Source: an uncultured Gemmatimonadales bacterium (GTDB taxonomy: Bacteria > Gemmatimonadota > Gemmatimonadetes > Longimicrobiales > RSA9). Taken from it: DNA of 64,000 bases. The notes under the pieces are model-generated. The model was not told the origin of the DNA. It saw only the letters and a program-made list of their open reading frames with translations, and did no database searches. The position numbers were made by a program, and so were the translations under genes. The stretch covers positions 4,256,001 to 4,320,000 of the forward strand of contig OY970192.1 in assembly GCA_963708135.1 (NCBI GenBank). The letters run 5' to 3'. Numbering within the stretch: position 1 is the stretch's first letter; each line of letters starts with the position of its first letter. Positions 1 through 64,000 of the stretch are shown one piece after another.

Positions 1-1509
<1,509 letters not shown>

Positions 1510-1672
1510 GGCGAGAGCTCCGGAGAATGGGCGGAGGCAGGGATGGGGGGAAAGCGCCTCACGCACAGCGTACCCCCACGTGCGCGCGGCCGCAAGAAGC
1601 GACGGGCACGGCGCCCGGCCGTGCCCGTCCGTTCCTCCTGGCGAAGGGCTCCGCGAGCCCCGCCCGCCCGCC

Positions 1673-2536
1673 TCAGTGCGAGGGGCCGCCGCCCATCATC
1701 TTCGACATCGGGACCTGCGTGAAATCGGCGGGAATCTCGAACAGCGAGGCATCCAGCGGCTTCCGGTCCACGGATTGGACCATGGTGTGGACGAAGACGT
1801 AGCCGCCGCCCGCGCCCGGCACTCCGGCCGGCGCCTTCATGACGACCTTCGACTCCATCGGGTAGCCCTTGTCCTGGATGGCGGCCTGCGGGTTCGTGCC
1901 CATCCGGTTCATCGCCCGCATGTCGTTCTGCATGGTCTCGAACTGCCCCATGGACTCGCGCAGCTCGGGCGAGACCCACGCGATGGCGGCGAAGGTCTTC
2001 CCATCCACCTCGTACCCGGTGGTCTTCACCCCGGCCACCGTCTTCTGGCCGAGCGGCTTGACCGGCGCGTCCTGCGCGTCCTCCGGCGCCTCCACGCCCA
2101 TCTGCTGGCGCATCTGCTCCATGCGCTCGCCCAGCTGCTTCATCTCGTCCTTCGACATCGTCATCACGCGCTTGTTGTCCGGCATGACGATGTAGACCAT
2201 CTCCTTTTCGGCATCGATGATCGTGTAGCTCTTGCCCATCATCGGGCTCGCCATCGCCCCGTCCACCCGCATCTTCTTGCCCTTGATGTAGAGCGTGGCG
2301 TCCTGCGCCGTCAACTCGCCCGGATCGCTGGCCTCGACCTTGTCCAGCGGCAGCTTGACCACCGCCGCCGGGTCCACCGCCTTGCCGCCCGCGAGCTTCG
2401 ATACCGCCGCCGGCAATGCCATGAGCATGTGCTGCTTGATCACCCCTTCGAAGGGGCCCTGCGCCCGCGCGCCCACCGGCAGCGCGAGGACCAGCGGCAG
2501 GGCGAGCCCCGCGAGCTTGAGTGGTGCGGATCTCAT
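1673..2536 (-). CDS. Secreted DUF4412-like protein
   Basis: Signal peptide MRSAPLKLAG..AQ; FEGVI at N-terminus; LYIKGKKMRVD; C-terminal LDASLFEIPADF. Confidence 0.7.
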   Translation of the reverse strand: MRSAPLKLAGLALPLVLALPVGARAQGPFEGVIKQHMLMALPAAVSKLAGGKAVDPAAVVKLPLDKVEASDPGELTAQDATLYIKGKKMRVDGAMASPMMGKSYTIIDAEKEMVYIVMPDNKRVMTMSKDEMKQLGERMEQMRQQMGVEAPEDAQDAPVKPLGQKTVAGVKTTGYEVDGKTFAAIAWVSPELRESMGQFETMQNDMRAMNRMGTNPQAAIQDKGYPMESKVVMKAPAGVPGAGGGYVFVHTMVQSVDRKPLDASLFEIPADFTQVPMSKMMGGGPSH

Positions 2537-2683
2537 GAATGACCTCCGGTCATGGTTCGTGTCGCGCCCGTGAAAGATAGCCGCTCGGGTGGTGCGGCGG
2601 TATCGGGGGCGCCATCCCACGCCACCGTGGACGCGCGGGGCGCGCCGCGTTACCATGGGGCTGCCACCATCCCGGAGGCCTTC

Positions 2684-3565
2684 ATGAAGCGGACCATCCA
2701 TCCCGCGCTTCGGCGCGCGCTCGCGCCGTTGGCGCTGGGCGCGCTCGTGGCGGGCGGCTGTGCGCGGCCCGCGGCCGGCGGCGCCGCGCAGGCTTCGCCG
2801 CCGGCGGGCGACGTCGCCATCCACCCGACGGCGCCCGACTCGCTGCCCGCGGCGGTCCTGGGCAAGGCGCCGCCGCCGCAGGGGCACGACCTGGCCTACT
2901 TCCCGGGGCACCCGCAGACGCGCGGCTACCTGGCCGTGCCGAAGGGGAGCGGTCCGTTCCCGGCGCTCATCCTGATCCACGAGTGGAACGGGCTGAACGA
3001 CCGGGTGCGGCAGGTGGCGGACGCGATGGCGGCGGAAGGCTACGTCGCGCTGGCGGCGGACCTGTACTCGGGCCGCACGGGCAGCACGCCGCAGGAGAAC
3101 ACTGCGCTCGTGCGGGAGACGCTGGCGGACAGCGCCACGTTGATCGCCAACCTGGACGCGGCGGCGGCGTACCTGCGCGCGCGGCCGGACGTGAGCGGGA
3201 AGGTGGCGGCGATCGGCTGGTGCTTCGGCGGCGGCGTCGCCCTCAGCTACGGCGTGGGGGGCGCCCACCACGAGGGCACGGCCATGTTCTACGGCCGCCT
3301 GCTGCAGGACCCGGCAGTGCTCGCGCGCATGCGACACCCGCTCTACGGCACATTCGCCGGGCTGGACCGCGGTATCCGGCCGGACCAGGTGGCGAAGTTC
3401 GTCACCGCGCTGCGGGCGGCCAGGATCCCGAACGACGTGCACGTCTACGACGACGTGAACCACGGCTTCTGGCTCTGGGTGGACCGCGATCCGGAGCACA
3501 ACACCGGGCCGGCACTGGACGCGTGGCGCCGTCTCAAGACGTACCTCCGGCGCACGCTGGGCTGA
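2684..3565 (+). CDS. Dienelactone hydrolase family lipoprotein
   Basis: IHEWNGLN, GWCFGG nucleophile elbow, HGF; lipobox LVAGGC. Confidence 0.9.
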   Translation: MKRTIHPALRRALAPLALGALVAGGCARPAAGGAAQASPPAGDVAIHPTAPDSLPAAVLGKAPPPQGHDLAYFPGHPQTRGYLAVPKGSGPFPALILIHEWNGLNDRVRQVADAMAAEGYVALAADLYSGRTGSTPQENTALVRETLADSATLIANLDAAAAYLRARPDVSGKVAAIGWCFGGGVALSYGVGGAHHEGTAMFYGRLLQDPAVLARMRHPLYGTFAGLDRGIRPDQVAKFVTALRAARIPNDVHVYDDVNHGFWLWVDRDPEHNTGPALDAWRRLKTYLRRTLG

Positions 3566-3572
3566 GGCGGCC

Positions 3573-4091
3573 GTGGCGGATCCGGACCGGGCGTCGAGCG
3601 CGGCAGGTCTCGTCGTCGCGCTCTCGATCGGGGCGGAGCGGCTGCAGCCGCTCGTGTCGGTGCCGCGTGTCACGGCACGGGCCGGCCGAGGCGTGGAAGG
3701 CGACCGCTACTTCGACCACGCGCGGCGCCTCTCGCGCGACCCGCACCGGGCGTGCGGCATCACGCTGATCGAGATGGAGGCGCTCGAAGCGCTCGAGCGG
3801 GAGCACGGCATCGCCATGACGCCGGCCGAGAGCCGGCGCACCGTGGCGGTCCGCGGCATCGACCTGAACGCGCTCGTCGGCCACGAGTTCCGAGTGGGCT
3901 CGGCGCGGCTGCGCGGGCTCCTCCTGTGCGAGCCGTGCGTCCACCTCGAACGGCTCAGCGGCAAGAAGGTCGTGCGCGGCCTCGTCCACCGCGGCGGGCT
4001 GCGCGCCGCCATCATCGAGGACGGCGAGATCGCCGTCGGCGACACCCTTGCCGTACCGGACCTCGCGGTCCGAACGAAAGGCGGCCGGTGA
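3573..4091 (+). CDS. MOSC domain protein
   Basis: GVEGDRY, CEPC, RGGLRA..DGEIAVGD. Confidence 0.85.
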   Translation: MADPDRASSAAGLVVALSIGAERLQPLVSVPRVTARAGRGVEGDRYFDHARRLSRDPHRACGITLIEMEALEALEREHGIAMTPAESRRTVAVRGIDLNALVGHEFRVGSARLRGLLLCEPCVHLERLSGKKVVRGLVHRGGLRAAIIEDGEIAVGDTLAVPDLAVRTKGGR

Positions 4092-4299
4092 GGCTGGTCG
4101 AGGCTGCACCTTGATCGAACCGGCCTGAGTCGTTATATGATTGTCATCCGGATCGTCCGCGCCGCTCCCCCGGCGCGCAAAGGATCCGGGCTCCCTCATC
4201 CCCGGCAGGGAATCCAGCACAGCGCGTCGCGCGGTTGCGAACTGCGGAGAGGCTCTCTCCGCGCCGTGCGGCCATCCGTGAACCGAACCGCGAAGAGCC

Positions 4300-5091
4300 G
4301 TGAAGGTAACGACCGCCAGTCTCGTCCTGCTCGTCCCCGTGCTTGCCGGCGCTTCCGGTGCCGGTGCGCAGAGCCTGCACGGGTCCTCTCACTCCATGGC
4401 GGTGCAGAACGCCGCCGCCCATCGCAACGACTTCACCTACATCGAGACGGCCGCGCAACTGAGGCGGTTCGTGCGGCTGGGGCTGCTCGTGGAGCTGCCG
4501 GGGAACCGCGACTACGGGCTGGAGGGGGTCTCGTTCCCCTACACTCGCCCGCAGGTCCGGACCTTCGTGGAGCGGCTCGCGCGACAGTACCACGATGCCT
4601 GCGGCGAGCCGCTGGTGGTGACGAGCGCGACACGGCCGATCAATGACCAGCCGGCGAACGCCTCCGAGATCTCCGTCCACCCCACCGGGATGGCGCTGGA
4701 CCTGCGCGTGAGCAACCGCTCGGCGTGCCGCTCCTGGCTCGCGCGTGTGCTCCTCTCGCTCGAGAACCAGGGCCTGCTCGAGGCCACGCGCGAGCACTAC
4801 CCGTCCCACTTCCACGTTGCGGTGTTCCCGGCGCGCTACCACCGCTACGTGGCGGCGCTGGAGCGGAAGTCCCACCGCAGCGAGGCGCGCCTGGCGTCGT
4901 CCTCGACGTCGGGCGGCATGCTCCAGAAGGCAGCGCCGTCCGCGCGGGTCTACGAGGTGCAGAGCGGCGACTCGCTCTGGTCGATCGCGCAGGACCACGG
5001 CACCACGGTGCGCGCCATCAAGGAGCTGAACGGCCTGAGCGACTCCCGCATCGACCCCGGCCAGGTGCTCCGCCTGCCGCTCGCGTCCTAG
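4300..5091 (+). CDS. DUF5715-like zinc peptidase domain plus C-terminal LysM
   Basis: Signal peptide; VTSATR, SVHPTGMALDL, HFHVAV; LysM YEVQSGDSLWSIA..IDPGQVLRL. Confidence 0.8.
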   Translation: MKVTTASLVLLVPVLAGASGAGAQSLHGSSHSMAVQNAAAHRNDFTYIETAAQLRRFVRLGLLVELPGNRDYGLEGVSFPYTRPQVRTFVERLARQYHDACGEPLVVTSATRPINDQPANASEISVHPTGMALDLRVSNRSACRSWLARVLLSLENQGLLEATREHYPSHFHVAVFPARYHRYVAALERKSHRSEARLASSSTSGGMLQKAAPSARVYEVQSGDSLWSIAQDHGTTVRAIKELNGLSDSRIDPGQVLRLPLAS

Positions 5092-5157
5092 GCACCGCAT
5101 CCGAAGCGGCGATGTCGGTCGCCGGCGGATCGGTGCTCACCCAGCTCCCGGTCTCCT

Positions 5158-5538
5158 CTAGCCCGGCACCGCGGCGATCGCCTGGATCTCGATCTGGTAG
5201 CCGTGGTGCAGCTCCTTGACCGGCACCACGGCCCGGGCCGGGCGGGCGTCGCCGAGGACGCGGGCGTAGGCCGCGTTGACGGCGTCCCACAGCGACATGT
5301 CGGAGACGTAGATCGTCATCTGGAGCGCGTGCTCGAGGCCGCTGCCCGCCGCGCGCAGGATCGCCTCCACGTTGCGCAGCGCCCGCTCCGTCTGCGCCTC
5401 GATCGCCCCGACGGGCGCGCCGGGCTGCGCGGGATCGATCGGCAGCTGCCCCGCCACGAAGACCAATCCCCCGTGCACCACCGCCTGCGAGTAGTGGCCC
5501 GCCGGCCGCGGCGCGCCCTCCGTATCGACTCTCCTCAC
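5158..5538 (-). CDS. RidA/YjgF family enamine deaminase
   Basis: GHYSQAV, VAGQLPID, PARAVV, IEIQAIA. Confidence 0.9.
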   Translation of the reverse strand: MRRVDTEGAPRPAGHYSQAVVHGGLVFVAGQLPIDPAQPGAPVGAIEAQTERALRNVEAILRAAGSGLEHALQMTIYVSDMSLWDAVNAAYARVLGDARPARAVVPVKELHHGYQIEIQAIAAVPG

Positions 5539-5660
5539 GCGCTCCTCCGATCGCTGTTGTCGTGACCCGGGACGGGTGATCCGGCAAGATAGGGCGGCCG
5601 GCCGGGCTCGGGCAGGGCGCGGCGGGCCGCGCGCACTCGCGGAGGCCCGCCCGGGCTGCT

Positions 5661-5948
5661 ATGGTGTCGTGGAAACGCGGCCACTCGGATGGGGGATCGG
5701 CGCTCGTGGCATCGAGAGGCAGGCTCTGGACGGCGCTGTTCCTGGTCGTCGTCGTCGTGGGGATCCTGTTCGCGCTGTACCGGGAGGCGTTCAACGGCCC
5801 GGTGTTCGATCCCCGCGCGTACCCGACGCTCCAGGCGTGCATGGCGGCGATCCCGGCCGAGTGGCAGCCGGGCAGCCTCGATCGCCAGCAGGCGGAGGCC
5901 GGCTGCCGGGACGCGGCGGAGCGGCGCGCGGGCGGCGGCTCCCGCTGA
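5661..5948 (+). CDS. Small hypothetical membrane protein
   Basis: One TM segment and two Cys; fits the intergenic gap. Confidence 0.45.
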   Translation: MVSWKRGHSDGGSALVASRGRLWTALFLVVVVVGILFALYREAFNGPVFDPRAYPTLQACMAAIPAEWQPGSLDRQQAEAGCRDAAERRAGGGSR

Positions 5949-6043
5949 GGCGCGGCCCCTGTCCGCATCGCGCGGCAGGGGCCACGGGGCGCGACGACAC
6001 ACGGACGAGGGCGGCCAGGCCGCCCGGGGCAAGGGAGGATGGA

Positions 6044-6544
6044 ATGCTGAGCGAGGCGCTGCAGGATGCCGTGAACGAGCAGATCAGGAACGAGCTCTAC
6101 TCCGCGTACCTCTACCTGGCGATGTCGGCGCACTTCGACGAGCAGAGCCTGCTCGGGTTCGCGAAGTGGATGCGGATGCAGGCGCGCGAGGAGGTGACGC
6201 ACGCCATGAAGCTGTTCGACTACATGGGCGACCGCGGCGGGCACATCGCCCTGAAGTCGATCGACGGGCCGCCCGCCACCTTCGACTCGCCGCTCGAGAT
6301 CTTCCGCCAGGCGCTCGCGCACGAGCAGGAGGTCACCCGCATGATCCACGACCTGTACGCGCTCGCCGGGCGGGAGAACGACTATCCCACCCAGGTGGCG
6401 CTACAGTGGTTCGTGAGCGAGCAGGTCGAGGAGGAGAAGACGGCCACCGACATCGTGGACCAGCTCGAGATGGCGGGCGACAACCGCGGCGCGCTGCTCC
6501 TGCTCGACCGCGAGATGGCCGGGCGCGGGGCCGTCGCGGAGTGA
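6044..6544 (+). CDS. Non-heme ferritin
   Basis: NEQIRNELYSAYLYLAM, EEVTHAMK, QWFVSEQVEEE; RBS GGAGG. Confidence 0.92.
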   Translation: MLSEALQDAVNEQIRNELYSAYLYLAMSAHFDEQSLLGFAKWMRMQAREEVTHAMKLFDYMGDRGGHIALKSIDGPPATFDSPLEIFRQALAHEQEVTRMIHDLYALAGRENDYPTQVALQWFVSEQVEEEKTATDIVDQLEMAGDNRGALLLLDREMAGRGAVAE

Positions 6545-6549
6545 GGGCC

Positions 6550-7341
6550 GTGGCGCTGCCGATCGTGCAGGTGGACGCCTTCACGGCGGAGCCGTTCCGC
6601 GGCAACCCCGCGGCCGTGTGCGTGCTGCCGGAGCCGCGCGAGGCGGAGTGGATGCAGCGGGTCGCGCGCGAGATGAACCTCTCCGAGACCGCTTTCCTCC
6701 ACCGCCACGGCGATGCCTTCGACCTGCGCTGGTTCACCCCCGCCGTCGAGGTGGACCTGTGCGGCCACGCCACCCTGGCCAGCGCGCACGTGCTCTGGGA
6801 AGCCGGCCACGCGGCCGAGGGGGAGCCGCTGCTCTTCCACACCCGGAGCGGCGTGCTCACCGCCGAGTGCGCGGGCGAATGGATCGAGCTCGACTTTCCG
6901 GCCAAGGCGGTCGAGCCGGCGGAGCCGCCGGACGGGCTGCTCCAGGCACTCGGCGTCGAGCCGCTGGCGGTCACGAAGAACGTGTGGGACTACCTCGTCG
7001 AGGTCGGCTCCGAGGAGGCCGTGCGCGCGCTTCGCCCCGACATCGGCCGGCTCGGCGCCGTGCACGCCCGCGGCATCATCGTGACCGCGCGGGCGACGAC
7101 GGCACCGTACGACTTCGTCTCCCGCTTCTTCGCGCCGCGCGCTGGCGTGCCGGAGGATCCGGTGACCGGCTCGGCCCACGTGGCGCTCGGGCCGTACTGG
7201 CGCGACAGGCTCGGCAGGGACGAGTTGCTGGCCTACCAGGCCTCGGCGCGCGGCGGGGTGGTGCGCGTCACGGTGCGCGGTGAGCGCGTGCTGCTGGGCG
7301 GGCAGGCGGTCACGGTGCTGCGCGGCGAGCTCGTCGCGTAG
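6550..7341 (+). CDS. PhzF family isomerase
   Basis: QVDAF..GNPAAV, NLSETAF, EVDLCGHATLA, EDPVTGSAH. Confidence 0.92.
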   Translation: MALPIVQVDAFTAEPFRGNPAAVCVLPEPREAEWMQRVAREMNLSETAFLHRHGDAFDLRWFTPAVEVDLCGHATLASAHVLWEAGHAAEGEPLLFHTRSGVLTAECAGEWIELDFPAKAVEPAEPPDGLLQALGVEPLAVTKNVWDYLVEVGSEEAVRALRPDIGRLGAVHARGIIVTARATTAPYDFVSRFFAPRAGVPEDPVTGSAHVALGPYWRDRLGRDELLAYQASARGGVVRVTVRGERVLLGGQAVTVLRGELVA

Positions 7342-7408
7342 CGCCCCGCCGAAACCCGGCGGGCTCCGAGCCGTAGGGGCCGAGCCCCTCTCACCGGGAT
7401 CCGCGAAG

Positions 7409-8335
7409 ATGCCCTACGCCATCCGCACGCACGAGCTCACCCGCCGGTTCGGTCCCGTCGTCGCCGTGGACCGACTCTGCCTGGCCGTGCCGCGCGGCGG
7501 CGTATACGCCTTCCTCGGCCCGAACGGGGCCGGCAAGACCACCACGATCCGCATGCTGCTCGGGCTCATCCGCCCCGATGCCGGCGCCATCTACCTGATG
7601 GGCGAATCCCACGCCGGCACGCGGCGGCGGCTGCTCGCGCGTGTGGGTGCGCTCGTGGAGTCGCCCTCGCTCTATCCGCACCTGACCGGCCGGGAGAACC
7701 TCGAGGCGACGCGCCTGCTGCTGGGCGCGCCGCGGGACCGCATCGACCGCGTGCTCGACCTCGTCCGGCTGCGCTCCGACGCCGCTCGGCTGGTGCGCGG
7801 CTATTCGCTCGGCATGCGGCAGCGGCTGGGCCTCGCCCTCGCGCTCCTCGGCGAGCCGGAGCTGCTGATCCTGGATGAGCCGACCAACGGGCTGGATCCC
7901 GCGGGCATCCAGGAGATGCGCGCGCTCGTCCGCTCGCTCCCCGAGCGGGTCGGCGCCACGGTCTTCCTGTCGAGCCACCTGCTGGGCGAGATCGAGCAGA
8001 TGGCGACCCACCTCGGCATTGTGCGCGCGGGGCGGCTCCTCTTCGAGGGGACGCTCGACGCGCTCGCCGCCCGCGAGCACGACGTGGTGCGGGTCGAGGC
8101 GGACCCGCCGGGCGACGCGCTGGCGCTCCTCGAGCGCGAAGGCTGGCCGGCGACGCTGGCGCCCGACGGCGCACTTCTCGTCCCCGCCGGCCGCGCCGAC
8201 GCCGCGCGCGTGAACGCGCTCCTCGTCGCAGGCGGCATCGCCGTCCACCACCTGGCGGCGCAGCGGCCCTCGCTCGAGCGCGCATTCCTGCGCCTGACCG
8301 GCGAGCCGGCCGGCGTCGAGAAGGCGGCGCAATGA
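7409..8335 (+). CDS. ABC transporter ATP-binding subunit (BcrA/LanF-like)
   Basis: GPNGAGKTT, YSLGMRQRLG, LILDEPTNGLD, SSH. Confidence 0.9.
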   Translation: MPYAIRTHELTRRFGPVVAVDRLCLAVPRGGVYAFLGPNGAGKTTTIRMLLGLIRPDAGAIYLMGESHAGTRRRLLARVGALVESPSLYPHLTGRENLEATRLLLGAPRDRIDRVLDLVRLRSDAARLVRGYSLGMRQRLGLALALLGEPELLILDEPTNGLDPAGIQEMRALVRSLPERVGATVFLSSHLLGEIEQMATHLGIVRAGRLLFEGTLDALAAREHDVVRVEADPPGDALALLEREGWPATLAPDGALLVPAGRADAARVNALLVAGGIAVHHLAAQRPSLERAFLRLTGEPAGVEKAAQ

Positions 8336-9174
8336 GCGCGCCGGATGGCACGAGCGAGGTCGGTGCCCGGGGCGCCCCCCGTCGCCCCGGCGCGCCCGAT
8401 GCCAGGCCGGCGCGCGCGGGCGTGAGCGCGATCGCGGCGGCGATCGCGGCCGAGGCGCTCAAGCTGCGCCGCACCCTCGCCCTGTGGATGGTGCTGCTCG
8501 CGCCGCTCATCGTGGTGCTCTTCCAGTTCTTCAACTTCCACCAGCGCGGCACGCTCATGGTGCGCGCGCGAGCGGACGCGTGGGCGCTCTACTCCCGGAG
8601 CGCCTTCGCCGTCTGGGCGGTGTTCATGCTGCCGCTCTTCCTCACCCTCGAGACGGCCCTGCTGAACGGCATCGAGCACGGCGTGCGCGGCTGGACGCAC
8701 CTCTTCGCGCTCCCCGTTCCGCGCTGGACGATCTACGCCGCCAAGCTGCTGGTGGCGCTCGCGCTGATGCTGGGCGCGGCCTTCACGCTCGTGCTCGGTC
8801 TCGCGGCCAGCGGCGAGGCGCTCCACCTGCTGCGGCCGGAGCTCGGCTTCGGGGCCTCCGTGCCGTGGACGCCGCTGCTCCGCCTGGCCGCGCTCTCGAG
8901 CGCCGCGGCGCTCCTCATCCTGTCCATCCACATGTGGATCTCGAGCCGGTGGGCCAGCATGACCGTCGCCCTCGGGGCCGGCGTGGCAGGGACCTTCTTC
9001 GCGCTCTTCGCCGCCGGCCAGCGGCTCGCCTCCTTCTACCCCTGGCTCCAGCCGCTCCGCGCCGTGGCCCGGCCGCCCGAGGAGGCCCGCGCCGCCGTCC
9101 TGATCGGCGTCGTCGGTGGGGCCGTGGTGGCGCTGGCGGGCGCCTGGGACGTGCTGCGCCGGGACACGGCCTAA
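8332..9174 (+). CDS. ABC-2 permease (LanE/LanG-like)
   Basis: EALKLRRT, EHG..W..LFALP..IYAAKL; about 6 TM segments; ATGA overlap with the ATPase. Confidence 0.8.
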   Translation: MSAPDGTSEVGARGAPRRPGAPDARPARAGVSAIAAAIAAEALKLRRTLALWMVLLAPLIVVLFQFFNFHQRGTLMVRARADAWALYSRSAFAVWAVFMLPLFLTLETALLNGIEHGVRGWTHLFALPVPRWTIYAAKLLVALALMLGAAFTLVLGLAASGEALHLLRPELGFGASVPWTPLLRLAALSSAAALLILSIHMWISSRWASMTVALGAGVAGTFFALFAAGQRLASFYPWLQPLRAVARPPEEARAAVLIGVVGGAVVALAGAWDVLRRDTA

Positions 9175-9251
9175 CGGACCGTATCCGAAGTAATCCGAAG
9201 TAGCGATGGGATTCGGTGCTCACGGAACTTCAGATACGGCTCACTGGACTA

Positions 9252-10458
9252 GTACTCAGCCATCATGATTGTGAGGACTAAAGTTCCGTGCTATATTGTT
9301 GGCCCATTCTGTCGGACCCCCAGCGAGGAGGGCAGATGGCCAAGAAGTATATCGTGGACCTCACGGACGACGAGCGGGCCGAACTCAAGCGCCTGCTCCA
9401 GGGCGGCAAGGCGCGGGTGCGCCGGGTGAACCGCGCGCGCATCCTGTTGCTGGCCGACGAGGGCGTGACCGACAAGGCGATTGCGGCCGCGCTGCACCTG
9501 GGGAAGTGCACGGTGGAGCGCACGCGGCTGCGCTTCGTCGAGGGCGGTTTGGAGCGGGCGCTCAACGATCGGCCTCGGCCGGGCAAAGCCCGGCTGCTGG
9601 ACGGCAAGCAGGAAGCCTTCCTGGTCGCGCTGGCGTGCAGCGCGCCTCCGGAGGGGCGCGTGCGCTGGACCATGCAGCTCCTGGCCGACAAGCTGATCGA
9701 GTTGCGTGTGGTGGACGCGATCACGGACGAGACGGTCCGACGGCTTCTAAAAAAAACGACCTGAAGCCCTGGCAGAAGGAAGCGTGGTGCATCCCGACGG
9801 TGAGTTGGGACTTCGTCTGCCGCATGGAGGACGTGCTCGACCTCTACCAGGAGCCCTACGACCCCCGGCGCCCGGTGGTGTGCTTCGATGAAGTGCCCTA
9901 CCAGCTCATCGGGGAAACCCGCCTGCCGGTGCCGGCCGCTCCGGGTCGGCGCCAACGCGTCGACTACGAGTACGTGCGCCGCGGGACCGCCAACCTCTTC
10001 CTGCTCGTGGAGCCGCTGCGAGGCTGGCGGCATGTGGACGTCACCGCCCGTCGCACGAATGCGGACTTCGCCCAGCAGATGCGCGCACTGGTCGACGTGC
10101 ATTGCGCGGACGCCGACAAGATCCGCGTCGTGCTCGACAACCTGAGCAGCCACACGGGCGCAGCCCTGTACGAGACCTTCGAGGCCGCCGAAGCGCGCCG
10201 TATCCTGCGCAAGCTCGAGTTCCATTACACGCCCAAGCACGGGAGCTGGCTCAACATGGCCGAAATCGAGATCTCGATCCTCGGTCGCCAGTGCCTGCAC
10301 CGCCGCCTTGACAACGTCAACCGGCTGCGGGCCGAGACCCTCGCCTGGGAGACCCCCCGCAACGCCGTCCGAGCTCCCACCACCTGGCGTTTCACTGTCT
10401 CCGATGCGCGATCCAAGCTCCACCGCCTTTACGCATCATGACCACTGTGGCGCGGTAC
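9252..10458 (+). mobile_element. IS630-family insertion sequence, copy 1 (1207 bp)
   Basis: TA duplication at 9250-51 and 10459-60 (CTAG target); imperfect terminal IRs GTACTCAGCCA.. / ..TGGCGCGGTAC. Confidence 0.92.
9336..10441 (+). CDS. IS630 transposase; OrfA 9336-9764 and OrfB joined by a probable -1 frameshift
   Basis: HTH OrfA MAKKYIVDL..; A8C run at ~9749-9757; OrfB CFDE, VLDNL, YTPKHGSWLNMAE. Confidence 0.9.
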
Positions 10459-10782
10459 TAGCGCACCGCGCCGCCCGCTCCGCCGGCTCGCTGCTCACCA
10501 TGCCCGGATACGGTACACTGGCGGACCCTATGTGCAGTCGCAATGGCTCGGCCCTCGCCGAGCTCCGGATGCGGTCCACCGGCGGGGTTCACAACCCGCC
10601 GCTCGCCGGCTCGCCCGCTTCGAGCAGCGGGTTGTGCACGTCACGCCTGCACAATCCACCACTGCCTCTCGCGACGCCCAACGAGCGGCGACTTCGGCCG
10701 CGCGGACAGGTAAGAGTCGCCTGTGGAGCTGTGAAGCGCGGCGTCCGGCGAGTTGTGCATCCTCCAGCGAGGGCCGTGCGCC

Positions 10783-10905
10783 CCGTCAGCACGCCGCCGC
10801 CTCCGGGCCGGGCGCCCCGTCAGCACGCCGCCGCCTCCGGGCGAGCGCGTTCCGTCAGCGCGCCGCCGCCTCCGGGCCGCGCGCCCCGTCAGCGCGCCGC
10901 CGCCT
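10783..10905. repeat. Tandem repeat, 4 x 34-35 bp (CCGTCAGC(A/G)CGCCGCCGCCTCCGGG..)
   Basis: Units start at ~10783, 10817, 10852, 10886. Confidence 0.85.
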
Positions 10906-11658
10906 CTCGCCGCCGAGCGAGTCGAGCCGTTCCACGCGGATGTCCAGCAGCACGTCGCCGCCGGCCACGATCTGCCCTGCGCCATCCAGCGAGAGGGGGA
11001 GCCGGTTGCCGGAGACCTCGAAGCGCGCCGAGTCGCGCCCCAGCCGGCGGATGACGGGGAAGAGCCGGTAGCCGAGGCCGATCACGTAGAGCGGCGTGCG
11101 CATGGTGTCCGCGCCCGCCGCCCGGGCTCGCCGCAGCAGCTGCTCGGCCATGGCCACCGAGGCGAGGATGTAGGGCTGCGTCCCGGGAGCGACGTGGATC
11201 CGCCTCTCCTCGCCGCCGGCGCGGCGGCCGATCCGCAGCACCAGCGTGTCGCCGTGCACCACGGCCGTCTGTCGCTGGGACGGCCCCGCGGCGTGGCGGC
11301 CCGGGAGGTACCAGGCCACCTCCAGCCGGCCGATCCCGCCGCGCGGGCCGAGGATCGCGGTGTAGGCCAGCCGGCTTCCCGCCGTGTCGCGCACCTCGCC
11401 CTCGATCCGTTCGGCGGTCCGCACGAAGCGCTCGACCGCCAGGGTGTCGCCGCCGCGGAGGACCACGAAGATGCCGGACGAGTCGCGAACGGGGCGGGGG
11501 GGCGGCGCCGGCCGGGCCGCTGCCGCGCCATCCGCCCCGCCACCGCGCGCCCCGGCGCGGTCCCCGCAGCCGGCGGCCGCCAGCGCGAGCGTCGCCGCGG
11601 AGAGGACGAAGCGCGGGAGGCGGGACGCGACCCGCCGCCGGCCGGTGGCGGCTGCCAA
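10855..11658 (-). CDS. Hypothetical lipoprotein (start uncertain)
   Basis: Lipobox LAAAGC, then DTLAVERFVRT; ends inside the tandem repeat. Confidence 0.6.
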   Translation of the reverse strand: MAAATGRRRVASRLPRFVLSAATLALAAAGCGDRAGARGGGADGAAAARPAPPPRPVRDSSGIFVVLRGGDTLAVERFVRTAERIEGEVRDTAGSRLAYTAILGPRGGIGRLEVAWYLPGRHAAGPSQRQTAVVHGDTLVLRIGRRAGGEERRIHVAPGTQPYILASVAMAEQLLRRARAAGADTMRTPLYVIGLGYRLFPVIRRLGRDSARFEVSGNRLPLSLDGAGQIVAGGDVLLDIRVERLDSLGGERRRRADGARGPEAAAR

Positions 11659-11750
11659 CGCGGTGTTCGGCGCGGTGGAAAACGCGGGGCCGGGCGCCGC
11701 GGCTAACCTGGCCTCGGTCGGGGCGGTGAGCGCGGCGTCGGCCACGGCGG

Positions 11751-12470
11751 CTAGTTCGGCATCTGGCGGCGGAGTGCGGCGAGATGGCGCTGCCAGGACT
11801 CGACGATCGGCTGGAGCATGGCGTTGTAGGTGACGGCCCGCCTCGTGGCGCGCTCCGCTTCGGGGTGGGCGCGGAACCGGCGCGCCAGAGTGGATCCGGC
11901 GCCGCTCCCGGCGCCCTGGGGCGAACGCGCTCCCTGGCCGAGGTTCACGGCGTAAGAGCCGGCGGGATCGAACGCGCGGATGTCCCAGCCGACCTCGCCC
12001 AGCGGGTCCCTGCCCCGCTGCATCACGGTCTCGAGGCTGCGCTCGGCCCAGACCAGCGAGGCGTAATAGGAGAGGATCGCGTCGCGCAGGCCGTCGCTCC
12101 TCAGCACCCGCAGGTTGCCCGTGCTCTTCAGCTCGTCGATTGTCGGCGTGTTCGGCGCGAGATAGGCACCGCGCGTCGCCTCGCTGAACTCCCGCGCCAC
12201 GGTCGAGTCGGGGACGGGGCTGCCGCCGGCCAGGACCGCCAGGAGCTGGCGGGCGGCGGACTCGCCGGCCAGGGCGGAGCGCTGGTACTGCGCCAGCATC
12301 GCGCTGTCCGCGCGCAGGTCGCGGGTGAGCCGCCGGAGGTACTGCGCCTCGAGGCGGCGGTCGGCGCGCTCGGAGGTCCAGTCGCCGACGGCGAGCGCGA
12401 TCAGGACGCCGAGGATGACGACGACAATGTCGCGAGCGAACGCCGACCAGGCGCGCCGGGCGAGCTCCAT
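11751..12470 (-). CDS. DUF6090-like membrane-anchored protein
   Basis: DIVVVILGVLIALAVGDW..E.QYL..L..DL; IDELKSTGNL. Confidence 0.7.
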   Translation of the reverse strand: MELARRAWSAFARDIVVVILGVLIALAVGDWTSERADRRLEAQYLRRLTRDLRADSAMLAQYQRSALAGESAARQLLAVLAGGSPVPDSTVAREFSEATRGAYLAPNTPTIDELKSTGNLRVLRSDGLRDAILSYYASLVWAERSLETVMQRGRDPLGEVGWDIRAFDPAGSYAVNLGQGARSPQGAGSGAGSTLARRFRAHPEAERATRRAVTYNAMLQPIVESWQRHLAALRRQMPN

Positions 12471-12794
12471 TGCGCATTCCTTCCGGCACGCGGCCGTGGG
12501 GGGAGCGGAGGTGCGGGGGTGAAGACGCGCGAAGATAGAGAATCGCCGGGGCGGAATCAAACGGATCGGGATCGGGGCGCGAGGATCGGGGCGCGCGGAT
12601 CCGGGGCGCGCGGATCCGGGGCGCGCGGATCGCGGCTCGCGGATCGGGCGCCGTGCTGCCGGGGGAAGTCCCGGGCGACGCGCAGTCCCCAGTCCCCAGT
12701 CCCGGGCCCCCGAGTGCGTGGTCCCTAGTCGCTCGTGCCTCGATTCCTTACTTTTCGCGGCCACCGAGCTCCTCAACCCGGACCCCTGGCGACC

Positions 12795-14690
12795 ATGCAC
12801 CGAAACACCCTCGCCGTGGCCGCGGCGCTGGCGGCCGCCCTGGCGGCGGCTCCGGCCGCGCGCGCGCAGAAGACGCCGGAGCCGGCGCGGCAGCGGCCGG
12901 CGGCGGTGCGCTATGACGTCGCATTCCCGGATGCGGTGCACCACCAGGTGCGGATCACCGTCACGTTCCCGGGCCTCACGCCGGGCGGCACGCTGGCGGC
13001 GCTCATGCCGCGCTCCTCGCCGGGTCGTTACGCGCTGCACGAGTTCGCGAAGAACGTCTACGACCTCTCGGCGGTGGACGGGCGGGGGCGGCCGCTGCAG
13101 GTGACGCGGGTCTCGACGTCGGAGTGGGACGTGAAGGCGGACGACGGCACCGTCGCCATCAGCTACACCGTCTTCGGCGACCACGCGGACGGCACGTACG
13201 CGGGCATCGATTCGACGCACGCGCACTTCAACATGCCGGCGGCGTTCATGTTCGCGCGCGGGCTGGAGCGCCGGCCGATCCGGATCACGTTCCACCCGAT
13301 CCACGGCTGGAAGATCGCGACCCAGCTCGTCCGCACGGCGGATCCGAACACCTTCGAGGCGCCGGACCTGCAGTACTTCATGGACTCGCCCACGGAGCTC
13401 TCCGACTACACGCTGAGCGAGTGGCACGAGGGGCCGGCGGGCAAGCTGCTCTTCCGCATGGCGCTGCACCACGAGGGCACGGACTCGCAGGCCACGCAAT
13501 ACGCCGCGATGGCGAAGCGCGTGGTCGAGGAGGAGGCCGCGGTCTGGGGCACGTTCCCGCAGTATGACTTCGGCAGCTACACCTTCATCATCGACTATCT
13601 GCCGTGGGTCTTCGGCGACGGCATGGAGCACCGCAACTCGACGCTGATCACGGGCAGCCGGCCGCTCGCGCCCGACGCCGTGCGCAACCTGGGCACCGTC
13701 GCGCACGAGTACTTCCACTCCTGGAACATGGAGCGGCTGCGCTCGAAGGGCATCGAGCCGTTCGACTTCGAGCGCGCGAACATGTCGAGCGGGCTCTGGT
13801 TCGGCGAGGGCTTCACCAACTACTACGGCCACCTGGTGCTGGCGCGCGCCGGCTTCGTTCCGCTCGCCGACTTCGCGCGCGGCGAGGGCTACGCGATCAA
13901 TGCGGTGGTGAACTCGCCCGCGCGCCGCTTCCGCTCGCCGGTGCAGATGAGCCAGGAGGCGCCGTTCACGGACGCCGCGGTCTCGATCGACCTGGTGGAC
14001 CGGCCGAACACCTTCATCTCCTACTATACGTGGGGCGAAGTGGTCGCGCTCGGGCTCGATCTCACGCTGCGCGAGAAGTACCGCACCACCCTCGACGACT
14101 ACATGCGCGCGATGTGGCGCTCCTACGGCCAGTATCAGGAGAACGAGACGCCGCAGCGGCCCTACACCGTGGACGACCTCGAGCGTGTGCTCGGCCAGGT
14201 GACGAAGGATCCCGCGTTCGCGAAGAGCTTCTTCACCCACTACGTCCGCGGCCACGACGTCGTGGACTACGCCGCGCTGCTCGCGCCCGCGGGCCTGCTG
14301 CTGCGCAAGGCGAACGCCGGCCGGCCCTGGCTCGGCCTGGAGTCACGCGGCGTGGCGTTCCGGGACAGCGCCGCCGTGCTCCTGGCGCCCGTCCTGATCG
14401 GCACGCCGCTCTACCAGGCCGGCATCGCCGAGGGCGACCGCATCATGGAGATCGACGGGCAGCGCACCGGCAGCGCGGAGGAGATTGCCGCGGCGCTCTC
14501 CGGCCACCAGCCGGGCGACACCGTGCTCGTCCGCTTCTGGCAGCGCGGCGAAGTGAAGCGGGCGCCGCTCGTGCTGGGCGAGGCCCCGGCGCTCGAGCTC
14601 GTGACCTACGAGAGCGCGGGGATGCCCGTCACCGACGCCATGCGCGCGCTGCGCGAGGCGTGGCTCGGCTCGGCGCGGCACGGAGGTTGA
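12795..14690 (+). CDS. M61 glycyl aminopeptidase with PDZ domain
   Basis: GMEHRNST, HEYFHSWN, LWFGEGFTNYY; C-terminal PDZ (AGIAEGDRIMEIDG). Confidence 0.92.
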   Translation: MHRNTLAVAAALAAALAAAPAARAQKTPEPARQRPAAVRYDVAFPDAVHHQVRITVTFPGLTPGGTLAALMPRSSPGRYALHEFAKNVYDLSAVDGRGRPLQVTRVSTSEWDVKADDGTVAISYTVFGDHADGTYAGIDSTHAHFNMPAAFMFARGLERRPIRITFHPIHGWKIATQLVRTADPNTFEAPDLQYFMDSPTELSDYTLSEWHEGPAGKLLFRMALHHEGTDSQATQYAAMAKRVVEEEAAVWGTFPQYDFGSYTFIIDYLPWVFGDGMEHRNSTLITGSRPLAPDAVRNLGTVAHEYFHSWNMERLRSKGIEPFDFERANMSSGLWFGEGFTNYYGHLVLARAGFVPLADFARGEGYAINAVVNSPARRFRSPVQMSQEAPFTDAAVSIDLVDRPNTFISYYTWGEVVALGLDLTLREKYRTTLDDYMRAMWRSYGQYQENETPQRPYTVDDLERVLGQVTKDPAFAKSFFTHYVRGHDVVDYAALLAPAGLLLRKANAGRPWLGLESRGVAFRDSAAVLLAPVLIGTPLYQAGIAEGDRIMEIDGQRTGSAEEIAAALSGHQPGDTVLVRFWQRGEVKRAPLVLGEAPALELVTYESAGMPVTDAMRALREAWLGSARHGG

Positions 14691-14754
14691 CGGCGGCAGG
14701 GCGCGGGGCGGCGCGGAGGCCGCTCCCGAGTGATCCCGAAACGAGGAGCGAGGG

Positions 14755-15156
14755 ATGAGAGCCAACGTGATGCGGTGGGTGGTTTCAGGGTTTATGCTCG
14801 TGCTGCTGGCGGCGATGCCGGCCCACGCGCAGTCGCTTACCGGTTCCGGCGCCGTGGTGCCGGCGGCTCCCGCGGCGGGGGCGGCCTCCGGCGGCGTGGA
14901 TGCGGCCGCGGCGCTCCGGCCGACCGCCTCGCCTCTTCTGGCCCGCGACGCGGCGGCGCCGCTCGCGCCGGCGCGCGCCGACCTGGCGGATGCCCGCGTC
15001 GCGGAGCGGCTGCACGAGGGCACCGACTTCGCGCTGATGGTGGTCGGCGGCGCCCTCTTCGTGGCGGGCGCGATCATGGGCGGCGACGCGGGCACCGTGT
15101 TCATGGTGGGCGGCGCCGTCATCGGAGCGTACGGGCTCTACCAGTACCTCAGGTGA
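14755..15156 (+). CDS. Hypothetical exported/membrane protein
   Basis: Signal peptide AHA; two C-terminal TM segments; RBS present. Confidence 0.65.
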   Translation: MRANVMRWVVSGFMLVLLAAMPAHAQSLTGSGAVVPAAPAAGAASGGVDAAAALRPTASPLLARDAAAPLAPARADLADARVAERLHEGTDFALMVVGGALFVAGAIMGGDAGTVFMVGGAVIGAYGLYQYLR

Positions 15157-15235
15157 TCGCCGCGGCGGCCCGGCGGCGAGCGCAGCCGCCGGCCGCCGCG
15201 CCCGGGCGGGAACGGCTCCTGCGTTCTCGCCGGGC

Positions 15236-16549
15236 ATGCAGATCCGGAAGTGGTGGGGCGAGATCCGCGACAGCCTGTGGTTCCTGCCGGCGCTGTTCAC
15301 GGTGGGCGCGATCGGGGCGGCCGTGGCGCTGGTTCACGCGGACGAGTCCCTCGTCGGGATGGGACGGATCTCCTACGGCGTGCTGTTCAGCGGCGGGCCG
15401 GAGGCCGCGCGGGCGATCCTGAGCGTGATCGCGGGCAGCATCATCACCGTCACGGGCGTGGTCTTCTCGATCACGATCGTGGCCATCCAGCTCGCCTCCA
15501 GCCAGTACACGCCGCGGGTGCTGCGCAACTTCATGGCGGACCGCGCCAACCAGTGGGTGCTGGCCATCTTCATCGGCACCTTCGCCTACTCGCTGATGGT
15601 GCTCCGCCGCATCCGCTTCCCCGGCGAGCAGGCCACGCTGTTCGTGCCTTCGCTGGCCGTCACGGGTGCGCTGCTGCTCGCGCTCGTGAGCATCGGCTTC
15701 CTCATCTTCTTCGTGAACCACGCCGCCCGTTCGATGCAGGCGTCCACCATCATCGACCGCGTGACCGGGGACACGCTCCGGCGCATCGAGCACCTCTTCC
15801 CCGACCCGGTTGGCGAGGCGATCGAGGAGCCGGCAGAGGCGGTGGTGCCGGACGCGGAGCCGGCGCGCGTGGCGGCGCAGGAGAGCGGCTACCTGCAGGC
15901 GGTGGATGAGGGCGCGCTCTCCGACCTGGCGGAGCGCGGCCGGCTGGTGGTGCGGATGGAGGTCTCGATCGGCGCCTTCGTCCTCCCGGGCGACGCGCTG
16001 GCCAGCGTCTGGCCGGCCGGCGCGCTCGACGAGGCGATGGGGGACGATGTGCGCGGCGCGTTCGTACTGGGACACCAGCGCACGCCGGACCAGGACGTCG
16101 AGTTCGGCGTGATCGAGCTGGTGGACATCGCGCTCAAGGCGCTGTCCCCCGCCGTGAACGACCCCACGACCGCCCTCATGGCCATCGACCGGCTCGGCCA
16201 GATCCTGGTCACCTTCGGCAACCGCAGCCCGCCCCGCCTCGCCCGCGCCGCCGGGGCGGGGGACGGGCCCATTCGCTTCGTTGCGCGTCGCACCGAGTAC
16301 ACCCACGTCGTGGGGATGGCCTTCGACCAGCTCGCGCGCGCGGTGGACGGGAAGGTGGCGGTCGCGCGGCGGCTGCTGGAGACGCTCGGGCGCGTGGCCG
16401 AGAAGGTCCCGCCCCACCGGCGGCCGCCGCTGATGAAGCAGGCGGAGGCCGTGGTGCGCTCCGCCACCCTCACGCTCCACGACCGGGTCGACCTCGACGC
16501 CGTCGAGGCCGCCGCCGCGAGCGCGCGCGCCCGCGCCCGGATCGAGTGA
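15236..16549 (+). CDS. DUF2254 membrane protein
   Basis: LASSQYTPRVL, ALSPAVNDPTTA. Confidence 0.88.
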   Translation: MQIRKWWGEIRDSLWFLPALFTVGAIGAAVALVHADESLVGMGRISYGVLFSGGPEAARAILSVIAGSIITVTGVVFSITIVAIQLASSQYTPRVLRNFMADRANQWVLAIFIGTFAYSLMVLRRIRFPGEQATLFVPSLAVTGALLLALVSIGFLIFFVNHAARSMQASTIIDRVTGDTLRRIEHLFPDPVGEAIEEPAEAVVPDAEPARVAAQESGYLQAVDEGALSDLAERGRLVVRMEVSIGAFVLPGDALASVWPAGALDEAMGDDVRGAFVLGHQRTPDQDVEFGVIELVDIALKALSPAVNDPTTALMAIDRLGQILVTFGNRSPPRLARAAGAGDGPIRFVARRTEYTHVVGMAFDQLARAVDGKVAVARRLLETLGRVAEKVPPHRRPPLMKQAEAVVRSATLTLHDRVDLDAVEAAAASARARARIE

Positions 16550-16562
16550 GCCGGACCGCGTC

Positions 16563-17081
16563 CTACCTGGCGCGCTCGATCCGCTGGCGCCACTCCCGGA
16601 CCACGGCATCGAGCGACTCCGGCCACTCGCCGCGCGCCTCCAGCTCCTCGCGGTGGAACCCGCGCAGGGAGCCGCCCGTCGCGGCGGTGATCGAGCTGTC
16701 CACCCGCGCCAGCACGTCGAAGACGCCGGGCTCGGCGCCCCAGCGCGCCTCGAGCACGGTCCAGAGCGCCGACCGCAGCAGGTAGTACTCCCGGAAGATG
16801 AGGCCCTCGGCGAACCCCGCCGCCCTGCGCTGGTCGCCGTGCTCGGCCGCGGCCATCACCACGGCTCGGAGGGGCGCCTCCGCGAACTCGGTGCATACCG
16901 CGGCTTCGATCACCGCCGCGACGAGATCGGGCAGATGATCGTGCGAGAGCTCATCCGGCAGCTCCAGCCAGTGCTCGGCCTTCCGGATCGTGTCCCAACG
17001 CTCGAGGACGCCGTCCACGATCGGCCCGTTGGCGGCGCGCATCTCCCTGCATATCTCGTCGCGCCGTTCCTGGTCGTCCAC
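16563..17081 (-). CDS. Hypothetical helical protein (RsbRD_N/globin-like sensor domain?)
   Basis: GTG start with GGAAGG RBS; DHLPDL, AAEHGDQRRAAGF, EYYLLR. Confidence 0.55.
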   Translation of the reverse strand: MDDQERRDEICREMRAANGPIVDGVLERWDTIRKAEHWLELPDELSHDHLPDLVAAVIEAAVCTEFAEAPLRAVVMAAAEHGDQRRAAGFAEGLIFREYYLLRSALWTVLEARWGAEPGVFDVLARVDSSITAATGGSLRGFHREELEARGEWPESLDAVVREWRQRIERAR

Positions 17082-17283
17082 GATCCTTCCTCCTTCCGGC
17101 GGTGCTCGCGCCCGGAAGGAACGCAAGACTTCGCCCACCCTCGCTCGCCCGCCCGGGCGCGCGTCGCCGCCGGCGGGGCCGCGACGGGCGCGCACCTCGC
17201 GCGGCGCGCGGCGGCGGCGCTACCTTCCGGCATGCGGCGCCCCCCGCCGCTCCCCCGCCCCCCGCCCCGAGACGCCACGAGCC

Positions 17284-18954
17284 ATGACACGAGCCGCCGA
17301 CCGACAGACGAAGCGCGCGCGGAGGCGCGCCGCCCGCGCGCCGAGGACCCTGCTGCGCCGGGGGCGCCGACCGCTGGCGCGAGTGCTCGCGGCCGCCGCC
17401 GTCGCCTGCGGCACGGCCGCGTGTCACCCCCACATGCCGGGCTCGCCCGCGCCGCGATTCCCGGTCGAGGAGACCACCGTCGCGCGGGTCCACCGGGCCA
17501 TGGCCGCCGGGCAGCTGACGGCGCACGCGCTCGTGCGGGATTACCTGGACCGGATCGCCGCCAACGACAAGCGGGGCGTGTCGCTGAACGCCATCATCGA
17601 GCTCGACCCGCGCGCCCTGGCGGTGGCCGACTCGCTGGACGCGATCTACGCCCGCGCCCACACCTTCGTCGGCCCGCTGCACGGAATCCCCGTGATCGTC
17701 AAGGACAATTACGACACGAGCGACATGCCCACCTCCGCCGGCTCCCTCTCGCTGGCGGACAACCGCCCGGCGCGGGACGCCACGCAGGTGGCGCGCATCC
17801 GGGCGGCTGGCGGCATCGTGCTGGCGAAGTCGAACATGGCCGAGTTCGCCTTCTCGCCCTACGAGACCGTCGGCTCGCGCCTGCCCGGCTATACCCGCAA
17901 CCCGTACGACACCCGCCGGGTCACGGCCGGCTCGAGCGGCGGCACGGCGGCGGCCGTGGCGGCCAACTTCGGCGAGGTCGGCCTGGGGACGGACACCGGC
18001 AACTCGATCCGCGGGCCGTCCTCGCACCAGGCGCTGGTCGGCATCCGCTCGACCATGGGCCTGGCCAGCCGGGCCGGCATCGTGCCGCTCTACCTCGACC
18101 GCGACGTGGGCGGGCCGATCGCCCGCACCGTGGCCGATGCCGCCACCGTCCTCCAGGTCCTCGCCGGCTCCGATCCGCGCGACCCGGTCACCGCCGCCGC
18201 CGACGCGCACGTCCCGCCCGAGGGCTACCTGGCCCACCTGAAGCTCGACGGGCTGCGCGGCGCCCGGATCGGCGTGGTCCGCCAGCTCTCGAACCGCGCC
18301 GGCGCCGATCCCGAGGTGCTCGCCCGCTTCGAGACCGCGCTCTCCGACCTGCGCCGCGCCGGCGCCACGGTGGTCGACTCGGTGCGCATCGCCGAGCTCG
18401 ACACGATCCAGGGGCCGATGTCCTGCCCCCGCTTCAAGCCCGACCTCGAGGCGTACCTCGCCGCCGAGGGGCCGACGGCCCCGGTCCACACGCTCGATGA
18501 GATCGTGAAGAGCGGCAAGTACCACCCATCGATCGGCGCGCGGCTCCGCTCCTACGCCCGCTTCGAGGGCACGCCCGACACCAACGAGACCTGTCGCCGC
18601 GCCGAGGCCGATGCCGCCGAGCTGCGCGCCGGCGTGCGCCGCGTGCTCGCCGCCGACCGCCTCGACGCGCTCGTCTACCCGACCTGGAACGATCCGCCCC
18701 GCCTGATCGGCGACCTCAACACGCCCGACGGCAACAACAGCTACCAGCTCTCGCCGCCCACCGGGTTCCCGGCCATCACCGTCCCGATGGGCTGGGTCCG
18801 CGACGGCACCCTCCCCGTCGGCCTGCAGATCCTCGGCGACGCCTGGACGGAGCCCCGCCTCATCGAGCTCGCCTACGCCTACGAGCAGGCGACGCGCCAC
18901 CGCCGGCCGCCCGCGCTCGACGCCCCCGCCCGCCGCGGACCCACCGCGCCTTGA
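17284..18954 (+). CDS. Amidase signature family protein
   Basis: GPLHGIPVIVKDN, GSSGG, GTDTGNSIRGP. Confidence 0.9.
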   Translation: MTRAADRQTKRARRRAARAPRTLLRRGRRPLARVLAAAAVACGTAACHPHMPGSPAPRFPVEETTVARVHRAMAAGQLTAHALVRDYLDRIAANDKRGVSLNAIIELDPRALAVADSLDAIYARAHTFVGPLHGIPVIVKDNYDTSDMPTSAGSLSLADNRPARDATQVARIRAAGGIVLAKSNMAEFAFSPYETVGSRLPGYTRNPYDTRRVTAGSSGGTAAAVAANFGEVGLGTDTGNSIRGPSSHQALVGIRSTMGLASRAGIVPLYLDRDVGGPIARTVADAATVLQVLAGSDPRDPVTAAADAHVPPEGYLAHLKLDGLRGARIGVVRQLSNRAGADPEVLARFETALSDLRRAGATVVDSVRIAELDTIQGPMSCPRFKPDLEAYLAAEGPTAPVHTLDEIVKSGKYHPSIGARLRSYARFEGTPDTNETCRRAEADAAELRAGVRRVLAADRLDALVYPTWNDPPRLIGDLNTPDGNNSYQLSPPTGFPAITVPMGWVRDGTLPVGLQILGDAWTEPRLIELAYAYEQATRHRRPPALDAPARRGPTAP

Positions 18955-20375
18955 ACCCGGCATCCGCGGCTTCGCGCCCCCGCCGGGCACTGGCGCTGGG
19001 TTGTCTCGTGCTGGCGTCGCTCGCCCACGCCGCGGGCGCGCGGCCGTTGCAGGCGGCGCCGCAGCCGTTGCGGGCTCCGCCGCAGCCGTTGCAGGCGGCG
19101 CCGCACTCCCGCACCGCCGCCGCGGAGCACCGGCGCGGCCCGGCGCAGGCCGCGCAGGCGCCCGACTCGGCCACGGGCCCCGTCGCCGTCCCGCCGGCCA
19201 CCCCGAAGGCCATCCGCTACTACCGCTCGGGCAACGTGCTCTGGGCCGTGGGCATGCTCTGGTCGCTGCTGGTGCCGGCGCTGCTCCTCTTCACCGGGCT
19301 CTCCGCCCGCATGCGCGACGTGGCCGCCCGCGCCGCTCGCGGCCGACGCTTCCCGACCATCGCGCTCTACGGCGTCCTCTTCGTCCTGGCCACGTTCCTC
19401 CTCGACCTGCCGCTCGACTGGTACGCCGGCTTCGCGCGCGCCCACGCGTACGGCCTCTCCACGGAGAGCGCCGGCCACTGGGTGGCGAACACCCTGAAGG
19501 GGCTCGCGCTCTCGCTCGCCGGCGCCGCGCTGCTGCTCTGGATCCCTTACCTGCTGCTGCGGCGGAGCCCCCGACGCTGGTGGCTCTGGGGCGGGCTGCT
19601 CGCCGTGCCGTTCCTGCTGCTCGTGAACCTCCTCGCGCCGATCTGGATCGCGCCGCTCTTCAATCGCTTCGAGCCGATGCAGCCGGGGCCGCTGCGCGCC
19701 GGCATCCTCGCCCTCGCGCGCCGCGCCGGCATCGAGAGCTCGCGCGTCTACGTCGTCGACATGAGCGTCGAGACGAACGCCGTGAACGCATACGTGGCCG
19801 GCGTCGGCGGCACCACGCGGATCGTCTTCTGGGACACGATCCTCGACAGGCTCACGCCGCGCCAGCTGCGCGCCGTGCTCGGCCACGAGATGGGCCACTA
19901 CGTGCTCGGCCACGTCTGGAAGGGCGTGGTCTTCCTCTCCGCCTTCCTCATGCTCTCGCTCTACCTGGCCTACCTGATGGCCGGGTGGGCCATCCGGCGC
20001 TGGACGCGACGCTTCGGCTTCGACTCCCTCGCCGATGTGGCCTCGCTGCCGCTCCTCGTCCTGCTGCTCGGGATGGTCTCCTTCGTCCTCGCCCCCCTGC
20101 CCACCGCCTGGTCCCGCCACCAGGAGCACGAGGCCGACCGCTTCTCGCTCGAGCTGACCCACGACAACCACGCGCTCGCCAGCGCCTTCGCACGGCTCCA
20201 GGCGACGAACCTCGCCGTCCCCGATCCAGGCTGGCTCTACGTCCTCTGGCGCGGAGGCCACCCGTCCCTCGGCGCGCGCATCCGCTTCGCCAACGCCTAC
20301 CACCCGTGGACCGAGGGGCGGCCGGGGCGCTACTCGGACCGCTTCCGCGCGCCGCCGGAGGGGACCCGCCCGTGA
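18951..20375 (+). CDS. M48 (Ste24-like) membrane metallopeptidase
   Basis: NAYVAG, HEMGH, EHEADRF, HPSLGARI. Confidence 0.9.
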   Translation: MNPASAASRPRRALALGCLVLASLAHAAGARPLQAAPQPLRAPPQPLQAAPHSRTAAAEHRRGPAQAAQAPDSATGPVAVPPATPKAIRYYRSGNVLWAVGMLWSLLVPALLLFTGLSARMRDVAARAARGRRFPTIALYGVLFVLATFLLDLPLDWYAGFARAHAYGLSTESAGHWVANTLKGLALSLAGAALLLWIPYLLLRRSPRRWWLWGGLLAVPFLLLVNLLAPIWIAPLFNRFEPMQPGPLRAGILALARRAGIESSRVYVVDMSVETNAVNAYVAGVGGTTRIVFWDTILDRLTPRQLRAVLGHEMGHYVLGHVWKGVVFLSAFLMLSLYLAYLMAGWAIRRWTRRFGFDSLADVASLPLLVLLLGMVSFVLAPLPTAWSRHQEHEADRFSLELTHDNHALASAFARLQATNLAVPDPGWLYVLWRGGHPSLGARIRFANAYHPWTEGRPGRYSDRFRAPPEGTRP

Positions 20376-20579
20376 ACGGACGCGCGCCCGCGCCGCACCC
20401 CGGTGCGCCGGGCGCAACTTGATGGCCACGGTCTGCCCTGTCCCGACGACGGCGATGCCCGGGCCCGCCGCCGCATCCGCGTCCCATCCTCTTCGCGGCA
20501 CTCGACTTGCGCCTCTGGCAAGGCGGTGCCGGCACCCCGGCCGGCCCCAGGGCAGCAACCGCAGCACAGGAGGACCCAC

Positions 20580-21071
20580 GTGTCGAAGGACTCCCTCAGG
20601 AAGCTCTACGTCGATGAGCTGAAGGACCTGCACAGCGCCGAGAGCCAGATCCTCGACGCACTCCCGAAGATGGCCGAGCGCGCCACCGATTCCTCTCTCT
20701 CCGACGCCTTCACCGAGCACCGCCGCCAGACCGAGGAGCAGGTCCGCCGCCTCGAGACCATCTTCGACGACCTCGGCGAGAAGCCCGACGGCAAGACCTG
20801 CAAGGGCATCGCCGGCATCATCTCCGAGGGCGAGGACATGATGAAGGAGGACATGGATGACGATGTCCTCGACGCCGCCCTCATCTCCGCCGGCCAGCGC
20901 GTCGAGCACTACGAGATGGCCGCGTACGGCACCGTCCGCACCTTCGCCCGCGAGCTCGGCCTCCAGCGCCACGCCGAGCTCCTCCAGCGCACCCTCGACG
21001 AGGAGGGCGAGACCGACAAGAAGCTCACCTCCATCGCCGAGGCACGCGTCAACGACGAGGCGCGATCCTAG
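20580..21071 (+). CDS. DUF892/YciF ferritin-like protein
   Basis: ELKDLHSAE, QRVEHYEMAAYGT, LDEEGETDKKL. Confidence 0.9.
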   Translation: MSKDSLRKLYVDELKDLHSAESQILDALPKMAERATDSSLSDAFTEHRRQTEEQVRRLETIFDDLGEKPDGKTCKGIAGIISEGEDMMKEDMDDDVLDAALISAGQRVEHYEMAAYGTVRTFARELGLQRHAELLQRTLDEEGETDKKLTSIAEARVNDEARS

Positions 21072-21458
21072 GCCCGCGACGGTGATCCGCGGGTGAGGGC
21101 CGTTCCCGTCCGGGCTCCCGCGCGCCGGGTCGGCCCGGTCGCGTCCGCCCTCACCCGCGCTTCCCCCGCCCACCCGCGGGTTCGTCGTCGAGGTGACAGG
21201 ATGTCGCCTTCCTCCCGGGACACGCCTTCCCATCGCCCTCGCGCCGGGACGTAACGCCCCGGCCCGTCGAGTCACCTAACCGATTGGCTGTAGCGGAGTT
21301 ACGCGGACATTCCGGGCAGGTCGCCTGCGGTATGTGCGTTGCACCTTCCGCAGCGTCCATTCTGACGGACGGAGCGGGCGCGTCGAAGGGCGGTGGCCCC
21401 GGCGCGGCCGGAATGCGCCCCGTCGCGTGTGCGCCGGGGCGACCTCGACGGAGGGCGT

Positions 21459-22139
21459 ATGAAGAAGACGATGATGGCGACGGCTTCGGCGCTCGTGCTG
21501 GGACTGGCGCTCGCGGCCGGCGCGCAGGCACAGGCGGTGTCGCTTGGGCTCAAGGGCGGGCTGAACAGCTCGACGCTGAAGGGCGCGGACGTGGCGGATG
21601 TGGGCCGGACGGTGTCGGCCCGGCAGGGGTTCGGCGGCGGCGGGTTCATGCAGGTGCGCCTGCACAAGTACTTCGCCGTGCAGCCGGAGGTGCTCTTCAT
21701 GCGGAAGGGCGCGGACTTCGCGGACACCGGCCTGACCGGCAGCTTCAAGGTCGACTACATCGAGATCCCGCTGCTCGCCAGGGTGCTGGTGCCCACGGCG
21801 ACGCCGGTGATGCCGTATTTCTTCGCCGGCCCCGCGCTCTCCTTCAAGTCGAAGTGCAACGTCGAGGCGACGGAGTCGGGGGTCACGGTCAGCGTCCAGT
21901 GCGATGATCCGTCGCTCGGTACCAACCTGAAGTCCACGGACTTCTCCGGGACGTTCGGCGGCGGGTTCGACTTCGACGCGCGCTTCGCGGTGCTCAGCCT
22001 GGACGCGCGCTACACCGTCGGCTTCACGAAGATCGCGGACCAGTCCGCGAACAACGACGTCAAGAACCGGACGTTCTCGGTGATGCTCGGCGTGGCGATG
22101 CCGCTGACCACGAGGACCTTCGCGCTCCGCAGCCACTGA
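21459..22139 (+). CDS. PorT-like outer-membrane beta-barrel
   Basis: Signal peptide; GLKGGLN, VQPEVLF..KG, DYIEIPLL, DARYTVG. Confidence 0.8.
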   Translation: MKKTMMATASALVLGLALAAGAQAQAVSLGLKGGLNSSTLKGADVADVGRTVSARQGFGGGGFMQVRLHKYFAVQPEVLFMRKGADFADTGLTGSFKVDYIEIPLLARVLVPTATPVMPYFFAGPALSFKSKCNVEATESGVTVSVQCDDPSLGTNLKSTDFSGTFGGGFDFDARFAVLSLDARYTVGFTKIADQSANNDVKNRTFSVMLGVAMPLTTRTFALRSH

Positions 22140-22162
22140 GGCGGCGGCGCGGGAGCTTTGAC

Positions 22163-22813
22163 GTGATGCGGCACCTCGAGGCGGGCGCCGCGGTGGCCGC
22201 GGCGCTCGCACTCCTTCTTGCGGCGGGCGGTGCCAGCGCCCAGCGCCTCTCGACGGGCGTCAAGGGCGGCTTCAACAGCTCGACCGTGGCCGGCCCCGAT
22301 GCGGCCGACGCCACCGCCGTCCAGGCCTTCTCGGGCGGCGCCTTCCTCACGCTCCGCGCGCGCCGCACGCTGGCCTTCCGCGCCGAGCTGCTCTACACCC
22401 GCCGGGGCGGCGCCTGGAGCCTGACCGAGAAGCGCAACCGCGTGCGCCTCGATTACATCGAGGTGCCGCTCCTGGCCAAGCTTTCCCTGCCCCTCGAGGG
22501 CGCCGCCGCGCAGCCCCACCTCCTCGCCGGGCCCGACCTGGCGCTTCGCGTCCGCTGCCGAATCGAGGCGCCTGAGCAGGGAATCCCCGGCGGCACCCCG
22601 TGCGAGGACGTGGACGGCGCTACATTCACCCGCTACGACGTCGGCGTCGCGATGGGCGGCGGCTTCGACTTCCTCTTCGGCCACACGCGCCTGACGCTCG
22701 ACGCCCGTTACGTGCGCGGCCTGACCCGCATGGTCCACGACGTCGCCCGCGACAGGATCCGCAGCCGCACCTTCACCGCCATGATGGGGGTCGCCCTGCC
22801 CCTCCTCCGCTGA
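22163..22813 (+). CDS. PorT-like outer-membrane beta-barrel, paralog
   Basis: GVKGGFN, DYIEVPLL, DARYVRG; similar to the upstream gene. Confidence 0.78.
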   Translation: MMRHLEAGAAVAAALALLLAAGGASAQRLSTGVKGGFNSSTVAGPDAADATAVQAFSGGAFLTLRARRTLAFRAELLYTRRGGAWSLTEKRNRVRLDYIEVPLLAKLSLPLEGAAAQPHLLAGPDLALRVRCRIEAPEQGIPGGTPCEDVDGATFTRYDVGVAMGGGFDFLFGHTRLTLDARYVRGLTRMVHDVARDRIRSRTFTAMMGVALPLLR

Positions 22814-22949
22814 GCGTCCCTTCCCGTTGAGACGGCCGGGCGGCGCAGCTTCCGTTTCCCGTCGAGACCGCCGAGCGGCGCACCGCTCGGTAGCTTCCGG
22901 TCCCGGGAACGCCCTCGCCCCCCCGGGCGCCGCGGCTTAGAATCCACCG

Positions 22950-24335
22950 ATGCGAATCCGGAGCACACTGTTCGGGTTGGGGATCGCCGCCCTCGCCGGC
23001 TGCGTGGGCGCGACGCCGAAGCCGGCGGAGCCTGGGCTCGGGCCCGCCGGCGTCGCACCCACCGTCCCCTCGCCCGGGCCGGCGGCCGACTCGCTGCGCA
23101 TCTACCTCATGACCTTCGGGCCGGGCAGCGACGTCTGGGAGAAGTTCGGCCACAGCGCCATCTGGGTGCACGACCCCGTGCGCGGCACCGACCAGGCGTA
23201 CAACTACGGCATGTTCGACTTCAGCCAGGCGCACTTCTTCCGCCGCTTCCTGCAGGGCGAGATGCTGTACTGGATGCAGGGGTTCGACGCCACGCTGTTC
23301 GCCGACCTCTACGTACGCGAGGACCGCTCCGTCTGGGTCCAGGAGCTCGCGCTCACGCCCGCGCAGCGGGAGGCGCTGCGCGAGTTCCTCGTCTGGAACG
23401 AGCGCCCCGGGCACCGCTTCTACCGCTACGACTACTACCGCGACGGCTGCGCCACCCGCGTCCGGGACGCCCTCGACCGCGTGCTCGGCGGCCGCATCTA
23501 CGCCGAGACCGACACCGTTCCGTCCGGCACCACCTACCGCTCCCACTCGCTCCAGCTGGTGGAGGACGACCCGTGGGTCTACACCGGCCTGCTGCTCGGC
23601 CTGGCCCAGCCCACCGACCGCCCGATCTCGGTCTGGGAGGAGATGTTCCTGCCGCTGAAGCTCCGGGACTCCATCCGCCGCGTAAGGGTGCGGGCGCCGG
23701 ACGGGCACCTCATCCCGCTCGTCGCCTCGGAGCGCACGTACTACGCGAGCACCCGTCCGCCCGAGCCGACACGGCCGCCCGAGCGCACGTGGATGTACCT
23801 GCTCATCGGGCTCCTCATCGGCGGCGCGCTGGCGCTGTTCGGGGAGCTGGTCCGGCGAGGCCGGATGGGGACCCCAGGCGACGTTGCCGCCGCCGAGCCC
23901 CCGTCCGACGCGGCCCGCGCGGCGCCGGGCGCGCTCCCCCGCGGCGCGCGCGCGGCGCGCCTGGCGCTCGCGCTGGGAGGCGTCGCATGGACGCTGCTCA
24001 CGGGGGTCCTCGGCCTCGTCCTCGTCCTGCTCTGGGCCGTCACCGCCCACGTCACCTCGTACCGCAACGAGAACGTGCTTCAGTTCGACGCGCTGGCGCT
24101 GGCGCTCGTGGCGCTCCTGCCCGCGGCCCTTTACGGCGCGCGCTGGACGGTGCGGCCCGCGCGCCTGATCGCGCTGCTCGTCGCCGCGCTGTCCGTGCTC
24201 GGCCTGCTGCTCAAGGCGACGCCGTGGTTCTTCCAGGTGAACGGGCCCATCCTCGCCCTCGCCGTGCCCGCCAACCTCGGGCTGGCGTGGGCGGTGTGGC
24301 GGGCCGTGCCGGCGGCCGTGGGCGAGAAGCGCTGA
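22950..24335 (+). CDS. DUF4105 (Lnb-like) lipoprotein with C-terminal TM helices
   Basis: Lipobox LAGC; FGHSAIWV, YNYGMFDF, YDYYRDGCATRVRD. Confidence 0.8.
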   Translation: MRIRSTLFGLGIAALAGCVGATPKPAEPGLGPAGVAPTVPSPGPAADSLRIYLMTFGPGSDVWEKFGHSAIWVHDPVRGTDQAYNYGMFDFSQAHFFRRFLQGEMLYWMQGFDATLFADLYVREDRSVWVQELALTPAQREALREFLVWNERPGHRFYRYDYYRDGCATRVRDALDRVLGGRIYAETDTVPSGTTYRSHSLQLVEDDPWVYTGLLLGLAQPTDRPISVWEEMFLPLKLRDSIRRVRVRAPDGHLIPLVASERTYYASTRPPEPTRPPERTWMYLLIGLLIGGALALFGELVRRGRMGTPGDVAAAEPPSDAARAAPGALPRGARAARLALALGGVAWTLLTGVLGLVLVLLWAVTAHVTSYRNENVLQFDALALALVALLPAALYGARWTVRPARLIALLVAALSVLGLLLKATPWFFQVNGPILALAVPANLGLAWAVWRAVPAAVGEKR

Positions 24336-24366
24336 CGGGGGAGGATAAGAAAAACGGGGCGGCATC

Positions 24367-25365
24367 TCACCGCCCCAGCAGGAACTCCAGCGGCTCGGCC
24401 ACGCGCACGCGCCACGACCGCTCCGAGTGGTCGGCGCCGGGGTAGACGCGCGTGATCCAGCTCTTCCCCTCCACGTAGCCGCGCGCCTTCATGGCCGCGT
24501 CCACACGGCGCTGGTACGGCGCGTAGAGGGAGTCCAGCGTGGCCGTGCCGTGGTCGAACCAGATTCGATGCGACGCCGGGTCCGGCAGCGCCCCGCGCAC
24601 CCAGCTCACCACCGCGCCGCCGGCCACCGGCCAGTGCGTCGACAGGCAGGCCGCTCCGCCGAACACGCGCGGGTACTCCGCCACCGCGTACAATGCGATC
24701 AGCCCGCCCATGCTCGAGCCCATGACGAACGTGTCGCCGGGCCCGGTGCGCGTCCGATAGGTGCGGTCGATGAACGGCTTCAGCTCCTCGACGATGAAGC
24801 GCAGGTAGGCGTCCGAGAGGATCGGCCCCTGGAACGGGGCGAGTCCCGGCACGCCCGACCCGATGTCCTTCTCCGAGGAGGCGGCCGTCTCCGGCGAGAT
24901 GGCCTTCTGCGGCGTGTATTCCTGGAACCGCTCGGGCGTGTTCCAGACCGCCACCACGATGGCCGGCCGCACCCGTCCCTCGGCGATCAGCCGCGTCATC
25001 GTCTCGTCCACGCCCCAGTCCACGCCCGTGTAGGACGTGGCCGGCGAGAACACGTTCTGCCCGTCCTGCGCGTACACCACCGGGTAGCGCGCCGCCGTGT
25101 CCCGCGCGTACCCCGGCGGCAGCCACACCTCCACGTTCCGCGAGGCGACGTACCGCGACGGAAAGGCCCCGTACCACCGCACCGTACCGGTGACGCCGAG
25201 CGGCGGGCCGGGTACGGGCGTGTCGGCCTGGGCGGCGAGCGGCCCGGCGGCGAGCAGCGTCGCGGCTGCGGCCGTCGCGGTCGCGGCGCACGCGAGGCGG
25301 AGAGCGAGCGGCTCGGCCCGCACCAAACGAGCAAATCGGCGCGGAGATGACGACGATTTCGACAT
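24367..25365 (-). CDS. Putative esterase, alpha/beta hydrolase
   Basis: VWLPPGY, DGQNVF, GSSMGG, HSERSW. Confidence 0.85.
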   Translation of the reverse strand: MSKSSSSPRRFARLVRAEPLALRLACAATATAAAATLLAAGPLAAQADTPVPGPPLGVTGTVRWYGAFPSRYVASRNVEVWLPPGYARDTAARYPVVYAQDGQNVFSPATSYTGVDWGVDETMTRLIAEGRVRPAIVVAVWNTPERFQEYTPQKAISPETAASSEKDIGSGVPGLAPFQGPILSDAYLRFIVEELKPFIDRTYRTRTGPGDTFVMGSSMGGLIALYAVAEYPRVFGGAACLSTHWPVAGGAVVSWVRGALPDPASHRIWFDHGTATLDSLYAPYQRRVDAAMKARGYVEGKSWITRVYPGADHSERSWRVRVAEPLEFLLGR

Positions 25366-25601
25366 CGTGTACGCTATGAGGATACAAGGTGCAGCGCGCT
25401 CGGCGCCGCCGCGAGTCATTGGCGCTTGTGTACGCCATGCGCACAGAATGCGTCGTTCGCGCTCCGGGCACCAGCGATGGGTCGATTTCGTCCGCGCCGA
25501 CGCGCCGCGCCCGGAACCGCGGCCCGCGCCGTGCGGCCGGCACGGCCCTGCAGGGCCCGGCGAGCTGCGGGACGCGTGACATCGACAGCGGAGGACGGCG
25601 A

Positions 25602-26417
25602 ATGAGCGGTGGAGTGGGCGGCAGGGTCGTGCTCGTCACCGGCGCCTCCTCCGGCATCGGCCGGGCCACCGCGCGCGCCTTCGCCGCCGCGGGCGCCCGC
25701 GTCCTCGGCACCAGCCGGCGCATGCTGCCGGACGCCGACGGCGTCGAGATGCTCCGCCTCGACGTGCGCTCGGACGCGTCCGTACGCGAGTGCGTCGCGG
25801 AGGCGCGCGCGCGCGCCGGCCGCATCGACGTGCTCGTGAACAACGCTGGCGTCGAGCATCTGGGGATGGCCGAGGAGACGTCGCTCGAGCAGGCGCACGA
25901 CCTCTTCGAGACCAACTTCTTCGGCGTCGTCCGCGTGACGAACGCCGTCCTGCCCGGAATGCGCGCGCGCCGCGCCGGCCGGATCGTGAACGTCGGCTCC
26001 GCCGCCGCCTGGGTCGGCGAGCCGGGCGAGGCGTTCTACGCCGCGTCCAAGCGCGCGCTGGCCGCCTACACCGAGGCGCTCCGCCACGAGGTCCGCCACC
26101 TCGGCATCGCCGTCTCCCTCGTCGAGCCCGGCGCCTTCCGCACCGGCGTGATGGACGCCGCCTCCACCGCCCGGGCCACGATCCCCGACTACGACCCGGT
26201 ACGCGACGCCGCGCTCCGCACCCTGCGCGGCGCCCTCGAGCGCGGCCGCGACCCCGCCGCCGTGGCGGAGCTCGTCGTCCGTGTCGCCGCCGCCCGCTCG
26301 CCGCGGCTGCGCTACGCCGCGGGCGGCGAGGCTCGCTGGCTGCCGTACCTGAGCGTGCTGCTGCCGCAGCGGCTTTTCGAGAGATTGGTGCGGCGGGGGT
26401 TCGGGCTGCCGGGGTGA
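25602..26417 (+). CDS. SDR family oxidoreductase
   Basis: TGASSGIG, NNAG, YAASK. Confidence 0.9.
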   Translation: MSGGVGGRVVLVTGASSGIGRATARAFAAAGARVLGTSRRMLPDADGVEMLRLDVRSDASVRECVAEARARAGRIDVLVNNAGVEHLGMAEETSLEQAHDLFETNFFGVVRVTNAVLPGMRARRAGRIVNVGSAAAWVGEPGEAFYAASKRALAAYTEALRHEVRHLGIAVSLVEPGAFRTGVMDAASTARATIPDYDPVRDAALRTLRGALERGRDPAAVAELVVRVAAARSPRLRYAAGGEARWLPYLSVLLPQRLFERLVRRGFGLPG

Positions 26418-26419
26418 GG

Positions 26420-26878
26420 CGGAGCATCTGAATAGCGGTATTCATCGACGAGGCCGGTGGCGATCAGGGTCTGCAGCAGATTGCCGCTGCCCCAGATGTG
26501 CAGCTCGGGTCCAGCCGCCGCCTTCAGCCGGCGCACCCCCTCGACGACGTCGCCGTCGATGGGCCGCGAGCCCTGCCAATCGAGCCGGTCGAGCGTGCGC
26601 GTGACGACGTATTTCGTCGCCCCGTTGAACGCCTTGCCGATGGCATTGTCACCGTGGCCCGGCCAGTAGCCGGCGAAGATCTCGTAGGTCCGGCGGCCCA
26701 GCAGCATGTCGAACTCGCCGGCCATGAGCTCGTCGATGACCCGGCCCAGGACGGCATCCCCGAACGACATGGCCCATCCGCCGTGGGTGAACCCGTCGCT
26801 CGGATCCTCCTCGGGGCCGCCCGGCGCCTGCATGACGCCGTCCACCGTGACCTGGGTGATGGCGATGAGCTTTCTCAC
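26420..26878 (-). pseudogene. Dihydrofolate reductase/RibD C-terminal family, 3' truncated
   Basis: VTVDGVMQAPGG, LGRRTYE, WGSGNL, GLVDEY; family similarity ends there and the frame runs antisense into the SDR gene. Confidence 0.7.
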
Positions 26879-27060
26879 GGTTCGTCTCCACGTCTCTGGT
26901 GTGATCTCGCCGGCACGGTTGCCGGCTTCCACAGCAGCGACGAACGGGCGCGGGGGATTTCGACAGGGTGGGCTCGAATCAGCCGCGGCGGCACCGGGAG
27001 GGGTCAAGCTCGCCGCCACCGTCTGCTTCGGCCTGGAGCCGGAGTGTGCTCAAGTCAAGC

Positions 27061-27897
27061 TCATTCCTGAAGCACCCCCCACGCCACCTCCGCCAGCACC
27101 GCCCCCGGCGCCCGGGGGTCCAGCTCGCCCTCGTCCTCGATCCCCCACAGCGCCGAGAGCATCCCCTGCGCGAACGCCCACTCCAGGATGCGACGCGCGT
27201 CCAGCCCGAGCCCCGCCGCGAGCGATTCCGCCCGTCGCACCACATGCCGCGCGTCCGACCAGAGCTCCGGCCGCCCCGGCGGATTGCGCAGCATCGTCGC
27301 CGCCTCGAACGGTCCTCCCCGACCACGCCCTTCGGGTCGATCGCCGTCCAGCCGTGCCGCGCGTCCCACAGCACGTTCGTGTGCTGCAGGTCCCCGTGCA
27401 GCAGCCGCACCCGCTCCTGGGTGGCGACGAGCCGGCGGAAGAGCGCCGCCGCCGCCGTGACCCGCGCGCGCTCGAGCGACGCGTCGCCCGACGCCAGCCA
27501 ACGCTCGAACGAGCGCCCCCACTCCTCGAGCGACGGCGCATCGAAGGCGACGGGCGCCGCCGCGCGCGTGCGCGCGAGAACGTCCACGAGCACCCCCGTC
27601 GCCTGCTCGTCGTCCCCGGCGAGGACCAGCTCCGTGAGCGGCCGCCCGGGCACGAGCCGCTCGAGCAGCGCCGCGCCCGGCGCCCGCGCGAGCACCCGCA
27701 CCATCCCCTCCCCGCCGAACGGCCGCCGAGCGCCACTCGTCGCTCCCCGGCCGCGCCACCTTGAGCACCACGGGGCGCCGGTCGAGGGTGCCGAAGGCGA
27801 CGAGGCCCGCCGGCGTCGCCCGCGTTTCCGCCAGCTCCACGGACCAGGCGGCGGCGTGGCGGGTGAGGCGGGCGAGGAGGTTGTGCACACCGCTCAC
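27061..27897 (-). pseudogene. APH(6)/hydroxyurea-resistance kinase-like gene with two frameshifts
   Basis: VVLKV..DEW in one frame; LLERL..HGDLQHTNVL..AIDPKG in a second; FEAATMLRNP back in the first (shifts at ~27720 and ~27320). Confidence 0.8.
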
Positions 27898-27915
27898 GCG
27901 TTCCGGCAGTGCCGG

Positions 27916-28773
27916 TCAGCTCACGCGCGCGACGTAGCTGCTGGGGCTCAACGCGAACCGCTCGTCGAGTGCCCCCGCCAGCGTGAACAGGCTCGGCTTT
28001 ACCTCGAATGAGTGGACGCGGTAGAGGTGATAGCGGACCCGCTCGCGTCGCGAGACATCCAGCTCGTTGGCCGAGACGTAGAACGGGGTGTACTCGCCGA
28101 ACCGCGTGGTCTTCACCTCGATGAGCCGCTCGCGGCTGTCCGGCTCGAACGAGAGGACATCGTAGCCGGCGCCATCGCCACGCTCGACCGATACGTGCGA
28201 TACCTGTGTCGCCAGGCGATCCCGCCCCGCGGCCGCGAGTCGGGCGCGCTCCAGATTCACGACGAACCGCTCGCCCGCCAGTCCGAGCGCGCGGTTCGCC
28301 GCCTCGAGCCGGATGTAGTCCACGGGAGCACGGACCCGGCCAGGAGCCGCTGGGCCTTGGTGCGTCGCCATCCCGGGACGCGTCGGCGGTGGGGCAACGA
28401 GTGCGGAAAGAATGTCGTTGACGCTCGGTACGCGAGGTGCTCGCTCGATCTCGTTCTCGATGAGCGCGCGCGTGACCGCCCGCGCCGCGAGTTGCTCGAG
28501 AACGACATCGCGAAGCAATCCCTGGTAGTTCCCCAGGGGCTTGTAGCCGCTGATGTAGGGGATGCGCTCCTCGATGAGAATGGCGCTGATGTTCTGGTGC
28601 TTGCGCTCCACGGCGCCGGGCGTCCGGCCCGCCAGGAGCGGCAGGAGCGCCCTCCGATGCGCGGCCTTGTTGAGCGGCGCTCCGCGCAAGCCGATCTCGA
28701 GCATGTCGAAGTAGGAGGCGACCGTCGCCTCCACCTCGGCTCTCGACCACGCCGCGCCACGTGATGCCGCCAT
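27916..28773 (-). CDS. DUF3883 (NOV C-terminal) putative PD-(D/E)xK nuclease
   Basis: GLAGERFV..ER, GDGAGYDVLSF, LIEVKTT, FYVSANE. Confidence 0.85.
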   Translation of the reverse strand: MAASRGAAWSRAEVEATVASYFDMLEIGLRGAPLNKAAHRRALLPLLAGRTPGAVERKHQNISAILIEERIPYISGYKPLGNYQGLLRDVVLEQLAARAVTRALIENEIERAPRVPSVNDILSALVAPPPTRPGMATHQGPAAPGRVRAPVDYIRLEAANRALGLAGERFVVNLERARLAAAGRDRLATQVSHVSVERGDGAGYDVLSFEPDSRERLIEVKTTRFGEYTPFYVSANELDVSRRERVRYHLYRVHSFEVKPSLFTLAGALDERFALSPSSYVARVS

Positions 28774-28790
28774 GCGTTCTCCGTACGGCT

Positions 28791-29396
28791 TCAGGTGTCC
28801 AGGGCCTTCCAGGCCCACGCCAGCATCACCGCGTTCCGCGCCGCCCGTGCGTCGAAGTGGTAGGGATCGTAGTCCTCGCCCGCCCACCTCCTGTAGCTCT
28901 CGTGCTCGGGGTGATCCGGGTCTCCCAGTGCCTCCTTGAGGTCCGCGAATCCGGGCGCGCCTCCCGCGTCCTCCGGAGGTGCGGCGTTGGCGCCGCCTTC
29001 CACCCACGGCAGCCACATGTCCTCTCGCCAGCGCCCGATCTTCTCGACGACCACGTCGTGTTCCCAACTGTCGCCGAAGTCGTACTCGTACGCGAAGCGA
29101 TCCCCTTTCTCCAACCCCAGCGATCCGATCGTGACCGTTCGGGCGTCCTCGTTCTCGGCGCCTTCGACGCCCGCATCCTCGAAGCGCCGCTCGCCGACGG
29201 TGAACACGTACAGGTGGTAGTCGCTCCATTGCATGAGGAGCTGGAAGATCCTGTGGAGCGCGTGGAGCGTCAGATCCGACTGGACCAGGACCCGGCGCCA
29301 GACCTCCGGCTCCGTTTCGCGCAGCGACAGGCGCAGCGTCAGCACGTGCCGCGCTCTCCCCCGCCTACGCGTTCGCGTTGTCGATGCCTCGTCCAC
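28791..29396 (-). CDS. Plasmid pRiA4b ORF-3 family protein
   Basis: VWRR, LH..Q..MQWSDYHLYVF, YEYDFGDSWEH, PPED.GG. Confidence 0.88.
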   Translation of the reverse strand: MDEASTTRTRRRGRARHVLTLRLSLRETEPEVWRRVLVQSDLTLHALHRIFQLLMQWSDYHLYVFTVGERRFEDAGVEGAENEDARTVTIGSLGLEKGDRFAYEYDFGDSWEHDVVVEKIGRWREDMWLPWVEGGANAAPPEDAGGAPGFADLKEALGDPDHPEHESYRRWAGEDYDPYHFDARAARNAVMLAWAWKALDT

Positions 29397-29653
29397 GGTA
29401 ACCTCTAATCAGCAGTGCAGATAGACCAGATAGACCGCGTCATCACGCCGCCCTGGAGAACCTTGGCCTCCGCCAGCGGCGCGAGCAGTCACAGGAGCGC
29501 TTTGAAGACGACGAACGATTGACCCGCGTACGCGCGGTCGGGCGTCCCCCGCCCTCGGATTCGGGGTCTTACGGCCACACTGTCTCCGCCAGCGCCGCCG
29601 CCCGCGCAGCACGGGCTCCGGCCGCGCCACAGCTCCGGCCCCAAACACCAGGG

Positions 29654-30823
29654 TCACCCGGGCGTCGCGGCCGCCATCTCGGCGAGCTCCCGCAGGGGGA
29701 CCGCGGTGGTGTCGCGGCCGACCGGGAACGTATCGTCGCCCGGATACACCGCATAGCGCCTTTCGGGGCGCAGGTCTTCGCATGCTTCGTAAAACCCCCG
29801 GGCGGGGCGCGGGTCGAGCGAGCGCTTGACCTCGACCGCCCATTTCCGCCCATCCGGCCAGACGAGCAGCAGGTCGATCTCCGCGCCGCCGCTGGTGCGG
29901 TAGAAGTGGCCCGTCGCCTCGGGAGCCGCCGACAGCAGGTTCTCGAGCACGAAGCCCTCCCAGCTCGCGCCCACCACCGGGTGCGCAAGCAGGCCATCGG
30001 CGGCACCGATCCCGAGGAGCGCGTGGAGGATGCCGCTGTCCCGCAGGTACACCCGCGGCGACTTCACCAGGCGCTTCCCGACGTTGGCGTGCCAGGGCGG
30101 GAGCCGGCGTACGAGCAGGAGGTCCACCAGCAGGTCCACGTAGCCACGGGCGGTGCGCGCGTCCACCCCGACGTTGCGTGCGAGCTGCGCGACGTTGAGC
30201 AGCCCGCCCTGATTGTGCGCCAGCATCACCCAGAAGCGGCGCAGCGTCTCGGCCGGCACGCGCGGCCCGAGCGCCGGGATGTCCCGCTCCAGGTACGTGC
30301 GGATGAAGTCCGCCCGCCACCGCTGGCTCCGGGCATCGCTCGCCGCCAGGTAGCTCTCCGGGAAGCCGCCCCGCACCCAGAGATCCTCGGGTGGCGACTC
30401 CTCGCCCACCTCCAGCACCGAGAACGGCGTCAACTCGAGGTGACTCGTCCGCCCGGCCAGGCTCTCCCCGGCCTGCCGGAGCAGCTCGAGCGAGGCCGAG
30501 CCGAGCAGGAGATAGAGCCCCTGCCTGTAAGCCTCGCGCCGCGCGCGGTCGATGAGCCCGCGCAACACCGGAAGGAGTCCCGGGACGCGCTGGATCTCGT
30601 CCAGGATCACCAGCCGCCCGAAGTGGGCGGGCAGGTACAGCTCGGGCTCGCTCAACCGGGCCCGCCCGCCCTCGGACTCGAGGTCCAGGTAGAGCGCGCC
30701 CCGTCGCTCTCCCTCGGCGAGCGCGAGCGTCGTCTTCCCCACCTGCCGCGGGCCGGTGAGCACGACGGCGGGCCCCTCGTCGAGGCGGCGGGCCAGTTCC
30801 GGCGCGAGGCGTCTCTCGATCAT
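29654..30823 (-). CDS. AAA_14 ATPase with DUF4143 domain
   Basis: GPRQVGKTT, LDEIQ, LLGSAS, RGGFP, KSPRVYLRDSG, EIDL..AVEVK. Confidence 0.9.
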   Translation of the reverse strand: MIERRLAPELARRLDEGPAVVLTGPRQVGKTTLALAEGERRGALYLDLESEGGRARLSEPELYLPAHFGRLVILDEIQRVPGLLPVLRGLIDRARREAYRQGLYLLLGSASLELLRQAGESLAGRTSHLELTPFSVLEVGEESPPEDLWVRGGFPESYLAASDARSQRWRADFIRTYLERDIPALGPRVPAETLRRFWVMLAHNQGGLLNVAQLARNVGVDARTARGYVDLLVDLLLVRRLPPWHANVGKRLVKSPRVYLRDSGILHALLGIGAADGLLAHPVVGASWEGFVLENLLSAAPEATGHFYRTSGGAEIDLLLVWPDGRKWAVEVKRSLDPRPARGFYEACEDLRPERRYAVYPGDDTFPVGRDTTAVPLRELAEMAAATPG

Positions 30824-30861
30824 CCTTGCAAATGATACATCGTGATGTAGGAATTGCAAGG
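30824..30861 (-). promoter_or_regulatory. Palindromic operator/promoter of the AAA_14 gene
   Basis: CCTTGCAA-4-TACATC-2-GATGTA-4-TTGCAAGG; minus strand reads TTGCAA-16-TATCAT just before the ATG. Confidence 0.55.
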
Positions 30862-30907
30862 TTAACGCGGCCAGCCGGGCCGAGATCCTCCGGACAGGTC
30901 GCCCCCG

Positions 30908-30960
30908 CCGTCGCCTTTTCCACGGCCAGGATCTCCGCCGGGATCTCCTCCAGCGTGCGC
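30908..30960 (-). pseudogene. Remnant of an hsdM 3' end
   Basis: Encodes RTLEEIPAEILAVEKAT versus RTLEEIRADILALEKET in hsdM at ~45050-45105. Confidence 0.7.
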
Positions 30961-31201
30961 GTGTCAGGTGACGGGAAGTTTGCGTATTCCGGCCGAATCC
31001 GTCCAGTGATTCCGGTCGAAGCCGGCCACCGATTCCGGACCATTCCGTCCACCCGTTCCGGAGCAATCCGTCCACCGATTCCGGGGATTCCGTCCTGCCA
31101 TTCCGGCGGAATCCGTCCACCCTTGGGGGAGCGAAGCCGACGCTGGATGACCTGAACCAGACCAGCCGCCACCTTGTGCGGGTCCTGAACCCGGAGGAGA
31201 G

Positions 31202-32773
31202 ATGGCGGCGGAGAGGTTGTCCATGCGGAAGATCAAGGAGGTGCTGCGGCTGAAGGCTGCAGGCCATGGGAACCGGGCGATCGCCCGGAGCCTGCGGATC
31301 GCGCACAGCACGGTCCGCGAGTACCTGAACCGGGCCGAGGCGGCGGAGCTGGGCTGGCCGCTGCCGGAGGGGCTGACGGAGGCGGAGCTCGAGGCCCGGC
31401 TTTTTCCGCCGCCGCAGCCGTCGAACGTGGCGCGTCCGCTGCCGGACTGGGCGGAGGTGCACCGGGAGCTGAAGTCGAAGAAGCGGAGCGGCGTCACGCT
31501 CCAGCTGCTCTGGCTCGAGTACAAGGAGGACCACCCGTACGGGCTCCAGTACAGCCAGTTCTGCGAGCGGTACCGGCGGTGGCGGGGCGGGCTCGACCTG
31601 GTGCTCCGGCAGGAGCACCGCGCCGGGGAGAAGGTCTTCGTGGACTTCGCCGGCCAGACGGTGCCGGTGGTGGACCGGGGCACCGGGGAGATCCGCGAGG
31701 CCGAGATCTTCGTCGGGGTGCTGGGCGCCAGCAACTACACCTACGCCGAAGCGTGCTGGAGCCAGGAGCTGCCCGAGTGGATCGGCGCGCACGTGCGCAT
31801 GTACGAGTACTTCGGCGGGGTGCCGCAGCTCACGGTCCCCGACAACCTGAAGGCAGGGGTCCGCCACGCCTGCTACTACGAGCCGGACCTGAACCCGACG
31901 TATCACGAGTTGGCGGTGCACTACGGCACGGCCGTGCTGCCAGCCCGGGTCCGGAAGCCGAGGGACAAGGCGAAGGCGGAAGCGGGCGTGCTCCTGGTGG
32001 AGCGGTGGATCCTGGCCCGGCTCCGGAAGCTGACCTTCTTCAGCCTGGCCGAGCTGAACCGGGAGATCGCTCGTCTGCTGGAGCTCCTGAACGACCGGCC
32101 CTTCCAGAAGCTGGAGGGCAGCCGCCGCTCGCTCTTCGAGACGCTGGACCGGCCGGCGCTTCTCCCGCTCCCCGAGCAGCGCTACGAGTTTGCCCGCTGG
32201 AAGAAGGCCCGGGTCAACATCGACTACCACATCGATGTCCTCGGCCACTACTACAGCGTGCCCCACACCCTCGTCCGCCAGCAGGTGGACGTGCGCATCA
32301 CCCGCACGAGCGTCGAGATCCTGCACTCCGGCCGCCGGGTGGCGGCGCATCTGCGGAGCCACCGCAAGGGTGGCTTCAGCACGGAGCCCGGACACCGGCC
32401 CAAGGCGCACCAGAAGCATCTCGAGTGGACGCCGTCGCGAATCGTCGCCTGGGCCGAGAAGACCGGGCCCGCCACGGGCGAGCTGGCCCGGCAGATCCTC
32501 GAGAGCAAGCCGCACCCGGAGCAGGGCTATCGCGCCTGCCTCGGTCTCCTGAGGCTCGGCGATCGACACTCTCCTGAAAGGCTCGAGGCCGCCTGCGCCC
32601 GCGCGTTGCGGATCGGCGGCGTCTCGTACCGCTCGGTCAAGTCCATCCTCCAGAGCGGACTCGACCGCCTCCCCCTGGAAGAGCAGGCGAGCCTCACCCT
32701 GCCCCAGAACCATGAACATCTGCGCGGCGGGACCTACTACGCCGCCGCCGCCAACGGAGCCCTCTCATGCTGA
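31202..32773 (+). CDS. istA: IS21 transposase
   Basis: MRKIKEVLRL, YSQFC, FVDFAG, PDNLK, PRDKAKAE, YSVP. Confidence 0.95.
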   Translation: MAAERLSMRKIKEVLRLKAAGHGNRAIARSLRIAHSTVREYLNRAEAAELGWPLPEGLTEAELEARLFPPPQPSNVARPLPDWAEVHRELKSKKRSGVTLQLLWLEYKEDHPYGLQYSQFCERYRRWRGGLDLVLRQEHRAGEKVFVDFAGQTVPVVDRGTGEIREAEIFVGVLGASNYTYAEACWSQELPEWIGAHVRMYEYFGGVPQLTVPDNLKAGVRHACYYEPDLNPTYHELAVHYGTAVLPARVRKPRDKAKAEAGVLLVERWILARLRKLTFFSLAELNREIARLLELLNDRPFQKLEGSRRSLFETLDRPALLPLPEQRYEFARWKKARVNIDYHIDVLGHYYSVPHTLVRQQVDVRITRTSVEILHSGRRVAAHLRSHRKGGFSTEPGHRPKAHQKHLEWTPSRIVAWAEKTGPATGELARQILESKPHPEQGYRACLGLLRLGDRHSPERLEAACARALRIGGVSYRSVKSILQSGLDRLPLEEQASLTLPQNHEHLRGGTYYAAAANGALSC

Positions 32774-33519
32774 CGCACCAGACCCTCGACCAGCTCCACG
32801 AGCTCCGCCTCACCGGCATGGCCCAGGCCCTGGAAGAACAGATGCGCATGCCCGACGTCGAGAGCCTCGCCTTCGACGACCGTCTGGCCCTCCTCCTGGA
32901 ACGGGAGATCACCTTCCGCGACGACCGGCGCCTCACCCGGCTCCTCCAGGTGGCCAAGCTCCATCTTCAAGCCGCCATCGAGGACCTCGACTTCCGAAGC
33001 CCTCGAGGACTGGAGCGATCCCTCATCCTGCGCCTCTCCAGCGGCCAGTGGATCCGCGACCACCAGAGCGTCCTGATCTCCGGCGCCACGGGCACCGGCA
33101 AGAGCTTCCTGGCCTGCGCCCTCGGTCACAGCGCCTGCCGCCAGGGCCTGTCCACCCGCTACTACCGCTTCTCCCGGCTCCTCGGAGAGCTGGCTCTGGC
33201 CCGGGCCGACGGCTCCTACGCCAAGCTCCTCGACCGCCTGGCCAAGACCCAACTCCTCATCCTCGATGACTTCGGCCTCGCTCCACTCACCGACTCCGAG
33301 CGCCGTGATCTCCTCGAGGTCCTCGAAGACCGCTACGGCCGACGCGCCACCCTCGTCACCAGCCAGCTGCCCGTCGAGCACTGGCACGCGGTCATGGGAG
33401 ACGCCACATTCGCCGACGCCATCCTGGATCGGCTCGTCCACAACGCCCACACCATCACCCTGAAAGGAGCATCCATGCGGCGGAAGAAGAATCAGACCCC
33501 CGCCGTCGCCGAGTCCTGA
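32767..33519 (+). CDS. istB: IS21 helper ATPase
   Basis: GATGTGKS, LLILDDFG, TSQLP, ADAILDRLVHNA. Confidence 0.95.
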   Translation: MLTHQTLDQLHELRLTGMAQALEEQMRMPDVESLAFDDRLALLLEREITFRDDRRLTRLLQVAKLHLQAAIEDLDFRSPRGLERSLILRLSSGQWIRDHQSVLISGATGTGKSFLACALGHSACRQGLSTRYYRFSRLLGELALARADGSYAKLLDRLAKTQLLILDDFGLAPLTDSERRDLLEVLEDRYGRRATLVTSQLPVEHWHAVMGDATFADAILDRLVHNAHTITLKGASMRRKKNQTPAVAES

Positions 33520-33699
33520 ACACGCCAGCGTCGCTTCGCTCCGACCGGGTGGACGGCATGGACCGGAACGGGTGGACGGCTTGCGCCGGAACCGCTGGAC
33601 GGCTTCCTCCGGAACTCGTGGACGGAATCACCGGAATAGGCAAAGTTCTCCGAAATCAGGGGACGCGTAGTTTTTCGACCCTCCACCTCTTGGGGGTGT

Positions 33700-33792
33700 C
33701 GGGCCGTAGTGCCGAAGGCGACGACGAGGCCGGCGGGGCTCGCCCGCGTTTCCTCCAGCTCCACGGACCAGGCGGCGGCGTGGTGGGTGAGG
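33700..33792 (-). pseudogene. Fragment of APH(6)-like gene, 5' part
   Basis: HHAAAWSVELEETRASPAGL; homologous to 27790-27870. Confidence 0.7.
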
Positions 33793-33889
33793 TCGGGGGA
33801 TTTAGGTTGGCGTTTCAGGGTGCGATTCGAGGCATGAGGCCGCGGGCGCGCTGTCTGCGCCTGCGCGGCGGCGCAAGCCAAGGAAGGGG

Positions 33890-34131
33890 CGTTACGCCGA
33901 GCGGCGCCTCTGCTTCTCGATGATCTTCGTACTCCTCGCGGAGGTCGTCAGGGCTCGATCGCTTGCTCATAGATCTTTCGCTCGCGGGGGCTCATGAGTC
34001 GCGCGCTGACCAAGCGTACCGCCTCGCCGCGCTCGGTGATTGAGCACAGTTGCCGCCTCCTCGAAGCCCACCGCGTGCTTCCGGAGATTCGATTCCGCCT
34101 TCGCCGGATCCCACTCGACCTCGAGGCTCAC
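33890..34131 (-). pseudogene. brnT: BrnT toxin (internally deleted) and probable BrnA antitoxin start
   Basis: MSLEVEWDPAKAESNLRKHAVGFEEAATVL, then shifted TERGEAVRLVSARLMSPRERKIYE (stop 33948); overlapping MSKRSSPDDLREEY from 33970. Confidence 0.75.
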
Positions 34132-34177
34132 GCCGAAAAGCTAGCAGCCGACGCTCCGCCAGCCAACAGCGGTCCCG

Positions 34178-34290
34178 GCACGCCCTTCGGTCGATGGCCG
34201 TCCAGCCCCGCCGCGCGTCCCACGGCACGTTCGCGTGCTGCAGGTCGCCGTGCAGAAGGCGCACCCGCTCCTGCGAGGCGACGAGACGGC
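34178..34290 (-). pseudogene. Fragment of APH(6)-like gene, catalytic part
   Basis: RLLHGDLQHANVPWDARRGWTAID; homologous to 27325-27435. Confidence 0.72.
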
Positions 34291-34403
34291 CGCGACGTCG
34301 GGATCGAGTCGCACGAGGTTGACCCCCTCGGCGTCGCGAGCGGCGAACGGCGCCGGCGTGGCAGGCCGCGGACGCGCGGACGTGCTCGATCCGAGGTCGA
34401 ACC

Positions 34404-37400
34404 CTACCGCGCCGCCCCTGCCTTCACCTCAGTCCTGTCATAGGTCAGCCCGAACACCGTGTCCGTCAGCCAGCGCCGGAAGCCCTCGTTGTCCATGAAT
34501 TGCTTGAACAGCTCCGTGTCGTCCTTCAGCACGGCCGTCATCACCCGCGCCAGCGCCTTGTCGTGCTCGATACGGGCGTTTTGCTTGTCCGAGTTCTGGC
34601 GCGCGTTCCGGTAGGCCCTGTCGGCCGCGACCCGCTGCGGGATGTCCTCGGTGATGAGCTTGTGCACGCGGTCGCCGTCGGACCACGGGATGTTGCCGAA
34701 CTGGTCGTTGAACGCCTTGAGGATGTTCGAGAGCCGGTCGATCTCGGGCTCGGGCTTGGGGCCGCCGCCGGTGGTCGGCACCGGCTCGATCTCCGCGTCC
34801 GCGTCGGGGAGCTGGATCCTGGCCACCGCCTGCTTCTCCACCCGGTAGCTGTCCATGTCGATTGCCTCGAGGATGCCCTTGGCGAGGTCCTCCTCGACGG
34901 GCGCCGGCAGCTTGGGCACGAGGAAGGTGAGGAAGATCGAGAGCTTCTCCCAGTCGGCGTTGGTGTAGGGCAGGACCTGTGAGAGGAACCCGTAGGCCCG
35001 CAGGAAGGCCTTGGCCTTGCCCTTGAAGTCCACCTGAGCGTCCTCGTCGAGCCGCTCGCGGTAGTCGGCGACGCAGGCGTCGAGGATGGGATCGAGCCGG
35101 TCGCGGTCCGCCCCGCCCAGGTAGAGCGCCACGAGCTCGTCCACCTGTGCCGGGGCATGGACCTGGTAGCCGTCGAGCGCGGCCTTGAGGTCGTGCAGCT
35201 TGTTCGGGTCGGTCTCCTCGGCCAGGATAGTCGTGCGGTAGTAGTCGGCGAACGCCTCCTGGATGGTGTCCGCGTCGTTCATGAAGTCGAGCACGAACAC
35301 GTCGTGCTTCTTCGGATGCGCGCGGTTGAGCCGGGACAGCGTCTGCACGGCCTTGATGCCGGAGAGCACCTTGTCCACGTACATCGAGTGCAGCAGCGGC
35401 TCGTCGTAGCCGGTCTGGAACTTGTCGGCGCAGATCAGGAACCGGTACGGGTCCTCCCGGATCCTGTCGGCGATCTGGCGCGACGGGAACCCGTTGAGCG
35501 ACGCCTCCGTGACCTTGCTCCCGCCGTAGTCGTGCTCGCCCGAGAACGCCACAATCGCTTGGTAGCGGCTCTTGCGCTCGGCCAGGTAGTCGCGGATCGC
35601 GTGGTAGTACTGGATCGCACGCTCGATGCCGCTGGTCACCACCATCGCGCGCGCCTCGCCGCCGATCTTGTTCAGCGCCAGCACCTGCTCGTGGAAGTGG
35701 TCCACCATGATCTCGGCCTTGAGCCGGATCGCGTGGTCGTGGCTCTCCACGTAGCGGCGCAGCTTCTTCTTCGCCCGCCTGGTGTCGAACTCGGGGTCGC
35801 CCTCCACCTTCTTGACGAGCTTGTAGTAGCTCTCGACCGGCGTGTAGTACTCGAGCACGTCCAGGATGAAGCCCTCCTGGATCGCCTGCTTCATCGTGTA
35901 GCTGTGGAACGGCCGGTGCTTCACCGTGCCGTCGGCCTGCGGCTCGGGGAGCCCAAAGATCTCGAGCGTCTTGTTCTTGGGCGTCGCGGTGAACGCGAAG
36001 TAGCTGGCGTTGGGCAGCAGCTTCTTCGCCTCCATGAGCCGGTTGATCGTGTCCTCCAGCGTCTCGTCGTCCTCCTCGGCTCCGGCCGTGGAGAGCGCAA
36101 TCGACAGCGCGGCCGACGTCCGCCCGCCCTGGCTCGAGTGCGCCTCGTCGATCACGATGGCGAAGCGCCGCCCGCGGTGCTCGCTCCCGATCTCGTCGAG
36201 GATGAACGGGAACTTCTGCACCGTGGAGATGATGATCTTCTTCCCTTCGGCGATGAACTTGCCCAGGTCGCCCGAGTGCTGGGCGTGGCCGACCGTGGCG
36301 CCCACCTGGGCGAACTGCTTGATGGTGTCCTTGATCTGCTGGTCGAGGATCCTGCGGTCCGTGACGACGATGATCGAGTCGAAGACCGTCGCCTCGTCCT
36401 TCTCGAGCCCGATGAGCTGGTGCGCGAGCCAGGCGATCGAGTTCGACTTGCCGCTCCCCGCCGAGTGCTGGATCAGGTAGCGCCTGCCCGCGCCGCTCGC
36501 CCGCGCGTCGGCGAGCAGCCGGCGCACCACGTCGAGCTGGTGGAACCGCGGCCAGATCTGCATCGCCTTCTTCCTGCCAGTCTTGTCGTCCTTCGTCTCG
36601 ACGACCTGCGCGTAGTTCTCGAGGATGTCGGTCAGGCCGCCCTTGGTGAGCACGCGCTTCCACAGGTAGTCGGTCTTGAGGCCGTTCGGGTTGGGCGGGT
36701 TGCCCGCGCCGTCGTTCCAGCCCTGGTTGAAGGGCAGGAACCACGAGACCTTGCCCTTGAGGTGCGTGCAGAAGCGAACCTCGTGATCGTCCACGGCGAA
36801 GTGCACCACGCAGCGGCCGAACTCGAAGAGCTTCTCGCGCAGGTCGCGGTCGCGCTGGTACTGCTCGACGGCGTCGGCGACCGTCTGCTTGGTCAGGCTG
36901 TTCTTCAGCTCGAAGGTGGCGACGGGCAGGCCGTTGATGAACAGGCCCAGGTCGAGCGCGCGCTGCGTCTCGTCGCGGCTGTAGCGGAGCTGGCGCATGA
37001 CGCTGAAGCGGTTCTGGGCGTAGCGCTCGGCGGCCCTGGCGTTGCCCGGCGAGGGCGTGCCGTAGAAGAGGTCGAGTTGGTGCGGCCCGTGCTTGAGCCC
37101 GTGGCGCAGCACGTCGATAGTGCCGCGCTTCGTGATCTCGCCCTGGAGCCGCGCCAGGAACTTGCGCCGCGTGGGCCCGTCCTGGCCCAGGTCGAGCGCG
37201 TCGGCCACCTCGCCTTGAGTCTCGCGCAGGAAGGTCGAGAGCTGGGCGAGGTCCACGCAGTACTCGCGGTCGTAGTCCTCGGCCGCGCCGCAGATCCAGC
37301 CCGCGCCGTAGGCGGCCGGGCGCTCGTGCACGGAGTCGGCCTGGACCGTCCCCGGATCGCAGGCCGCGCCGGTCAGCGCCGTGCAGATCAGCCGTTCGAG

Positions 37401-37427
37401 GCCGCGCTCGGAGGTGTCGGTGGTCAT
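34404..37427 (-). CDS. hsdR: Type I restriction endonuclease subunit R
   Basis: LFINGLPVATFELKN, HSAGSGKS, IDEAHSSQ, FTATP, KFQTGYDEP, QTLSRLNR. Confidence 0.95.
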   Translation of the reverse strand: MTTDTSERGLERLICTALTGAACDPGTVQADSVHERPAAYGAGWICGAAEDYDREYCVDLAQLSTFLRETQGEVADALDLGQDGPTRRKFLARLQGEITKRGTIDVLRHGLKHGPHQLDLFYGTPSPGNARAAERYAQNRFSVMRQLRYSRDETQRALDLGLFINGLPVATFELKNSLTKQTVADAVEQYQRDRDLREKLFEFGRCVVHFAVDDHEVRFCTHLKGKVSWFLPFNQGWNDGAGNPPNPNGLKTDYLWKRVLTKGGLTDILENYAQVVETKDDKTGRKKAMQIWPRFHQLDVVRRLLADARASGAGRRYLIQHSAGSGKSNSIAWLAHQLIGLEKDEATVFDSIIVVTDRRILDQQIKDTIKQFAQVGATVGHAQHSGDLGKFIAEGKKIIISTVQKFPFILDEIGSEHRGRRFAIVIDEAHSSQGGRTSAALSIALSTAGAEEDDETLEDTINRLMEAKKLLPNASYFAFTATPKNKTLEIFGLPEPQADGTVKHRPFHSYTMKQAIQEGFILDVLEYYTPVESYYKLVKKVEGDPEFDTRRAKKKLRRYVESHDHAIRLKAEIMVDHFHEQVLALNKIGGEARAMVVTSGIERAIQYYHAIRDYLAERKSRYQAIVAFSGEHDYGGSKVTEASLNGFPSRQIADRIREDPYRFLICADKFQTGYDEPLLHSMYVDKVLSGIKAVQTLSRLNRAHPKKHDVFVLDFMNDADTIQEAFADYYRTTILAEETDPNKLHDLKAALDGYQVHAPAQVDELVALYLGGADRDRLDPILDACVADYRERLDEDAQVDFKGKAKAFLRAYGFLSQVLPYTNADWEKLSIFLTFLVPKLPAPVEEDLAKGILEAIDMDSYRVEKQAVARIQLPDADAEIEPVPTTGGGPKPEPEIDRLSNILKAFNDQFGNIPWSDGDRVHKLITEDIPQRVAADRAYRNARQNSDKQNARIEHDKALARVMTAVLKDDTELFKQFMDNEGFRRWLTDTVFGLTYDRTEVKAGAAR

Positions 37428-38893
37428 GCCTCGGCCTCCTCCGGCACCTCGTCGGTGACATCGGCGCCCGCTTCGTCGGTTTCGGCTTCGGCCTCGATCT
37501 CGTCGAGCGGCTCGGGCTCCTCGGCCTCGTCCGGCAGCCGGGCCGCCGCCTCGCGCACGTCGAGTTTGCCGGTTACGACGTCGGCGATCAGGCGGGCGCG
37601 GTATTCGCCAAGGAGGTCCACTTCGCGGCGTGCTCGGTCCGACGCGGCCACAACGTCCTTGGTGGCACCTTCTAGGTAGTCAATTATTTGAACCTGCTCC
37701 TCCGCCGGCGGAACCACGAGCTCGATTCGCTTGAGATCGCGAATGTTGATTCCGCGTACCGTCGCACCCACCACTTGAGATTTCACATGCTCGCGGAAGA
37801 TCGGGGCTCGAACAGCATGCAGAAGCCAGCGTGGGTCTATGCCGCTGTCCGCAGCGATACGAGCGGCGTCCTGAGTCACGTTTGCTCCCGCGAGCTCTGG
37901 TGGGACTAGCTCGGCGGCCCCTACTCCACCTCGAATAGCGAACACAATGTCCCGCGCCGCGAGGCGCGAGCGGGCATATCGCGACTCGATCTCGAACGTG
38001 GTGCGCGATAGCAGTTCGGGGCGCAGGCGACCGGGCTCGCAGTTGCCACCCTTAACTATGTAGATACCGTCATCGACGTTGGGCCCGGGCAGAACGATGC
38101 CGTACATGATGGCCCGGCTTGGGTCCGTAACTTGGTGAAGTCTCTTCACCTCCCAATGCTCCGGCACATCCCCCAGCCACTCCACGCCGGAGGGCTTGAG
38201 GCGGACGTTGGGGTCGAGGCCGCGGGTGACGGCGCGGTGGATGATGGCCTGCTTCTGCTCCTCCAGCAGCTTGATCAGCTTCTGCTTGGCGCGGATGTAC
38301 CGCCGAATCCGCCGGTCCGCGTGGTCGAGGAAGCGGACGATGGCGGCTTGTTCGGGGAGGGGTGGGGCAGAGAGCCAGACGGACTTGATCGCTGCATGCG
38401 AGAGCCCATATCGCGTGACACCATTTGCCTCGACGTGAAACTGGTACTGCGCAGCCTTGCTCTGCAGCGCGCGAAGAAGATACTCTCCCCATAAGCGCTT
38501 CTCGAACGGGCGAAGAAGTGCCAAGTGGTATCCGCTAACGAGGTCAGCCGCGGTTTCGCGCACAAGCGCAGGGACACCAATGTCATTCCAGGCTTCCGAG
38601 TCTTTCGTGATGAGCACGTCGCCAACGGCCAGGCGGAAACGCTCGACTTGATCCCTCGTCGCCGTTGCCCGCATGAGGCCCATACTCGGGCGGAGGTAGT
38701 CGTTCTTGTAGACGTCAACATAGTTGCAGAGGCGAACAGGCTCCTCGTCATCTTTGGTGTGCTTGTCGACGTTGCTGACGCGCATGTCGGCCAGGTTGCG
38801 GAGCCGCTGTACCTCCCAATGCTCCGGCACCTCCCCCAGCCACGGCACGCCGGAGTCCTTCATCGCGGGATAGGGCCTCAGGTCAGCGATCAT
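37424..38893 (-). CDS. hsdS: Type I R-M specificity subunit
   Basis: Repeated KDSGVPWLGEVPEHWEV / KPSGVEWLGDVPEHWEV, PPLPEQ / PPAEEQ; two lower-GC TRDs; VVTGKLDVR. Confidence 0.95.
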   Translation of the reverse strand: MIADLRPYPAMKDSGVPWLGEVPEHWEVQRLRNLADMRVSNVDKHTKDDEEPVRLCNYVDVYKNDYLRPSMGLMRATATRDQVERFRLAVGDVLITKDSEAWNDIGVPALVRETAADLVSGYHLALLRPFEKRLWGEYLLRALQSKAAQYQFHVEANGVTRYGLSHAAIKSVWLSAPPLPEQAAIVRFLDHADRRIRRYIRAKQKLIKLLEEQKQAIIHRAVTRGLDPNVRLKPSGVEWLGDVPEHWEVKRLHQVTDPSRAIMYGIVLPGPNVDDGIYIVKGGNCEPGRLRPELLSRTTFEIESRYARSRLAARDIVFAIRGGVGAAELVPPELAGANVTQDAARIAADSGIDPRWLLHAVRAPIFREHVKSQVVGATVRGINIRDLKRIELVVPPAEEQVQIIDYLEGATKDVVAASDRARREVDLLGEYRARLIADVVTGKLDVREAAARLPDEAEEPEPLDEIEAEAETDEAGADVTDEVPEEAEA

Positions 38894-41481
38894 GCCTTGT
38901 ATCCCTTGACGCGCTTGAACCAGCTGTCCACCAGGCGAAGCTCTTCCTCGATCTTGTCGATGTCGGGGGCGACGTAGTTGACGGCGGCGCTCTTGTCGTG
39001 CCGCCTCGCCCACTGCGACGCCCGGCCGTAGCTGCCCTCGAACTCATGGTGATCGTCGTCGGAGAAGCGAGCCAGGACCTTCACCATCATCGGGCGCACC
39101 TCGAGGCCGCCTTCCGCGAGGACGGGCCCGACGATCTCCTGGCTGAAGATGCGCTCCCAGGTCTCCGACAGATTGCCGGCCCAGACTGCCACGGCATCCT
39201 CGTACTGCTCTTCTTCCCAGGCACTGCTCTCCTTCTTGATTCGGCTGAGCTCCTGCCGGAGTTCGTCGAGGCGGGCCGGTACATCCTTGGCCTTCCAGGG
39301 GTGCTTTGTTGTGCAGGCACCCGGCTTGCGCTCGTCCGCCCGGCTCCTCATGACCGACCGCTCCGCAATCTGAACGCCCTTGGCACCGGCCTCGCGCTTG
39401 AGGTCTGCCACGAACGCGACGTCGTGGGTGAACAGGATCACCTGTCGAGTCTCGGCGAGGGCCGCAATCCGCGTCGCGACTAGACCGCGGCGGATGTGAT
39501 CGAGCGACGTCACAGGATCATCGAGGATGAGAGCCGACTTCGAGCCGTCGAGGTGTGCCTCGGTGAAGAATGCTGCCAGTCCCAGCGCAGTCCGCTCGCC
39601 CTCGCTGAACACTTTGGGCAGCGTAACCTGCTGGCGCGCCCCGACGAGTTTTGGTTGGTGAAGCAGGGCTCCCTTATCCGCACGGGTACGGGCGATCGTC
39701 ACCCGTTCGAGCCGGAGCCTTTCCGACTCTCTCGTGAAGGTGTCGCGGACTACCTCAGTGATGCTCTCCTCGGAGAGCTCCAGAATCTTCTTCGTGATAC
39801 CCGTCGTCGCGGCAGCGCTCTTGGCCGCTTCCAGCGCCTCACGCTCCTTTAAGCGCTGGACCTCCTTGGCGATCGCTGACCGCGACTTCTTGACCTGCTC
39901 CAGCAGCTCGAGCTCCGTCCGTCTCGCGGTGAGAGCCTCGAGGTGCTTCTGAACCCCTTCTGGGTTCGCGAGCTCCTCAGCAGCTGCCCTTGCTGCGTCA
40001 TTGGCTCCATTGAGGCGGTCGATGGTTGTTGCCTGCTCGATTGCGATCGAAGGAACCTCCCGCTGATTGGCCAGCGCCTCGCGCACATGTGCGTTTGCCG
40101 ACTCGTAGTTCGTGAGGAGCGCGCGCACCTCAGCGACGACGTCGCCATTCGGCTCGTCCAGATCCTCGAGGTGGTTTGCGACGGTCTCCGGCGAGACCTG
40201 AAGCTCTCGCAAGACCTTGGCCTTCTGGTCGTAGGCGCCCTTCGCATCCTGTAGGCGGACTTGGGTGTCGTTGCGGACGAACTCGTCGAAGCGGACCAAG
40301 CGATCTCGGCCCCCCGCCTCCAGGGGTTGCTGGCACAGGACGCACCGGCACTCACTCCCCAGGAACGGGAAATCGTGGTCCGGGTAGGCGTGCTCCCTTG
40401 AGAAGCGCTGGGCCGCTTCCCACAACGCCTTCCAGGGAGAGCTCCCCACGCCCGGCAGGGGCTCCGATTCGAAGGAGCGCGCAAGCAGGGCCGCCGCCTC
40501 TTCGAGCACTTTGATCTCGGCCTGGTGCCTTTGAATCTCGGCGAGAGCCACGCTGCCCAGCGCCGCATCCAGACTTTCAATGTGGCTGCGCAGCGCCACG
40601 AGCTTCTCGCTCTGCCGCGCGAGCTGCTGGCGCGCCTTGGTCGTGTCAGCGCTCCGCAGGCCAGCTTCCTGCTCCTTGAGGTTCTCGATCGTCTCCTCGG
40701 TCGCGTCGAACCTCGCGATCAGCGCGTCGAGCGTCTCGATCGAAGAGCTAGACGAGAGGGACAGGAGGAATTGGCCGGCATCGCTCTCTCGCACTTGCTC
40801 GGGGACGGTCGGCAACTGGTTCGCTGAGGCGCCGTTCTCCGCAAGCTTGGTGTCGATACGCGCGCGGACCGCCACGCAGGCCTCGATGAGGCCGTCCATG
40901 ACGAAGAGGGCCGAGGGTCGGTACGGGAAGTCCGACTCGCTGGCGATGTAGGCGCTGCCGCAGGCTGCATCATAGAAGCGCATGCGCTGCAGCTCGGGAC
41001 GGGAGGACTCCGGCCAGGCAAGAGGCTCGTCGGCGCCGCCGATCCGCACGGAGAGCCTCGCGGTCGGCTGCGCCAGGGAGGTGTCGCGGAAGACGTCCGT
41101 CAGTACATCCTCCCGGTGACGAGCTCGGGTAATGCGCTTCAGCAACCTCGCGTAGCCAGACTTGCCGCTCCCGTTGTCGCCGTACACGATCGTCAAGCCC
41201 TGCGGCTCGAAGGTCAGAGGCTCCTTCGATTCCAGCGCGTTCACATGCTCAGGCTTCTCGATCGCCAAGAGGCAGACCGGGAGGTCTTCCGATGCAGCCT
41301 GTGGCAGCTGCTCGAGGCCGAACTGGCCCACCGGGAGCTCTTGCGCTCCCACGATTGCTTCGACCAGGCGGTCGTGGTCTTCGTCGGAGAGTACCTCGCC
41401 GACTGCTACGCGACGCATGACTTCTCTTTGCCATGCGGGGCGTTCCTGGCTCCAGGCGACGATGAGCTTTTCTAGTGCCAC
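38890..41481 (-). CDS. Rad50/RloC-like ABC ATPase with coiled coil and zinc hook
   Basis: GDNGSGKS, central CVLC, signature SEGE, LILDDPVTSLD, FTHD; helical C-terminus ending WARRHD. Confidence 0.8.
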   Translation of the reverse strand: MALEKLIVAWSQERPAWQREVMRRVAVGEVLSDEDHDRLVEAIVGAQELPVGQFGLEQLPQAASEDLPVCLLAIEKPEHVNALESKEPLTFEPQGLTIVYGDNGSGKSGYARLLKRITRARHREDVLTDVFRDTSLAQPTARLSVRIGGADEPLAWPESSRPELQRMRFYDAACGSAYIASESDFPYRPSALFVMDGLIEACVAVRARIDTKLAENGASANQLPTVPEQVRESDAGQFLLSLSSSSSIETLDALIARFDATEETIENLKEQEAGLRSADTTKARQQLARQSEKLVALRSHIESLDAALGSVALAEIQRHQAEIKVLEEAAALLARSFESEPLPGVGSSPWKALWEAAQRFSREHAYPDHDFPFLGSECRCVLCQQPLEAGGRDRLVRFDEFVRNDTQVRLQDAKGAYDQKAKVLRELQVSPETVANHLEDLDEPNGDVVAEVRALLTNYESANAHVREALANQREVPSIAIEQATTIDRLNGANDAARAAAEELANPEGVQKHLEALTARRTELELLEQVKKSRSAIAKEVQRLKEREALEAAKSAAATTGITKKILELSEESITEVVRDTFTRESERLRLERVTIARTRADKGALLHQPKLVGARQQVTLPKVFSEGERTALGLAAFFTEAHLDGSKSALILDDPVTSLDHIRRGLVATRIAALAETRQVILFTHDVAFVADLKREAGAKGVQIAERSVMRSRADERKPGACTTKHPWKAKDVPARLDELRQELSRIKKESSAWEEEQYEDAVAVWAGNLSETWERIFSQEIVGPVLAEGGLEVRPMMVKVLARFSDDDHHEFEGSYGRASQWARRHDKSAAVNYVAPDIDKIEEELRLVDSWFKRVKGYKA

Positions 41482-41582
41482 GCGGCTTGCCCCCCTGGTA
41501 TCTCAACGTCCTCAGGCATCTCCCTCACCGGCGGTCCGCTGGAGTCCTTCATCGCGGGATAGGGCTGGAGGCCGTCGATCAT
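41472..41582 (-). pseudogene. Duplicated, degenerate hsdS 5' end (36-aa ORF)
   Basis: [28 protein letters not shown] versus hsdS [28 protein letters not shown]; 25 bp identical (41541-41565 = 38852-38876). Confidence 0.85.
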
Positions 41583-44500
41583 CGCCCGTTCACCTGCTCG
41601 AACCAGAGGATGGCCGCCTCTCCCTCCTTTCGCGTGATCTCGTCCACGCTGCGGCTGTGGCGGATGCCGTTGCGCAGGTCGGCGAGCTGACCGAAGCGCT
41701 TGACCAGCGTCTCCTTGTTGGCGAAGCGGCCCTCGAAGAGCGTCCAGAGCGCCTTGCTCGTGACGGTTCCCTCCAGCTCCCGCAGGTCAGCGTACTCGAG
41801 CTTGCCGGCGAGCGTCGTGTAGCGCTCGCTATCCAGCGCGGCGCTCTTCTTCGCCGCCGCCTGCAATCGCTCCTCGACCTTCTGCAGTACATGCGGAGGG
41901 AGCCGGCCGGGATCCCCGTCCAAGGCCTCGTCGATGCCTCGTCGGATGGCCAGTTCGACCGCTTCGATCCGCGCGTCTAGCTCCCGTAGCTGAGGCGGGA
42001 GGTCCAACCGTTCCTTCACCAGGAGGTCCTCGATCGCGTCCTGAAGCGTGCGCTGGCGCTCGGCGAGGAAGGCGTCGAAATCGTCCGTCGTGAAGGGGTC
42101 GCGCAGCAGGATCGCGAGGGCCGCCGGGGAGATGAAGTGCGACTCCAGCGTGGCGCGAACGCTCGCTTCACCGCTCGCTGCGATCAGCTCGGGCAGATAC
42201 TCGTTCGGCAGGCGGTCGCTGATGACCTTGCGGTTGGTGTCGGCGGTAAGCGGAGTGCGATTCAGGATCGTGTCGATGGCACCGCCGAGACGCTGCTGCT
42301 TGCCCCAGCTCTTGGGGACGATGTGGTGGTCGTCGAGATCCCCGTACTGGGGCACGTTGCCGGTCATCCAGTCGCGGGCGCCGCGCAGCACCAGCAGGTT
42401 GAAGATGCCGTTGTAGACCGAGGTGCCGCGCTTGGTCTCCCGCCGCAGATCCAGCGTCCTGAAGCGCGCCCGGAACTCGGCGATCAGGCCCGGTTCCGCG
42501 ACGTCGTTCTCGAACCACGCTTTCACGTCGAGGTAGTCGCGGGCGCTGGTGGACTCCACCGATCCCGAGTAGCGATTGGTGAAGACGCTGGCCCAGTACC
42601 AGTGACGGAGCTTGCGCTGCGCATCGAGCTGGCGTGTGGCAGGGAGCGCGCGCAGGGCGGCCTGGAGCGCCGCGAACGCCGGGAGGATCGACACATAGGG
42701 CAGGTACTGCGACGAGATGGCGCCGAACTCCTGGGGGTGGCGCAGCAGCGCGATCGCTCGCTCGACCGCTTCTACGGATTCCCTCCAGCGTCGCTCGAAG
42801 TCGGCTACGTCGGGGACCAGAACCTCCTTACGCAGCGATCCGTCCGGCTCGCGTACCTTCTTCTCCTGGCCGGGCAGCAGGTAGTAGAGGTACTTCGGCG
42901 AACAGTAGGCCTGGCGCAGGATGGACATCACCTGCAGCAGGTAGACGTTCATCCGCTCGGTCTCGACGAACTCGAGCCGTTGCGCGGCTTCGCGCCAAAG
43001 GTGCTTGAGCTGGAGGCCCTTGGGCTTGAGCAGCGCGTTCACCAGGTCGAAGACGTCAAGGCGGATCCCGCGGCTGTTGATCTGCGTGAAGATGTCGCAG
43101 ACCTTGTCGATCTCGAGGTCGCGGTCGAGCTCGATGTAGGCGACCTGGTACTGTTCGGTGATGGCCTTCAGGTGCTCGCCGAACGAGCGGGCATCGCGCG
43201 CGCGCAGTCCCGCCTCGCGGGCTGCCGCCTCATCACCGGCACTGCTCGCGGCCTGCTCCTTGTCGCGCCAGTGTTTCTCGTAGCCCTGCACCCAGTTCGG
43301 CAGCTCCCATCCGCCCTGGCCCACCACCGAAACCGGAAACATGTGGTTCTCGTACTGCGCGCTCTGATCGGCGAGCAGATTCAGCCCCCTGCGCGTCCAG
43401 TCGTACTCGAACGCCTCGTCGTACGCTTCCTCCATGAACCGATCGACCCGGATGAAATAGAGGAAGCGATTCGACCGGTTCGGGAGCGGCTCGTCTGGCG
43501 CGAGGAAGACGTAGTACCGCGCCACAGTGGTCATGATGCGTAAAGGCGGTGGAGCTTGGATCGCGCATTGGAGACAGTGAAACGCCAGGTGGTGGGAGCT
43601 CGGACGGCGTTGCGGGGGGTCTCCCAGGCGAGGGTCTCGGCCCGCAGCCGGTTGACGTTGTCAAGGCGGCGGTGCAGGCACTGGCGACCGAGGATCGAGA
43701 TCTCGATTTCGGCCATGTTGAGCCAGCTCCCGTGCTTGGGCGTGTAATGGAACTCGAGCTTGCGCAGGATACGGCGCGCTTCGGCGGCCTCGAAGGTCTC
43801 GTACAGGGCTGCGCCCGTGTGGCTGCTCAGGTTGTCGAGCACGACGCGGATCTTGTCGGCGTCCGCGCAATGCACGTCGACCAGTGCGCGCATCTGCTGG
43901 GCGAAGTCCGCATTCGTGCGACGGGCGGTGACGTCCACATGCCGCCAGCCTCGCAGCGGCTCCACGAGCAGGAAGAGGTTGGCGGTCCCGCGGCGCACGT
44001 ACTCGTAGTCGACGCGTTGGCGCCGACCCGGAGCGGCCGGCACCGGCAGGCGGGTTTCCCCGATGAGCTGGTAGGGCACTTCATCGAAGCACACCACCGG
44101 GCGCCGGGGGTCGTAGGGCTCCTGGTAGAGGTCGAGCACGTCCTCCATGCGGCAGACGAAGTCCCAACTCACCGTCGGGATGCACCACGCTTCCTTCTGC
44201 CAGGGCTTCAGGTCGTTTTTTTTAGAAGCCGTCGGACCGTCTCGTCCGTGATCGCGTCCACCACACGCAACTCGATCAGCTTGTCGGCCAGGAGCTGCAT
44301 GGTCCAGCGCACGCGCCCCTCCGGAGGCGCGCTGCACGCCAGCGCGACCAGGAAGGCTTCCTGCTTGCCGTCCAGCAGCCGGGCTTTGCCCGGCCGAGGC
44401 CGATCGTTGAGCGCCCGCTCCAAACCGCCCTCGACGAAGCGCAGCCGCGTGCGCTCCACCGTGCACTTCCCCAGGTGCAGCGCGGCCGCAATCGCCTTGT

Positions 44501-45015
44501 CGGTCACGCCCTCGTCGGCCAGCAACAGGATGCGCGCGCGGTTCACCCGGCGCACCCGCGCCTTGCCGCCCTGGAGCAGGCGCTTGAGTTCGGCCCGCTC
44601 GTCGTCCGTGAGGTCCACGATATACTTCTTGGCCATCTGCCCTCCTCGCTGGGGGTCCGACAGATGGGCCAACAATATAGCACGGAACTTTAGTCCTCAC
44701 AATCATGATGGCTGAGTAGTAGTACATCGCCGTCAGGCGCTGTTGCCCATCGAGGACGATGTGCACCGGGTCGCCGTCGCCGTGGTAGCCGTAGATCGCC
44801 TCGCAGGCGAGCGCGGCAAAGTTCTCGGGCTTCCCCTTCCAGAGCAGGAGGCTGCCGATGTAGTAGTCGAGGAAGATCGAGCGCAGCAGTTCCCGGATGT
44901 CCCACGGCTTCCACTCGAATTCGCGCTGGAAGTCGGGGATGACAAAACGCCCCTCGCGGAGCCGCCCGACCAGCGTGGTCAGGCTGACATGGTCGGGCTT
45001 CTGAGCATCCTTCAT
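41579..45015 (-). pseudogene. GmrSD-like DUF262/DUF1524 gene with C-terminal HEPN-like domain, interrupted by IS630
   Basis: IPDFQREFEW, LDGQQRLT, IFTQINSRG, DDHHIVPKS..LN..N, RNGIRH. Removing the IS and one TA restores a 742-aa frame (..AMYYVFLAPD..). Confidence 0.88.
43514..44719 (-). mobile_element. IS630-family insertion sequence, copy 2 (1206 bp); transposase 44636-43531
   Basis: Near-identical to 9252-10458 in inverted orientation; TA at 43512-13 and 44720-21. Confidence 0.93.
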
Positions 45016-46994
45016 CCCCGCGCCCCCCCGATGATCTCGCCGAGCAGCCCCTCGGTCTCCTTCTCCAGCGCCAGGATGTCCGCCCGGATCTCCTCCAGCG
45101 TGCGCAGCGGCTGCGGCTTGTAGAAGTAGCGGGTGAAGCTGATCTCGTAGCCGGTCTTGACGCTGCCCTCCACGTACCAGGCGTCGGCGGCGTGGGGCAG
45201 GACCTCGCGGCGCAGGAAGGCCTCGATGCCGCCCTCTTCGAGCAGCGGCACCTGCTCGGTTTCGCGCAGATCGGAGTCGGACTCGTATTCGATCACGGCG
45301 GGCTTGCCGCCGATGGTGGCTTCGAACAGGCCGCGCAGCGGATCGGCCGCGGTGCCCCTCTTGTGGATCTTCTTGATGACCGGCGGCGCGTCGTCGGCGC
45401 GCTCGGCCGTCTCCTTGAGCGCCTTGATCTCCTTGGCCGTGTACGCGCGCTCGGGGTCGGCGCCCACGAGCCGCAGCGGGCGCTCGACGGTGACCTTCCA
45501 GTAGCCGAAGGCGGCGTTCGGGAAGATCTTCGACTGCTCGGTCTCCTCGAAGGCGAGGAACGTGTCGCAGATGCGCGCGATGTCCTCGCCGGAGAGCTCG
45601 CAGTTCTTCTTGCCGAGGTTCTTGCGCAGCGGCTTGAACCACTTCGTGGCGTCGATGAGCTGCACCTTGCCCTTGCGGGGCGCCGGCTTGCGGTTCGACA
45701 GCACCCAGATGTAGGTGGCGATGCCGGTGTTGTAGAACATGTTGAGCGGCAGGGCGACGATGGCCTCGAGCCAGTCGTTCTCGATGATCCAGCGACGGAT
45801 GTTGCTCTCGCCCTGGCCGGCGTCGCCGGTGAAGAGCGAGCTGCCGTTGTGCACCTCGGCGATGCGGCTGCCGAGGGCGGTGGCGTGCTTCATCTTGGAG
45901 AGCATGTTGGCCAGGAAGAGCATCTGGCCGTCGCTCGAGCGGGTGACGAGGGAGTACTCCGGGTCGCCCGCGTGCTCGATCAGGAAGCGCGGGTCCTTGA
46001 GGCCGCCCTTGCCGCCCATGCGCTCGAGGTCGGTCTTCCAGCTCTTGCCGTAGGGCGGGTTCGAGAGCATGAAGTCGAACTCGCGCGAGGAAAACGCGTC
46101 GTTCGCGAGCGTCGAGTGCTCCGGGCCGCCGACGATGTTGTCCGCCGCGTCACCTTCGCCCTTGAGCAGGAGGTCGGCCTTGCAGATCGCGTAGGTCTCG
46201 GCGTTGATCTCCTGGCCGTAGAGGTGGGTCGCGACCTCCTTGCCGTGCTCCCGGGCGAGCTCCTGGAGCGTCTCCTCCGCGACCGTGAGCATGCCGCCTG
46301 TCCCGCAAGCGCCGTCGTAGAGCAGGTAGGTACCCGACTCGATCTGGTCGGCGATGGGCAGGAAGATCAGCTTCGCCATGAGCCGCACCGCGTCGCGCGG
46401 CGTCCAGTGCTCGCCGGCCTCCTCGTTGTTCTCCTCGTTGAAGCGCCGGACCAGCTCCTCGAACACCGTGCCCATGCCGTGGTTGTCGAGGCCGGGGTGC
46501 TTCACCGAGCCGTCGCCGTGCCGCACCGGGTTCGGGCTCAGGTTGATGTCGGCCGAGAGGAGCTTCTCGATCAGCGTGCCGAGCGCGTCAGCCTTGGACA
46601 GGCGCGGGATCTGGTTGCGGAACTCGAAATTCTCGAGGATGTCCTCGACATTGGGTGAGAAGCCGTCGAGGTACGCCTCGAAGTCGGCCTTGAGCTGCTG
46701 CTGGCTTGCGCGGGCCCGGAGGTCGCGCAGCGTGAACTTCGAGGTGTTGTAGAACGCCTGGCCGGCGGCCTGACGCAGGGCCTGGTCCTGGTTGGTGATC
46801 CTGGCCTGGTCGAGCGAGGCCTTCATGTCGAGGACGGCCTGCTTCGTCGGCTCGAGCACGGCGTCGAGACGGCGCAGGACGGTCATGGGGAGGATCACGT
46901 CGCGGTACTTGCCCCGGACGTAGAGGTCGCGGAGCACGTCGTCGGCGATGCCCCAGATGAAGTTGGCGATCCAATTGAGGTCGGATGAGTTCAT
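45012..46994 (-). CDS. hsdM: Type I R-M methyltransferase subunit
   Basis: FIWGIADD.LR, AGEHWTPR, YDGACGTGG, NPPY, MFYNTGIATY. Confidence 0.95.
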   Translation of the reverse strand: MNSSDLNWIANFIWGIADDVLRDLYVRGKYRDVILPMTVLRRLDAVLEPTKQAVLDMKASLDQARITNQDQALRQAAGQAFYNTSKFTLRDLRARASQQQLKADFEAYLDGFSPNVEDILENFEFRNQIPRLSKADALGTLIEKLLSADINLSPNPVRHGDGSVKHPGLDNHGMGTVFEELVRRFNEENNEEAGEHWTPRDAVRLMAKLIFLPIADQIESGTYLLYDGACGTGGMLTVAEETLQELAREHGKEVATHLYGQEINAETYAICKADLLLKGEGDAADNIVGGPEHSTLANDAFSSREFDFMLSNPPYGKSWKTDLERMGGKGGLKDPRFLIEHAGDPEYSLVTRSSDGQMLFLANMLSKMKHATALGSRIAEVHNGSSLFTGDAGQGESNIRRWIIENDWLEAIVALPLNMFYNTGIATYIWVLSNRKPAPRKGKVQLIDATKWFKPLRKNLGKKNCELSGEDIARICDTFLAFEETEQSKIFPNAAFGYWKVTVERPLRLVGADPERAYTAKEIKALKETAERADDAPPVIKKIHKRGTAADPLRGLFEATIGGKPAVIEYESDSDLRETEQVPLLEEGGIEAFLRREVLPHAADAWYVEGSVKTGYEISFTRYFYKPQPLRTLEEIRADILALEKETEGLLGEIIGGARG

Positions 46995-47324
46995 GCAATA
47001 TCGGTTCAGTGGTTGTGCATCAATGATGAGAGCGAGGTTCGACTCCAACGAATTTCGTGTCCGATGCATGTGAACGCGGGAAAGCGAGCTCGCTCAATCC
47101 ACGCCGCGCCACTTCTCCGAGCGCGAAGCCCGCAACCTTGCGGATCAGTCGCACGAATCTATGAATCTGAGGAGACCGGTTCGCCGGGATGCGAGAGGGT
47201 AACCTGGTCCGTGCGCTCGGTTTCGAGCTTGAGCGCGCTTGGTACGACTGGCACAGGCCTCCAAATGCGCCACGTGGGACTGGTTCCGGAGGCGCGGCCG
47301 CCCGCGCTGCAGGCCGGTCCTGAC

Positions 47325-48404
47325 CTACCCCCCAGGGACGGCACTGCCGGCAAGGGCGCCCCACGGGCTGGAGCGTCGTGCACCGGAGTGCGCCACCAAG
47401 CGGTCGAGCGTATGCGTTAAGAGCTTGCCCAGGTCCCCGTCGAGCATAGACGCGACGCGAGTCTCGCCCGGCTGATCCGGCTCGAACGCAGGATCGTGTT
47501 CGACCGCCTGCACCAGGCCGTTATAGGCTTCCCAAGCGGTGTAGGCACCGGCGTGGCCCTCGCCTTCGGTCCATAGCCGCCGGACCTCCGTCCGCCGTCG
47601 CAAGGCGCGCTCGACCGCCGTCGCACCCAACGACCGATCTGGCTCGGGCGCTGTTGGATCAAGAACGAGCCTATCGAACTCCGTCTCCGTGAGACGGCAG
47701 CTTCTGAGCAACTCGAAGTCTGCCGCCAGCCGCCCGTACCGCTGCACGATAGCGGCGAACAAGGTCCGGGCCGCTTCCACGATCCGCAGCTCTGCGCCGC
47801 GGCTATGCGAGACTGAGAAGCGGCGGCCTCGGTGTGCGTCGATCAAGTGCTCAGCGAGGGTGAGGGTATTTCCGCACACGACGCGAATCGGGGTCTCTGC
47901 GATGATCGCATCGCGGCGTCCGGAGTGGTTGTTCGCGAAGAGAACGTAGGGGAGAATTTCGTCCCGGAACGCGTCCTGGACTGGCTGCGTCATCTGGCTC
48001 GCGGTGACCCGAGCGAGGAGCCATGCGTCCGCGCCGCCCCGCAGTGCGCCGCCCGTTTCCAATGCCAGGATGTCGGCGTCGAGCAATGGCTGGAGGACTG
48101 CGAACGCATCGAGATTCTGAAGCGGGTGGTAGCTCTCCCCGACAACGCCTAGCACGGTCTGTCGATCGCTGCGAATCGTGACGAAGCTCCCTGCGGTGTC
48201 ATGGCGGAGCACCGGCCCTGGGCCGACGGCACGTGTCGGCGCTACGGCGCGCTTCTCGACGGTGTAAGCGAGGCCACCCCGGGCGAGCGCCATTTCAAGC
48301 GATGGCGGTTCATCCAATGTGACTCCTTCACGGTGCCAAGCCGGTTTCCGCACCGTGAATACGGAAGCCCTTCCATCTCTGTTCCGGTCGAGTTCAGCAG
48401 GCAT
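47325..48404 (-). CDS. DUF932 phage/plasmid-like protein
   Basis: PAWH..G, LGVVG..Y..LQN.DAF, ETGGAL.GG, PIRVVCGNT, TAWEAYNG. Confidence 0.8.
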   Translation of the reverse strand: MPAELDRNRDGRASVFTVRKPAWHREGVTLDEPPSLEMALARGGLAYTVEKRAVAPTRAVGPGPVLRHDTAGSFVTIRSDRQTVLGVVGESYHPLQNLDAFAVLQPLLDADILALETGGALRGGADAWLLARVTASQMTQPVQDAFRDEILPYVLFANNHSGRRDAIIAETPIRVVCGNTLTLAEHLIDAHRGRRFSVSHSRGAELRIVEAARTLFAAIVQRYGRLAADFELLRSCRLTETEFDRLVLDPTAPEPDRSLGATAVERALRRRTEVRRLWTEGEGHAGAYTAWEAYNGLVQAVEHDPAFEPDQPGETRVASMLDGDLGKLLTHTLDRLVAHSGARRSSPWGALAGSAVPGG

Positions 48405-48499
48405 ATGCCCCTCCGCGCGTACGCCGACCCGGGAGATCCGAGCGCCGTGAACGCCAATATGCCCCGCCCGAGCCCTGGGCTGCAATCGTTCTCGCTCGT

Positions 48500-49036
48500 T
48501 CAGCTCAGTTGATCCGGTCCCCCCACCCCCGCCCACCTCCTCCCCCACCGCACCCTCCCCCCGAACGCCCGCGGCGGCGGGGCGGTCCCGGTCAGCGCCG
48601 CCTCCGCCCGGTCCATCAGGTCCTCCATCATCGCGTCGTGCACCGGCTTCCACACGAGCGGCCAGCTCAGCCGCGCCCTGCCGGTCGGCGTCATGGCGAG
48701 TGCGTGGCGGAGACGGGTGCGGCCCGGGCCGGCGCGCTCGACCACGAGTTCGTGGACGCCGTTCCAGCCGGGGGGCGCGGTGAAGCGGAAGCGGACGGAG
48801 CGGCCGGGCTCGTGGGCGACGACGTGGTAGCGGATGGGGCCGTGGCCGCCCCTGGCGCCCATGGAGAGGGGTTTGTCGAGCTGGAGCGGCGGCCAGCGGT
48901 CGCCCGGCCAGAGCGGGTCGGCCTCGGAGCCCAGGCGCTCGAGCAGGGCGCCGACGTCGTCCAGGGAGGCGGCGAAGGTGCGCTCGTGGGCGACGAAGAC
49001 GGAGGGGCCCTTCGACCCCGCGAGCCCCATGACCAC
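48500..49036 (-). CDS. SRPBCC-like hypothetical protein
   Basis: HER, DPLWP..WPP, GGHGPIRY, PVHDAMMEDL. Confidence 0.6.
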   Translation of the reverse strand: MVMGLAGSKGPSVFVAHERTFAASLDDVGALLERLGSEADPLWPGDRWPPLQLDKPLSMGARGGHGPIRYHVVAHEPGRSVRFRFTAPPGWNGVHELVVERAGPGRTRLRHALAMTPTGRARLSWPLVWKPVHDAMMEDLMDRAEAALTGTAPPPRAFGGRVRWGRRWAGVGGPDQLS

Positions 49037-49042
49037 GGCGCC

Positions 49043-49558
49043 TCAGCTCTCGCCGCGGATGGCCTTGGTCAGCGCGGGCGTGTGGCCGAGCAGGCGCACG
49101 GTGAGGGCGATCTGGCCGCGGTGGTAATCCTCGTGGCTGAGGCCGTGGTGCATCCAGCTGAGCCGCGTCGCCTGCTCGCCGTTGAACTGGCGGATCCACT
49201 GCATCATGTGGAGCTCGCCGGCGGCGCGAAGGGCCGCGTCGCCTTCCTCGTGCGTTGTCTTCAGCAAGGCGACGAGGTCCGCCTTCGTCTTCGACGCGCC
49301 CGACTGCCCGCCGTGCTCGGCCAGGAGCTCGGGGTAGGGCTTGCGCGTGAAGTCGCCGTCCGGGCGGCTGAGCTCGCCGGCCATGAGGCGGCCGCCCTCG
49401 ACCACGTGGAGCGCCAGGTCGCGCACGCTGCGCTGCGCCTCGCCCGGCCGCCGGTCGAGGTCCTCCTCCGGCAGGTTCTCGACCTCCGCGATCACGCCCT
49501 CGCGGGTGTAGCGCCAGTAGTTCAGCAGCTCCTCGAAGAACGTCTTTCCCTGTGGCAT
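49043..49558 (-). CDS. DinB/YfiT four-helix family protein
   Basis: SVRDLALHV, HEDYHRGQI. Confidence 0.85.
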   Translation of the reverse strand: MPQGKTFFEELLNYWRYTREGVIAEVENLPEEDLDRRPGEAQRSVRDLALHVVEGGRLMAGELSRPDGDFTRKPYPELLAEHGGQSGASKTKADLVALLKTTHEEGDAALRAAGELHMMQWIRQFNGEQATRLSWMHHGLSHEDYHRGQIALTVRLLGHTPALTKAIRGES

Positions 49559-49635
49559 ACGGTTCCCCCTGTTGAGATCGCGCCGTGAATTGTACGACGC
49601 GCCCAGGCGCCGAGGCCACCCTCGCGGGGGCCAAC

Positions 49636-49683
49636 TTGACGGACTCTCTGCGGCATGCGCATACTTCATGATCAATATGCGCA
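49636..49683 (+). promoter_or_regulatory. Putative TA promoter with inverted-repeat operator
   Basis: TTGACG at 49636; TGCGCATA-12-TATGCGCA (49656-49683). Confidence 0.5.
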
Positions 49684-49686
49684 CAC

Positions 49687-49953
49687 ATGCAGGAGATGTC
49701 CCGTATGGCCAAGCGGAGCAAGAACCTGTCGCTGGACCCCGAGGCGGTTCGCCGGGGGGAGCGCTACGCTCAGGAGCACGACACCAACGTGTCGCAGCTC
49801 GTGAACAACTTTCTCGCGTCGCTGCCGATGGATGAGGAGCTGGCGAACGCGGCGCTGACGCCGACGGTGCGCCGGATGCTGGGTGTGGCGGAGGGCGGGA
49901 GAGGTGTCGAGGAATACCACGAACACCTCGTCGAGAAGTACGGCCGCGGATGA
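49687..49953 (+). CDS. Antitoxin (DUF6364-like ribbon-helix-helix)
   Basis: NLSLD..YA..TNVSQLVNNFL..EYHEHLVEKY; ATGA overlap with the PIN gene. Confidence 0.8.
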   Translation: MQEMSRMAKRSKNLSLDPEAVRRGERYAQEHDTNVSQLVNNFLASLPMDEELANAALTPTVRRMLGVAEGGRGVEEYHEHLVEKYGRG

Positions 49954-50369
49954 AGCTGCTTCTGGACATCAACGTCGTCCTCGACGTGCCGCTGGGGCGC
50001 GCGCCGTGGGTCGCCGAAGCCGCCGAACTGCTCTCTGCCATCGAGCGGGGGCAGGCGGTCGGATTCGTGGCCGCGCACACGGTGACGACGTACCACTACA
50101 TCGTCGCAAGGGCCGCCGGCCGCGAAGTGGCGGTGGCCGCGACGGGAGATCTTCTGCGCCTGGTGCAGGTGGTGCCGATCGGGGCGGGCGAGTTCCGGGA
50201 GGCACTGGCGCTCGGGCTCGACGACTTCGAGGATGCTGTGCAGGCGGTGGCCGCGCTCAGGGCGGGAGCCGATTACCTGGTCACGCGCAACGCCCGTGAC
50301 TTCCGGGGAACGGCAACACCCCTGCGTAGCGCCGGAGAGGTCCTCGCGCTTCTCCAGTCCCATCCGTAG
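49950..50369 (+). CDS. PIN domain toxin (VapC-like)
   Basis: LLDINVVLD, DFEDAVQ, LVTRNARDF. Confidence 0.88.
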   Translation: MKLLLDINVVLDVPLGRAPWVAEAAELLSAIERGQAVGFVAAHTVTTYHYIVARAAGREVAVAATGDLLRLVQVVPIGAGEFREALALGLDDFEDAVQAVAALRAGADYLVTRNARDFRGTATPLRSAGEVLALLQSHP

Positions 50370-50397
50370 ACGCTTCCCCAACAAATCCGAATCGGGA

Positions 50398-50578
50398 GCG
50401 AGCGAAATCGGGAATTGGAGGGTCGCATCCGCGGCGGGACCCCATTTCTTGCTCGGTTTCCGGGATAGAGGGCGCACTGGCCGCTTCAATGCGACGTCGC
50501 GAACGCGATTTCGCTCGATCTCCGGGATGAATGGGGATTCGGAGGCGCCGGGGTTCGCCCAGTGCGCGATTCTGCTCG
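50398..50578. repeat. Dispersed ~180 bp intergenic element, copy A
   Basis: Colinear similarity to 59683-59862. Confidence 0.7.
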
Positions 50579-50744
50579 CGCCGCGGCGGCCGGGTCGGGC
50601 GCCGGCCACGGCCCCGGCTCCTCGTCGCCTCTGGCCTCAGCCCGGAATCGGCGCTATGCTGGCTCTCGGCCGCCACCCCTCGGCGTCCACGCATTCGCCC
50701 GGGGCCACGCCCCGGCCCTGCCACGCCTTCCCGGAGCTGCCGCA

Positions 50745-51626
50745 ATGTCGCGCACCCTCCTGCTGTCCCTTGCCGTCACGCTCGCCCTTCCGACCGCGCT
50801 CCGTGCCCAGGCCCAGTGGCTGCCGCCGACGGAGGGCGCCTCCTTCTCGCTCGAGTACGTCCACCCGCACGTGCCGGAGCAGCGGGGCTTCAGCTTCGGG
50901 CTGGACCATCCGTGGATCCAGGGGGCGGTCTTCCTGGGCGCGGTGGTGCCGGTCGCGAAGCGGGTGCGGGCCGTCGGGGAGCTGCCGCTCGGCGTCGCCA
51001 TCGGCAGGGACAACCCCTGCCTGGACGCGGACTGCACCGGGTTCCATCACGCGACGTTCCTCGGCAACCCCTACCTGGGCGCCGAGGTCGAGCTGGCGGG
51101 GCCCCTGCTGCGCTGGACGGCGGGCATCCGGCCGCCAGTCCAGTCGGTTGCCATCGGCAACAATGATGTCGGCTACTACGATCGGATCGCGCTGCTGCCG
51201 GCGTTGTACGCGGCGAGCAACGATCGGTTCAACGCGTTCTGGAAGGGGCTGACGTCGCTCGAGACGGGTCTCGAGGTGCGGCCGCGGCTGCCCGCGGGGA
51301 ACGAGCTCCGCCTGCACGCGACCGGCGTGCTGGTCCACGACCGCTACGCCGCCGCGCCGTACGAGAAGACCAATCACGCCGAGTGGCGCGGCGGCGCGCA
51401 GATCTGGCACACGAGCGAGCCCCTCGTGCTGACCGCCGGGGTCAGTGCGCTGAACGCCCCGAGCTACCCCCACCGCACCACGGAGTACGAGTGGGGCGCG
51501 GGCTTCGGCTTCCACATCGGCGGCTGGCTGCCACTGGTCGAGGTGCGGATCCCGAGCCGGGTGTCCGGCGGCAGCCGGACGGACTGGTACACGCTCGAGC
51601 TGGCCGTGCAGTACCGGCCGCGGTAG
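50745..51626 (+). CDS. Hypothetical exported, probable outer-membrane protein
   Basis: Signal peptide; alternating beta-strand pattern; C-terminal YTLELAVQY. Confidence 0.7.
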   Translation: MSRTLLLSLAVTLALPTALRAQAQWLPPTEGASFSLEYVHPHVPEQRGFSFGLDHPWIQGAVFLGAVVPVAKRVRAVGELPLGVAIGRDNPCLDADCTGFHHATFLGNPYLGAEVELAGPLLRWTAGIRPPVQSVAIGNNDVGYYDRIALLPALYAASNDRFNAFWKGLTSLETGLEVRPRLPAGNELRLHATGVLVHDRYAAAPYEKTNHAEWRGGAQIWHTSEPLVLTAGVSALNAPSYPHRTTEYEWGAGFGFHIGGWLPLVEVRIPSRVSGGSRTDWYTLELAVQYRPR

Positions 51627-51816
51627 GCGGGATGCGGGATGCGGGATGCGGGATCGCCGCAGGGCCCGCGAGCGCCTCCACCTCCTGACTCCTTCAGCGC
51701 TCTGGCGGGGCGCCGCATGCGGGGTTACGGTGTTCATGGACGCGACGCCATCCTGGAGTCGCGACCCCGGGGCGCGCCCGCGTCCCGGCCCGCGTCGCCT
51801 GCCAGGAGCTGACGCG

Positions 51817-52725
51817 ATGCGCCGCTCTCTCTCGCCGGTCCTTGCCGCCGCCGCCCTCCTCGCGCCCTCGGTCCTCGCCGCGCAGTCGCAGTGGCTGCCG
51901 CCCACGGACGACCTCTCGGTCGCGTTCGAGTACGTCCACCCGCACCTGGATGGGGCCGCGCGTCTCGACTTCGGACCGGAGTCGCCGGTCCAGGGGGCGA
52001 TGTTCCTGAGCGGCGTGATGCCCGTGACGCATCGGGTGCGCGCCATGGCGGAGCTGCCGCTCGGCGTCTCGGTCGGCGGGAACGGAGCCTGCGCGGGGGG
52101 CACCTGCTCCAGATTTCGGTCCGGGGCGTTCGTTGGCAATCCGTATCTGGGCGCCGAGCTGGCGCTCGGCCCGGCCATCCGCTGGACCGCCGGGATCCGC
52201 CTGCCGCTGCAATCGATCCCGATGGGCGACAGTCTGCGGACGTACGGTGGCGTGGCCGTTGTGCCGGCGCTGGCGGCCGCGCAGTACGATCGGCCGGAGG
52301 CGTTCTTCAGGAGGGCGAGCTCGGCGGAGACCGGGGTCGAGGCGAGGCTGCAGTTCCTACACGGCAACGAGGTCCGGCTGCACGCAGCGGGCGTGCTGGT
52401 ACACGACGCGCAGATCGATCGGCCGTACGGCCGCGTGAACGTGGTGCAGTGGCGGCTCGGCACCCAGGTCTGGCACACGCAGGCCTGGGCCGGCCGGGCG
52501 CGCGTCGTGGGCGGCCTCGGGGTGAGCGTGCTGAACGTGCCCGGCTACCCGAGCGGCCGCGCGACGGAGGTCGAATGGGGCATCGCCGCGGGACCCTGCC
52601 TCGGGCGCTGGCTGCCGCTCATCGAGCTCCGCGTCCCGACCGCGCGCCTCAACGCCGTGCCCGGTGCGTGGATCTGGCGGGTGGACCGCGGCTACACGCT
52701 GGAGCTGGCGGTGCAGTACCAATAG
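51817..52725 (+). CDS. Paralog of the upstream exported protein
   Basis: Shared QWLPPT, EYVHPH, GNPYLGAE, GNE.RLHA.GVLVHD, YTLELAVQY. Confidence 0.7.
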   Translation: MRRSLSPVLAAAALLAPSVLAAQSQWLPPTDDLSVAFEYVHPHLDGAARLDFGPESPVQGAMFLSGVMPVTHRVRAMAELPLGVSVGGNGACAGGTCSRFRSGAFVGNPYLGAELALGPAIRWTAGIRLPLQSIPMGDSLRTYGGVAVVPALAAAQYDRPEAFFRRASSAETGVEARLQFLHGNEVRLHAAGVLVHDAQIDRPYGRVNVVQWRLGTQVWHTQAWAGRARVVGGLGVSVLNVPGYPSGRATEVEWGIAAGPCLGRWLPLIELRVPTARLNAVPGAWIWRVDRGYTLELAVQYQ

Positions 52726-52782
52726 CGGGATGCGGGATGCCGGGCTCGCGACGCGCCCGCAGGCCGCGAGCGCCTCCGTCAC

Positions 52783-53748
52783 CTACTTCGTGCTGATCTC
52801 CAGGTTCACGCTGTGGCAGCTCGCGCGGGGCCCGGTTCCGGCGCTCACCACCAGCGCGACGAACATCGTGTCCCCCTCCTCGCCCGCGCGCGTCCAGCTC
52901 GCGCCGGCGCTCTCGCCGGAAGTCCGCGTCCAGCCGGCGTCGCGGAGCTGCCTGGCGTAGAAGTCCAGCAGCTCCCGGGCGCCGAGCGTCGTCCGCACCT
53001 CCGTCCCCGTGCTCGAGCTGCCGCTGCGCATCCGGCGGCAGTCGGTGGCGCCGCCAACGGCCGGGAGCGGCGGAGGCTCGAGCATGTGGCCGGGATAGAG
53101 GGCCACCGCGAAATCGGGCCGGCAGCTCACGCTGTCCGCCACGTCCACCGGCGCGTAGAGCCGCTTGTCGAAGTGCGTGCTGATCGCGGCCACCAGGTGC
53201 CCCCCGGCCGAGAAGCCGAGCACGCCGATCCGGTGCGGGTCGATGTGCCACTCGGCGGCGTGGAGCCGCACCAGCCCGATTGTCCGCTGCGCGTCCTCCA
53301 GCGCCATGGGCGAGCTCGGATACGCGCCCGACTTCGGTTTCCCGCCGCCGCCCGGCACGCGGTACTTGAGCAGCACGCAGGTGATCCCGCGCGACGTCAG
53401 CCAGTCGCAGACCTCGGTGCCCTCGAGGTCGATGGCAAGGATCTCGTAGCCCCCGCCGGGGAACACCACGGCCGCGGCGCCCGTGTTCCCGCCCTTCGGC
53501 GCGTAGACCGTCATGGTCGGCCGGGCGACCGGGCCCACGTAGGTCCACGGCCTGCCGGCGACGAGGTGGTCGTTCAGCCGCGTGACCGCCTGCTCCGGAC
53601 CCGCGACGGGCTGCGCGTCAGGCGGCGTCCCCGGCCAGATCGGCACCTGCGTGTGCCCCGGCGCCGGCTGCCACGGATGCGCCTGGGCGGCCAGAGCCGC
53701 AGGCGCGGCGAGGGCAGGAGCGAAGGCGAGCACCAGCGGCTTCAGCAT
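52783..53748 (-). CDS. Alpha/beta hydrolase (xylan esterase-like) with atypical C-terminus, possibly chimeric
   Basis: FPGGGY, LKYRVP, GFSAGG, RPDFAVALYPGH, then unrelated ELLDFYARQLRDAGW. Confidence 0.7.
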   Translation of the reverse strand: MLKPLVLAFAPALAAPAALAAQAHPWQPAPGHTQVPIWPGTPPDAQPVAGPEQAVTRLNDHLVAGRPWTYVGPVARPTMTVYAPKGGNTGAAAVVFPGGGYEILAIDLEGTEVCDWLTSRGITCVLLKYRVPGGGGKPKSGAYPSSPMALEDAQRTIGLVRLHAAEWHIDPHRIGVLGFSAGGHLVAAISTHFDKRLYAPVDVADSVSCRPDFAVALYPGHMLEPPPLPAVGGATDCRRMRSGSSSTGTEVRTTLGARELLDFYARQLRDAGWTRTSGESAGASWTRAGEEGDTMFVALVVSAGTGPRASCHSVNLEISTK

Positions 53749-53777
53749 CGTTCGGGCATCTCCGTGTCGGCCGCCCC

Positions 53778-54548
53778 CTAGCCCAGCTGGAACATCGCGA
53801 ACGGGACCCCCTGCGGGTCCTGACACTGCGCGACCCTGCCGCCGGGCACGTCGGAGGGCCCGTTCTCGACCTGCCCGCCGCCGCGCTTCACGCGCTCCAT
53901 CGCGCCATCCAGGTCGGCGACGTTCACGTAGTACAGCCAGTGCGGGTGCACGCCCATGATCTTCGCCAGGTCCGAGATGCCGCCGAGCGAACGGTCCGCG
54001 GCGTCGGCCGGGTGATGGTACATGACGTAGGGTCCCATCTCCCCCATGTCCATCGTGGACCCCTGCTTCCAGCCGAACAGCCCGGAGTAGAACGCCCACG
54101 CGGCCTCGTGGTCCGTGGTGCTGAGCTCGTGCCAGCCGACGAAGGCGACCTTCGTCTGGTCCGGCGCGGTCCCCTCGCCCTGCGGCGCGAGCAGCGCGAT
54201 GGTCGCCCCCTGCGGATCGGCAAGGACGGCGAAGCGGCCCACCTCGGGGATGTCCGTCGGCGGCACGCGGACGGCGCCGCCCAGATCCTTCGCGCGCGCG
54301 GTCGCCCGATCGACATCGGCGACATGGACGTATCCCATCCAGTGCGGCGGCACGCCCGCGCTCCGCAGCTCCGCGGGCAGCGCCATGAGGCCGCCCATGC
54401 CCGTCCCGTCCGCCTGCCAGACGGAGTACGGGTTGGGCCCCGGCCAGTCCTGGACCGTCCAGCCGATCACGTCCCCGTAGAATCGCTTCGCCGCCTCGGG
54501 GTCCGTCGTCATCAGCTCGTACCAGACGAAACGCCCATCGTCGCTCAT
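53778..54548 (-). CDS. VOC/glyoxalase family, two domains
   Basis: FVWYELMTTD..FY..GW, DPQGA; both motifs repeated. Confidence 0.9.
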   Translation of the reverse strand: MSDDGRFVWYELMTTDPEAAKRFYGDVIGWTVQDWPGPNPYSVWQADGTGMGGLMALPAELRSAGVPPHWMGYVHVADVDRATARAKDLGGAVRVPPTDIPEVGRFAVLADPQGATIALLAPQGEGTAPDQTKVAFVGWHELSTTDHEAAWAFYSGLFGWKQGSTMDMGEMGPYVMYHHPADAADRSLGGISDLAKIMGVHPHWLYYVNVADLDGAMERVKRGGGQVENGPSDVPGGRVAQCQDPQGVPFAMFQLG

Positions 54549-54815
54549 CGCCGCCCTCCTCGTTCGTGGTCGTCGAACGCAACCGCACCTTCCCGCCGGG
54601 AGGACGTACAGCCCGCGGACCGCCCCCGGCAAGCAAGCCGAACCGTAGCCAGGCGGCTCCCGCGGCGGCAAGGGCCCCCGCGGCCCTCAAAGACGAATCC
54701 GAAGCGGGATCCAGGCCGCGCAGCGGCCGGAATCCGAATCCCGGCGGTTCCCGTCGGCCGCCGAGCCGCAGACGACGCGGGGGCGGCGCCCGGTGGTGGG
54801 GCGGTCCAGCCGGGG

Positions 54816-55030
54816 CGCGTCGAATCCGGCGGGCGCTCTCCGCGTCGAATCCGGCGGGCGCTCTCCGCGTCGAATCCGGCGGGCGCTCTCCGCGTCGAAT
54901 CCGGCGGGCGCCGTCCGCGTCGAATCCGTCGGGCGCCGTCCGCACCAATTCCCCTCGGGCGCTGTCCGCCTCCGGTCGGGCGTTGCCCCCCTCGAATCGC
55001 GCGCTGCCCCCCTCGAATCGCGCGCTGCCG
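54816..55030. repeat. Tandem repeats: 5-6 x 25 bp CGCGTCGAATCCGGCGGGCGCTCTC, then 2 x 21 bp CCCCCTCGAATCGCGCGCTGC
   Basis: 25-bp units at 54816, 54841, 54866, 54891, 54916, degenerate at 54941. Confidence 0.9.
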
Positions 55031-55087
55031 GTCCCGAATCCGTCGCGCGCTGCCTGCCCCACGCGTCGGGCGCGCGTAGAGGGCAGG

Positions 55088-55256
55088 AAAGTCCCCATGC
55101 ATCGGCCGCGAAATCGACGGTTGGGGACTTGACTGCGAATAGCGCGGCAAAGTCCCCAAGCGTTCCCACGGACCAGCGACGCGTGGGGAGTTGACAACGA
55201 ATAGCGCGGTCAACTCCCCAACCGTCTCCGCGCCCGGGCGCCCGTGGGGAGTTCAC
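55088..55256. repeat. Palindromic 37-bp repeat with 24-25 bp unique spacers (mini-array)
   Basis: Full copies at 55122-55158 and 55184-55220; half copies ending 55097 and starting 55245. Confidence 0.7.
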
Positions 55257-55427
55257 GGTTGCGGAGCGCCCCGGAAGCATGCGAACACAGGGGAAGCCTC
55301 GATCAACCCGATGGCAACCGCCTCGACAATCCGGCCGTCTTACGGGAAGAGCCGGATTTGGATTCCGGGGCTCCGCCCTCGATCGGGATTCGTTTCACGG
55401 GCCGAGCCGCGCTTCCGCACGCCGCCC

Positions 55428-55482
55428 TTGACCGCCCCGGACCGCGGTGCTAGTATCCCAGCATGCTGCTAAAATTCTAGCA
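55428..55482 (+). promoter_or_regulatory. Sigma70-type promoter with two BlaI-type operator palindromes
   Basis: TTGACC-17-TAGTAT with extended TGn; TGCTAGTATCCCAGCA (55448-63) and TGCTAAAATTCTAGCA (55467-82). Confidence 0.7.
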
Positions 55483-55497
55483 CAGGGGGCGAGGGGC

Positions 55498-55887
55498 ATG
55501 GCCAACGAGAGCAAGCCCGGGCTGAGCTGGCGCGAGCGGCAGATCATGGACGTGCTGTACGCGCGCGGCCAGGCGACGGTAGGCGAGGTGCTGGAGGGGA
55601 TGGCGGATGCGCCGAGCTACTCGGCGGTGCGCGCCACGCTGCGGGTGCTGGAGGACAAGCGGCAGGTGGCGCACCGCCAGGAGGGGCCGCGCTACGTCTA
55701 CCTGCCGACGACGCCGCAGGAGAAGGCCAGCACGGCGGCGCTGCGGCACGTGGTGCGAACGTTCTTCAACGACTCGGCGGATCAGGCGGTCGTGGCGCTC
55801 CTGAAGCTGCAGGGTGCGTCGCTTTCGGACACGGAGATCGAGCGGCTGGCGGAGCGGATCCGCGAGGCGCGGGAGGAGGGACGATGA
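55498..55887 (+). CDS. BlaI/MecI/CopY family repressor
   Basis: LSWRERQIMDVLY, SYSAVR..LRVLEDK, RYVY, FFNDS. Confidence 0.92.
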   Translation: MANESKPGLSWRERQIMDVLYARGQATVGEVLEGMADAPSYSAVRATLRVLEDKRQVAHRQEGPRYVYLPTTPQEKASTAALRHVVRTFFNDSADQAVVALLKLQGASLSDTEIERLAERIREAREEGR

Positions 55888-58613
55888 GCGCGGCGTGGAC
55901 GACCTCGGTGCTGGCCCTGCTGCTCGACACGACATTGAAGGCGACGCTGCTGCTCATCCTTGCCGGCGCGGCCTCGCTGCTGCTGCGCCACCGGTCCGCG
56001 GCGCTGCGCCACGCGCTCTGGGCGGCGACGGCGGCGGGGCTGCTGGCGCTGCCGCTGCTCTCGGCCGCACTGCCGTGGCACCTCTCGGTGCTGCCGCGCG
56101 CGCTGTCCGACCTCTCCTCAGGCGACGTTTCCGCCGCCGCCTCTCCGGCGCCCGCGACATCTGCGGCGCGGCGAACCACGCGATCAGAGGTGGCCACGGG
56201 CGGGGTGGCGGAGCTGGCGGCCGCGGCGTCTGCGCCGGGCGCGGCGCTCCCCGGCCTGGCCGTGCGGAGGCCGGCTGCGGACGCCCCGGCCGCGCGGGGC
56301 GCCATCGCATTGCCAATACCGACGCCACAGGCGGGCACCGCCGAGAGCCGGAGCTTCGCGCACGCGCCAGGGACCTCCCATCTCGAGCCCGCGGGGCGGG
56401 AGCCGGCGCCATTGGCCGCCACGGCGCCCGCACGGGACGCGAATGCGGCCATCGCCCACCGCTCTTCGACCGATGCCGCCGGCACCGCCGCCGTCCTCGC
56501 CCTGTTCCTCTGGGCGCTCGGCGCCTTCATCCTGCTTGGAAGGCTGGCGCTGGGTCACCTGGTGGTCGGCCGCTACGCGCGCCGCGCGGAGCCGCTCGAG
56601 GCGGGGCCGTGGCGGGTTCTGGCGAGCAGGCTGACGCTCCGGCTGGCGCTCTGGCGGGACGTGCGGCTGCTGCGGAGCGGCGAGGTGCGGCTGCCGGTGA
56701 CGTGGGGGCTGCGTCGCCCTGTGGTGCTGCTGCCGGAGGAGGCGGAGACGTGGAGCCATGAGCGTCGCAGCGCGGTGCTGCTGCACGAGCTGGCCCACGT
56801 GCAGCGGCGGGACGCGCTGGCGCAGCTGGTCGGCACCATCGCGTGCGCGTTGTACTGGTTCCACCCGTTCGTGTGGCGGGCGGTGGCGCGAATGCAGGAT
56901 GAGGGGGAGCGCGCGTGCGACGACTCGGTGCTGCGGGCCGGCACCCGCGCGTCCGACTACGCCGGCCATCTGCTGGACCTGGTGCGCTCCTTCGGCGACG
57001 CGCGGGCGCCGGTGCCGGCGCTGCCGATGGCGCAGAGGTCGAGCTTCGAGGGGCGGCTGCTGGCCATCCTCGACCCGGCGCGCGACCGGGGCCGCCCGGC
57101 GCGGCGCAACGGCCTCGCCCTGGCGGGCGTCGCGGCGCTGGTCGTGGCCCCGATCGCGACCCTGCGGCCCGCGCCCGCGCCCGCGGCGACTCCGGCCGCG
57201 GCGGAGGCCGCGCGGCCGGCGGCGCGCGTCGAGAGCGCGGGGGCCCCGTCGCCTGCGGCATCCATGGAGGGGACGCAGAGCGCGTGGGCGGCGGCGCTCG
57301 CGGCGGGGTCGTTTGCGCAGGATACGGGGAAGAAGGCGAAGAGGCGGACGCACGCGGGCGGGGCGCCGGTCGCGCCCGCGCCGCCTGACCTGCCGCTGAG
57401 CCTGCTGGCGGAGCTGGCGCTGGGGCCGGTGGACGTGCCGCTGAGCCTGCTGGCGGAGCCGGACCTTGCACCCGTCGCGCCGGAGCCGCCGCTCTCGGCG
57501 CTGCTGGAGCCGCGCATTGCCACGGCGCTGTCGGCGGCGCCGGCCGCGGTCCCCGCGCCCCGGCCGATGCCGGTGCCACGGCCGCCCGAAGGTCTGCTGC
57601 TGAACGGCTCGGCGTTCGGGCCGCTCGCCCTGCAGACGCTTCCCCCAAAGGTGGTGACGCCGGCACTGCTCGGCAGTGATGGGCTTCCGCCCGAGGCTCT
57701 CGCGGCCGCGCCGACCGGCCTCTGGAGGCGGCACCGCCAGCCGACCGCGGCGCAGAAGCGGGCGCTGGCGTCGCTGGTGCCGGCACTGCACGACGGCGAC
57801 AGGGACGTGCGGGTCACGGCGCTCCGCTCCATCGCGGAGCTGGGCGGCACGGAGGACCCGGCCACGTTGAGGGCGCTCGTGCCGCTGGTGTCGGATGCCG
57901 ACGTCGAGGTCCGGCGCTACGCGGTGCGCCTGCTCGGCGAGTCCGGCGACTCCGCGGCGGTGGACGCCCTCATCTCGGCGCTGCGCAAGGACACGGATGC
58001 GGAGGTTCGGCGCACGGCCGCATGGTCGCTCGGCTCCATGCGGGCGAAGACCGCGGTGCCCGCGCTCATGGACGCGGTGCGCCAGGACGCGGACGCAGAG
58101 GTCAAGACGACGGCGGCCTGGGCGCTCGGCCAGCTGCGCGATGCGCGGGCCGTGCCGGCGCTGTCGGCGGCCCTCGGCGCGGGTGGCTCGAAGGAGCTGC
58201 GCCGCACGGCGGCGTGGGCGCTCGGTGAGCTGCGCGACCCGGCGTCGGTCCCCGCGCTGCAGACGGCGCTGAAGGACCCGGACGCGTCCGTCCGCCGCAC
58301 CGCCGCGTGGGCGCTGGGCGAGCTGCACAGCGACGCGGCCGTGGCCGGCCTCTCCTCCGCGCTGCGGGTGGACGGCGAGGCCGACGTGCGTCGCATGGCG
58401 GCGTGGGCGCTCGGCCAGGCGCGGGACAGCGCCGCCGTGCCCGCCCTCTCGGCCGCCACGACAGACAAGGACCCGGAGGTCCGTCGCATGGCCATCTGGG
58501 GCCTCTCCCGCATCGACGGCAACGCCGCGCTGGACGCGCTCGTCAAGGCGCTCAAGAGCGACGACCCCGAGATCCGCCGCAGCGCCGCGCGCGCGCTCGG
58601 CCGGGTGAACTGA
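55884..58613 (+). CDS. M56 (BlaR1-like) metallopeptidase fused to HEAT repeats
   Basis: HELAHVQRRD, YWFHP, ERACDD; about 9 repeats of D..VRRTAAWALG. Confidence 0.9.
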   Translation: MSAAWTTSVLALLLDTTLKATLLLILAGAASLLLRHRSAALRHALWAATAAGLLALPLLSAALPWHLSVLPRALSDLSSGDVSAAASPAPATSAARRTTRSEVATGGVAELAAAASAPGAALPGLAVRRPAADAPAARGAIALPIPTPQAGTAESRSFAHAPGTSHLEPAGREPAPLAATAPARDANAAIAHRSSTDAAGTAAVLALFLWALGAFILLGRLALGHLVVGRYARRAEPLEAGPWRVLASRLTLRLALWRDVRLLRSGEVRLPVTWGLRRPVVLLPEEAETWSHERRSAVLLHELAHVQRRDALAQLVGTIACALYWFHPFVWRAVARMQDEGERACDDSVLRAGTRASDYAGHLLDLVRSFGDARAPVPALPMAQRSSFEGRLLAILDPARDRGRPARRNGLALAGVAALVVAPIATLRPAPAPAATPAAAEAARPAARVESAGAPSPAASMEGTQSAWAAALAAGSFAQDTGKKAKRRTHAGGAPVAPAPPDLPLSLLAELALGPVDVPLSLLAEPDLAPVAPEPPLSALLEPRIATALSAAPAAVPAPRPMPVPRPPEGLLLNGSAFGPLALQTLPPKVVTPALLGSDGLPPEALAAAPTGLWRRHRQPTAAQKRALASLVPALHDGDRDVRVTALRSIAELGGTEDPATLRALVPLVSDADVEVRRYAVRLLGESGDSAAVDALISALRKDTDAEVRRTAAWSLGSMRAKTAVPALMDAVRQDADAEVKTTAAWALGQLRDARAVPALSAALGAGGSKELRRTAAWALGELRDPASVPALQTALKDPDASVRRTAAWALGELHSDAAVAGLSSALRVDGEADVRRMAAWALGQARDSAAVPALSAATTDKDPEVRRMAIWGLSRIDGNAALDALVKALKSDDPEIRRSAARALGRVN

Positions 58614-58615
58614 GG

Positions 58616-59602
<987 letters not shown>

Positions 59603-59682
59603 AAGGCGGACGCACTTCCACCCGCTTTCGCCCGAGGCCGAGGGGCGGCGGAGCAGGTGGAAGGGTCGGGCTCAGCGGGCGG

Positions 59683-59862
59683 GCGAGCAAAATCGGCAAA
59701 CGGAGGTCGGTGCCGGGCGCGGGATCCCGATCTTGATCGGTTTCCGAGACGAAACGCGCAGCGGACGGGGGCGCGCGGCGTCGCGAGGCCATTTTTGCTC
59801 GCTTTCCGAGATGAATCGGGATCCGGACGGATCGGGATGCGCCGAGTGCGCGGTTTTGCCCG
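59683..59862. repeat. Dispersed ~180 bp intergenic element, copy B
   Basis: Colinear similarity to 50398-50578. Confidence 0.7.
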
Positions 59863-60012
59863 GCCGCCCGGCACCTTCTCACGCGATCACGTGGATCGGT
59901 GTGTCCCCGCGTCCTTTCGTCGGGTGGAAGGGGCGAGGGGCGGCCTCGGGGTGTCATCAGGCGCGGCATCCGCCCTCTGGCGCCGCCCGCCTCAACCTGC
60001 CACCATCCCGCC

Positions 60013-61284
60013 ATGAACGACATCCCTCACGTGGTCATCCTCGGCGGCGGCTTCGGCGGGCTGTACTGCGGGCGGGCGCTGGGGCAGGCGCCTGTGCGCG
60101 TCACGGTGGTGGACCGGCGCAACTTCCACCTCTTCCAGCCGCTGCTCTACCAGGTGGCCACGGCGTCGCTCTCGCCGGGGGACATCGCGGGGCCGATCCG
60201 CGCGATCCTGCGCTCCCGGAACACCGAGGTGTGGATGGCGGAGGTGGCGGGGGTGGACGTGGCGACGCGCACGGTCCAGCTGGAGGACGGCGAGCTGCGC
60301 TACGACTGGCTGGTCGTGGCCACGGGCGCGACGCACGCCTACTTCGGGCACCCGGAGTGGGAACCGCTCGCGCCGGGGCTGAAGACGGTCGATGACGCGA
60401 CGGAGATCCGCCGCAGGTTCCTCCTGGCGTTCGAGGCGGCGGAGCGCGAGGAGGACGCGGAGGCCCGGCGTCGCCGGCTGAATTTCGTGATCGTGGGAGG
60501 CGGCCCGACGGGGGTCGAGCTGGCGGGCGCGATGGCGGAGATCGCGCGGCGGGCGCTGCCGTCGGAGTTCCACGCGATCGACACGACCACCGCGCGCATC
60601 CTGCTGCTGGAGGGCGGGCCGCGGGTGCTGCCGGCGTACCCGCCCGACCTCTCGGAGAAGGCGCGGCGGCAGCTCGAGAAGCTGGGCGTCGAGGTGCGTA
60701 CGGGCGCGATGGTGACCGACGTGCTGCCGGACGCGGTGTGCGTCGGCGAGGAGCGGATCCCGGCGGGGAACGTCTTCTGGGCGGCCGGCGTCGCGGCCTC
60801 GCCGATCGGGGCGACGCTGGGCGCCGACCTGGACCGCGCGGGCCGGGTGATCGTGGCGCCGGACTGCTCGCTGCCGGGGCACCGCGAGGTGTTCGTGGTG
60901 GGCGACCTCGCGCACGTGGAGCGGGAGGACGGTTCGCTCGTGCCGGGGGTGGCGCAGGGCGCGATCCAGATGGGGAAGCACGCGGCGCGCATGATCGAGC
61001 GCGACCTGGCCGGCAAGCCGCGCGAGCCGTTCCACTACCGCGACAAGGGCAGCCTGGCGACGATCGGGCGGCTGGCGGCGGTGGCGGAGATCGGGCGGCT
61101 CAAGCTGTCGGGCCTCGTCGCCTGGGTGGTGTGGGCGTTCGTGCACATCCTCTACCTGATCGGCTTCCGCAACCGCCTGCTGGTCATGATCCAGTGGGCA
61201 TGGTCGTACCTGACCTACAAGCGCGGCATCCGCCTGATCACGGGCAGTCCGCGGATCGAGCTCAAGCGATCGCGGCAGGAGTAA
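60013..61284 (+). CDS. ndh: Type II NADH dehydrogenase
   Basis: GGGFGG, FQPLLYQVAT, GGGPTGVELAG, WAAGV, YRDKGSLATIGR. Confidence 0.9.
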   Translation: MNDIPHVVILGGGFGGLYCGRALGQAPVRVTVVDRRNFHLFQPLLYQVATASLSPGDIAGPIRAILRSRNTEVWMAEVAGVDVATRTVQLEDGELRYDWLVVATGATHAYFGHPEWEPLAPGLKTVDDATEIRRRFLLAFEAAEREEDAEARRRRLNFVIVGGGPTGVELAGAMAEIARRALPSEFHAIDTTTARILLLEGGPRVLPAYPPDLSEKARRQLEKLGVEVRTGAMVTDVLPDAVCVGEERIPAGNVFWAAGVAASPIGATLGADLDRAGRVIVAPDCSLPGHREVFVVGDLAHVEREDGSLVPGVAQGAIQMGKHAARMIERDLAGKPREPFHYRDKGSLATIGRLAAVAEIGRLKLSGLVAWVVWAFVHILYLIGFRNRLLVMIQWAWSYLTYKRGIRLITGSPRIELKRSRQE

Positions 61285-61328
61285 GGCGGCCGGCGCTCGG
61301 GCCCGCCATCAGAGACAGCTACGTGTAC

Positions 61329-61814
61329 ATGACTCCCTCTTACGGCGGCGATCTCGCCCGCATCCACCACGCCGCCTTCGGCGACCTCGCGGAGCAAGCC
61401 GCGCCCCGGATCCTTTCCTGGCTCGGCGCGGCCGGGATCCGGGACGGACTGGTGGTGGATCTCGGCTGCGGCAGCGGCCTCTGGGCCGCCGCCTTCGACG
61501 CGGTGCTGCGCGCCGGCACCCGCCCGATGGCGTACCGGACCTGGCGCGCGGACGCCGACTGGGCGGTGCTGGTCGAGGTGGGCGAGGAAGCGAGGCGCAC
61601 GCGGCTTGTCCGGGAGATCACGACGTTCCGCCGCCTGGGGGCGGATTTCCGGCGCGCGCATGAGACGCACGTGCAGCGGCTCCACACGCGTCCGGATCTC
61701 GACCGGGCGCTCCGGGACGCGGGCTTCTCGGTGCGCGTGCACCGGGGCTACGGCGCGTATCGACTGGGACGTCGGCGGCTCGCCTTCCGCGCTCAGGCGC
61801 CCCGCGAGCCCTGA
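61329..61814 (+). pseudogene. Class I SAM methyltransferase, probable in-frame internal deletion
   Basis: VVDLGCGSG followed almost directly by C-terminal-type sequence; only 161 aa. Confidence 0.55.
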
Positions 61815-62509
61815 CCGTAGAGGAAGTACAGGTCCGTCGTCCGCACGGCGACGTCCCAGCCCAGCGCCGCCAGCCTCGCCTCCAGCTCCGCCGGCTCGTA
61901 GAAGACCTTCACGACATCGAACTCGCGGCCGTCGTTCAGGCGACGCCGCGCCACGGGATCGCCGGGTGGGGGAAGCGGCTGGTCGCGCGCGGTCGTCGTC
62001 GAGACCCGGAGCGAGTCCACGAAGAAGACCCGCCCGCCCGGCCGGAGCGCCGCGCGCACCGTCTCCCAGAAGCGCTCGAACCGAGCCTCCGGCACGTGCG
62101 ACAGCCAGAACGAGAAGAACACCACGTCGTGTAGCGGCTCCGGCCGGAGCTCGAAGAGGTCGGCGACGACGTAGTCGATCGCGGCCCGCGCGTCCCGGTC
62201 CTGCAGCGCCGCCAGCCGCCGGCGGTTCAGCTCGAGCGTCTCGGGCGACGCGTCCACGGCGGTGACGCGGTCCGCGAGCCGCGCCAGCCGCTCTGTCCAC
62301 CAGCCGGTGCCGGACGCCAGCTCGAGCACGCGCCCGCGCGGCCCGAAACCCTCGAGCGCCGCCTCCACCTCCGCGACCTCCTCCGCCCAGAGCCGGTTGA
62401 GCTCCGGCCCCATGTCGTAGCGCCCGCGCCGCTCGAACCACTCGTCGTATTCCCCCGCCCTGGCCCGGTAGTACGCCTTCTGCTCCTCGAGGAGCGGATC
62501 CTCCGTCAT
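61793..62509 (-). CDS. Class I SAM-dependent methyltransferase
   Basis: YYRARAGEYD, VLELASGTG, FWLSHVP, LRPGG. Confidence 0.88.
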   Translation of the reverse strand: MTEDPLLEEQKAYYRARAGEYDEWFERRGRYDMGPELNRLWAEEVAEVEAALEGFGPRGRVLELASGTGWWTERLARLADRVTAVDASPETLELNRRRLAALQDRDARAAIDYVVADLFELRPEPLHDVVFFSFWLSHVPEARFERFWETVRAALRPGGRVFFVDSLRVSTTTARDQPLPPPGDPVARRRLNDGREFDVVKVFYEPAELEARLAALGWDVAVRTTDLYFLYGQGSRGA

Positions 62510-62575
62510 GCCCCCTCTCCTTCCGTTGTTACCCCACCCCCACCCCCACCCCCAACCTCCCCCTCACCCTCACCC

Positions 62576-63778
62576 TCACCCTTCGTTCGACAAGAGCCGC
62601 CCCGCCCCGATGATCCCATCCCCGAACCGCTCCCGCAGCGCATCGACGGCGCGGGCGAGGCGGCGGTCCTTCTCGGTCTCGAGGGCGCCGGCGTCGTCGC
62701 CCTCCAGGAGAGAGAGCTGCGTCGGCCCCTCGTCGGAGGTGAGCTGCGAGAGGTGCACGCCGAGCAGCCTGGAAGGCGTCCGGCGCTCGTGCCGCAGCCG
62801 CTCGAGGAGCGGCCGGGCGAGGCCGTAGATGGCGCGGTCGGATTCGATCGCGGCCGGCACGGTACGGCTCGCCTGGCGGGTGGTGAAGTCGGCGTCGCGG
62901 AGCTTGACCGAGACGGTGCGGGCGCGCAGCGCCTCCCGGCGCAGGTCGGCGGCGGCGCGGGCGACGAGCGCGAGCAGCTCGGCCTCGAGCGCGGCGTCGT
63001 CATCCAGGTCGCGCGAGAAGGTCTCCTCGCGGCTGATCGACTTGGCGCCGCCGGGCGGCTCGACGGGCGTGGGGTCGATGCCGCGGATCCGGTCGTGGAG
63101 CCAGGCGCCGGTGGTCTCGCCGAGGGTGGCCACGAGCGCGGCGCGGTCCACGGCCAGCGCGTCGCGTACGCTCACGAGCCCGTGGCGGGCGAGGCGCTCC
63201 TCGAGCCGGGGGCCGACGCCGGGGATGTCGCGCAGGGCGAGCTCGGCCAGGAAGGCGCCCTCCTCGCCCGGCTCGACCACGTGGACGCCGGCCGGCTTGG
63301 CCCTGCCGGCGGCCAGCTTCGCCACCAGTCGGGACGTGCCGCCGCCGATCGAGACCTGGATCTCGGTCTCGGCGAGCACGGCGGCCTGGATGCGGCGCGC
63401 GACCTCGGCGAGCGGCGCGCCGCCATAGAGCGCCTCGGTGCCGCCGAGGTCGAGGTAGAACTCGTCGATCGAGGCTGGCAGCACCACGGGCGCGAAGCGC
63501 TCGAGCACGCGCCGGACGTCGCGGCTCCTCCGCCCGCACGCGGCGCGCGGCACCGGCACCACCGTGGCGGCGGGGCAGAGCCGGAGCGCCCGCGCGGTCG
63601 GCATCCCGGAGCGCACGCCGAAGGGCCGGCAGGCGTAGGCGGCGGAGGTGATCACGCCGCGGTGCTCGCTCGAGCCGCCCACGAGCAGCAGCTCGATCCG
63701 GCCAGCGCCCTCGGGGTCCTCGAGGCGCGCGACCTGGACGAAGTAGGCGTCGCAGTCGACGAGGAGGATGCGGCGCAT
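62576..63778 (-). CDS. dinB: DNA polymerase IV (Y family)
   Basis: VDCDAYF, AYACRPFGVRSGMP, SIDEFYLD, IPGVG, KSISREETF. Confidence 0.92.
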   Translation of the reverse strand: MRRILLVDCDAYFVQVARLEDPEGAGRIELLLVGGSSEHRGVITSAAYACRPFGVRSGMPTARALRLCPAATVVPVPRAACGRRSRDVRRVLERFAPVVLPASIDEFYLDLGGTEALYGGAPLAEVARRIQAAVLAETEIQVSIGGGTSRLVAKLAAGRAKPAGVHVVEPGEEGAFLAELALRDIPGVGPRLEERLARHGLVSVRDALAVDRAALVATLGETTGAWLHDRIRGIDPTPVEPPGGAKSISREETFSRDLDDDAALEAELLALVARAAADLRREALRARTVSVKLRDADFTTRQASRTVPAAIESDRAIYGLARPLLERLRHERRTPSRLLGVHLSQLTSDEGPTQLSLLEGDDAGALETEKDRRLARAVDALRERFGDGIIGAGRLLSNEG

Positions 63779-63974
63779 GGGAGGACTCAGGATTCGGGAC
63801 TCGGGATCGAGGATTGAAGTGGAATCCAGTAGACCACGGCCCTGGGCCACGAGCCAGGGGCCACGGGTGGAGGATACAGGATCTGCGGCTCGGGGTCGAG
63901 GGTCGGCGCGCGCCCGCCCGGCTGGCACACCGGTTGCCCCATTACGGGCAGTCGCCAAACCAGAGGGGAGCAGC

Positions 63975-64000
63975 ATGCGCATCGCCGTCATCTCCACGCC
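63975..64000 (+). CDS. Start of a gene running off the window (possibly glycosyltransferase)
   Basis: RBS GAGGGGAG, then MRIAVISTP; only 8 full codons visible. Confidence 0.35.

Follow-up and report, generated by a model that had tools for sequence, protein, structure and literature searches.

The locus lies within a window of 64,000 nt, i.e., the whole stretch of DNA that was analysed, and comprises a type I restriction-modification (R-M) operon with all genes encoded on the minus strand (Table 1). The hsdM, hsdS and hsdR genes are all present with open frames, so that the gene content is that of a type I R-M system, and their products are predicted to restrict unmethylated DNA. Two further genes, which encode a DUF262 protein and an ATPase of the Rad50/SbcC type, are nested between hsdM and hsdS. 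The initial annotation had described the five genes as a chain linked by start/stop overlaps, and the overlaps between hsdM and the DUF262 gene (45012/15), the ATPase gene and hsdS (38890/93), and hsdS and hsdR (37424/27) were found again from the coordinates. The remaining two (41579/82 and 41472/81) also exist but do not join the DUF262 gene directly to the ATPase gene, since a 36-codon ORF sits between them. Likewise, all five genes exist, although one of them, the DUF262 gene, is split by an IS630-family element. With the IS630 copy and the small ORF, which is a relic of hsdS, the overlap chain is longer by two links than the five-gene chain. Promoter and terminator scans gave chance-level results (1 found vs 1.0 and 9 vs 7.6, respectively).

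Table 1. Features of the operon, in 5' to 3' order on the minus strand (positions in the window).
Feature	Size	Position	Strand	Matches and motifs
hsdM, type I methyltransferase	660 aa	45012..46994	-	Pfam N6_Mtase and HsdM_N; PADLOC MTase_I PDLC03029, E 9.6e-243
DUF262 gene, 5' part	about 98 codons	44719..45015	-	Pfam GmrSD_N, E 1.3e-20; QR and DGQQR motifs
IS630-family element, HTH orfA and DDE orfB	1208 bp	about 43511..44718	-	NF033545, E 4.5e-44
DUF262 gene, 3' part	651-aa ORF	41579..43534	-	FxxxN, D-H..N..N HNH motif, C-terminal RNxxxH
Relic of hsdS 5' end, open mini-ORF	36 codons	41472..41582	-	overlaps DUF262 stop and ATPase start
RloC-like Rad50/SbcC ABC ATPase, GTG start	863 aa	38890..41481	-	CxxC hook; C-terminal helical, probably HEPN, domain
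hsdS, two target-recognition domains	489 aa	37424..38893	-	Specificity_I, E 1.7e-108
hsdR	1007 aa	34404..37427	-	TIGR00348, E 3.4e-59, below the model's curated cut-off

The DUF262 protein shares with BrxU/GmrSD the motifs QR, DGQQR and FxxxN (at 30, 89 and 240) and the HNH motif D-H-N-N, which is present and conserved in its family. Pfam GmrSD_N was matched in 45 of the 45 relatives and GmrSD_C in none of them, and the fold of the whole predicted model of an intact relative matches BrxU and SspE, with BrxU 7P9K as the best hit (Foldseek E 3.9e-11). The RNxxxH motif at position 712 is kept in 14/14 relatives, and an atlas lead to HEPN_Swt1 was obtained for the tail with a score of 0.88-0.89, below the 0.9 threshold; no Pfam family matched the HEPN domain. 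Thus, of the label DUF262-HNH-HEPN proposed originally, the first element is backed by Pfam and the other two by motifs, the fold match and the sub-threshold atlas lead. This evidence suggests a DUF262-HNH protein of the GmrSD type whose tail is probably a Swt1-like HEPN domain. Given what is known of the family, the intact protein would act as an HNH nuclease that is gated by NTP and depends on modification, with a HEPN RNase as a back-up. A comparable domain architecture, a fusion of DUF262, HNH and a Swt1-like HEPN, was tabulated as active for VNG7073 in 2013 (PMC3710099, Table 1), and we found no experimental study of the HEPN-fused GmrSD form in the published literature.

In the relatives, this protein is a single polypeptide, but here it is broken by the IS630 insertion after codon 98, directly after the DGQQR motif. 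When read without the element, the frame comprises 742 codons with no stop, and 712 of the 742 residues match an intact relative. An assembly artefact is unlikely because the genome contains 9 near-full copies of the element, each with distinct flanks, and because its depth in run X1, in which no contig spans the junction, is about 9-fold. The target is CTAC here and CTAG for the other 8 copies, and the site is empty in three other sequencing runs. Since the insertion cuts the NTP-binding domain in two, the DUF262 layer is probably inactive in this genome. The element itself is probably not polar because frames read through it at both ends: the 5' DUF262 frame runs open through the element to 43531, forming a 494-codon read-through frame, and the 651-aa ORF starts with an ATG inside the IS end that overlaps the transposase stop. 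The genes downstream of it are probably still translated.

The ATPase matches the PADLOC profile PDC-S06, one of 145 candidate PDCs (bioRxiv 10.1101/2024.01.29.577857), over its full length (E 9.3e-166, residues 6-859 on profile 6-854 of 858), and Pfam AAA_13 in part (E 4.4e-19, residues 379-701). The ATPase motifs are intact; between them lies a coiled coil that bears a CX2C hook, and the cysteines of this hook (C380/C383) are invariant in 120/120 aligned relatives, in agreement with the zinc hook recognized initially. The predicted model (pLDDT 90.7) finds its fold matches among Rad50/SMC heads; in these whole-protein searches, the matches were filled by the SMC/ABC head, i.e., not by the C-terminal domain. 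The C-terminal domains of the DUF262 protein and the ATPase showed no mutual alignment in a profile comparison (probability 10%), and the homodimer prediction for ATPase residues 725-863 scored 0.15 and was set aside. A PDB sequence search returned Rad50 and BrxU only, and a plasmid search yielded relatives that were all below 60% identity and mostly named AAA family ATPase.

The 36-codon mini-ORF between the two nested genes shares 79% identity over 72 nt with the start of the live hsdS (nhmmer 55 bits). Derivation of its 3' half from an hsdM tail was not supported. An equal relic is present in one other locus (L002) and shorter traces in three more (L004, L005 and L023); traces of the hsdS 5' end directly follow the DUF262 stop in 5/5 stacks of a DUF262 gene and the ATPase. 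Hybrids of the hsdS 5' and hsdM 3' ends were seen in three loci (L021, L130 and L159). Among the slots picked by hsdR, relics are rare (1/48 scored, plus L130, which was dropped by a filter), and most multi-gene slots have none. We infer that such hsd-end relics mark recombinational stacking, an interpretation that we did not find in the published literature. Under the proposed history, an hsdM-DUF262-hsdS locus would have recombined with an hsdM-ATPase-hsdS locus, leaving behind the old hsdS start as a mini-ORF that would preserve translational coupling.

The distribution of the nested genes shows how loosely they are associated. Close relatives of both occur together in a single locus (L023) among the 79 picked by DUF262 (63 of these with at least 500 nt downstream), in none of the 19 picked by the ATPase, and in none of the 48 scored slots picked by hsdR, where 3 slots contain the DUF262 gene, 1 the ATPase, and 15 are empty. 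The same slots also hold DarTG, Kiwa, SIR2-HerA, Schlafen, PRTase-CE or another GmrSD, and six HsdR relatives with 89-91% identity carry varied cargo, their HsdS being only 40-62% identical. Some DUF262 gene precedes the ATPase in four other loci (L002, L004, L005 and L023), so that some functional pairing between the two is possible. Some DUF262 and ATPase matches are located on equal-sized longest contigs (32237, 6280 and 20291), a hint of a few more joint loci. The scattered, separate occurrence of the cargo argues against a fixed five-gene system, which was rejected; judging by synteny, each nested gene is mobile on its own and occupies a hot-spot slot as cargo.

The direct observations, then, are the genes with their overlaps, the IS insertion, the relic of hsdS and, for each cargo gene, a scattered distribution. 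We consider it probable that this is a type I R-M operon in which the hsdM-hsdS junction holds two likely exchangeable anti-phage cargo genes, and that these accumulated through recombination among related hsd loci; on this view, the five genes did not evolve together as a single system. Because relatives carry the two genes separately, the arrangement probably represents a commonplace accumulation of swappable cargo.

Alternatively, the operon could be an integrated system in the manner of PrrC, with the ATPase and/or the GmrSD-HEPN protein bound and silenced by HsdMSR and firing once the complex is disabled by a phage anti-restriction protein. The tie to type I loci is indeed strong (hsd hits near the cargo in 12/19 ATPase loci and 50/79 DUF262 loci), the ATPase is nested between hsd genes in 11 of the 19 loci, and every junction is coupled. 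Furthermore, PrrC acts in this way, the same has been proposed for HEPN genes in R-M operons (PMC3710099, section 10), and the full type I cluster of Vibrio cholerae is reported to protect 10- to 100-fold better than TgvAB by itself (PMC11411939). However, no hsd match was found in 7/19 ATPase loci (one of them only 3 kb long) or in 9 DUF262 loci flanked by 3 kb or more on both sides, and the hsd-free copies of both genes adjoin housekeeping or integrase genes. The ATPase is also nested in hsd loci just 38% identical to the present one (L007 and L011), and on a 77-row HsdR tree, cargo labels are scattered and clustered no more than in shuffles (ATPase, 7 changes for 7 rows; DUF262, 12 for 14), a test that is approximate because two DUF262 carriers (L048 and L096) were grouped as 'neither' and the slots of several rows were lost at contig ends. 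Finally, control of RloC is attributed to the ATPase and hook of the protein itself (PMC3710099). Together, these observations make an integrated system unlikely.

The nesting of cargo in type I operons has precedents. Type I R-M is the commonest neighbour of GmrSD (PMC4619093), and thousands of gene families have been reported as embedded in BREX, DISARM and type I R-M systems under the 'guilt-by-embedding' approach (bioRxiv 10.1101/2024.01.29.577857). In the VPI-2 island of V. cholerae, TgvAB, a GmrSD-family DUF262/HNH enzyme for modification-dependent restriction, is embedded in an active type I R-M cluster, so that modified and unmodified DNA are both covered; it is described as two proteins, with no HEPN in that description (PMC11411939), whereas the present protein is a single polypeptide of 742 aa with a probable HEPN tail, located in the hsdM-hsdS slot and split by the IS. 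ABC-ATPase-HEPN back-up genes are likewise nested in type I operons, as in the case of PrrC in EcoprrI and some RloC (PMC2610378, PMC3710099, PMC12707154). As characterized in these accounts, PrrC is 341-416 aa long, has no hook insert and is nearly always linked to R-M (PMC3710099, PMC12707154), unlike the 863-aa ATPase with its hook and hsd-free loci. DarTG2, a different, abortive cargo, is embedded between hsd genes of an EPEC type I R-M island, at a site that the authors consider a potential recombination hotspot (PMC12255303), although in the hsdS-hsdR slot; DarTG is also present in relatives of the present operon. The gene identities and the layered defence envisaged in the initial annotation fit this evidence, with the provisos that the GmrSD-type layer is split here and that the ATPase is only RloC-like, but the implied novelty of the combination does not hold: both kinds of cargo are described (PDC-S06 for the ATPase), their pair is not a fixed unit, and nesting of GmrSD-type and ABC-ATPase-HEPN genes is already published (PMC11411939, PMC2610378, PMC3710099). 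Nesting in type I operons is an established theme (PrrC, TgvAB, DarTG2), and the operon as such carries little weight because it is one more example of this published pattern.

The ATPase has distinct features. It resembles RloC, for which insertion in type I loci has been noted (PMC2610378), in the ABC ATPase interrupted by a coiled coil that bears a CX2C hook, in the GUG start, in a length within the range of 658-897 aa, and in the Glu-X51-His spacing (X36-52 in RloC). The RloC triad Arg-X3-Glu-X36-52-His, the Arg of which is essential in the Geobacillus kaustophilus protein (PMC2610378), is replaced here by S772-x3-E776-X51-H828, i.e., with Ser at the Arg position and an Arg (R827), the likely catalytic one, directly before the His. 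The protein also differs in about 70 extra N-terminal residues ahead of the ATPase core and in the partial AAA_13 match. Given the lack of Arg at the canonical position, 'RloC' denotes resemblance, not membership. The register of the triad was chosen because E776 is conserved in 118/120 relatives, compared to 63-64/120 at positions 780-781; a profile alignment with 16 AAA_13 proteins (homology probability 99%) shifts the triad by one helical turn and thus leaves the register unsettled. The Ser772/Arg827 form is found in 54/120 relatives and Arg772 with a non-Arg residue at 827 in 65/120 (one has Gln), i.e., the two forms are almost mutually exclusive, and the pattern reflects only about two evolutionary events. 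In one protein nested in the Ser clade (P0302), both positions are changed back, and it may be degenerate because the Glu is also absent. Such a Ser/Arg swap in the RloC-like family was not found in the published literature.

Within the 54 Ser-type relatives, each of S772, E776, R827 and H828 shows 100% conservation even as identity drops to about 30%, which argues for a kept active site. It is therefore very unlikely, also in view of the intact ATPase motifs and hook, that the nested genes make little or no contribution here, with a DUF262 pseudogene and an ATPase that lost its RNase with the Arg-to-Ser change and is at most a binder or sensor, even though the DUF262 domain is split, an Arg essential in G. 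kaustophilus RloC is Ser (PMC2610378), and some HEPN domains without the motif are thought to be non-catalytic (PMC3710099). From what is known of the family, the Rad50-like head would let the ATPase detect DNA breaks or ends and then release the predicted tRNA-cutting HEPN domain, in which R827 would take over from the absent RloC Arg.

As an extension of the stacked-cargo explanation, we tentatively propose that the ATPase could belong to a subfamily of RloC-like tRNases that is both widespread and undescribed and has a rewired active site, the catalytic Arg having moved from the Arg-X3-Glu helix to beside the His, possibly with another tRNA target or cut chemistry. It might travel as a cassette stacked at hsd gene ends, with the hsdS start kept as a coupling peptide and with the IS leaving the chain and a truncated HNH-HEPN product translated. 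The relics suggest in concrete terms how embedded defence genes could build up without an integrase. The Ser/Arg pair is a testable natural experiment on the RloC/PrrC-type HEPN site, and motif-based screens would wrongly score Ser-type proteins as dead.

The operon lies on the minus strand, and its HsdM, HsdS and HsdR matched type I profiles in profile searches. HsdM carries the motifs GACGTGG and NPPY, and HsdR a Walker A and a DEAH motif. The operon has a GC content of 62–69%, compared with 72% for the genome. Of the five start/stop overlaps from which the initial annotation built a continuous gene chain, three are as described, and the other two border a 36-codon ORF (41472-41582) that resembles the 5' end of the operon's own hsdS (79% identity across 72 nt).

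Features of the operon and its surroundings in the window
Feature	Coordinates	Strand	Remarks
IS21-family element	about 30975-33648	+	istA 31202-32773, istB 32767-33519; long repeated ends
hsdR	37427-34404	-	type I profile match
hsdS	38893-37424	-	type I profile match
ATPase	41481-38890	-	PADLOC PDC-S06 match
DUF262 gene	45015-41579	-	IS630-interrupted
hsdM	45012-46994	-	type I profile match
DUF932 phage/plasmid-like gene	47325-48170	-	upstream of hsdM
DUF6364-PIN pair	49687-50369	+	profile matches

Together, the DUF932 gene and the DUF6364-PIN pair hint at the remains of a mobile island. On the 3' side of hsdR, region 33640-34400 contains decayed frames reminiscent of a BrnT/BrnA-like toxin-antitoxin pair, and pieces of 113 and 92 bp from it recur at 27324-27436 and 27788-27875 (88–89% identity). 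The IS21-family element has two further copies in the genome (>99% identity). Just past it, on the minus strand, is a 58-bp relic of an hsdM 3' end (30903-30960, 86% identical to 45048-45105), located upstream of an AAA_14-DUF4143 gene (PADLOC PDC-S01, E 3.7e-92); this relic is possibly a second, decayed cargo junction. The source genome also encodes a distant second type I R-M locus (G000:C1:3361432-3366500, 24–31% identity).

The DUF262 protein belongs to a large family: of 7999 scored candidates, at least 2756 are relatives, and the 120 closest share 77–96% identity with it. It possesses the full set of GmrS motifs together with an HNH motif of the form D-H..N..N, as defined in PMC4619093. 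The predicted structure of an intact relative (pLDDT 77.8) best matches BrxU (E 3.9e-11), followed by SspE and then a DndI-system chain. The C-terminal 145 residues end with RNxxxH, and the atlas suggests HEPN_Swt1 for them at a sub-threshold 0.88–0.89, which is a lead only; a Pfam scan of 45 family members called neither GmrSD_C nor HEPN in any of them. A DUF262+HNH+Swt1-like HEPN fusion is already listed in Table 1 of PMC3710099.

Directly past DGQQR, the DUF262 gene is split by a 1208-bp IS630-family element, of which the genome contains nine near-full copies (99.3–100% identity) and one partial copy. The target site is CTAG in eight of the nine, with stops resulting at both ends, and CTAC for the copy in the DUF262 gene. 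A second copy in the window (9245-10460) occupies a CTAG site, and two of the nine have one extra nucleotide close to the left end. The DUF262 frame stays open for 395 codons across the element and ends at the transposase stop (43531), which overlaps an ATG (43534) in frame with the last 651 residues of the protein. Because of this read-through and overlap, the coupling chain is unbroken on paper, and we infer that translation could cross the split gene. The left-end frame is open in seven of the nine copies, so that chance suffices to explain the read-through. The empty site (43510 joined to 44719) is found in contigs of three other sequencing runs; in run X1, which is possibly the source sample and hence not independent, depth is 53 over the element versus 5–8 over the flanks. 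Without the element, the gene has 742 codons, and 712 of the 742 positions match the intact relative.

The match of the ATPase to PADLOC PDC-S06 is full-length; according to a 2026 preprint, PDC-S04 and PDC-S06 overlap RloC and SoFic calls. Its model (pLDDT 90.7) has a head matching Rad50/SMC and five helices at the C-terminal end. RloC is defined by ABC motifs, a CX2C hook, a length of 658–897 aa and the triad Arg-X3-Glu-X36-52-His (PMC2610378, section 5), and the ATPase shows all of these features save the Arg of the triad. An alignment of 120 ATPases comprised the query, 6 hits of one search and 113 taken from the top 150 of another, most shorter or partial hits being left out. All 120 have His828, and 118 have Glu776. 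At position 772, 54 sequences have Ser, all with Arg immediately N-terminal of the His, and 65 have Arg, none with Arg before the His; one row has Gln. On the tree, the Ser/Arg form requires two changes: it arose once, and a nested row, P0302, which also lacks the Glu, has reverted at both positions. The pattern therefore represents about two events rather than 119 independent ones. In Cas13 HEPN sites, the scissile phosphate is held by Arg (bioRxiv 10.64898/2025.12.03.690598), and the simplest reading of the alignment is that the phosphate-binding Arg would have shifted position in the Ser-type ATPases. No report of such a swap turned up in listings from literature searches on RloC, on HEPN domains and on catalytic arginines, which covered few subscription papers or bioRxiv supplements.

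There is no evidence that the ATPase, the DUF262 gene and the hsd genes form one system. Among 19 loci picked by the ATPase, 12 contain type I genes, with the ATPase nested in 11; a close DUF262 relative is present in none and a distant one (22–23% identity) in three. The 79 DUF262 loci, drawn from the top 80 among 194 matches, include 32 that match the hsd subfamily of this operon, 18 with other type I hits, 9 whose flanks, 3 kb or longer on both sides, gave no hsd hit, and 20 that are too short; the ATPase is present in one (L023). Loci were also chosen by HsdR alone, across three phylum-level samples totalling about 1100 genomes; 64 were retrieved, and the hsdM-hsdS slot was scorable in 48: 15 slots are empty and 33 filled, the DUF262 gene occurring in three, the ATPase in one and both in none. 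On this synteny a fixed five-gene system is rejected, close relatives of the two cargo genes occurring together in 1/79, 0/19 and 0/48 loci. Representatives of the 69 cargo clusters of the first locus set (45 scanned with Pfam, 37 with PADLOC) include DarTG, Kiwa, SIR2-HerA, Schlafen, PRTase-CE, PDC-M32A and a second GmrSD. Cargo types are scattered over the HsdR tree, an approximate picture given that L048 and L096 carry the DUF262 gene yet are labelled as having neither cargo, and several rows lack the slot because their contigs end. Cargo genes that stand alone have housekeeping or integrase genes beside them, judging from the 39 neighbours scanned out of 106.

The 36-codon ORF hints at how the cargo genes may have been stacked. 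Where a locus holds a single cargo gene, the DUF262 stop overlaps the hsdS start or directly adjoins it, just as the DUF262 stop in the window overlaps the relic. Each of the five DUF262+ATPase stacks has an hsdS-like start after the DUF262 stop. A profile search identified this start in the window and L002 and, weakly, in L023; a short trace of it is visible by eye in L004 and L005. In L004 the start is fused in frame, and in the other four stacks it forms an open mini-ORF that finishes across the ATPase start. Hybrid hsdS-5'::hsdM-3' relics precede cargo genes in three loci (L021, L130 and L159); the hsdM-3' relic of L017 has a left end of another kind. The hybrid in L159 (oriented 12860-13040) seems joined at a short Tyr-Lys stretch common to both gene ends, a possible microhomology. 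Relics are 79–92% identical to the resident genes (window, L002, L017, L130 and L159 compared), a divergence that would fit donor loci or age. Recombination of two related hsd loci via one homologous and one illegitimate joint would produce such relics. Their presence in only 1 of the 48 scored slots, and in L130, which the filter dropped, counts against the generality of this route. In L026 (988-1089) and L027 (9888-9989), an hsdM 3' tail stands alone directly 5' of the DUF262 gene and a complete hsdM is absent from the vicinity, as though the cargo had carried its junction along. Judged from listings, literature searches found no paper on such hsd-end relics.

Embedding of cargo in type I operons is established for PrrC (PMC3710099), TgvAB (PMC11411939) and DarTG2 (PMC12255303); RloC and RloF are known as R-linked ORFs (for RloC, PMC2610378), and embedded gene families number in the thousands in Payne et al. 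(bioRxiv 10.1101/2024.01.29.577857). Literature searches found no paper on the exact DUF262+ATPase pair, as might be expected of a slot whose contents are shuffled. The proposal of layered defence fits insofar as the locus would work like R-M-plus-cargo layers; it is likely a single draw from a cassette pool, with the DUF262 layer probably broken in this genome by the IS insertion. The features that remain novel are the RloC-like subfamily with the Ser/Arg pair and the scar attributed to stacking.
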